Shown here piece by piece: positions 1-32,000 of a stretch of 32,000 nucleotides of DNA. How positions within the stretch are numbered: position 1 is the stretch's first letter; each line of letters starts with the position of its first letter. The notes beneath the pieces are model-generated. The model was given only the letters and a program-made list of their open reading frames with translations, made no database searches and was not told the origin of the DNA. The stretch lies in assembly GCF_022354465.1 (NCBI RefSeq), contig NZ_CP092361.1:1982522-2014521 (forward strand), written 5' to 3'. Both the position numbers and the translations under genes were made by a program. The DNA comes from Wielerella bovis (GTDB lineage Bacteria > Pseudomonadota > Gammaproteobacteria > Burkholderiales > Neisseriaceae).

Positions 1-302
1 GCCGCTTTGGGGACATACGCATTGCCTTGTTTAACCCAATGACTCAAATATTGAGCTTCCGCATGACGCACACCCACTTTACCGCGCTGCCATTGCGGAT
101 GTTTTTGCACAAAACGCGAAAATTCCGCATTGGTAATAGGCGTTTTGTCCAACTGAAACGATTTGACAGGAATCAGCGGCGTATCTTTTTTTAAATACAA
201 AGGGCGATAACTGCCGCCTTCAATTTTAGCCATGCCCGCCGCACCAACATTCAGGCAGCCTGAAAATAACACGGCTGCAAATAAATAGGAATGAAGTTTC
301 AT
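1..302 (-). CDS. Partial NirV-like / formylglycine-generating-enzyme (SUMF1) family lipoprotein. Only the N-terminal part is present; the gene runs off the window start.
   Basis: Absent from the ORF track because there is no stop in the window. The reverse-strand ATG at 302-300 gives MKLHSYLFAAVLFSGCLNVGAAGMAKIEGGSYRPLYLKKDTPLIPVKSFQLDKTPITNAEFSRFVQKHPQWQRGKV... It has a lipobox (FSGC) and an FGE-sulfatase-like N-terminal motif (F.LDK.P.TN.EF..FV). It lies directly downstream of nirK, as nirV does in many denitrifiers. Confidence 0.6.
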   Translation of the reverse strand, partial: MKLHSYLFAAVLFSGCLNVGAAGMAKIEGGSYRPLYLKKDTPLIPVKSFQLDKTPITNAEFSRFVQKHPQWQRGKVGVRHAEAQYLSHWVKQGNAYVPKA

Positions 303-457
303 GATGTGTTTTTCCTTATCATTTTAGGTTTTCAGGCTGCCTTTTGTGTGATTTTATCATTGTCTATCTTAATCTAAAATTTAAACACACTTATCCACAA
401 AACGCAGCCTGAAAAAAAGCTGCCAGCAATATCATAACTGGCAGCTTCTTTCATGCC

Positions 458-1948
458 TTACTTACGCGCAGCAGCCACATCTTCTGGTTTCACTTCGCCA
501 CCTTTGTTGCCAAAAGTGTTCAACACATAAGTCAAAACATTCGCCACTTCTTCATCATTCAATGACAAAGCAGGCATCACACTATTGTATTTTTTACCAT
601 TAACGGTAATTTCACCACTCAAACCTTTCACAACCGCTTGGATACCGCGTTTATGGTCAGCATTCAAGTAATCAGATTCAGCCAATGGCGGGAACGCACC
701 TTCTACACCTTTACCTTCCACACCATGACAAGCCAAACAGTTAGCTTTGTACACTACTTCACCTGCTTTCACACGCTCTTCTTTGCTGCCTGCTTTGGGT
801 GTACCCGCTTCCACTTTGGCAGTTTCGCTGGCAGTTAAAGGCGCGGTTTGAATAGCCCCACCTTCGCTTTGATATACACCTTCGGTAATTTTTCCTGAGA
901 AAATGTCTTTATCTTCGGCACCTTCGGCTTTAATTTGACCCAAAGCACCTTTGTTAAACGTACGGAAAATAGAGTGGTCAACCAAATTGTATGTTCCTGG
1001 TACATCAATTTTCATTTCCACAATCGCCGCACCACCTGCAGGAACCAATGTGGTTTGTACATTTTTGTTGATTAAATCACCGCCTTCAACATAAACCTTG
1101 TCAAAAATTTCGCCAATCACATGGAATGAAGATACCAAATTCGGGCCACCATTACCCACAAATAAACGAACCGTTTCGCCTACATTGGCTTTCAAGGCAT
1201 TTTCGCCCGCAATAGAGCCTACGCTACCATTGAATACCACATAATCAGGCTGCTCTTTAATCGCTTTTTCCATATCAAATGGTTGTAAGCCTGCTTCGCC
1301 ATATTTGCCTTTGGTGTAGAAATCGCCTTGAACCACATAGTATTCGCGGTCCACTTTTGGCAAACCTTCTTTTGGCTCAACCAAAATCAAACCATACATA
1401 CCATTGGCAATGTGCATGCCCACAGGTGCAGTCGCACAATGGTAAATGTACAAACCTGGTTGTAAGGCTTTAAAGCTGAAATTGCTCACATGTCCTGGTG
1501 CGGTAAACGATGCTTCTGCACCACCCCCTGGACCTGTTGCCGCATGGAAGTCAATGTTGTGCGGCACAGTAGAATCTGAACGATTGGCAAATTCCACGTC
1601 CACAATATCGCCTTCACGCACACGAATCATTTGTCCAGGAACTTGACCGCCAAATGTCCAGAATTTGTATTCCACGCCATCTGCGATTTTCATCACTTTT
1701 TCAGCTACTTCAATTTTCACTTTCACACGCGCAGCATGGTCGCGATTCACAGGTGGTGGAGCTTCTGGTGCATACGTCATCACTGCATCAATCACAGGCA
1801 AATCCGCTGCTGGCGTATTATCCACTGCCACAGTCTGAGCAGGTGCAGAAGCTGTTTTAGCTGAATCAGATGGTGCAGGTTGCGGCTGTGAGCAAGCGGC
1901 AAAAACAAAAGTAGAAGCAATCAAAGCTGCTAATGTACGCATTTTCAT
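458..1948 (-). CDS. nirK: Copper-containing nitrite reductase (NirK/AniA): a lipoprotein with a fused C-terminal class I cytochrome c domain
   Basis: 496 aa. Signal peptide with lipobox (VFAAC). Type 2 Cu motif [10 protein letters not shown]. Type 1 Cu motif [19 protein letters not shown]-terminal CLACHG haem c motif with a downstream Met (NSVMPA). RBS AAGGAA lies upstream of the ATG. Confidence 0.93.
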
Positions 1949-2052
1949 GGTCGTGTTCCTTCACGAGAATAAAAAGTTATTGTGTCATTTTCAGGCTGTC
2001 TGAAAACATTTAATCATGTGCGCCATTATGTGTTAAGACTTTTTAACTTATC

Positions 2053-2066
2053 TTGACTTAAATCAA
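2053..2066. promoter_or_regulatory. FNR/CRP-family box TTGAC-N4-ATCAA upstream of nirK
   Basis: TTGACTTAAATCAA matches the FNR consensus TTGAT-N4-ATCAA at 9 of 10 positions. It lies about 105 bp upstream of the nirK start codon. Neisseria aniA is FNR-activated. Confidence 0.55.
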
Positions 2067-2210
2067 AAATTCATTAAATACTCATATTTTTTCAGCTAAA
2101 TAGCACATAATTTGGTTGTTTTGTGGTTAATTTGGTTTTCAGGCTGCCTTTTTGTTCATTGCATAAATAAATAAAATATTATTAATGTACAAATAATTAA
2201 TGAATAAATA

Positions 2211-2250
2211 AGGCAGCCTGAAAAATTATTTATCTTTTTTCAGGCTGCCT
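2211..2250. repeat. Inverted pair of DNA uptake sequences (AGGCAGCCTGAA ... TTCAGGCTGCCT); representative of many copies in the window
   Basis: Exact 12-mer at 2211-2222 and its reverse complement at 2239-2250. The same 12-mer recurs throughout the window on both strands. Confidence 0.85.
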
Positions 2251-2265
2251 ATGTTACAATTTTTA

Positions 2266-2286
2266 ACATTCATAATTTATGAATGT
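2266..2286. promoter_or_regulatory. Perfect 21-bp palindrome (10-1-10), a candidate repressor operator (NsrR/Rrf2-type is the obvious guess) just upstream of norB
   Basis: ACATTCATAA-T-TTATGAATGT ends 35 bp before the norB ATG. It is AT-rich with perfect dyad symmetry. Confidence 0.45.
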
Positions 2287-2320
2287 AATAAACCGCAAAA
2301 TTACTTTTTAGGAGCACAAA

Positions 2321-4567
2321 ATGGGGCAATATAAAAAGTTATGGTACACGTTAATCTGCGTGTTGGCTGTAACCTTTTCCTTACTCGGTTATTTGGGTGT
2401 TGAAGTTTATCGTCAAGCACCACCGTTTCCAGAAAAATTTGTTTCTGCTTCGGGCGCAACGATTATCACCAAAGATGACATCCACAAAGGTCAATCGGCG
2501 TGGCAATCTACGGGTGGTATGGAATTGGGCTCGGTGTTGGGACATGGTGCTTATCAGGCACCTGACTGGACGGCGGATTTCTTACACCGTGAATTGGTGG
2601 CTTGGTTGGATTTAACTGCGCAAGCTGAGCATAGCAAAAAATTTGATGAGCTGGATGTGGCGCAAAAAGCGGCAATCCAAGCGCGTTTGAAACAAGAATA
2701 TCGTGAACAAAGTGCGATGGACGAATCGGGTACGGTTAAATTGTCTGATACGCGCGTGAAAGCGATTGAGCAAACGGCACAATATTACATTGATTTGTAT
2801 GGCGACAAACCTGAATTGGATAAAACGCGCGAATCTTTTGCGATGAAAACCAATACTTTGCCCGATTTGCAAGCGCGTCAGCATTTAACCAAATTCTTTT
2901 TCTGGACAGCTTGGTCGGCATCGGCAAATCGTCCCAATAGTGTGGCGACTTACACCAATAACTGGCCGCATGAGCCTTTGATTGACAATAAGCCAACAAC
3001 TGAAAATTATATGTGGTCGTTTGCGTCTATCGTATTTTTGTTGGCTGGTGTAGGCTTTTTGGTATGGGGTTATCACTTTTTGCGCAAACAAGAAGTTGAA
3101 CCCGAAGTACCTGAATACGACCCATTAGCAAAAATTGTATTAACACCTTCTCAAAAAGCATTGTGGAAATATGCGGCTTTGACCGTTATTTTGTTTATTG
3201 TGCAAATTTTGTTGGGTGGCTTGGTGGCACACTACACCATTGAAGGTCAGCATTTTTATGGTATTGAATTATCTAAAATTCTGCCTTACTCTTTGGCGCG
3301 TACTTGGCACTTGCAATCTGCCTTGTTCTGGATTGCGACAGGTTTCTTAACTGCTGGTTTGTTTATTGCGCCTGTGTTGAATGGTGGTAAAGACCCCAAA
3401 TACCAAGCTTTGGGTGTGAATTTACTGTATGTTGCCTTGTTTATTGTAGTTGCAGGTTCTTATGCAGGTAACTTCACTTCTTTGGTGTTGAATAAACTTT
3501 CAGGCAGCGCTAATTTCTGGTTTGGTCATCAAGGCTATGAATATTTGGATTTGGGTCGTTTTTGGCAATTATTGCTGACTGTGGGTTTCTTGCTGTGGCT
3601 ATTTTTGATGTTACGTTGTGCTATTCCTGCTTTTAAGCAAGGTGGCGACAAAAACTTGTTGGCGATTTTCGTAGCATCTATCGTAGGTGTGGGTGCGTTC
3701 TATGCACCAGGCTTGTTCTATGGCGAACACACGACTTTGGCAGTGATGGAATACTGGCGTTGGTGGGTGGTGCATTTATGGGTAGAAGGCTTCTTTGAAG
3801 TATTTGCCACCGCTGCATTGGCGTTTATTTTCTACAACTTGGGTTTGGTAAGCTACAAATCTGCGACAACCGCATCTTTGGTTGCAGGTAGCCTCTTCTT
3901 GGTAGGCGGCGTTCCAGGAACATTCCACCACTTGTACTTCACAGGCACAACCACACCCGTAATGGCAGCAGGTGCATCATTCTCTGCGCTGGAAGTTGTC
4001 CCCTTGATTTTATTGGGTCATGAAGCTTATGAACATTGGTCTCATCAACACGCTGCACCTTGGATGAAACGTCTGCGCTGGCCTTTAATGTGTTTCGTAG
4101 CTGTAGCATTCTGGAATATGTTGGGTGCAGGTGTCTTTGGTTTCTTGATTAACCCACCGATTAGCCTGTACTACTTGCAAGGTTTGAATACCACCGCTGT
4201 ACACGCGCACGCAGCATTATTTGGCGTATATGGTTTCTTGGCATTAGGTTTTGTATTATTGGTCGGCTGTTACATCAAGCCTGACTTCACATACGATGCC
4301 AAACAAATGACATGGGGTTTTTGGTTGATGAATGCAGGTTTGATTGGCATGATTATTTCCAGCTTATTGCCCATCGGCATTTTCCAAGCCTATGCCTCTA
4401 TCACAGAAGGTTTATGGTATGCACGCAGCGAAGAGTTTATGCAACAAGGTCATTTGGAAATGTTGCGTTGGTTGCGCACAATTGCAGACTTTGTCTTCAT
4501 TGGTGGTGCGTGCTTATTCGCATGGCAAGTGATTCGTATGTCTATTAGTAAAGATAAAGCAGCATAA
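2321..4567 (+). CDS. norB: Quinol-dependent nitric oxide reductase (qNor, single-subunit NorB with N-terminal extension)
   Basis: 748 aa, the length typical of qNor. N-terminal TM helix plus a periplasmic extension, then 12 or more TM helices containing a conserved-histidine haem-copper-oxidase-like core (HHLYF, HAHAALFG). RBS AGGAG. It is divergent from nirK, as in Neisseria. Confidence 0.95.
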   Translation: MGQYKKLWYTLICVLAVTFSLLGYLGVEVYRQAPPFPEKFVSASGATIITKDDIHKGQSAWQSTGGMELGSVLGHGAYQAPDWTADFLHRELVAWLDLTAQAEHSKKFDELDVAQKAAIQARLKQEYREQSAMDESGTVKLSDTRVKAIEQTAQYYIDLYGDKPELDKTRESFAMKTNTLPDLQARQHLTKFFFWTAWSASANRPNSVATYTNNWPHEPLIDNKPTTENYMWSFASIVFLLAGVGFLVWGYHFLRKQEVEPEVPEYDPLAKIVLTPSQKALWKYAALTVILFIVQILLGGLVAHYTIEGQHFYGIELSKILPYSLARTWHLQSALFWIATGFLTAGLFIAPVLNGGKDPKYQALGVNLLYVALFIVVAGSYAGNFTSLVLNKLSGSANFWFGHQGYEYLDLGRFWQLLLTVGFLLWLFLMLRCAIPAFKQGGDKNLLAIFVASIVGVGAFYAPGLFYGEHTTLAVMEYWRWWVVHLWVEGFFEVFATAALAFIFYNLGLVSYKSATTASLVAGSLFLVGGVPGTFHHLYFTGTTTPVMAAGASFSALEVVPLILLGHEAYEHWSHQHAAPWMKRLRWPLMCFVAVAFWNMLGAGVFGFLINPPISLYYLQGLNTTAVHAHAALFGVYGFLALGFVLLVGCYIKPDFTYDAKQMTWGFWLMNAGLIGMIISSLLPIGIFQAYASITEGLWYARSEEFMQQGHLEMLRWLRTIADFVFIGGACLFAWQVIRMSISKDKAA

Positions 4568-4590
4568 TAAAAGGCAGCCTGAAACCTTTG

Positions 4591-4697
4591 TATAGTGAAT
4601 TCAATTTAAACCAGTACAGCGTTGCCAGCTCCCTTATGTACTAGGTGTACACAGCGGTCGCTGTCGCCTTATCCTGATTTAAATTGAATCCACTATA
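4591..4697. mobile_element. Correia-like MITE, subfamily A, copy 1 (107 bp)
   Basis: TATAGTGAATTCAATTTAAACCAGTACAGCGTTGCC...GTCGCCTTATCCTGATTTAAATTGAATCCACTATA. It has terminal inverted repeats and TA ends. The internal blocks resemble the Neisseria Correia element (CCAGTACGGCGTTGCC / TCGTCGCCTTGTCCTGATTT...AATCCACTATA). Confidence 0.8.
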
Positions 4698-4796
4698 AAA
4701 TCCATTCAGACTGCCTAGCTAGAATCATCATTACCAAATACTTATAATTAATTAGGAGCTAATGACACTACTGTGCTGTCATTAGCCCCTAATTAC

Positions 4797-4879
4797 TATA
4801 TCAAAATCATGCAACAATGAGGCAGCAACATCTGCCGTGTATAAGTTGTACATAAGGGTGTTAGCAACGCTGTACCATT
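4797..4879. repeat. Degenerate, truncated MITE remnant in inverse orientation, abutted by MITE copy A2
   Basis: It contains GTACATAAGGG and GCAACGCTGTAC, the reverse complement of the MITE core. One terminus is missing where copy A2 begins. Confidence 0.45.
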
Positions 4880-4986
4880 TATAGTGAATTCAATTTAAAC
4901 CAGTACAGCGTTGCCAGCTCCTTTATGTACTAGGTGTACACGACGGTCGCTGTCGCCTTGTCCTGATTTAAATTGAATCCACTATA
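4880..4986. mobile_element. Correia-like MITE, subfamily A, copy 2 (107 bp)
   Basis: Near-identical to 4591-4697, with a few substitutions. Confidence 0.8.
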
Positions 4987-5003
4987 TATTTTAACCGACT
5001 ATA

Positions 5004-7508
5004 CTAGATTTTCCTCAACCGCAACGCATTGCCCACCACAATCAAAGAACTCACACTCATACCAAGCGCCGCAATCCACGGAGTAACATAGCCCAACACC
5101 GCCAACGGCACAACCAGCAAATTATAGCCCGTTGCCCACAACAAATTTTGGCGGATAATCCGCTGCGTTTTCGCCGCCTGCGCCAACATCAATGGCAATG
5201 CCGCAAAATCATCGTTCAACAACATCACATCTGCGCCTTCTCGCGCCACGTCCGCGCTGCCCGCCACCGCCACCGACACATCAGCCATCGCCAATACAGG
5301 CGCATCATTGATGCCATCGCCCAACATCAACACGCACTTGCCCTGCGCTTGCAAGGCTTGCACATACGCCAATTTGTCTTCGGGCGTGGCAGCGGCACAA
5401 TAATTTGCAATATTTAATTGATTTGCCAACTGCGACACCGCAGCTTCATTGTCGCCACTCAAAATATGTAACATAATGTTTTGTTGAGATAATTTCTGCA
5501 ACATTTCTACGGTATCTGCTTTAATCGTATCGCGCAACAAAAAGGCAGCCTGAAAACCGTTTTGATTGCCCAACGCAATCACGCTACCCTGCTGCGCCAA
5601 TTCACGCATGCTTTCAGGCTGCATTCCTGCAATTTCCGCCACAAAATCAGGCTTACCAATAGACCAAATCTGCGTATCACCCTGCACCGTGATTTGCGCC
5701 GAAATACCCTGTCCAATTTTGTTGATTTTTTGCGCGATTTGGATTTCAGGCTGCCTGAAAAAATCAGATTGTGGCGCATCTTTTGCTTCGTTTGTTGCAG
5801 ATAGATGAGACAAATCCGTACCCAATCCCAAAATCGCTTTTGCAATCGGATGTTCTGAATGTTGTTCCAATAATTGTGCGATTTCAATTAGTTGAGCATC
5901 TTTCAGGCTGCCTGAAAAATTGACAAATTGATTCACCGACAATTTTCCAGCCGTCAATGTCCCCGTTTTATCAAACACCGCATCGGAAACTTGCGCCAAC
6001 GTTTCCAAAGCATGCCCACGCGCAATCAACACGCCCTCGTTTGCCAACCGTCCCGTACTCGCCGCCAATGCCGCAGGTGTCGCCAACGACAAAGCGCACG
6101 GACAAGTAATCACCAACAACGCCACCGTAATCCATAACGCCGTTTGCGCGTCCGCCAACCACCACCACACAGCAAAAGTCGGAATCGCCATCATAATCAA
6201 CGATGAAGTAAAACCCGCCGCATATTTTTCTGCCAATTCTGCCAAACGCGGTTTTTGCGACAAGGCGCGGTCAAGCAGTTTGACAATGTGCGCCAAACGA
6301 GTCTGATTGCCCACTTGTTCTACCTGAATTATCAATAGGCTTGCCACATTTAAAGTACCAGCGGTAACATGGCTGCCTGAATGTTTGACAACAGGCACGC
6401 TTTCTCCCGTTAGCATCGCTTCGTTGATTTCGCTGTCGCCACGCAAAACAATGCCGTCCACAGGCACAATTTCGCCAGCGCGTACCACAATCGTATCGCC
6501 CATTTTCAATGATACAACCGCCGCTTCTTCGCTGATTTCTTTTTCCAAATCCTTGATTTTATGGCAAAACGCAGGCACCAGTTTGACCAAACGTTCGGCT
6601 GCATCGCCAGCTTTGCGCCGCGCCGATTGTTCCACAAATCGCCCAATCAACAAAAACAACACCAGCATGGCGATGCTTTCAAAATACAAGCCGCTGCCTG
6701 AATGTTGTGTCAGCGAGTAAATGCCTGCAATAAATGTCAGCGTGATGGCAAGCGCAATCGGCGTGTCCATGCCTGTGCGTTTGTTGTGAAAATCGCGCCA
6801 TGCACCGATGAAAAATGGCTGCGCGGAATAGAAAATCGCGGGCAACACCATCAAAAAACTGCTCCAATGCAAAATGAGCAGATATTGTTCTTCAATATCT
6901 TGATATAGATAAGTTGGCAGCGCGAACATCATCGTTTGCATACTCGCCAAACCTGCAACCGCAATCCGAATCAGCATTTTTTTGCGTTCTTTTTGCGCTT
7001 GTTCTTCCTGTTTTTGCGCATCATATGGTGCGGCGGTGTAGCCTGTTTGTTGAATTAAATGCAAAATTTCTGACAATTTCACACGCGCATCATCCCAACG
7101 CACACGCGCTCTTTGGGTGCTGTAATTCAATTCTACTTTGACAATACCTGCTTTGCGTAAAAGTTGTTGCTCAATCAACCATGTACACGCCGCGCAAGTG
7201 ATGCCGCTCAACATTAACATGGCTTCTTTTTCATTTTCAGGCAGCATTTCCACAAATTCGGCTTGTACTTCGGGCAAATCATACAATTTCAGTTGCGCCA
7301 AAATTTCATCGGGTGGCAAGCTGGCTTTTTCTGCGCTGGCGGTGCGGTTTTTGTAATAATTGCCCAGCCCTGCATCAATGATGCCTTGTGCAACTGCTTG
7401 ACAGCCAGCACAACAAGTGGGTTCTTCGTGTTGCTCGTAAATAATGGTTAAATGGATGTTTTCGGGAACAGGGAGACCGCAATGGAAACAGGATTTTTCG
7501 GTGGACAT
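5004..7508 (-). CDS. ccoI: Copper-translocating P1B-type ATPase of the CcoI/FixI type (cbb3 oxidase maturation)
   Basis: 834 aa. N-terminal CFHCGLP...CCAGCQAV cation-binding domain typical of FixI/CcoI. HMA domain with CAAC. TM motif CPC (ITCPCALSLATP). Phosphorylation site DKTGTLT. Hinge motif GDGINDAP. Confidence 0.85.
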   Translation of the reverse strand: MSTEKSCFHCGLPVPENIHLTIIYEQHEEPTCCAGCQAVAQGIIDAGLGNYYKNRTASAEKASLPPDEILAQLKLYDLPEVQAEFVEMLPENEKEAMLMLSGITCAACTWLIEQQLLRKAGIVKVELNYSTQRARVRWDDARVKLSEILHLIQQTGYTAAPYDAQKQEEQAQKERKKMLIRIAVAGLASMQTMMFALPTYLYQDIEEQYLLILHWSSFLMVLPAIFYSAQPFFIGAWRDFHNKRTGMDTPIALAITLTFIAGIYSLTQHSGSGLYFESIAMLVLFLLIGRFVEQSARRKAGDAAERLVKLVPAFCHKIKDLEKEISEEAAVVSLKMGDTIVVRAGEIVPVDGIVLRGDSEINEAMLTGESVPVVKHSGSHVTAGTLNVASLLIIQVEQVGNQTRLAHIVKLLDRALSQKPRLAELAEKYAAGFTSSLIMMAIPTFAVWWWLADAQTALWITVALLVITCPCALSLATPAALAASTGRLANEGVLIARGHALETLAQVSDAVFDKTGTLTAGKLSVNQFVNFSGSLKDAQLIEIAQLLEQHSEHPIAKAILGLGTDLSHLSATNEAKDAPQSDFFRQPEIQIAQKINKIGQGISAQITVQGDTQIWSIGKPDFVAEIAGMQPESMRELAQQGSVIALGNQNGFQAAFLLRDTIKADTVEMLQKLSQQNIMLHILSGDNEAAVSQLANQLNIANYCAAATPEDKLAYVQALQAQGKCVLMLGDGINDAPVLAMADVSVAVAGSADVAREGADVMLLNDDFAALPLMLAQAAKTQRIIRQNLLWATGYNLLVVPLAVLGYVTPWIAALGMSVSSLIVVGNALRLRKI

Positions 7509-7756
7509 AATGATTTTTTCAGGAAAGGTGTTTCAGGCTGCCTTAATAGTATGCAGCCAAAATATTCAGGCAGCCTGAAACTATTGAAATCAATTTATTG
7601 TTTCAAAATAGTCAGATAATAGAATTTATGATGAAAATAAAATAACCGTTTCAGGCTGCCAAAAAGCGTTATTATGATACAAAATAGCCAAAATAGGCAG
7701 CCTGAAAGTACAAAATCGGTTATCATCGCACCATTTTATTTATTTCAAATTAGATT

Positions 7757-8323
7757 ATGAATATTTCTCCCGTGCCTCTCAATAAGGCTTTTCGTTTACT
7801 CAATCATGGACCGACTGTGTTGGTGTCTGCGCATCACGATGGTGTAGACAATATTATGGCTGCGGCGTGGAGTAGTCCATTGGATTTTTCGCCTTGCCGT
7901 GTAACGGTTGTGTTGGATAAAAGTACTTTCACGCGCAGCTTGATTGAACAAAGTGGCTATTTTGCCCTGCAAATTCCTGTGCAATCACAAGCACGTTTGG
8001 TTTTGGAGATGGGAAATAGTCGTCATAAGAATCCTGAAAAAATTCAGAATGTTGAAATATTCCGCCAAACTGGGTTTGATGTACCATTGGTTTCTGGTTG
8101 TGCTGCGTGGTTGGTGTGCAAGGTATTACCTGAACCACATAATCAGCAAACTTATGATTTGTTTATTGGCGAAGTGCAAGGTGCTTGGGCGGATAACCGT
8201 GTATTCTATGATGGTCATTGGTTATTTAATACAGCCCCTGCGGAAATGCGCACTTTGCATTATGTATCGGGCGGTCAATTTTATGAGATTGGTGCAGGAT
8301 TAGATTTGGGTGATAGACGATGA
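7757..8323 (+). CDS. Flavin reductase-like (FMN-binding split-barrel) domain protein
   Basis: 188 aa. The pattern N-terminal LLNHGPTVLVSA...DNIMAAAWSSPL is typical of the flavin reductase domain family. Confidence 0.7.
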   Translation: MNISPVPLNKAFRLLNHGPTVLVSAHHDGVDNIMAAAWSSPLDFSPCRVTVVLDKSTFTRSLIEQSGYFALQIPVQSQARLVLEMGNSRHKNPEKIQNVEIFRQTGFDVPLVSGCAAWLVCKVLPEPHNQQTYDLFIGEVQGAWADNRVFYDGHWLFNTAPAEMRTLHYVSGGQFYEIGAGLDLGDRR

Positions 8324-8328
8324 TGTGT

Positions 8329-8372
8329 TTTCAGGCTGCCTTTTTTGAATCACAACAAAAGGCAGCCTGAAA
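8329..8372 (+). terminator. DUS-pair hairpin terminator after the flavin reductase gene
   Basis: TTTCAGGCTGCCTTTT / AAAAGGCAGCCTGAAA inverted repeat, immediately 3' of the stop codon. Confidence 0.6.
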
Positions 8373-8386
8373 AATATCATTTTGAA

Positions 8387-8423
8387 AAATGCAGCCTGAA
8401 AACATATTTTTCAGGCTGCATTT
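8387..8423 (-). terminator. Hairpin terminator after the MFS gene (minus strand)
   Basis: AAATGCAGCCTGAAAA / TTTTCAGGCTGCATTT 16-bp inverted repeat flanked by T/A runs, just 3' of the minus-strand stop at 8432. Confidence 0.6.
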
Positions 8424-8431
8424 CTTTTTAA

Positions 8432-9754
8432 TTACAATTTTTTATATGCGGTTTCTACGCTAAATCTAATTGCAATGAGTGAGATAATAGCTACAAGTAC
8501 CAAATACCAAGCAGGTGCTAAATCGCTGCCAGTATATTTAATCAACAATGTAGCAACCAATGGTGCTGTACCACCCAATAAAGCGTTACCCATATTGAAA
8601 CACAAGGCAAAACCACTAAATCGCAAATGCGTTGGGAAAATCTCGGTCAAGAATCCCGGTAATGTACCATCGTTCATTGCCAACATCACGCCAAATGCCA
8701 ATGTAACGAAAAGCGACATGATGAAATGATTGGTTTCCAACAGCATAAATAATGGCACGGAAAATAGGATAAATGCGATACAAGCCAGTCGCAACATGGT
8801 TTTGCGTCCATACAAATCAGACAAGTGTCCCATCATAAAAATAAAACCGATGTATGCTAATAAGCCTACGCTTGATGCCATGAATGAATGGGTTTCATCC
8901 ATACCTAATACGGTACTTAAATAAGTTGGCATATAGCTTAATGTTGTATAGAACGCTACAGCATTAAGTGCTACCACACCACACGCAATGAGCATTTCTT
9001 TGCGGTATTTAGTAAGTAAGATTTGAATAGGTAATTTGGTATTTTTTTGGTTCTTATCCAGTTTAGCTTCCATTTCGCGGTAAACAGGGCTATCTTCCAA
9101 GTGTAAACGAATATAGCGACCAATTAAGCCAAATGGACCTGCCAATAAAAATGGTAAACGCCAGCCCCATTCATGCAATGCATCATGTTCCATCACAGTG
9201 TGCAATAAAGCTGCAAGTAATGAGCCTAACAATAAGCCAGCAGCGGTACTCGCGGGCACTAAACTGGTATATAAACCACGTTTGCCTTTGGGGGCATATT
9301 CTGCCAAGAAAGCTGATGCACCTGCATATTCACCCGATGCAGAAAAACCCTGCACCATACGAACGAGTAATAACAAAATAGGTGCAGCGATACCAATTGA
9401 TGCGTAAGATGGAATAAGTGCGATACAGAAAGTGGAAATGGACATAATCATAATTGACCACGCGAGTGCTTCGCGCCGACCATAACGGTCACCCCAATGT
9501 CCCCAAACGATGCCACCAAATGGACGAATAATGAATGAAATAGCAAAAACAGCAAAAGTAGCAATCAAGCCTGTTTGCGGGTCTTCCGATGGAAAGAATA
9601 CTTTACTGATAATAGCTGCAAGATAACCATAAGCAGCATAGTCAAACCATTCCACAAAATTACCGATGAAGCTGGAAGTTGCTGCTTTACGAAGTGCTTG
9701 ACTTTCCTGTTCCGTGAGCTCCGGTACAGAATTATTTGTGTGTGTTGCTGACAT
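8432..9754 (-). CDS. MFS transporter, metabolite:H+ symporter (MHS; ProP/KgtP-like) family
   Basis: About 440 aa with 12 predicted TM segments. MHS signature GG.VWGHWGDRYGRR. I place the start at the ATG at 9754 (MSATH...), which has a GGAG RBS, rather than at the TTG used by the ORF track at 9766. Confidence 0.8.
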   Translation of the reverse strand: MSATHTNNSVPELTEQESQALRKAATSSFIGNFVEWFDYAAYGYLAAIISKVFFPSEDPQTGLIATFAVFAISFIIRPFGGIVWGHWGDRYGRREALAWSIMIMSISTFCIALIPSYASIGIAAPILLLLVRMVQGFSASGEYAGASAFLAEYAPKGKRGLYTSLVPASTAAGLLLGSLLAALLHTVMEHDALHEWGWRLPFLLAGPFGLIGRYIRLHLEDSPVYREMEAKLDKNQKNTKLPIQILLTKYRKEMLIACGVVALNAVAFYTTLSYMPTYLSTVLGMDETHSFMASSVGLLAYIGFIFMMGHLSDLYGRKTMLRLACIAFILFSVPLFMLLETNHFIMSLFVTLAFGVMLAMNDGTLPGFLTEIFPTHLRFSGFALCFNMGNALLGGTAPLVATLLIKYTGSDLAPAWYLVLVAIISLIAIRFSVETAYKKL

Positions 9755-10199
9755 AATAATCTCCAATCATGTTTTAAAGAAGACAGTTTCAAGTATAGAC
9801 TGATTAAAATATTTTTCTAGTCTTATTGTTCTAAATATTTCGTTTTTTTAGAATTTTGTTGCAAATTTGCGAAAGTTAAATAGAATTTCAATATATTTTC
9901 AAGGAAATGACATTCAGTATTATCTATAAAAATTAAGGGTAATTCTGATGGCAACTCTTTAATTTTACCAATTTGGAGTTATGATGGCTTTTAAAATTTG
10001 CGTAATCAGGGCAATACTAAAATCACAATAAAAACTATTATTTAATCAATATAGATATCAAAAATTGATTAATTTTTGCATAAAATAAAACAGTAAGTCA
10101 TTTTTATTTTTTCAGGCTGCCTATTCCTAACAACGCAACTTGAAAAAACATGACTACTTGCTGCTCTAATAAATACATCAAAATTTATTACAAATTATT

Positions 10200-10234
10200 G
10201 AAAGGTGGCTGAACAGATTCTCACACCACCTTTC
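10200..10234 (-). terminator. Hairpin 3' of the DMT transporter gene
   Basis: GAAAGGTGG / CCACCTTTC 9-bp stem, located 30 to 60 bp past the minus-strand stop. Confidence 0.45.
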
Positions 10235-10262
10235 AAATTATCATCAATTTTGAAACAAATTT

Positions 10263-11240
10263 TCAAGCTGCCGTTGCTGTTGGTGTATTATCATCAACTT
10301 CTTTATTTTGTTTACGAGAAAATAGACTAGCAATCACTTCGCTCATACCACCAACAATAATCAATGCACCACCGATAATTTGCGCCATACTCAATGGTTC
10401 GCCAAAAATCATCAAACCTACAAATACTGGTGCTACCACGCATTCCCAGTAAGATACGCAGGCAAATTCAGATGCTTTCAAATGGCGTGTTGCGATGGAA
10501 CAAGTACCTAATGCACCAAAACCACATACAAAACCGATTGCAACCCACCAAATCCAGTCAGAAGTACCCATATTAGCAATAGTTGGCTGAGTAATTGGGA
10601 ACAATGCCAAAATACCGATTAATGCAAACAAAAAATTCCAAAATGCTCGCGTGTCCCCTGGTACTTCTGTACGGAAACGGTTGAAGAACAAGAACAAACC
10701 GTAACCTACACCTGAATACAATGCTAACATATCGCCTTTGAAGGTTTCTTGTTTGAATTCGAAGCCCATTTTCAGGCTGCCTCCTTCAAAACTAACCAAA
10801 CCAACAATCAGCAACATACCAACAAATACACCGACCATTGAAGCCCATGTTGTTGCCCTCATTTTTTCTTTCAAGAAAATTACGGCAAGTAAAGTGGAAA
10901 TAATAGGGCCAACATAAATAAAGAACACTGCATTGGCAATAGATGTCAATTTAGTTGCCATCACATAAGCTGATAAACAGTTACCCATGAAAAAACCACT
11001 TAAAATCATTGGGAAAGACAGTTTAAATTCTTTTAAGGTATGCAACCTACCGTTGTACGCTAAAATAGCTAAAAATGCGAGTGTACCGCATAACATACGC
11101 GAAGAAGCGATAAAGTCGCCTTGCGCATTAATATTACGAGCAAAAAAGCCTACGAACCCCATCAAAGTGGCTGCAATAAATGCATTAATAAAGCCAACTT
11201 TTTTGTTGATGGGAGTGCTACTATTAGTTGAAGTACTCAT
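10263..11240 (-). CDS. EamA/DMT-superfamily transporter (paralog 1)
   Basis: About 325 aa with 10 hydrophobic segments in a 5+5 arrangement. Clearly paralogous to 12336..13274. Start placed at the ATG at 11240 (MSTSTNSS...), which has a GGAG RBS. Confidence 0.78.
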   Translation of the reverse strand: MSTSTNSSTPINKKVGFINAFIAATLMGFVGFFARNINAQGDFIASSRMLCGTLAFLAILAYNGRLHTLKEFKLSFPMILSGFFMGNCLSAYVMATKLTSIANAVFFIYVGPIISTLLAVIFLKEKMRATTWASMVGVFVGMLLIVGLVSFEGGSLKMGFEFKQETFKGDMLALYSGVGYGLFLFFNRFRTEVPGDTRAFWNFLFALIGILALFPITQPTIANMGTSDWIWWVAIGFVCGFGALGTCSIATRHLKASEFACVSYWECVVAPVFVGLMIFGEPLSMAQIIGGALIIVGGMSEVIASLFSRKQNKEVDDNTPTATAA

Positions 11241-11509
11241 AGTATATATCTCCAAGTTTTCTAAATTCTCCAAAAAATTCTATTCATTTGCTAAATTATT
11301 AATAATCGATACAGCCTCCTCTCCAGCATCAAAGCTTTGATATTTTTTTATAATGACTCATGATAATAATGCAGGATACATTTCAATACATACTCCAATC
11401 AAAATTTAATTTCATCAGATAACTACGCATTTCATGTATCCTGCAACAATCACTCAATTAAGATTACATACAAATTTATTTTTATATGTAAAACTTTCAA
11501 TGATAAATT

Positions 11510-12280
11510 TTAAGCAAACTCTGTTTGAATTGCTTTAACCATTTCACTCACTGCAACCTCAGTCAAAATACGACCTTTTTCTGCAGATGATGGTTTGGCG
11601 GAAGACAGGCAGCCTGAATGAGGTGTTCTTTCTGGAATTTCTGGCAACACATCATAATTAGTCAGTTGTGCTGGTGGATGATCCATCACTCTATCCATAT
11701 GTACCAAATCAGGGAAATGTTCTAACATTAATGAAGTTTCCAAAACCCCACCATGCTCAATATCCCAACCAGGGAAACCATCAGGATACAATCTTTCCAA
11801 AGCTTCAGGGGTAACAAAATCCCAATAAGATAAAATCAAAACTTTAGGTAGTTTATCTGAAATAGCACGAATATCTCTCAATGCCAATTCAACACCTTCG
11901 TACACGAATTGATAGTTTTCATAGTGTCCATTTACAAACACCATTTTTTTCAGTCCATGACGGAATAACTCATTTACTAAAGTTCTAGCCGATTCAATGA
12001 CATGGGCTGCACTAAATCCAAATGTTCCGACTATGTGTGTTCCACCTCCTGAACGAGGTTGAGATTTATAACCAAAGGCAATTGTTGGCGCAACCAATCC
12101 ATCAATTTTTTCAGCTACTAATTCAGCCATTTTGGTAGATAAAATAGTATCTACACCCAAAGGCATATGCGGACCATGTTGCTCAACAGCACCTACTGGT
12201 ACAAGCATTACTGTTTCAGCATTAGAAATTTTTTCACGATAACTAAATGCGTCAATTCGCATAATATTTACTTCTGCCAT
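11510..12280 (-). CDS. Creatininase-family amidohydrolase, very close at motif level to true creatinine amidohydrolase
   Basis: 256 aa. Metal-ligand motifs VEQHGPHMPLGVD and NGHYEN, plus DIEHGG. Long stretches (YGYKSQ..SGGG.H..GT, LSYWDFV, LYPDGFPGWDIEHGGV.ETSLML, DRV.DHPPA, LSSAK) match what I recall of Pseudomonas putida creatininase. RBS GAGG. Confidence 0.82.
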   Translation of the reverse strand: MAEVNIMRIDAFSYREKISNAETVMLVPVGAVEQHGPHMPLGVDTILSTKMAELVAEKIDGLVAPTIAFGYKSQPRSGGGTHIVGTFGFSAAHVIESARTLVNELFRHGLKKMVFVNGHYENYQFVYEGVELALRDIRAISDKLPKVLILSYWDFVTPEALERLYPDGFPGWDIEHGGVLETSLMLEHFPDLVHMDRVMDHPPAQLTNYDVLPEIPERTPHSGCLSSAKPSSAEKGRILTEVAVSEMVKAIQTEFA

Positions 12281-12335
12281 GATGCACCTCTTACTAATGA
12301 TGTATGTTAATAATAATTATTTAGAAATAATTCAA

Positions 12336-13274
12336 TTATTTATTTTCTAACGATTCAGATTGTTTAGGTTTTTTCATTGCAAAGAAGATTTGAGAAACAC
12401 CGCCCAAAATAATCAAAGCACCACCTAACATTTGCATTCCTGTAATAGGTTCAGCAAACAACGCAATCCCCAATAATGTTGCCATAATTGTTTCTTGGTA
12501 TGAAATAGTTGCCAATTCGCTTGCCAGTAAGATTTTAGAAGCTACTGTTAAGAAAAAGAAAGCACCAAAACCAGTTACTGTCGCAGCAATAATCAAAACT
12601 ATCCAACCACGACTAGTCATTTGGGACAAATCAGGTTGCATAAAGAGCAAAATAATACCAATAGTACAAATAGCAAATAAGAAGTTAAAGAAAGAACGAA
12701 CATCTGAATCAACATCGCCACGATAACGGCTAAAGAACAAGAACAAGCCATAAGCAACGCCAGAACCCAAAGCAATTAAATTACCTTTCATATACTTAGG
12801 ATCTAGACTTAAACTCATTTCAATACCATTTTCACCGTTGCTAATAATACCAATGATTAATAAACAACCTATGAATACAGCTACTAATGATGCTGCAGTC
12901 AATTTAGTAAATGGTTCTTTTAAAAAGATTGTGGCTAGTAATGTTGAATAAATCGGCCCTGTGTAAATTAAAAATGCCGCATTAGATAATGTCGTCAACT
13001 GAGTTGACCAAACATATAGACCAGAAAGCAAGCCTAAAAATATACCGCTTAAAAAGATTGTAGGGGAAAACTTAATTTGTTTGACTTTATATAATTTGCC
13101 AGCAACGGCAAAAATTAAAATCATTCCAATAAAACCAACAAAACTACGAGTAAAAGAAATAAACATACCTGGTGCTTCAATATACCTGGCGAATGCACCG
13201 ATACCACCCATCAAACTTGAAGACAAAAACATGAAACCAAAGCCTTTAAGTTTTTCGCGACTTGTCGTATCCAT
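12336..13274 (-). CDS. EamA/DMT-superfamily transporter (paralog 2)
   Basis: About 312 aa with a 10-TM pattern. Start placed at the ATG at 13274 (MDTTSREK...), which has an AGGAG RBS. Confidence 0.78.
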   Translation of the reverse strand: MDTTSREKLKGFGFMFLSSSLMGGIGAFARYIEAPGMFISFTRSFVGFIGMILIFAVAGKLYKVKQIKFSPTIFLSGIFLGLLSGLYVWSTQLTTLSNAAFLIYTGPIYSTLLATIFLKEPFTKLTAASLVAVFIGCLLIIGIISNGENGIEMSLSLDPKYMKGNLIALGSGVAYGLFLFFSRYRGDVDSDVRSFFNFLFAICTIGIILLFMQPDLSQMTSRGWIVLIIAATVTGFGAFFFLTVASKILLASELATISYQETIMATLLGIALFAEPITGMQMLGGALIILGGVSQIFFAMKKPKQSESLENK

Positions 13275-13361
13275 CTTAAGACTCCTAAATTTTAAGTTAA
13301 AATAAGTCATGAACAGCTAAACCCATCCATGACTTATCTCTAGCTATTACAATTTAAACAA

Positions 13362-14492
13362 TTAAACTAAAGTAGCATCGTTGAAATTGCGATTTGGGAA
13401 GTAATCTTCACAACCACCTTCACGATATACGTCAGCAGTAGCGCAGTGTAATGCACCACCGAATGGGTAAGCATCGCGGAATGGAACTGGGATTACGTTC
13501 ATGCCCAATTTGTCCATTTGTTCCATTTGGTTCACTTCTGAAGCTTCGCAAATCACAGTTTTGTGATCCAATACCAAGCAGTTCATAGACAACCATACTG
13601 AGCTGTAGCACAGTGGAGGAGGTTCTTTGTGAGCAGGCATAGCTGCATCAACAATTTCCCAACCGTTTTTCTCGAAGATTGCACGTTGTTCTTGTGGCAA
13701 ACGACGAGTTGGGTTGTTAATAATCAAACCTGGACGCAGAGGAACAAATGTTGCGTCAATGTGGATTGGATATGGGTCACCTGGGAAGTTAACTGCGTGA
13801 ACAGTCAAGTTTGGATAGTAGCGTTTGAACCATTCCATTGCAGTGCGGTTAGTAGTCAAACCATGTTGAATGAACAAGTCTTTACCTACACGCATAATGT
13901 CTGCAGCGTCCCACATTGGTTCGTGTTCAGTTGTCACGAAGTCTTTGTTTGCTGTACGAACCAAACGTTCTTCCAATGAAATTTTTTCATCGTAGTAGTT
14001 GTGTTTGTATGATTTGTCAGTCAAACGTGGACGAGGAGCTTGAGTCCATTTGAATTCTGGGTCTTCGTCAAAATATTTTTTCATCAGAGGCCAGAAAGCC
14101 AGATATTCAAAGTAACGGCAACGGAATGAGTTAGCAGAAGCCATAATTTCATTACCGATTGTCAACAGAATATCACGAGGAGGCATACAAGTCATCATAG
14201 ATTGAGTACGGAAATCTGGAGTGATGACTGGTTGGTTCCATTGCAATGGAGTTGGGCGGTCAACTTTAACGCCACGATCTTCCAATACTTTAGCCAAATA
14301 GTTCAGTTGAGCATTTGCTTTTTCAACTGTTTCTAATGGGCGAGGACCCCACATGCCGCGCATTTCGCTGTCTACAGGCACTTTTTCAGAAGTAGCTGGT
14401 TCTTCATCAGGGATTACGCTGTGATCTGCCACACCAACGATAATGTGTTTTAGAGGGTCAAAGTCGTTCCAAGAGTTAACGATTTTTGCCAT
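13362..14492 (-). CDS. Amidinotransferase of the L-arginine:glycine amidinotransferase (AGAT/GATM, StrB1, CyrA) family
   Basis: 376 aa. It aligns by eye along its length with vertebrate AGAT (W.DFDPL..IIVG, TPDF, MPRDILL.IGNEI, R.RYFEY, FVTTE.EP.WDAAD, IHIDATF, WLSMN.LVLD, GGALHCAT). The catalytic Asp (WDAAD), His (HIDATF) and Cys (LHCAT) are all present. Strong RBS AAGGAG. Confidence 0.85.
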   Translation of the reverse strand: MAKIVNSWNDFDPLKHIIVGVADHSVIPDEEPATSEKVPVDSEMRGMWGPRPLETVEKANAQLNYLAKVLEDRGVKVDRPTPLQWNQPVITPDFRTQSMMTCMPPRDILLTIGNEIMASANSFRCRYFEYLAFWPLMKKYFDEDPEFKWTQAPRPRLTDKSYKHNYYDEKISLEERLVRTANKDFVTTEHEPMWDAADIMRVGKDLFIQHGLTTNRTAMEWFKRYYPNLTVHAVNFPGDPYPIHIDATFVPLRPGLIINNPTRRLPQEQRAIFEKNGWEIVDAAMPAHKEPPPLCYSSVWLSMNCLVLDHKTVICEASEVNQMEQMDKLGMNVIPVPFRDAYPFGGALHCATADVYREGGCEDYFPNRNFNDATLV

Positions 14493-14519
14493 GATAATTC
14501 TCCTTACAGCACTACATTC

Positions 14520-14655
14520 AAAAGACTAACACTGGTAAACTCACAGGTTAGCAACGGGTTAAAATCTACGAAACGTGATAACTACAATTTTTGTAATCAT
14601 CGAGATTAAACAACATTGCTATCGTTTTTTCTCTCTCGCTCCGTATCTCTTGATG
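14520..14655 (-). promoter_or_regulatory. Structured 5' leader of the amidinotransferase operon, with a terminator-like hairpin plus U-tract just before the RBS
   Basis: On the minus strand there is a long-range helix (14645-14655 pairing with 14598-14606) and a small hairpin (14583-14595). A 9-bp stem (GCUAACCUG pairing with CAG-U-GUUAGU, 14525-14552) is followed by CUUUU and then AAGGAG-N8-AUG. Confidence 0.3.
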
Positions 14656-15400
14656 CGCATTTTAACGACTTGCCGTTTTTTTAAAAGTCAAAAAAGAATA
14701 AGATTTATGTCAAAAAAATACGAAGCCCTACAATTCAATCAAAAATCAAATTAACCATTTGTTTATATGTAAAAATATTTTTCAATCAAGCAGCCTGAAA
14801 AATATTTTTCAAGATATTTTTTATACTATTTGTAGCATTTTGATAGTTGTATTTTGATGCTTTTCAGGCTGCCTTTTATTGGCAACCAATGTTTCCAAAA
14901 TATTTCCGTTATTCAAGACACAATTTTATGTGGAATTTAGCTTACTATCTACTAAAAATCACATTTCGCCATGGTTAAATGATGAATATTACATTCTTCA
15001 AATAGATGACCTAAAAATGCAAATCCCGAATATTTCATCTCCATTATCTATTTTAATATTTCAGACCACACACTCCAATAAAGATAATGATCAATTTATA
15101 CAAAATCTTATTTAATAATAAAAAATTGAATGACAGTATCCGCCTACACCTATTTCAGAGACTTTAATTAAAAGATACCTAAAATGATGGATATTAAACT
15201 CCTCAAATAAGCAGCCTGAAAACACACAATACCCAAATATTTTTCACAATTTTTGTTTCAAATACTTCAAGCCAAACTTTTGCAAAACTCAAAATAACAG
15301 GTCGGATACAAGTATCCGATAGTTGTTACAAGTTTTCAGGCAGCCTGAAAGACTTTTTGCGATACAATACGCCCCCTAAATTTTCAACATTACATAATTT

Positions 15401-17389
15401 ATGGCTCAATTTAATCAGTATTCAGAAGAAAGCATTAAAGTTCTCAAAGGTTTAGAACCCGTCAAAGAACGCCCTGGCATGTACACCCGCACCGACAGCC
15501 CCACCCACATCTGCCAAGAAGTCATCGACAACGCCGCAGACGAAGCCTTGGGCGGCTACGCCACACAAATTGATGTGATTTTGCACGAAGACGGCTCGCT
15601 GACCGTGCGCGACAACGGACGCGGCATCCCCACAGGCTTACACCCGATTGAGCAAATTCCCGTTGTAGAACTGGTATTTACCCAACTCCACGCAGGCGGC
15701 AAATTCAACAAAAAAGACGGCAATGGCGCATACGCCTTTTCAGGGGGCTTGCATGGCGTGGGCGTGTCCGTAACCAACGCCCTGTCCACGCGCTTGGAAG
15801 TAACCGTGAAACGCGAAGGCAAAATCTCACGCATCGTGTTCGCGCATGGCGAAGTAATTGAAAACCTACACGAAATCGGCAAATGCAGCCTGAAAGACAC
15901 AGGCACCGAAGTCCGCGTGTACCCCGACCCCAAATACTTTGAACAGCCCAACTACAATTTAGCCGAATTAGAACGCCTGCTCCGTGCCAAAGCCGTGTTA
16001 TTGCAAGGCGTGAGCGTGTCGCTAACGCGCCACATAAAAGGGCAACCTGAAAATACCGCCCACACCCAAACATGGCATTATCCGCAAGGTTTACGCAGCT
16101 ATCTCGCTGATTTATTGGCAAACGCGCAAGAAGCCGTTCCCATTTTCGCTGCCGAAAACTACATTTCAGGCAGCCACGAAGATTTCCGCGAAGGCGAAGG
16201 CGCAGCATTCGCGCTCACATGGCTGGAAGACGGAAATTGCGCCAACGAAAGCTATGTCAATCTCATTCCCACGCCATTGGGCGGCACGCACGAAGCAGGT
16301 TTGAAGCAAGCCGCTTTCCATGCCGTGAACAATTTTATCAATCATCACAATCTCTTACCGCGTGGCGTGAAATTGCAAAGCGATGACGTGTTCAACCGCG
16401 TGGCATTTGTGCTGTCCGCGCGCGTGCTTGACCCACAATTTCAAGGGCAAACCAAAGACAAATTGACCAACCGCGACGCGCTCAAATTGGTGGCGACTTT
16501 GTGCGCTGACCCATTGGAATTGTGGCTCAATCAAAACGTGGAAATGGGCAAGAAAATCGCGGACTTGGCGATTAAACAAGCCCAAGCGCGTATGCGTTCC
16601 GTGAAAAAAATTGAGAAGAAAAAAGGCTCGGGCGTAGCCGTTTTACCTGGCAAATTAACGGATTGTGAAAGCGAAGACGTGCGCGAAAACGAGTTGTTTT
16701 TGGTGGAAGGCGACAGCGCGGGCGGTTCAGCCAAATTGGCGCGAGATAAACGTTTTCAGGCAGTCTTACCTTTGCGCGGTAAAGTGTTGAATAGTTTTGA
16801 AATTCACAGAGACCAATTATTTGGCAATGCCGAAATCCACGACATTTCCGTGGCGATTGGCGTTGACCCACATGGCGCAAATGACGATGTGGATTTGAGC
16901 GGTTTGCGTTACGGCAAAATCGCCATTTTGTCGGACGCGGACGTGGATGGCTCGCACATTCAAGTTTTACTTTTGACGCTTTTTTACCGCCATTTCCCGA
17001 AATTGGTGGCAAATGGCAACATTTATGTGGCACAACCGCCGCTTTTCCGCGTTGACGTGAACGCGCAAGGCAAAAACAAGCCCGCCCGCAAATTGTACGC
17101 GCTAGACGAAAGCGAATTGAACGCGATTTTGGAACGATTGAGCAGCGAAAAAATTCGCGAAAACGGTTTTTCCATTAGCCGATTCAAAGGCTTGGGCGAA
17201 ATGAACCCCGACCAACTGAAAGACACCACCTTGCACCCCGACACGCGCAGATTATTGCAAGTACAAATCCCCGAACAGGACGCAGCGCACACGGAAACCG
17301 TGTTTCTGAAACTGATGGGCAAAGGCGAAGCCGCAAGCCGCCGCGCGTGGATGGAAGCGGAAGGGGATACGGCAGAAGGGGATATTTGA
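15401..17389 (+). CDS. parE: DNA topoisomerase IV subunit B
   Basis: 662 aa. GHKL ATPase N-terminus (LEPVKERPGMYT, EVIDNAADEA). Toprim motifs EGDSAGG and DADVDGSHI. No GyrB-type insertion, and the length fits ParE. Confidence 0.93.
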   Translation: MAQFNQYSEESIKVLKGLEPVKERPGMYTRTDSPTHICQEVIDNAADEALGGYATQIDVILHEDGSLTVRDNGRGIPTGLHPIEQIPVVELVFTQLHAGGKFNKKDGNGAYAFSGGLHGVGVSVTNALSTRLEVTVKREGKISRIVFAHGEVIENLHEIGKCSLKDTGTEVRVYPDPKYFEQPNYNLAELERLLRAKAVLLQGVSVSLTRHIKGQPENTAHTQTWHYPQGLRSYLADLLANAQEAVPIFAAENYISGSHEDFREGEGAAFALTWLEDGNCANESYVNLIPTPLGGTHEAGLKQAAFHAVNNFINHHNLLPRGVKLQSDDVFNRVAFVLSARVLDPQFQGQTKDKLTNRDALKLVATLCADPLELWLNQNVEMGKKIADLAIKQAQARMRSVKKIEKKKGSGVAVLPGKLTDCESEDVRENELFLVEGDSAGGSAKLARDKRFQAVLPLRGKVLNSFEIHRDQLFGNAEIHDISVAIGVDPHGANDDVDLSGLRYGKIAILSDADVDGSHIQVLLLTLFYRHFPKLVANGNIYVAQPPLFRVDVNAQGKNKPARKLYALDESELNAILERLSSEKIRENGFSISRFKGLGEMNPDQLKDTTLHPDTRRLLQVQIPEQDAAHTETVFLKLMGKGEAASRRAWMEAEGDTAEGDI

Positions 17390-17419
17390 AAATGTGATGT
17401 TTTCAGGCAGCCTGAAACC

Positions 17420-18003
17420 TTATATATTGCCCCCAATTCAAGGGGCAGTCAAAAATTTAAAATCACGGCGAAAGCCCCTTGAATTAACTAATGTTAATTT
17501 TCAAGGGGCTTTTAACATGAAGGAAGTAGGCAAGAGATGAGCAAAATAGACATGAACGTCCGCATAGACAGATTAGTAGAAAGTCAAAACTACCGATTAG
17601 GCTTAATGCTAATAGAGAACGGCAAGATGGGTAAATTTGAAACCTACATTTGTCAAACGCTCGCCGAAGTCTGCGAAAGAATAGCCAAGTTTGAAGCACA
17701 AAATCTAACCCTTATATATTGCCCCCAATTCAAGGGGCAGTCAAAAATTTAAAATCACGGCGAAAGCCCCTTGAATTAACTAATGTTAATTTTCAAGGGG
17801 CTTTTAACATGAAGGAAGTAGGCAAGAGATGAGCAAAATAGACATGAACGTCCGCATAGACAGATTAGTAGAAAGTCAAAACTACCGATTAGGCTTAATG
17901 CTAATAGAGAACGGCAAGATGGGTAAATTTGAAACCTACATTTGTCAAACGCTCGCCGAAGTCTGCGAAAGAATAGCCAAGTTTGAAGCACAAAATCTAA
18001 CCC
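17420..18003 (+). repeat. Perfect tandem duplication of a 292-bp unit (17420-17711 and 17712-18003)
   Basis: Base-by-base comparison of the two units shows no mismatch. The junction has CC(C)T microhomology. Confidence 0.9.
17537..17752 (+). pseudogene. Truncated duplicate of the small phage gene at 17829..18083
   Basis: The first 59 aa are identical to the downstream copy. It then reads across the duplication junction (..QNLTLIYCPQFKGQSKI*). Confidence 0.5.
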
Positions 18004-18083
18004 TATTTGAAAACGCCATAGATTACCAAAAAACCGACTGGCGAGAGTTAGCAAGACAAAACAAAGCGAAAAAGGCAGCCTGA
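17829..18083 (+). CDS. Hypothetical small phage protein (84 aa)
   Basis: ORF with an upstream GAAGGAAG RBS region, on the same strand as the phage genes. I recognise no family. Confidence 0.5.
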   Translation: MSKIDMNVRIDRLVESQNYRLGLMLIENGKMGKFETYICQTLAEVCERIAKFEAQNLTLFENAIDYQKTDWRELARQNKAKKAA

Positions 18084-18305
18084 AAATGAAAGATGTTCAA
18101 ACCACACAATTAGCCAAACAAGGCAGCATCGCGCAAGGCGGTGGCTGGGGCAGCGCAAGCGACACTTGCCAACGCCAGCGCGATGCAAGCCCCCCTAGGC
18201 TAATAGGGGGGGAACAAACAAAAATCCCTAAATAGCCATACAGGGGAACAAATAAAAAAATTTACTTAAATTCAAACAAACCAAGTTATCAAGGGAACTT
18301 AAAAA

Positions 18306-19749
18306 ATGACCACTCTAGATTTCCAAAACTACGAATACTTCACCCACGCCGTAACCGTAGGCGGAAAAATCCTAGAAGTTCCCTTACGCAAAGGACAAAA
18401 AGACAGCGCATTCATAGACGCACTCACATTCACAATCAAGAAACAAACCATAGACATCAACAAAGGACTGTGCATCACAGATTTAGAGTATGTCGCCGCG
18501 TATAGCGAAATCCTACAAGACATTTTCGGTTTCGGCGTAAGCGAAAAAGCAGGTAAAGGACGTTATTTCTACAACGCATTCTACCGACTCGGCACCAAAG
18601 AAACCGAATATGGGACACTTCACATCGGCGGACAAAGAGAAACCATCTTAATTGAATTAACAGGTATAGTCGTAGAAGTGAAAAAGCAGTACAAGGCGAC
18701 AACGTCCGCCGTGTGTGAAAACACATCAGGACGTTGGCAACGCTGTAATGATTTTTCAATTCTGCGACTATACAGGCTGCCAAGCAGCAAAACCAGGTTG
18801 GGAACAAAGACTATACCAATTCCTAACCCAAGCCGTCCGTCCAAGAATTACACGCATAGACTGCGCTCATGACTTCTTCAATGGCGAATACAGCCCAGAA
18901 CAAGCCATGTTAGACCACAACAAAGGTTTATTCAACCGTGCAAACAAACGCCCAAAAAGCGAATGCAAAGGCACCGCCTGGCGAGAAGAAGACTACACAG
19001 GCAAAACATTCTACATCGGGAGACGTGGCAGTTCCAAACTCGTCCGCGTTTACGAAAAAGGCAGACAACTAGGCGACAAAGACAGCCAATGGACACGCTT
19101 TGAAATAGAGTTCAGAAACAAAGACTGCGTTATTCCACTAGAAATTCTAACCGCACCAGGCGAATTTCTCACAGGAGCCTACCCAGTCGGAGAAACCCTG
19201 TTTACAACAACAGCCCAATCCATAGAAGCAGCGACCGAAAAAGTGAACATCACTTTTGACAGCAAACTAGCCCACGCCAAAAACCAAGTCGGGCGCATGG
19301 TCCGCTTCCTAAATGATATTGGCTGGACACCCGAACAAATCATAGAAGCCCTAATTGGCGAAGAAGACAAATACCCAAAAGGCTTAAACCCAGAAGAATA
19401 CGACTGCGACAAAGCTCAAGTTCACTATCTCACAACAGAAGACATTGACTACACCGAATTGCCAACAGACGAACTAGACGAAGTCATCAAAATAGAAACC
19501 GCCATCAGAATCTTTGACCAAGACACCCAATTAAAAACCGATTGGCAAAAACAACTGATAGCCGAATTTCCAGACGACTTCAAACGCTGGCTAGACATCT
19601 GGAAACAGCAGCAATACTACGGCATTAACCACCATTTACGCGAAGCCGAAAATTTAAGAAGAGAACAAGAAAGCCATCTTGACTATCTCTATTCCAAATA
19701 CGGCACATTTTTTCCAACCCAAACTAAAAGGACAACATCATGTCATTAA
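18306..19749 (+). pseudogene. Filamentous-phage replication initiation protein (Rep_trans family) interrupted by a MITE
   Basis: Two overlapping ORFs (18306..18872 and 18715..19749) sit in different frames. Deleting 106 bp (18667-18772) joins them in frame to give ...LIELTGTGCQAAKPGWEQ..., about 445 aa. Rep_trans-like motifs: RIDCAHDF, FYIGRRGSSKLVRVYEKG, WTRFEIEFR. Confidence 0.85.
18665..18772. mobile_element. Correia-like MITE, subfamily B, copy 1, inserted in the phage rep gene
   Basis: TATAGTCGTAGAAG...CTGCGACTATA, 108 bp including the duplicated TA. It differs at only 2 positions from the reverse complement of 30754-30861. Confidence 0.88.
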
Positions 19750-20069
19750 ATTTTAACGAACAAACCCCACTCATCTACCAAAAGAAAATTGTCATGGGCG
19801 TATCCCGCTTCAAAGGCGAAGTAGATAAAAACCAAATTGACAACTGCAACGTCTTAATCGCAGCCCCATTGAGCAGCGACAAAGATAACGCGAAAGGCTT
19901 TGGCGTAGCCAAAGTCCCCTTTGGCAAAAGCGACAACTTCAACAAATTTCTCGGTGTAACGTTCCCCTGCGAAATGGAGTTAGCCTTCGTTACAGAAACC
20001 AACGCATCAGGCAAACAACGCGAAGTTCTGAAAGACATTCGCCTGATTGCTCCACCAGCAAAAGGATAA
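19740..20069 (+). CDS. Hypothetical phage protein. Its position suggests the ssDNA-binding (gV-like) protein.
   Basis: 109 aa. Its start overlaps the rep stop (ATGTCATTAA), which implies translational coupling. The functional guess rests on synteny only. Confidence 0.5.
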   Translation: MSLNFNEQTPLIYQKKIVMGVSRFKGEVDKNQIDNCNVLIAAPLSSDKDNAKGFGVAKVPFGKSDNFNKFLGVTFPCEMELAFVTETNASGKQREVLKDIRLIAPPAKG

Positions 20070-20073
20070 CCCT

Positions 20074-20262
20074 ATGCAAATCAAATACATCGTGCAGGAT
20101 TTGGAAACGTGCGAATTCCTGTATCCCTCGCCCGATGGCGATGTAGGGCAAACGCCCTACATAAAACAGGCAGGGCATTTTGAAGAAATGCAAGATGCCC
20201 TAGATGCAGGGGAAGATTTAGGCGCACCCTTTACCATTTTTACTTTTTACCTACCTAAATAG
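20074..20262 (+). CDS. Hypothetical small acidic phage protein (62 aa)
   Basis: ATG at 20074 preceded by AAAGGA. I prefer this start to the track start at 20047, which overlaps the previous gene. Confidence 0.45.
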   Translation: MQIKYIVQDLETCEFLYPSPDGDVGQTPYIKQAGHFEEMQDALDAGEDLGAPFTIFTFYLPK

Positions 20263-20338
20263 GCAGCCTGAAAAGCAAAAAGCAAATTCAGCCCAAATCA
20301 AATTCAATCCAAAACCCAAACCCAATTTACTGCGTGCC

Positions 20339-20390
20339 GGGCGGTTGCGCAGATAAACCCCTTGATAACCGCCCATTTTCCATTTTTTTA
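20339..20390 (+). terminator. Hairpin plus T-run between the replication module and the coat gene
   Basis: GGGCGGTT (20339-20346) pairs with AACCGCCC (20367-20374), followed by ATTTTCCATTTTTTT. Confidence 0.45.
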
Positions 20391-20414
20391 ACTTAATTTT
20401 TAAGGAGTTCAATC

Positions 20415-20630
20415 ATGAACATCAAACAAAAAATGACTCGTGTAGCAGTCGTATCCACAGCAGCATTGGCAACCGCAAGCGCACAAGCTGGCACAATCGC
20501 AGATGCAGTAACTCAAGGCACAACAGGCTTGGTTGAAGACTTGGGGGCAACAGGCGCGATTGTAATCGGCATTGTCGTAGTCGGCGTTGGCATCGGCGCA
20601 GCAATCCGTATGTTACGCAAAGGCGGTTAA
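20415..20630 (+). CDS. Inovirus major coat protein (gVIII-like)
   Basis: 71 aa. Signal peptide ending AQA. Acidic mature N-terminus, a Gly/Ala/Val/Ile-rich TM helix, and a basic C-terminus (RMLRKGG). Strong AAGGAG RBS. Confidence 0.78.
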   Translation: MNIKQKMTRVAVVSTAALATASAQAGTIADAVTQGTTGLVEDLGATGAIVIGIVVVGVGIGAAIRMLRKGG

Positions 20631-20647
20631 TCTTAAGGAGCTACCAT

Positions 20648-20959
20648 ATGAAAGGTTATAGAGTAGGCGGTCAATGCTTCGCCACTTCGGAGGAAGCGTC
20701 CAATTACAAAATGAGTATGGTAGTTCCGACCATTACGGCGGACGGGGAATTAAAAACCCCCGTCTACCAAAATGGTAACTGGTATTACGGCACTCAAAAA
20801 ATAGTTCTCACATTTCCAGAATGCGACCCAAAAGAATCTTTTATAGAAGGTTTACAAGTTGGGACTATGTTAATCGGACTATTTTTACTTACTTTCGGCA
20901 TTAAAACGGCAATAAGAATGCTGTATGCAATCAATCAAGACACAAATAGCGAGTGTTAA
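20648..20959 (+). CDS. Hypothetical phage membrane protein (103 aa, C-terminal TM helix)
   Basis: AAGGAG RBS, and the gene is tightly packed after the coat gene. Confidence 0.55.
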   Translation: MKGYRVGGQCFATSEEASNYKMSMVVPTITADGELKTPVYQNGNWYYGTQKIVLTFPECDPKESFIEGLQVGTMLIGLFLLTFGIKTAIRMLYAINQDTNSEC

Positions 20960-20961
20960 AA

Positions 20962-21468
20962 ATGGAGACAGGTAAACCCAAACCAGGCATGGAAATGATA
21001 GGCGGTGGTGGTTCAAGTGGTGGTGGTTCAAGTGGTGGCGGTTCAAGCGGAGCGAAAACTCAAACAGTAGTAGGTCAAGCCATTCAAAAATCCACAGAAG
21101 GATTAAACACCGATTTATATGTTGTTTCAGGAATTTTAATTCTCATAACCGTGATAATTGTTGGTGTAGCAGCAGTCATCAAAATGATGAGAGAAGCCGA
21201 AATGGGAGAACTGCGTATAGACATGACCGATGAACAATTTGCCGATGAAATGTTTAGCTATCAAGACGGAGAAGAACATAGCCATTTTACCGATGAATTT
21301 GTTCAAGACTTCTTTGATGAAACAAACGAGCATACCGCTAGCACCTTTGCGAGCGAAATGTTTACAGATGAGCCACCAGATGACCCGATAGACCAATTTG
21401 TAACAGACATGTTTACAGAAACTGACACAACAGAAAGCGAATTGGAGTCACAAGATGAGAAAGGATAA
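20962..21468 (+). CDS. Hypothetical phage membrane protein with a Gly/Ser-rich N-terminus, one TM helix and an acidic repeat tail
   Basis: METGKPKPG..GGGGSSGGGSSGGGSSG.. is followed by LYVVSGILILITVIIVGVAAVI. The tail carries repeated DEMF/DEFV/SEMF/TDMF motifs. The ATG at 20962 is 3 nt after the previous stop. Confidence 0.55.
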   Translation: METGKPKPGMEMIGGGGSSGGGSSGGGSSGAKTQTVVGQAIQKSTEGLNTDLYVVSGILILITVIIVGVAAVIKMMREAEMGELRIDMTDEQFADEMFSYQDGEEHSHFTDEFVQDFFDETNEHTASTFASEMFTDEPPDDPIDQFVTDMFTETDTTESELESQDEKG

Positions 21469-21470
21469 AA

Positions 21471-21539
21471 ATGAACGACACAATCATGTTTTTACTCGGG
21501 CTGCTGTTCACAGCACCGTTTTTACTCTTATTTTTTTAA
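21471..21539 (+). CDS. Possible 22-aa hydrophobic peptide (gVII/gIX-like small virion protein)
   Basis: AAAGGATAAAAATG, then MNDTIMFLLGLLFTAPFLLLFF*. It is too short for the ORF track. The call rests on position and hydrophobicity only. Confidence 0.3.
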   Translation: MNDTIMFLLGLLFTAPFLLLFF

Positions 21540-21561
21540 TGGGCTGGATATGGCAACAATA

Positions 21562-21585
21562 AAAGGCAGCCTGAAAGCTGCCTTT
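21562..21585. terminator. Bidirectional hairpin between convergent genes
   Basis: AAAGGCAGC-CTGAAA-GCTGCCTTT, a 9-bp stem that contains a DUS. Confidence 0.55.
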
Positions 21586-21589
21586 GTGA

Positions 21590-21874
21590 TTATTCTTGCT
21601 GAATTTTGATTTTTTGATATTGAATTTTTAAAGCATTAACTGCCGTTAATAGTGCAGCATCAAACAGATGTGGATTATCTAAAATGGGTTGAAGTTGTTC
21701 CATGCTTGCCATAACACCTAAATAAACAGGTTTATTGGTTTGCATTTCTTCAAAGGTCATTTTGTCTATTTCAATGTGTGTTGAGCAGCTGAGAATTCCT
21801 AAATTTTCTTTAAAAGTGCCACTCCATAAATTCACACTTGGGCTGTATGTGAAATCTTTAATGTCGTAATCCAT
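21590..21874 (-). CDS. Opposite-strand cargo (moron) gene inside the prophage; 94-aa hypothetical cytoplasmic protein
   Basis: The ATG at 21874 (MDYDIKDFTYSP...) has a GGAG RBS 8 nt upstream, so I prefer it to the track start at 21955. It is the only minus-strand ORF in the phage with an RBS, and it is AT-rich. Confidence 0.55.
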   Translation of the reverse strand: MDYDIKDFTYSPSVNLWSGTFKENLGILSCSTHIEIDKMTFEEMQTNKPVYLGVMASMEQLQPILDNPHLFDAALLTAVNALKIQYQKIKIQQE

Positions 21875-21905
21875 TTGTTTATCTCCGTGAAAGTTGAAAT
21901 ATATC

Positions 21906-23561
21906 ATGAAGCTTTTTCGTATTTTAATTCCTTTTTTTCTTTTTGTATCACTCAATTCTTTTGCTGATACTGCCTATATCCCACCTAATACTCCACAAGC
22001 TGTTATTACTCGTACTGCTAATGGAAATCCTATTCATGTTAAAACTCCTATTAGGGGCGGTGCCACATATTCTGGGAGTCTTGATAGTGGTCTTACAATT
22101 AATGTTCCAAATAAACAATTCAACAGCGTAAAAGCCCAAAACGGCAACGTAACCGCCACCAAAACCCACCCCGCCACCTTTACCGATTCGCACGGCGCAA
22201 AAGCAACAGGCACCGTCAACACCCAAACCAATGTAGGCAAAATGAGCAATTTAAGCAAAGGCTTTGCCACCTACGCAGGTGTAAGTATCGCTGGTGCAGT
22301 CGTCAACAGTCCTCACGCTCAACAAGCAGCTCAATCACTCGGGCAAGGAGACTACGGAAAAGCAGCTGCTCACGCAACAGCAGCATTTGATTTCTCTGGT
22401 CTCGGCTCTGGTCTTTATGGTTTATTTGACATTTTCCAAAACGCCAGGGCAGGCAAAGAAATGGGAAAAGCCGTTCAAAATGCAGCTGCACAAAAAGCCC
22501 AAGCTGCTGCTCAACAGGCAGAACAACAGCGTAAAAACAATGAAGATTTTAATAAATACCTTCCAAACCCGGCAACAGGTAAACCAGCAGTTTACCCTAA
22601 ATTATTAATAACGGAGGGCTATTATGGAGGTCATGTCAAAATTCTTCCTCATGATTCTAATATTGGTCAAGGCGGTACAAAAAGTGGACATTTTTTTCAA
22701 GAAATTAACTGGGGGTTCGGGGATTGGAATTGTTACAGCCGTAGCTGCTATCCTCCTTCTGGTACAACTTGGCATTCCGTTCAAGTAACGGAGAAAAACT
22801 ACGACCAGTATAAAGATGCTATAGCTCAAGCCATTAATTCATCGCCTAACACCTTAACTCTGGAAGATTTCCTGTTAAATCAGCAAGAAATTATGGCAAT
22901 TATTGCAGATTATTTGGACAAGAATCTCGCCCAAAATCAAGCCTTAACAGAAGCCATCACCAACATGATGTGGCAGTTAGGCGCGGGAAACGGCGGTATT
23001 GGCGCAGAAAATACACAAACTACAATAGTAGGCAGCCAAGCTGACAACACCTTCGTCTCTCCCCCCTACACACCTGCTGGAAGCAACCAAGCTCAACAAA
23101 CTCAATTTGTTGTAAACCAAGACGGAAGTGTAACCACATCAACGATACCACGTCCAGACTTAAATGCACATACCAGTCAAGCACCAACACGACATCCGAT
23201 AGGACAAAACACTTCATCAACACAATCACAGACAGAAACGCCTAAAAGCCAATCAACAGCTTCTGCACCTGATATTTGTGCGATGAATCCTAACTCTTTG
23301 ATGTGTAGCCCTTTGGGCAACATGGACTACGAAGACATAAAGCTACCGACAAATACGGTCAATATCAGCTTAAACCCTTTAAATATTTTTCAAACAACAG
23401 GCGTATGCCCACCACCAGAAGAGTTAAATTTATTGGGAAACCGCTTCTTATTCAGCTATCAGCCAATGTGTGATGGTGCGTTGAAATTGAGACCATGGTT
23501 GATTTTTCTTGCCATGATTTTATCGTTTTTAATTGTGAAAGATTCAATAGAAAGGCAATAA
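21906..23561 (+). CDS. Putative adsorption / minor coat protein (gIII-like; analogous in position to Neisseria TspB)
   Basis: 551 aa. Signal peptide MKLFRILIPFFLFVSLNSFA. Ala/Gln-rich and Ser/Thr/Gln-rich low-complexity linkers. Cys-containing C-terminal region and a C-terminal hydrophobic anchor (WLIFLAMILSFLIV). It is the largest ORF upstream of the pVI-like and Zot genes. Confidence 0.62.
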   Translation: MKLFRILIPFFLFVSLNSFADTAYIPPNTPQAVITRTANGNPIHVKTPIRGGATYSGSLDSGLTINVPNKQFNSVKAQNGNVTATKTHPATFTDSHGAKATGTVNTQTNVGKMSNLSKGFATYAGVSIAGAVVNSPHAQQAAQSLGQGDYGKAAAHATAAFDFSGLGSGLYGLFDIFQNARAGKEMGKAVQNAAAQKAQAAAQQAEQQRKNNEDFNKYLPNPATGKPAVYPKLLITEGYYGGHVKILPHDSNIGQGGTKSGHFFQEINWGFGDWNCYSRSCYPPSGTTWHSVQVTEKNYDQYKDAIAQAINSSPNTLTLEDFLLNQQEIMAIIADYLDKNLAQNQALTEAITNMMWQLGAGNGGIGAENTQTTIVGSQADNTFVSPPYTPAGSNQAQQTQFVVNQDGSVTTSTIPRPDLNAHTSQAPTRHPIGQNTSSTQSQTETPKSQSTASAPDICAMNPNSLMCSPLGNMDYEDIKLPTNTVNISLNPLNIFQTTGVCPPPEELNLLGNRFLFSYQPMCDGALKLRPWLIFLAMILSFLIVKDSIERQ

Positions 23562-23563
23562 AA

Positions 23564-23851
23564 ATGAAAGGTTCTATCGGTTTATTACTCACATCGGTTT
23601 TTACCACGCTAGCCGGCAAAATCATGGCTGCTCTAGGCTTGAGCATCATAACCTACACAGGTGTAACCGCGTTGCAACAACAAATGATTTCCCGTATTTC
23701 CAGCGGATTAGATGACATTCCATCAGCTTCATTACAAATCTTCTATTTAGCTGGCGGCGGTGTCGCTTTAAACTGGTTAATGTCTGCCATTTCCTTTTCA
23801 TTGGGATTCAAAGCAGTTTCTAAACTAGGGACAGTATTCTCAAATAAATAA
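23564..23851 (+). CDS. Small phage membrane protein (gVI-like position)
   Basis: 95 aa from the ATG at 23564, which is 3 nt after the previous stop. Two to three hydrophobic segments. Confidence 0.55.
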   Translation: MKGSIGLLLTSVFTTLAGKIMAALGLSIITYTGVTALQQQMISRISSGLDDIPSASLQIFYLAGGGVALNWLMSAISFSLGFKAVSKLGTVFSNK

Positions 23852-23902
23852 TTAATAAACAATGATTTATTAATTAAATTGAATTATATTTAAGGGGTTA
23901 AT

Positions 23903-25054
23903 ATGATTAGTTTAATAACAGGTATGCCAGGCATGGGCAAAACCAGTTTAATGGTTTCTATGTTGCTCAATCGCAAGGATTTAAAAACACGCCCTTTGTA
24001 TGTAGAAGGTATTCCAGATTTAAAATTGCCACACGAAGAAATTCCCGAAGGTCATTCAATGGAAGATTGGCATGTTTGGGCACCTACTGGCGCGATTTTA
24101 GTGATTGATGAAGCACAAAGAATTTTCCGTCCGCGTTCTGCTGGCGCAAAAGTACCTGAACATGTTCAAGCGTTGGAAACTCATAGACACAAGGGTGTTG
24201 ATATTTTTATTCTTACACAGCATCCACGTTTATTAGATGTAAATGTTCGCTCTCTCGTTGGTGAGCATCGCAATATCAGCAACACCCTTCTTGGTGTTCG
24301 CCGTGTCAGCTACTGGGCGCGCTGCGCCAATCCTGAAAGCAAAACAGATATTTCTGAAGCAAAAAACAGCGTCTTCCGTCTTCATAAAGATGCGTTTGGT
24401 TTGTATAAATCTGCTGAAGAACACAATAAAATTTCAGGTAAACGAACCATGTGGATTTATATTATTCCAATCGCAATAATTTTCAGTATATTCATGATTT
24501 TACATATGATAAACCGCTATAATCAGCGATTTGGAACAGATAAAAATCAAACAAATCAAACAACGATAACGCAACAACATCAAATAGCATCACAAGCACA
24601 AATGCAGCCTGATAGTGTGCCTGTTGGTCAGTATTCAGGCAATGCACACAATATGAGTGTATCTGAACCTACTCAACCACAAAGGCAGCCAATTAAAGTT
24701 GAAGACTTTAAGCCTGATATTGAAGGCAGACCGTGGACAGCACCGATTTATGATAATTTTAATCGTAATTATCAGACGATGCCTTACCCAGTTATGTGTG
24801 TTAAATCATCTAAAAAATGTACTTGCTATACGGACCAAGCGACACCCATTAGAGATATGGATAAAGGTTTATGTATGGATTTTGCTGAAAACGGCATTTA
24901 CAATCCATATTTGAAAAACGAATATCAAGATGTTCAGCCAAGTGAAACCGTTGGGCAACCAGTTCAATCGACTGCGCAAATATCCGAACTTGGCGGCGAG
25001 CCACTTCCATCACTCAGCCCCGCCAATTCAAGTCATTTGAAAGTGATTCAGTAA
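23903..25054 (+). CDS. Zot-like / gI-type filamentous phage assembly ATPase
   Basis: 383 aa. N-terminal Walker A motif GMPGMGKTS and Walker B-like motif LVIDEAQ. Central TM helix (MWIYIIPIAIIFSIFMILHMI), followed by a periplasmic C-terminal domain. Confidence 0.85.
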   Translation: MISLITGMPGMGKTSLMVSMLLNRKDLKTRPLYVEGIPDLKLPHEEIPEGHSMEDWHVWAPTGAILVIDEAQRIFRPRSAGAKVPEHVQALETHRHKGVDIFILTQHPRLLDVNVRSLVGEHRNISNTLLGVRRVSYWARCANPESKTDISEAKNSVFRLHKDAFGLYKSAEEHNKISGKRTMWIYIIPIAIIFSIFMILHMINRYNQRFGTDKNQTNQTTITQQHQIASQAQMQPDSVPVGQYSGNAHNMSVSEPTQPQRQPIKVEDFKPDIEGRPWTAPIYDNFNRNYQTMPYPVMCVKSSKKCTCYTDQATPIRDMDKGLCMDFAENGIYNPYLKNEYQDVQPSETVGQPVQSTAQISELGGEPLPSLSPANSSHLKVIQ

Positions 25055-25064
25055 CTTCATTATA

Positions 25065-25125
25065 GGTGCGATTTTTGTAAATGTTACTATGCCCCAAGCA
25101 TAGTAACGTTTGCAAAAATCGTACC
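25065..25125 (+). other. 28-bp-stem hairpin in the non-coding region upstream of the recombinase gene
   Basis: GGTGCGATTTTTGTAAATGTTACTATGC-cccaa-GCATAGTAACGTTTGCAAAAATCGTACC. The only three imperfect positions are G-T (G-U) pairs when read on the plus strand. Confidence 0.7.
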
Positions 25126-25165
25126 CACCAACCGTAGGGCGGTAGTCGTTGAATTTCACAAACAT

Positions 25166-25217
25166 AAACCAAAAACCCTAAACCATTTCTACGGAGCTGG
25201 TTTAGAGATTTTGGTTT
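25166..25217 (+). other. Second imperfect 20-bp-stem hairpin in the same leader
   Basis: AAACCAAAAACCCTAAACCA-N12-TGGTTTAGAGATTTTGGTTT, with 2 mismatches. Confidence 0.6.

Positions 25218-32000: not shown

Follow-up and report, generated by a model that had tools for sequence, protein, structure and literature searches.

Why would a creatininase lie in one gene block with an AGAT-type amidinotransferase and three transporters in the genome of Wielerella bovis, a relative of Neisseria associated with cattle? An earlier note suggested that host-derived creatinine or glycocyamidine is ring-opened and its amidino group passed to ornithine or another amine, and comparative genomics supports and extends this idea; all the computational checks that the note had put forward favored it. 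The block may well serve the uptake and salvage of creatinine from the host and of related guanidino acids, a reading to which we give a probability of roughly 55%. A literature search found no paper describing the creatininase-amidinotransferase coupling, which the earlier note had called undescribed, and none describing an arcABC-AGAT catabolic cluster. If true, the reading would add an undescribed route from creatinine and creatine to arginine, often with a yield of ATP, in host-associated bacteria. We judge the proposed pathway to be a variation on known ones, and one of real interest.

Organization of the block

The window is the whole 32-kb stretch of W. bovis DNA that was analyzed. The five co-oriented genes claimed for its minus strand are all present as ORFs and occupy positions 8432-14492; in the direction of transcription they encode the AGAT-type enzyme, DMT2, the creatininase, DMT1, and an MFS protein (Table 1). 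Comparison with orthologues indicates that the true starts of the three transporters probably lie slightly inside the mechanical ORFs. Pfam annotation identified a CcoI/FixI-type P-type ATPase and ParE as the flanks, in agreement with the ccoI and parE named earlier. In the remainder of the window, it found no creatinase, creatinine deaminase, or transcription regulator, as had been claimed, and no hydantoinase or sarcosine oxidase. The window also holds no arc genes, which counts against the salvage reading.

The AT-richness of the block is real but modest (37.5% GC versus 42.6% for the remainder of the window). GC3 is lowest in the creatininase (0.23) and DMT2 (0.27) genes, whereas the values for AGAT, DMT1, and MFS (0.34-0.38) are not below those of the AniA-like and flavin reductase genes (0.35).

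Table 1. Positions of the genes of the block and of its non-coding flanks in the window
Feature	Position	Strand	Remarks
AGAT-type amidinotransferase	13362..14492	-	376 aa; first block gene
DMT2, EamA/DMT transporter	12336..13310	-	probable start ATG near 13274
Creatininase (creatinine amidohydrolase)	11510..12280	-	256 aa
DMT1, EamA/DMT transporter	10263..11273	-	probable start ATG 11240
MFS metabolite:H+ symporter, ProP-like	8432..9766	-	last block gene; probable start ATG 9754
Promoter-like block and ~170 nt 5' leader of AGAT gene	14493..14740	-	from conservation and folding
Two hairpins from inverted DNA-uptake-sequence copies	8328..8423	.	between MFS and convergent flavin reductase genes

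The two enzymes

The AGAT-like protein carries the NCBI product name "serine/threonine protein kinase" and matches no Pfam or NCBIfam model. Among solved structures, human AGAT (1jdw) is closest (E=3e-78, 41% identity, full-length homology), and HsvA (8e-58), SxtG (1e-56), and StrB1 (3e-43) score lower, which answers the earlier question of an AGAT-like or a StrB1/CyrA-like placement in favor of the former. The motifs WDAAD, HIDATF, and LHCAT, cited before as the contexts of the catalytic Asp, His, and Cys, are all present. Human residues D170, D254, H303, D305, R322, S354, S355, and C407 correspond to D107, D195, H244, D246, R263, S297, S298, and C350, and these eight positions are invariant in an alignment of 83/83 family members. 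The enzyme therefore shares with mammalian AGAT/GATM the Cys-His-Asp triad, both guanidinium-binding Asp residues, and the Arg/Ser residues for binding the amino-acid moiety. In human AGAT, R322, S354, and S355 are the contacts for the alpha-amino and alpha-carboxylate ends of Arg/Orn, and their invariance indicates that an Arg/Orn substrate pair is retained. The lid differs, with Y241 for N300, I243 for M302, and a one-residue insertion, a difference that counts against the salvage reading. CyrA, SxtG, StrB1, AmtA, and HsvA have the same fold and catalytic mechanism but are more distant than AGAT, and in contrast to what is typical of these secondary-metabolite enzymes, neither the window nor the related loci contain genes for PKS, NRPS, aminocyclitol, or toxin biosynthesis.

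The creatininase belongs to PF02633 (E=2.2e-51) and is 50% identical to the Pseudomonas putida enzyme (1j2t, E=8e-80). It scores 329.6 bits with the NCBIfam equivalog model TIGR04448, above the cut-off of 235, and 80.6 bits with MftE, below the cut-off of 172; an MftE or IolN-like identity was rejected, which settles the clade as true creatinine amidohydrolase. The binuclear-metal ligand motifs proposed from the translation are all there (EQHGPH, VD, NGHYEN, EHGG), and 12/12 metal and substrate residues known from P. putida are kept (E34, H36, D45, S78, H120, Y121, E122, W154, D155, W174, H178, and E183). In an alignment of creatininases from AGAT-linked and creatinase-linked loci, no residue distinguished the two types, so both most likely make creatine.

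Gene neighborhoods of relatives

A close AGAT relative occurs in at least 598 species genomes, and the carriers are overwhelmingly host-associated, from oral, skin, gut, and urogenital sites. The clade is 74-91% identical across phyla. Identity to the W. bovis enzyme is 91% in Neisseria animaloris and Neisseria sp., 90% in Actinomycetaceae, and 84% in Cutibacterium and Slackia. The usual order in host-associated Actinomycetota is arcA-arcB-arcC-AGAT-DMT-MFS-TetR, which places the enzyme within arginine deiminase (ADI) operons. AGAT lies directly downstream of arcA-arcB-arcC on the same strand in 22/48 assessable host-type loci, which lends independent support to ornithine as the acceptor and arginine as the product. 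A DMT and/or MFS gene follows AGAT directly in 44/47 assessable loci of this type. Upstream of arcA, no further transporter recurs and the neighbors vary by locus (13 loci inspected), so that the DMT and MFS proteins look like the operon's own transporters. The larger cluster to which the block is related is accordingly the catabolic ADI pathway and not a characterized biosynthetic cluster, which the earlier note had considered.

Of all natural creatinine sources, urine is the richest. In published proteomics of Actinobaculum massiliense, ArcA, ArcB, ArcC, and AGAT (01647-01650) each exceeded their in vitro abundance more than 8-fold in biofilms from urinary catheters, and the authors suggested a polyketide link (PMC6314084). 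These four genes are those of our locus L031.

Conservation of the neighborhood is strong. All five block genes are also found in N. animaloris, at another chromosomal site, and AGAT-DMT2-creatininase recurs in distant bacteria (genomes of Actinomycetaceae, Micrococcales, Propioniciclava, Flaviflexus, and Eggerthellaceae) as well as in 11/80 metagenome contigs. DMT2 and the creatininase form an optional cassette that sits between AGAT and the transporters of the AGAT operon in at least four bacterial orders. Of the 87 creatininase loci, AGAT occurs in 17 and creatinase (representative: PDB 1chm, 4.9e-169) in another 17, and none has both; this exclusion also favors the predicted ornithine/arginine chemistry. 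AGAT is found upstream of every creatininase that is at least 57% identical to that of W. bovis and has an upstream flank of 3 kb or more. Taken together, these two patterns suggest that AGAT occupies the usual site of the creatine-consuming enzyme. In two loci (L021 and L059), the AGAT copies heading the DMT2-creatininase and DMT1/MFS cassettes are 100% identical, indicating that one enzyme serves both inputs.

Adjacency could still mislead. It is unlikely, though the strongest of the competing readings we weighed, that creatininase and AGAT are neighbors with independent functions and that creatine is not an AGAT substrate. Creatininase and DMT2 would then only supply creatine (perhaps to act as a compatible solute) or feed enzymes encoded elsewhere, and AGAT would take donors such as guanidinoacetate, 4-guanidinobutyrate, or homoarginine delivered by the MFS protein. 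Most loci do have the AGAT-DMT-MFS core without creatininase, and in a large gut-type group of DMT2-creatininase-MFS loci (L136-L162), AGAT is missing from the surrounding 10 kb, L143 excepted. Mammalian AGAT is not known to accept creatine as its amidino donor. DMT2-creatininase also looks separately acquired: besides its low GC3, the W. bovis pair is 64-69% identical to the Actinomycetota type versus 57-60% to the N. animaloris type, unlike AGAT, DMT1, and MFS. Against independence, however, the cassette repeatedly inserts inside the AGAT operon, it is never found with creatinase, and no other creatine-consuming enzyme was seen in the DMT2-creatininase/AGAT loci. The block is best explained as a horizontally mobile module.

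Marine AGAT relatives (74-76% identity, same active site) are without all the partner genes, so the AGAT-type enzyme is not tied to the salvage pathway everywhere. In one marine MAG, creatinase adjoins AGAT.

Proposed salvage pathway

AGAT reactions are reversible ping-pong transamidinations. In the salvage reading, creatinine would enter the W. bovis cell through DMT2 or the MFS protein and be opened by the creatininase to creatine, and preformed creatine or guanidinoacetate would be imported by the ProP-like MFS symporter. The AGAT-type enzyme would run opposite to the mammalian biosynthetic direction, moving the amidino group of creatine (or guanidinoacetate) to the active-site cysteine and then to L-ornithine, with L-arginine and sarcosine (or glycine) as products. 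The DMT proteins would export the de-amidinated product; genes degrading it are not adjacent in the carriers. Many carriers (Actinomyces, Schaalia, Actinobaculum, Propioniciclava, and others) have arcA, arcB, and arcC co-transcribed just upstream, and there the arginine would yield citrulline, then ornithine and carbamoyl phosphate, and finally ATP. Because the arcABC step regenerates ornithine, ornithine would act as a catalytic amidino carrier. In W. bovis, which has no adjacent arc genes, arginine may be used as a source of amino acid or nitrogen, or it may enter an ADI pathway whose genes lie elsewhere.

From gene context and active sites, we infer that creatine may be the amidino donor of the AGAT-type enzyme. 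DDAH, which belongs to the AGAT superfamily, releases a secondary amine when it acts on a substituted guanidine. The N-methyl group of creatine may not fit the AGAT site, a point against salvage. A coupling through guanidinoacetate instead, with the creatininase opening glycocyamidine or another cyclic amidine, was an option raised earlier. Guanidinoacetate is a classical AGAT donor, and P. putida creatininase also acts on glycocyamidine, more slowly. We consider this route improbable: hosts offer little glycocyamidine relative to creatinine, AGAT-linked creatininases have no active-site change relative to creatinase-linked ones, and the exclusion of AGAT and creatinase beside creatininase points to creatine as the shared intermediate.

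The salvage pathway would share its first enzyme with the classical route of creatininase, creatinase, and sarcosine oxidase (Pseudomonas putida, Arthrobacter). In contrast to that route, neither the window nor any of the 17 AGAT-linked creatininase loci has creatinase, and an AGAT-type enzyme is found there instead; sarcosine oxidase is missing from the window, and the amidino group would end in arginine rather than in urea. The proposed logic is that of the arcABC and agmatine deiminase pathways, in which a guanidino compound gives a carbamoyl compound and carbamate kinase then yields ATP and ammonia, except that the substrate would not be deiminated directly but a transferase would first load ornithine. 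Tissierella creatinophila ferments creatinine anaerobically through creatinine deiminase, N-methylhydantoinase, and N-carbamoylsarcosine amidase. This is likewise an anaerobic use of host-waste creatinine that ends in sarcosine, ammonia, and CO2, but the enzymes are entirely different, and energy in the proposed pathway would come from carbamoyl phosphate and not from sarcosine reduction. Genes of the Tissierella type were found neither in the window nor among the annotated recurring neighbor families of related loci.

Transporters

Both DMT proteins match Pfam EamA in two stretches (DMT2, 2.2e-26; DMT1, 5.2e-24). In nearly all AGAT-linked creatininase loci, the gene immediately upstream of creatininase is of the DMT2 type, and no such gene is present in the creatinase-linked ones, so that the AGAT-linked type differs from the classical one in adding its own DMT; DMT2 is proposed to be a sarcosine exporter or a creatinine importer. 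DMT1 is 72-73% identical to the AGAT-following DMT of Neisseria sp. and Craterilacuibacter and 31-49% to that of Actinomycetota. Judged by sequence, it is the DMT of the conserved AGAT-DMT-MFS core, and we propose that it exports the de-amidinated product (sarcosine or glycine). The MFS protein matches Pfam MFS_1 (7.8e-41) and Sugar_tr (3.1e-40), and its best NCBIfam models are TIGR00883 (410 bits, cut-off 443) and ProP (384 bits). Its orthologue (48-74% identity) lies downstream of AGAT in 40/47 assessable host-type loci, and we propose that it takes up guanidino acids in zwitterionic form (creatine or guanidinoacetate). Relatives also have a BCCT or NCS1 permease, the BCCT gene following creatininase in both AGAT-linked and creatinase-linked types.

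DMT/EamA proteins are often exporters, which bears on the direction of the whole system. AGAT could make guanidinoacetate and ornithine from arginine and glycine, and guanidinoacetate, or glycocyamidine formed by a reversible creatininase, would leave through a DMT as a signal, toxin, or host modulator. The synthetic direction is physiological in animals and for CyrA. An Amycolatopsis AGAT produced guanidinoacetate from arginine and glycine in E. coli (PMC12093341), so a bacterial AGAT is capable of it. Such export nevertheless seems to us a poor candidate. With the catabolic arcABC co-transcribed, two enzymes would draw on the same arginine and no energy would be gained, genes for a methyltransferase, PKS, or NRPS are not found nearby in the window or related loci, and the ProP-like H+ symporter suggests uptake. 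Moreover, induction of the operon occurs in urine, which is rich rather than poor in guanidino compounds, and AGAT replaces creatinase, a catabolic enzyme.

Non-coding flanks

Upstream of AGAT, the pattern TTTTTTGAyA...TATTCTTTT...TTTTAAAAAAA...CGTTArAAT is common to W. bovis and the Neisseria sp. locus L011. The leader at 14493-14660 has a folding z of -3.84; this folded part is not conserved in L011, and the upstream and leader region as a whole has no Rfam match. At the other end of the block, an inverted repeat (8328-8344/8357-8373) is 100% complementary, and a terminator-like hairpin (8387-8423) consists of a 16-pair stem with a T-run behind it. The two hairpins likely form a bidirectional terminator that marks the end of the block.

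Organization of the block

An ORF listing bears out the five co-oriented minus-strand genes of the earlier note at the coordinates listed in the table. Comparison with orthologues places the true starts of the three transporters (DMT2, DMT1 and MFS) probably at internal ATGs, at about 13274, 11240 and 9754. The DMT proteins each contain two EamA (PF00892) stretches (2.2e-26 in DMT2 and 5.2e-24 in DMT1) and fit the pattern of the EamA-type DMT superfamily, two EamA domains in about 300 aa. The MFS protein, a putative ProP-like symporter, has clear Pfam matches to MFS_1 and Sugar_tr, and scores 410.4 bits with TIGR00883 (cut-off 443.45) and 383.6 bits with the ProP model (cut-off 544) of NCBIfam.

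The block lies between ParE and, at its other end, a CcoI/FixI-type P-type ATPase and a flavin reductase. The rest of the window holds two divergent denitrification genes (one AniA-like, the other for a quinol-type NorB), a filamentous (Nf/MDA-like) prophage followed by an IS110-family transposase, a MatE gene and QueC. The block had been described as an AT-rich island. Its GC content is indeed 37.5%, compared with 42.6% in the rest of the window, but the effect is modest. GC3 is very low only in the creatininase (0.23) and DMT2 (0.27) genes; the values for the amidinotransferase, DMT1 and MFS genes (0.34-0.38) are like those of some neighbouring genes. The reported absence of a creatinase, a creatinine deaminase and a regulator holds, with none found by Pfam over the rest of the 32-kb window, where hydantoinase and sarcosine oxidase are absent as well. 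A blastx comparison of the 270-nt, 500-nt and 900-nt intergenic gaps with all neighbour proteins gave no match, and hidden pseudogenes, of a creatinase or a regulator for example, were therefore rejected.

Coordinates of features in the window and in related loci (L-numbers, from genomes or metagenomes)
Feature	Locus	Position	Strand	Length	Remark
AniA-like multicopper oxidase	window	458-1948	minus		C-terminal cytochrome c domain
NorB	window	2321-4567			divergent from AniA-like gene
MFS	window	8432-9766	minus	444 aa	ORF listing
EamA/DMT (DMT1)	window	10263-11273	minus	336 aa	ORF listing
Creatininase	window	11510-12280	minus	256 aa	ORF listing
EamA/DMT (DMT2)	window	12336-13310	minus	324 aa	ORF listing
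AGAT-like	window	13362-14492	minus	376 aa	ORF listing
AGAT leader	window	14493-14660	minus	168 nt	
Prophage and transposase	window	18306-26383			
Rep_trans replication initiator	window	18715-19749			prophage
TspB-like protein	window	21894-23561			prophage
DUF2523	window	23495-23851			prophage
Zot	window	23903-25054			prophage
IS110-family transposase	window	25370-26383			after prophage
Paired AGAT copies	L021	3652-4776 and 8456-9580			a few kb apart
Paired AGAT copies	L059	747-1871 and 5159-6283			a few kb apart
Partial second AGAT copy	L019	14042-14524			
Creatinase homologue	L077	8245-9450	minus		divergent from AGAT gene
AGAT	L077	10001-11098			adjacent to creatinase homologue
Own ORF of Eggerthellaceae region	L033	12564-13130			between DMT and MFS genes
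DMT with fused Eggerthellaceae region	L016	11410-13185			C-terminal fusion
DMT with fused Eggerthellaceae region	L045	11379-13124			C-terminal fusion
AraC-family regulator	L163	15997-16854			convergent with block

The amidinotransferase

The amidinotransferase resembles arginine:glycine amidinotransferase (AGAT) rather than StrB1. In a phmmer search against the PDB, the protein matches human AGAT (1jdw/1jdx) along its full length (residues 5-365) with E=3e-78 and 41% identity, and HsvA, SxtG and StrB1 score below it. The catalytic triad of the human enzyme, Cys407-His303-Asp254, corresponds to C350, H244 and D195, and the guanidinium-binding Asp170 and Asp305 correspond to D107 and D246. Human Arg322, Ser354 and Ser355, which bind the alpha-carboxylate and alpha-amino groups of arginine or ornithine, are present as R263, S297 and S298. 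All of these residues are the same in each of the 83 family members. The mammalian lid residues Asn300 and Met302 are replaced by Y241 and I243, and a single residue, G238, is inserted; none of the three varies across the bacterial clade.

No Pfam or NCBIfam model matches the protein, even at E=10. Members from Wielerella, Neisseria, Cutibacterium acnes, Slackia and many MAGs carry the NCBI label "serine/threonine protein kinase", so that annotation of the family seems to have a systematic gap. A full-text search found no literature on this bacterial clade, and the label is part of the reason why the family has been overlooked. The closest database protein, at 99% identity, is from Wielerella bovis, which assigns the window to this species or a very near relation (Neisseriaceae). 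A scan of a genome collection found close relatives in at least 598 species genomes; the 80 loci that ranked best were analysed. Identity to the window protein is 91% in Neisseria animaloris and Neisseria sp., 90% in Actinomycetaceae (Austwickia, Actinomyces, Schaalia), about 84% in Cutibacterium, Slackia and Gordonibacter, and 74-76% in marine Granulosicoccaceae and Poriferihabitaceae.

Association with the arginine deiminase operon

Gene order was assessed over the 57 loci from host-associated carriers among these 80. A DMT and/or MFS orthologue lies directly downstream of the AGAT gene on the same strand in 44 of 47 assessable loci, usually with a TetR regulator next; in Actinomycetota, a TetR-family gene closes the operon. 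In 22 of 48 assessable loci, AGAT is immediately preceded on its strand by the genes of the arginine deiminase (ADI) pathway, arcA (arginine deiminase), arcB (ornithine carbamoyltransferase) and arcC (carbamate kinase), with identities confirmed by Pfam. The typical operon is thus arcA-arcB-arcC-AGAT-DMT-MFS-tetR. The genes that precede arcA differ among the 13 loci inspected and include no additional recurrent transporter. The 32-kb window has no arc genes beside the module. Marine AGAT relatives lack the arc, DMT and MFS partners, though they have the same active site.

A role in a secondary-metabolite cluster was considered. AGAT relatives such as CyrA, SxtG, StrB1 and AmtA belong to such clusters. 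Unlike these, the window gene has no adjoining PKS, NRPS, aminocyclitol or toxin biosynthesis genes. None occurs elsewhere in the window or among the recurring neighbour families of 160 related loci, and this role was rejected.

In the AGAT module of Eggerthellaceae, the DMT and MFS genes are separated by a conserved region of about 190 aa. Some genomes have this region as an ORF of its own, others have it fused to the DMT C-terminus.

The creatininase and its partners

The window protein is a predicted creatininase, with a score above an equivalog cut-off and an intact active site. It reaches 329.6 bits with TIGR04448 (cut-off 235) and stays below the cut-offs of the sister models MftE (80.6; cut-off 172) and IolN (74.4; cut-off 245), so it falls with true creatinine amidohydrolases and not with MftE. 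Identity to the Pseudomonas putida enzyme is 50%. All 12 metal and substrate residues are retained, namely the metal ligands E34, H36, D45, H120 and E183 and the substrate or catalytic residues S78, Y121, E122, W154, D155, W174 and H178 (P. putida numbering). The same residues are kept in all 27 AGAT-linked or DMT2-linked homologues, except for one Y121F.

Among the best 80 AGAT loci, a creatininase gene (CRN) is found in six, always inside the AGAT neighbourhood. L011, from Neisseria sp., has the same five genes as the window. The other arrangements, some of which include a BCCT or NCS1 permease, are arcABC-AGAT-DMT1-DMT2-CRN-BCCT (L018), arcABC-AGAT-DMT2-CRN-BCCT followed by a second AGAT-DMT1 (L021), arcABC-AGAT-DMT2-CRN-NCS1 (L028), DMT2-CRN-BCCT-AGAT (L030) and AGAT-CRN-BCCT-AGAT-MFS (L059). 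The neighbourhood is therefore conserved, with the five-gene block also in Neisseria animaloris and the AGAT-DMT2-CRN order in L021 and L028.

A metagenome scan with a creatininase alignment added 80 loci. Of the 87 creatininase loci in all, AGAT is present in 17 and creatinase in another 17, and no locus has both; the creatinase representative matches PDB 1chm at 4.9e-169. Unlike the classical creatininase-creatinase-sarcosine oxidase pathway, the window creatininase has no accompanying creatinase, and neither do the 17 AGAT-linked creatininases. Wherever a creatininase shares at least 57% identity with that of the window and is preceded by at least 3 kb of sequence, AGAT is found upstream, in most cases together with arc genes. 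A tree separates the clades of AGAT-linked creatininases from the creatinase-linked ones and places the P. putida enzyme with the latter. We looked for residues that separate the two groups and found none at 85% consensus; the active sites are identical, and specificity-determining residues in the AGAT-linked enzymes were rejected. By its place in the genome, AGAT thus corresponds to the enzyme that consumes creatine.

The DMT2-type transporter accompanies AGAT-linked creatininases almost exclusively, and is missing from L059. Gut-type DMT2-creatininase-MFS loci have no adjacent AGAT, L143 excepted. The sole locus in which the creatinase and AGAT families are neighbours is L077, from a marine Pseudomonadota MAG. 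Its creatinase homologue has Creatinase_N and M24 domains and is 57% identical to the creatinase representative.

Cassettes, duplication and mobility

In Neisseria animaloris the five-gene block lies at a different chromosomal site, beside an opp operon and an AraC regulator, and the block is therefore mobile within Neisseriaceae. The AraC-family gene, just downstream of the block, has no counterpart in the window.

AGATs that adjoin a creatininase are scattered through the AGAT tree. The AGAT copies heading the DMT2-creatininase cassette and the DMT1/MFS cassette encode 100% identical proteins in both L021 and L059, and L019 has a partial second copy. The paired copies suggest recent cassette duplication or recombination, with AGAT as the shared module head. 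They also bear on the idea of a specialised creatine-type AGAT paralogue beside the creatininase, which was rejected because such AGATs form no clade and the copies are identical.

The most economical reading of these arrangements is that the core AGAT-DMT-MFS module would already handle a linear guanidino acid (creatine and/or guanidinoacetate). By the same reading, creatinine would be added to the substrates of the core module by the DMT2-creatininase cassette, which in some loci includes BCCT or NCS1. The window has both cassettes joined behind one AGAT. Window AGAT, DMT1 and MFS are closest to Neisseria animaloris (91, 73 and 74%), whereas DMT2 and the creatininase are 64-71% identical to Actinomycetota or metagenome types and 57-60% identical to the Neisseria animaloris type. 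Clustering was compared for 11510-13310 of the window against L011/L163 and L021/L028/L083-L097. Because the relatives of these two genes differ from those of AGAT, DMT1 and MFS, the DMT2-creatininase cassette at this position seems to be an independent acquisition or replacement.

A proposed route from creatinine to ATP

To our knowledge, textbooks describe only two bacterial creatinine routes. In the route proposed here, creatinine would be taken up and opened by the creatininase to creatine, and the ProP-like symporter would provide a further entry for creatine or guanidinoacetate. AGAT would act in reverse and transfer the amidino group to ornithine, yielding arginine and either sarcosine or glycine, which the DMT proteins would export. 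Where arcABC is present, arginine would pass through citrulline and carbamoyl phosphate to ATP, and ornithine would be regenerated as the amidino carrier. The amidino group would thus give ATP, CO2 and two NH3.

AGAT reactions can run both ways, with guanidinoacetate accepted as a donor. We know of no use of creatine by mammalian AGAT. DDAH, which belongs to the AGAT superfamily, splits a secondary amine off a substituted guanidine, and sarcosine release is therefore chemically plausible. Neisseria animaloris is described as arginine-dihydrolase positive. Judged from sequence and gene context, amidino transfer by AGAT to ornithine, giving arginine, has a somewhat better than even chance of being correct. 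We assign a probability of roughly 0.4 to the full creatinine-to-ATP cycle as a third route of creatinine and creatine breakdown in host-associated bacteria. Its carriers would include Actinomyces, Schaalia, Actinobaculum, Cutibacterium, Eggerthellaceae, Slackia, Neisseria animaloris and Wielerella.

The enzymes belong to known families, and the pathway appears new for creatinine degradation and for ADI-type energy conservation. The earlier note had proposed salvage of creatinine through the two enzymes; comparative genomics supports this idea and extends it by the connection with ADI and by the finding of AGAT in the place of creatinase. It had also considered the creatininase-amidinotransferase coupling to be undescribed. 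A full-text search, which leaves most subscription journals uncovered, gave no account of a coupling of AGAT with either creatininase or ADI, so that the absence is no proof.

The ADI pathway has a central part in energy metabolism and acid tolerance in Actinomycetota of the mouth, skin, gut and urogenital tract, and creatinine, the main clinical marker of kidney function, is degraded in part by the microbiota. If the proposal is true, creatine (or guanidinoacetate) + ornithine -> arginine is a new reaction, carried out by a new enzyme activity, creatine:L-ornithine amidinotransferase, and creatinine is tied to the ADI pathway. Through an ornithine-carrier cycle, creatinine, creatine or guanidinoacetate would serve anaerobes as the source of a fermentable guanidino group, with sarcosine or glycine as the excreted product, a plausible microbial contribution to extra-renal creatinine clearance. 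The proposal would also account for a conserved AGAT homologue, seated in ADI operons, across so many species, and would correct the widespread kinase misannotation.

Published measurements support the route: proteomics of Actinobaculum massiliense found ArcA, ArcB, ArcC and AGAT (loci 01647-01650) more than 8-fold up in urinary catheter biofilms compared with in vitro growth, and the authors guessed a polyketide role (PMC6314084). This operon is locus L031 of our set, and the proposed route would account for the strong AGAT induction. An AGAT from Amycolatopsis, possibly outside the window clade, runs in the direction of synthesis in E. coli (PMC12093341). This activity weighs against the proposal, as do the marine relatives without partner genes, the creatinase beside AGAT in L077, the gut-type loci without an adjacent AGAT and the absence of arc genes from the window.

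Leader, putative terminator and uptake sequences

A promoter-like block 5' of the AGAT gene is kept in the Neisseria sp. locus. The AGAT leader folds at -44.7 kcal/mol (z=-3.84 against shuffled controls) and is not conserved in that orthologous locus. Rfam found no known RNA 5' of or within the block at gathering thresholds, and in E-value mode gave just chance-level eukaryotic miRNA and snoRNA matches on hairpins of DNA uptake sequences. A riboswitch or other known RNA at these places was thus rejected.

The block ends in two hairpins built from inverted King-type DNA uptake sequences. The 12-mer AGGCAGCCTGAA, which we take to be the Kingella-type dialect, or its complement occurs in 33 exact copies in the 32-kb window (for example at 7532/7568, 8330/8360, 10111, 10771, 11607, 14863 and 15338). 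Many copies form inverted, terminator-like pairs, and two fall within the coding sequences of DMT1 and the creatininase.

Follow-up and report, generated by a model that had tools for sequence, protein, structure and literature searches.

The Correia elements (CREE/NEMIS) of Neisseria meningitidis, N. gonorrhoeae and N. lactamica are noncoding repeats with TATAGT ends, present in many copies per genome, that duplicate a TA target upon insertion. They fall into two size classes, 104-108 bp and 153-157 bp (PMC9778887; the TA duplication and size class are also described in PMC2229807), and their nearly palindromic sequence folds into a long RNA hairpin that is cleaved by RNase III. Gene disruption by Correia elements and their occurrence in prophage regions are known (PMC2649163), and a 2016 review calls them unique to Neisseria (PMC5039591). 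The literature classes these elements as IS630-derived; it has identified no transposase whose ends match theirs, and IS630 does not figure in IS surveys of the pathogenic species. A comparable pair has been described in Streptococcus pneumoniae, where RUP, a MITE of about 107 bp, is proposed to be mobilised in trans by IS630-Spn1 and often lands in, and inactivates, other mobile elements (PMC2229807). The filamentous prophages Nf1-Nf4 of Neisseria, including MDA, form the third relevant system: they are about 8-9 kb long, carry genes for Rep_trans, TspB-like and Zot-like proteins and a terminal IS110-family recombinase in that order, integrate in association with dRS3 repeats at a CT-containing core, and are known to include Rep-less or truncated copies (PMC7058167).

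Here we describe a locus at which counterparts of these systems meet. The window, that is, the whole stretch of DNA analysed, comprises 32,000 nucleotides of Wielerella bovis, a cattle bacterium of the Neisseriaceae. Of ten proteins encoded in it, seven are identical to W. bovis proteins, and for six of these the match is in the source strain (chromosome of 2,294,361 bp). Comparative sequence evidence makes it highly probable that a Correia-superfamily MITE split the Rep_trans gene of an integrated Nf/MDA-type phage after the strains diverged, with loss of Rep function. The prophage and its surroundings contain the following features:

17415-17706 and 17707-17998, plus strand: perfect tandem duplication (100% identical) in which the prophage left end repeats its initial 292 bp
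about 17422-26579, plus strand: Nf/MDA-type filamentous (inovirus) prophage, recognised from its domains, a related phage contig and an empty attB
18306-18666, plus strand: 5' part of the Rep_trans initiator gene, codons 1-120 and the first base of codon 121, with the N-terminal 120 amino acids collinear with intact homologues
18665-18772, plus strand: Correia-superfamily MITE of subfamily 'B', 108 bp with both TAs, the inserted DNA being 106 bp
18773-19749, plus strand: 3' part of the Rep gene, codons 121-445, with Pfam Rep_trans at residues 145-314 of the restored protein
20415-20630, plus strand: major coat protein gene of the prophage
21894-23561, plus strand: TspB-like protein gene of the prophage
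23495-23851, plus strand: DUF2523 protein gene of the prophage
23903-25054, plus strand: Zot-like assembly ATPase gene of the prophage
25370-26383, plus strand: IS110-family recombinase gene of the prophage
26611-26704, no strand assigned: inverted dRS3-type repeat pair (REPIN-like), lying 29 bp beyond the right end of the prophage

The gene order of the prophage (small ORFs, split Rep, a 109-aa ORF, coat, TspB-like, DUF2523, Zot-like, IS110-family recombinase) follows that of the Nf phages, in which the position of the 109-aa ORF is occupied by the ssDNA-binding gene, and TspB, DUF2523, Zot and IS110 domains were all detected in its proteins. Contig L002 (9,067 bp), whose ends overlap by 19 nt, represents a related phage with the same gene set and an intact Rep. 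Compared with it, the rest of the prophage looks intact, every gene other than Rep appearing undamaged. Another W. bovis strain, CP092360, has an empty attB (...GAAACCTT|TGCAAAAC...), which places the filamentous phage, about 8.8 kb long, just downstream of parE and beside the dRS3-type repeat; integration was presumably performed by the phage's own IS110-family recombinase. The 21-mer ATTCCCGCGCAGGCGGGAATC within the dRS3-type pair is the sequence reported as the main REP sequence of N. meningitidis. As in the Nf/MDA group, dRS3 repeats accompany the integration site and the core contains CT. Unlike in that group, the crossover takes place outside the dRS3 pair, at a CTT core 29 bp to its left, the Rep protein shares no more than about 48-55% identity with the Neisseria proteins, the host belongs to another genus, and Rep was lost by MITE insertion, not by deletion. 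At the left end, the junction of the tandem duplication joins the phage end to an internal site, AACCCT|ATTTGAAAAC, that resembles the attB, AACCTT|TGCAAAAC.

The inserted element begins with TATAGTCGTAGAAG and ends with TTCTGCGACTATA, and has terminal inverted repeats at about 18665-18696 and 18741-18772. The first-pass annotation had placed a 108-bp element within the Rep gene, and all its coordinates proved right: the TA target duplication occupies 18665-18666 and 18771-18772, and the filled site differs from the empty one by exactly 106 extra bp with a TA on each side. The element has no coding capacity. Only one other match to it exists within the window, on the minus strand at 30754-30861, whereas 100 shuffles gave none; the two copies differ at 2 of 108 positions (18686, G/A; 18727, C/A). 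More than 100 related copies were collected across other genomes and metagenomes, with no match in metagenome contigs to the exact 30-nt core of the window's MITE. A scan of the whole window at Rfam gathering thresholds matched no family.

Rep is now represented by an ORF of 188 aa (18306-18872), which contains the 5' part of the gene and runs through the MITE to a stop at 18872, and by one of 344 aa (18715-19749). Excising 106 bp, the element and one TA, joins the two into a protein of 445 aa reading ...LIELTG|TGCQAAKPGW... at the junction, as the first-pass annotation had proposed. The restored protein matches Pfam Rep_trans (PF02486) at 7e-36, with 124 bits against a curated cutoff of 29.6, and phrog_453 'replication initiation protein' at 1e-81; the Rep_trans match (residues 145-314) lies downstream of the junction, and the phrog_453 match (residues 28-334) crosses it unbroken. 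When 15 homologues drawn from Wielerella, Kingella, Neisseria and Snodgrassella are aligned, no gap falls at the junction, C123, which adjoins it, is invariant, and invariant residues are frequent among the N-terminal 120 aa. Conservation of the ELTG|TGC motif extends as far as a solved plasmid Rep structure, PDB 4cij, which aligns with residues 105-246 straight across it. Among 579 Rep relatives from viral contigs, the 80 best all read through this point without a break, and no other interrupted Rep gene was seen among these 80. Intact Rep proteins therefore contain no segment equivalent to the insertion, and both the alignment and the empty-site allele put the junction exactly at the TA, so that the outcome which the first-pass annotation had named as refuting its reading did not occur.

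Insertion of the 106-bp non-autonomous MITE at the TA in codons 120-121, with duplication of the TA, shifts the reading frame and breaks Rep in the conserved ELTG|TGC motif of the catalytic domain. The source genome is annotated accordingly with a Rep fragment of 297 aa (ULJ70413). This is the strain's only member of the Rep cluster at 90% identity, in which three other strains have the 445-aa form; an exact-protein look-up of the 188-aa Rep fragment and of ParE gave no match. A frame shift and a cut inside a motif kept even in 4cij would leave no Rep-driven start of rolling-circle replication, and the prophage can probably no longer replicate its own DNA in this way. The earlier suggestion that it is replication-defective is thus well supported by sequence comparison, and the MITE insertion explains why the prophage is probably grounded. 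A distant Rep elsewhere in the genome could serve as helper, the cluster examined being one of 90% identity only. Knockouts of prophage genes by MITEs are familiar mutations; what is new here is the host and the subfamily.

The second copy of the element has the following setting:

30754-30861, minus strand: second MITE copy, 106/108 identical, in a 185-aa membrane-protein gene (30272-30935) adjoining queC

It lies 12 kb from the first and in the opposite orientation. Taking 106 bp out of the membrane-protein gene yields a 185-aa ORF that is identical at 184 of 185 positions to the intact protein of CP092360, and the site is empty in two other strains. This copy has a TA on both sides, whereas the empty allele of the other strains reads CA; a TA target at this site therefore requires a synonymous TGC/TGT difference.

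When did the insertions occur? The uninterrupted Rep allele sought by the first-pass annotation is present in W. bovis CP092357.1, where an intact 445-aa Rep, 97% identical, is encoded across an empty site reading TTAACAGG-TA-CAGGCTGCC, with a single TA and exactly 106 bp fewer. In strains whose Rep is intact, among them CP092357 and CP092358, the phage occupies other loci. CP092360 and CP092358 have an empty site at the position of each MITE, and the prophage is missing from its present locus in two other W. bovis strains. Since both MITE insertions and the prophage are missing at the same loci in other strains, these events post-date strain divergence, and the strain-specific insertion of both copies into coding sequence indicates that mobility is recent. 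The claim of recent mobilisation is thereby borne out, albeit on other grounds than the one first given: the difference at 2 of 108 positions cannot carry the main weight, since copies of this MITE family in one genome typically share such identity (98% here, against medians of 96-97% in two other genomes). In the simplest reading, the MITE would have inserted while the phage was integrated.

How close is this element to the Correia family? The two share the TA duplication, the TATAGT ends, a noncoding sequence in many copies per genome, a length within the 104-108-bp class, a homologous core, GTACAAGGCGAC...GGCAACGC(C/T)GTA, and a near-palindrome that folds into a long RNA hairpin, predicted here at -54.4 kcal/mol (z = -9.25). 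The ends, however, are distinct. Four variants of the 26-bp Correia terminal inverted repeat have been published, and searches for them admit at most 3 mismatches; the repeats of the window MITE fall outside all four, having in common with them only TATAGT and an inner ...CAG(G/T)ACAAGG. Over 28 nt, its terminal repeat TATAGTCGTAGAAGTGAAAAAG and the closest published variant, TATAGTGGATTAA..., are separated by 7 mismatches and a 2-nt indel. Sister elements in the window (4591-4697 and others) are much nearer to the published repeats, with right ends matching at about 27/29 by eye. Over its length, the window MITE shares 66% identity with a classical 107-bp Correia element taken from IMG/VR; against the classical 107-bp copy, W. 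bovis subfamily A from the same window reaches 80% and the same-end-type Rappaport copies 79%. IMG/VR copies were used for this comparison, as the N. gonorrhoeae locus searched for a classical copy contained none. Sequence identity thus shows the window MITE to be homologous to Correia elements, yet markedly diverged from them. Chimeric copies with one end of each type were seen at two loci (L027, L067).

The host range differs from that of CREE/NEMIS as reviewed, the host here being Wielerella, and the same type of terminal repeat occurs in Alysiella and in Rappaport israeli. The latter is placed in the Cardiobacteriaceae by NCBI, and the Neisseriaceae uptake sequence was absent from 154 kb of its DNA. 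A search of the W. bovis representative genome did not turn up the exact end pattern of the window MITE, and this subfamily may therefore be rare in the species. Elements of Correia type, so far treated as Neisseria-specific, thus have homologues with another type of end that are strain-polymorphic in another genus.

The first-pass annotation had further proposed that the downstream Rep fragment and the late genes could be transcribed from an outward promoter in the MITE. The analysis did not support this: a consensus promoter/terminator scan of 18000-20500 found no sigma-70-like site anywhere on the plus strand, the MITE and its flanks included, and the best hexamer pairs near its right end are weak by eye. 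As far as a consensus scan can tell, the window MITE differs in this from classical Correia elements, which can bear outward promoters (the Black and Snyder promoters).

Could the interruption have another meaning? The MITE might act as a reversible switch, its precise excision restoring Rep and phage production in a subpopulation. Such a switch would fit the perfect ORF obtained upon removal of exactly 106 bp, a prophage that otherwise looks intact compared with L002, and the presence of a candidate transposase in the same genome. We nevertheless hold it to be very unlikely: excision by IS630/Tc1-mariner elements usually leaves the original sequence unrestored, no excised allele was seen at the locus, the strains with an intact Rep carry the phage elsewhere, and the prophage is missing from this locus in the compared strains. 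We would give just as little credence to a split Rep that still works, either as two polypeptides or through a MITE-promoted C-terminal fragment analogous to the gene X product of Ff phages. The Rep_trans domain (145-314) does lie wholly in the 3' fragment, NCBI annotates that fragment at 297 aa, and classical Correia elements can bear outward promoters; but the N-terminal 120 residues are rich in invariant positions, the 4cij match starts at residue 105 and spans the break, the scan found no plus-strand sigma-70-like site in or beside the MITE, and 0/80 of the best viral-contig relatives (of 579) are split.

The density of DNA uptake sequences in the genome (GCAGCCTGAA occurs 46 times in 32 kb) and the related prophages at other loci in other strains raise the question of whether the interrupted allele was imported by natural transformation and recombination from a MITE-bearing copy of the prophage. 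This would alter only the place of transposition and not its nature, and it appears improbable: none of the collections searched contains another MITE-bearing Rep, and a near-identical copy 12 kb away fits local transposition better. That assembly or sequencing produced the 108-bp segment as an artefact, or that it belongs naturally to this Rep as an intron-like or recoding segment, has a negligible probability. No evidence in favour of it was found, while a second copy sits in an unrelated gene with the same TA flanks, more than 100 related copies exist in other genomes and metagenomes, homologues lack such a segment, and Rfam gives no match. MITE transposition into the Rep gene of the integrated prophage remains our preferred explanation.

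What moved the element? A search for a transposase acting at TA targets, as suggested in the first-pass annotation, yielded a candidate, a co-resident, multi-copy IS630-family element of 0.9 kb, whose reference copy is:

L089, 18866-19761: IS630-family element, 896 bp, flanked by TA, its DD35E triad intact and its two ORFs meeting at an A8 run

The source strain has copies (ULJ70429, ULJ70369), as do all other W. bovis strains, and IS630 relatives from three other sources align without gaps. The ends of the IS match those of the MITE at 20-22/32 positions, against a poorer 11-17/32 for the other Correia-like subfamilies of the source genome. Beyond the common TATAG, the match is 17/27, a value reached by 35 of 100,000 shuffles. 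The resemblance is moderate rather than close, being confined to about 30 nt at the ends with 63-69% identity. A further association was seen at L214, where the transposase gene of an IS630-group IS (end TATAGTCAAGGAAT...) harbours a MITE (end TATAGTCAAAGAAT...), about 380 bp separating the two. Sampled loci of Alysiella crassa and Rappaport israeli yielded no IS630 relative, though both organisms are rich in the MITE, and tblastn with the IS630 transposase against the window and the fetched loci returned only degenerate relatives besides L089, L092 and L093. End pairs 1.35 kb apart in the metagenome contigs L095 and L124 were considered as a possible autonomous element with MITE-type ends and rejected, as they are two separate MITEs on either side of an ordinary periplasmic-protein gene.

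We put at about even chances that the MITE was moved in trans by a transposase from the co-resident IS630-family element. The parallel with RUP and IS630-Spn1 is apparent in the size of the MITE, in the TA duplication and in ends that resemble those of a co-resident IS630-family element, and in both systems the link between MITE and IS is known from end similarity only. The two differ in that they have no sequence relationship, and the IS in W. bovis belongs to a compact subgroup, 0.9 kb long, whose two ORFs meet at an A8 run. Like RUP, the MITE is found here inside other mobile elements, copies having entered the phage Rep gene, IS630 transposase genes and a primase-like gene of a prophage.

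More tentatively, W. bovis may harbour an active pair, a compact IS630-family IS and the Correia-superfamily MITEs that it moves, and this IS might represent the long-missing type of Correia transposase, lost by the pathogenic Neisseria; we consider this broader proposal rather doubtful on the present sequence comparisons. If it were true, these MITEs might also be recurrent inactivators of replication or transposition genes carried by other mobile elements, the inovirus Rep, the prophage primase-like gene and the IS630 transposase genes being examples. The IS630 transposase with similar ends is in any case a testable candidate mover of Correia-type repeats. Correia homologues extend to an organism assigned by NCBI to a different bacterial family, and in W. 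bovis they share the genome with the similar-ended IS630 element; polymorphic homologues outside Neisseria together with such an element therefore provide an experimentally tractable system for the movement of Correia-type repeats. The IS630 subgroup itself was found in Neisseriaceae, Cardiobacteriaceae, Pasteurellaceae and Moraxellaceae of animal mucosa.

The Rep_trans replication-initiator gene (Rep) of the filamentous prophage is interrupted by a MITE, assigned here to a 'subfamily B', as follows:

18306-18872, + strand: ORF 5' of the break, 188 aa
18665-18772, + strand: subfamily-B MITE, 108 bp, TATAGTCGTAGAAG...TTCTGCGACTATA
18715-19749, + strand: ORF 3' of the break, 344 aa

Taking out 106 bp (the element plus one TA) leaves a single 445-aa ORF reading ...LIELTG/TGCQAAKPGW... 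across the junction. The first-pass annotation had described this split, and all of its coordinates proved correct when sequence, ORFs and repeats were searched again. The first 32 nt of the MITE have a single other match in the window (30830-30861, minus strand), against 0 of 100 shuffled controls, and a repeat finder pairs both full copies as a 110-nt inverted repeat (98%); between the copies at 18665-18772 and 30754-30861 there are two mismatches, at 18686 and 18727. The predicted RNA of the copy in Rep is one long hairpin (-54.4 kcal/mol, z = -9.25).

Comparison with other strains, which the first-pass annotation had proposed, yielded the uninterrupted allele. In W. bovis CP092357.1 the intact DNA reads TTAACAGG-TA-CAGGCTGCC; in the window this sequence carries 106 additional bases and a second TA, which places the junction exactly at the TA. 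A 90%-identity protein cluster records the intact 445-aa Rep for three other W. bovis strains and a 297-aa fragment alone for the source strain; our look-up for other Rep copies covered this cluster, and a Rep more distant than 90% identity could act as a helper. In a large protein collection, a W. bovis protein of 445 aa is 97% identical to the restored Rep over its full length, and many full-length relatives occur in Kingella, Neisseria, Eikenella and Snodgrassella. The restored protein matches Pfam Rep_trans (PF02486) at residues 145-314 (124 bits for a cutoff of 29.6, E = 7e-36) and PHROG 453, 'replication initiation protein', at residues 28-334 (E = 1e-81), the latter unbroken over the junction. 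A 15-sequence alignment is ungapped there, with E-L-T-G-T-G-C-x-A-A conserved and C123 invariant. No equivalent in-frame segment occurs in this alignment, nor in the best 80 of the 579 relatives of Rep from viral contigs, all contiguous at the break point; with the junction exactly at the TA, both conditions that the first-pass annotation had named as refuting fail. The empty-site allele and the homologues thus bear out the insertion and the 445-aa ORF restored by the 106-bp removal: the finding is real and its original core interpretation right.

The sole solved structure matched to Rep at E below 0.001, 4cij_A (deposited as 'GST REP'), pairs with residues 105-246 without a break, IELTGTGC corresponding to VEMTGQGC, so that the interruption falls within a folded catalytic domain and not in a linker. 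From this position we infer that Rep function was lost. It had also been proposed that the MITE could serve as a promoter for the downstream Rep fragment and the late genes. A consensus scan of the + strand from 18000 to 20500 found no sigma-70-like site, which leaves this idea unsupported, and no terminator-like site.

Domain searches identify the genes around Rep as a Neisseria Nf/MDA-type filamentous phage set:

109-aa ORF in the ssDNA-binding position
71-aa coat protein
TspB-like protein
DUF2523 protein
Zot-like ATPase
IS110-family recombinase, the terminal gene

The same gene set, circularly permuted and including an intact 445-aa Rep, is present on L002 (9,067 bp, contig from a public sequencing run), the two ends of which overlap by 19 nt; gene lengths agree with those of the prophage, Rep excepted. 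Comparison with this contig and with strain CP092360, which is prophage-free at the locus (as is CP092358), places the prophage at about 17422-26579 and gives the attachment sites:

attB: ...GAAACCTT/TGCAAAAC...
attP: ...ATCATCTT/ATATATTG...

Several features lie at or near the prophage ends. The first 292 bp are perfectly duplicated in tandem (17415-17998), and at its junction the exact phage left end (TTATATATTGCCCC) meets a site internal to the phage, AACCCT/ATTTGAAAAC, similar to attB AACCTT/TGCAAAAC. The arrangement points less to replication slippage than to a second recombinase-mediated integration, at a pseudo-attB, after which the long repeat collapsed. In L002 (6330-6359), a circular or tandem phage contig, the joined phage ends form a near-consensus promoter, TTGACA-18-TATATT (11/12). 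Its halves lie in the window at 26560-26582 (-35, right end) and 17419-17430 (-10, left end); integration separates them by 9 kb, so that excision may be needed before this promoter can drive Rep and the other genes downstream of the left end. An inverted dRS3-type pair (26611-26704), 29 bp outside the right end, includes, without mismatch, the 21-mer ATTCCCGCGCAGGCGGGAATC that has been reported as the chief REP/REPIN sequence of N. meningitidis. Directly upstream of Rep, a 49-aa ORF (18086-18235) contains PPRLIGGEQ, a motif that the Rep alignment also places in N-terminal extensions of annotated Neisseria Rep proteins; this segment varies in length among related phages (L002 and the CP092357.1 Rep locus). 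Of ten chromosomal proteins of the window, seven match W. bovis proteins exactly, and six of these are recorded for one strain, with a chromosome of 2,294,361 bp (ULJ69004-ULJ69027). The window holds 46 copies of the DNA uptake sequence GCAGCCTGAA, which we take to be the Kingella-type dialect of the Neisseriaceae.

The MITE resembles Correia elements in its TA duplication, its ends starting with TATAGT, its size class (104-108 bp) and its absence of coding capacity. We took classical Correia copies from viral contigs by means of published end sequences and compared them with the W. bovis elements.

Identity of W. bovis elements to a classical 107-bp Correia copy
MITE in Rep (subfamily B): 66%
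Subfamily A (4591-4697, 4880-4986, 27612-27718): 80%
Third type (30033-30138): 70%

The core of subfamily B is homologous to that of Correia elements, whereas its ends are of another type over roughly their outermost 20 nt, with seven mismatches and a 2-nt indel against the closest published Correia repeat. On these grounds we treat the MITE in Rep as a diverged subfamily of the Correia superfamily and not as a classical Correia element. Subfamily-A ends are very close to published Neisseria repeats; with a partial copy at 4817-4875, the window has five copies of the two other subfamilies.

A 2016 review describes Correia elements as unique to Neisseria (PMC5039591). Scanning one genome per species, we found many copies with the subfamily-B end type in Alysiella crassa and Rappaport israeli, and a few in an Alysiella MAG and 'Neisseriaceae bacterium B1'. 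Rappaport is placed by NCBI in the Cardiobacteriaceae and showed no Neisseriaceae uptake sequence in the 154 kb sampled, yet the core of its copies is almost identical to the classical Neisseria core, which suggests transfer between families. R. israeli B08008 (L005-L080) has dozens of such 108-bp copies. Two small contigs of 'Brevundimonas vesicularis NCTC11166' (L003, L051) bear the Rappaport-type element and look like contamination. Two further loci (L027, L067) are chimeras, subfamily B at the left end and subfamily A at the right; the core of L027 hardly differs from that of the MITE in Rep.

Recent mobilisation had been argued from the 2/108 difference between the window copies. Presence and absence among strains supports it, but the difference alone says little because pairwise identity within a genome is typically high.

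Identity among copies within genomes
Alysiella crassa, 24 copies: median pairwise 96.3%
Rappaport israeli, 24 copies: median pairwise 97.2%
The two window copies: 98.1%

The copy at 30754-30861 (minus strand) interrupts a gene for a 185-aa predicted membrane protein (30272-30935) adjoining queC, and taking out 106 bp gives a protein 184/185 identical to that of CP092360. This site is empty in CP092360 and CP092358, where it reads ATG-CA-GCA and not TA, against TA...TA in the window; a synonymous TGC/TGT difference would be the source of the TA. Correia insertions at CA have already been noted in the literature. The three strains compared also vary in their Correia-like copies near 30030: the one at 30033-30138 is missing in both others, and CP092360 has a subfamily-A copy at another TA a few bases away.

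The suggested search for a TA-targeting transposase brought up a plausible candidate. An 896-bp IS630-family element in CP092360.1 (L089, 18866-19761), 3 kb past the region common with the window, has TA flanks, HTH_Tnp_IS630 and DDE_3 domains, and an intact D...D-35-E (DD35E) triad, its two ORFs being joined at an A8 run. It is flanked by another IS, present as two inverted copies. The same transposase occurs in multiple copies in all W. bovis strains, the source strain among them (ULJ70429, ULJ70369).

First 31 nt of the IS and MITE ends
IS end 1: TATAGGTGTAGAATTAAATAAACGGTACACA
IS end 2: TATAGATAAAGAAATTAAAATTCGGTACACA
MITE end 1: TATAGTCGTAGAAGTGAAAAAGCAGTACAAG
MITE end 2: TATAGTCGCAGAATTGAAAAATCATTACAGC

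The match to the MITE in Rep is moderate and confined to the ends (20-22 of 32 positions, ungapped); past the common TATAG, 17 of 27 positions agree, a level reached in 35 of 100,000 shuffles. The agreement is poorer for subfamily A and classical Correia ends. The same register holds for the ends of related IS copies in Ursidibacter (L092), in a public run (L093) and on a metagenome contig (L214). On L214, whose IS has its nearest proteins in Suttonella (Cardiobacteriaceae), some 380 bp separate the IS end TATAGTCAAGGAAT... from the end of a subfamily-B MITE, TATAGTCAAAGAAT..., and that MITE (3293-3400) sits within this IS's own transposase gene. Across 124 subfamily-B copies, the base preceding the TA tends to be A/C and the one following it G/T, a symmetric preference of the kind known for IS630. 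No such IS630 element was found in the sampled Alysiella and Rappaport DNA, which, like the limited end match and the poorer fit of the other Correia-type ends, counts against the link. The derivation of Correia elements from IS630 has been published (PMC2817692), but the literature names no partner IS with matching ends, and IS censuses of pathogenic Neisseria include no IS630 member; the W. bovis element is thus a concrete candidate mobiliser of the MITE.

Inactivation of Rep by a MITE is in itself an ordinary class of event, gene-inactivating Correia insertions having been reported, including copies in prophage regions (PMC2649163). What is noteworthy is the host, which is not Neisseria, the distinct end type and the IS630 candidate in the same genome. 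A subfamily-B MITE also splits a large gene in a predicted prophage (L094, 2203-2310; IMG/VR UViG 2786546893) with the same flanks as a Rappaport israeli locus (L063). Taking out 106 bp restores one long ORF. The portion of the gene beyond the MITE has FIAGDND, by eye a Toprim/primase-like sequence. This is the second instance of such a MITE disabling an apparent mobile-element replication gene. On another metagenome contig (L150, 12099-12205), a MITE with subfamily-B ends around a different core lies in an IS630-family transposase gene.
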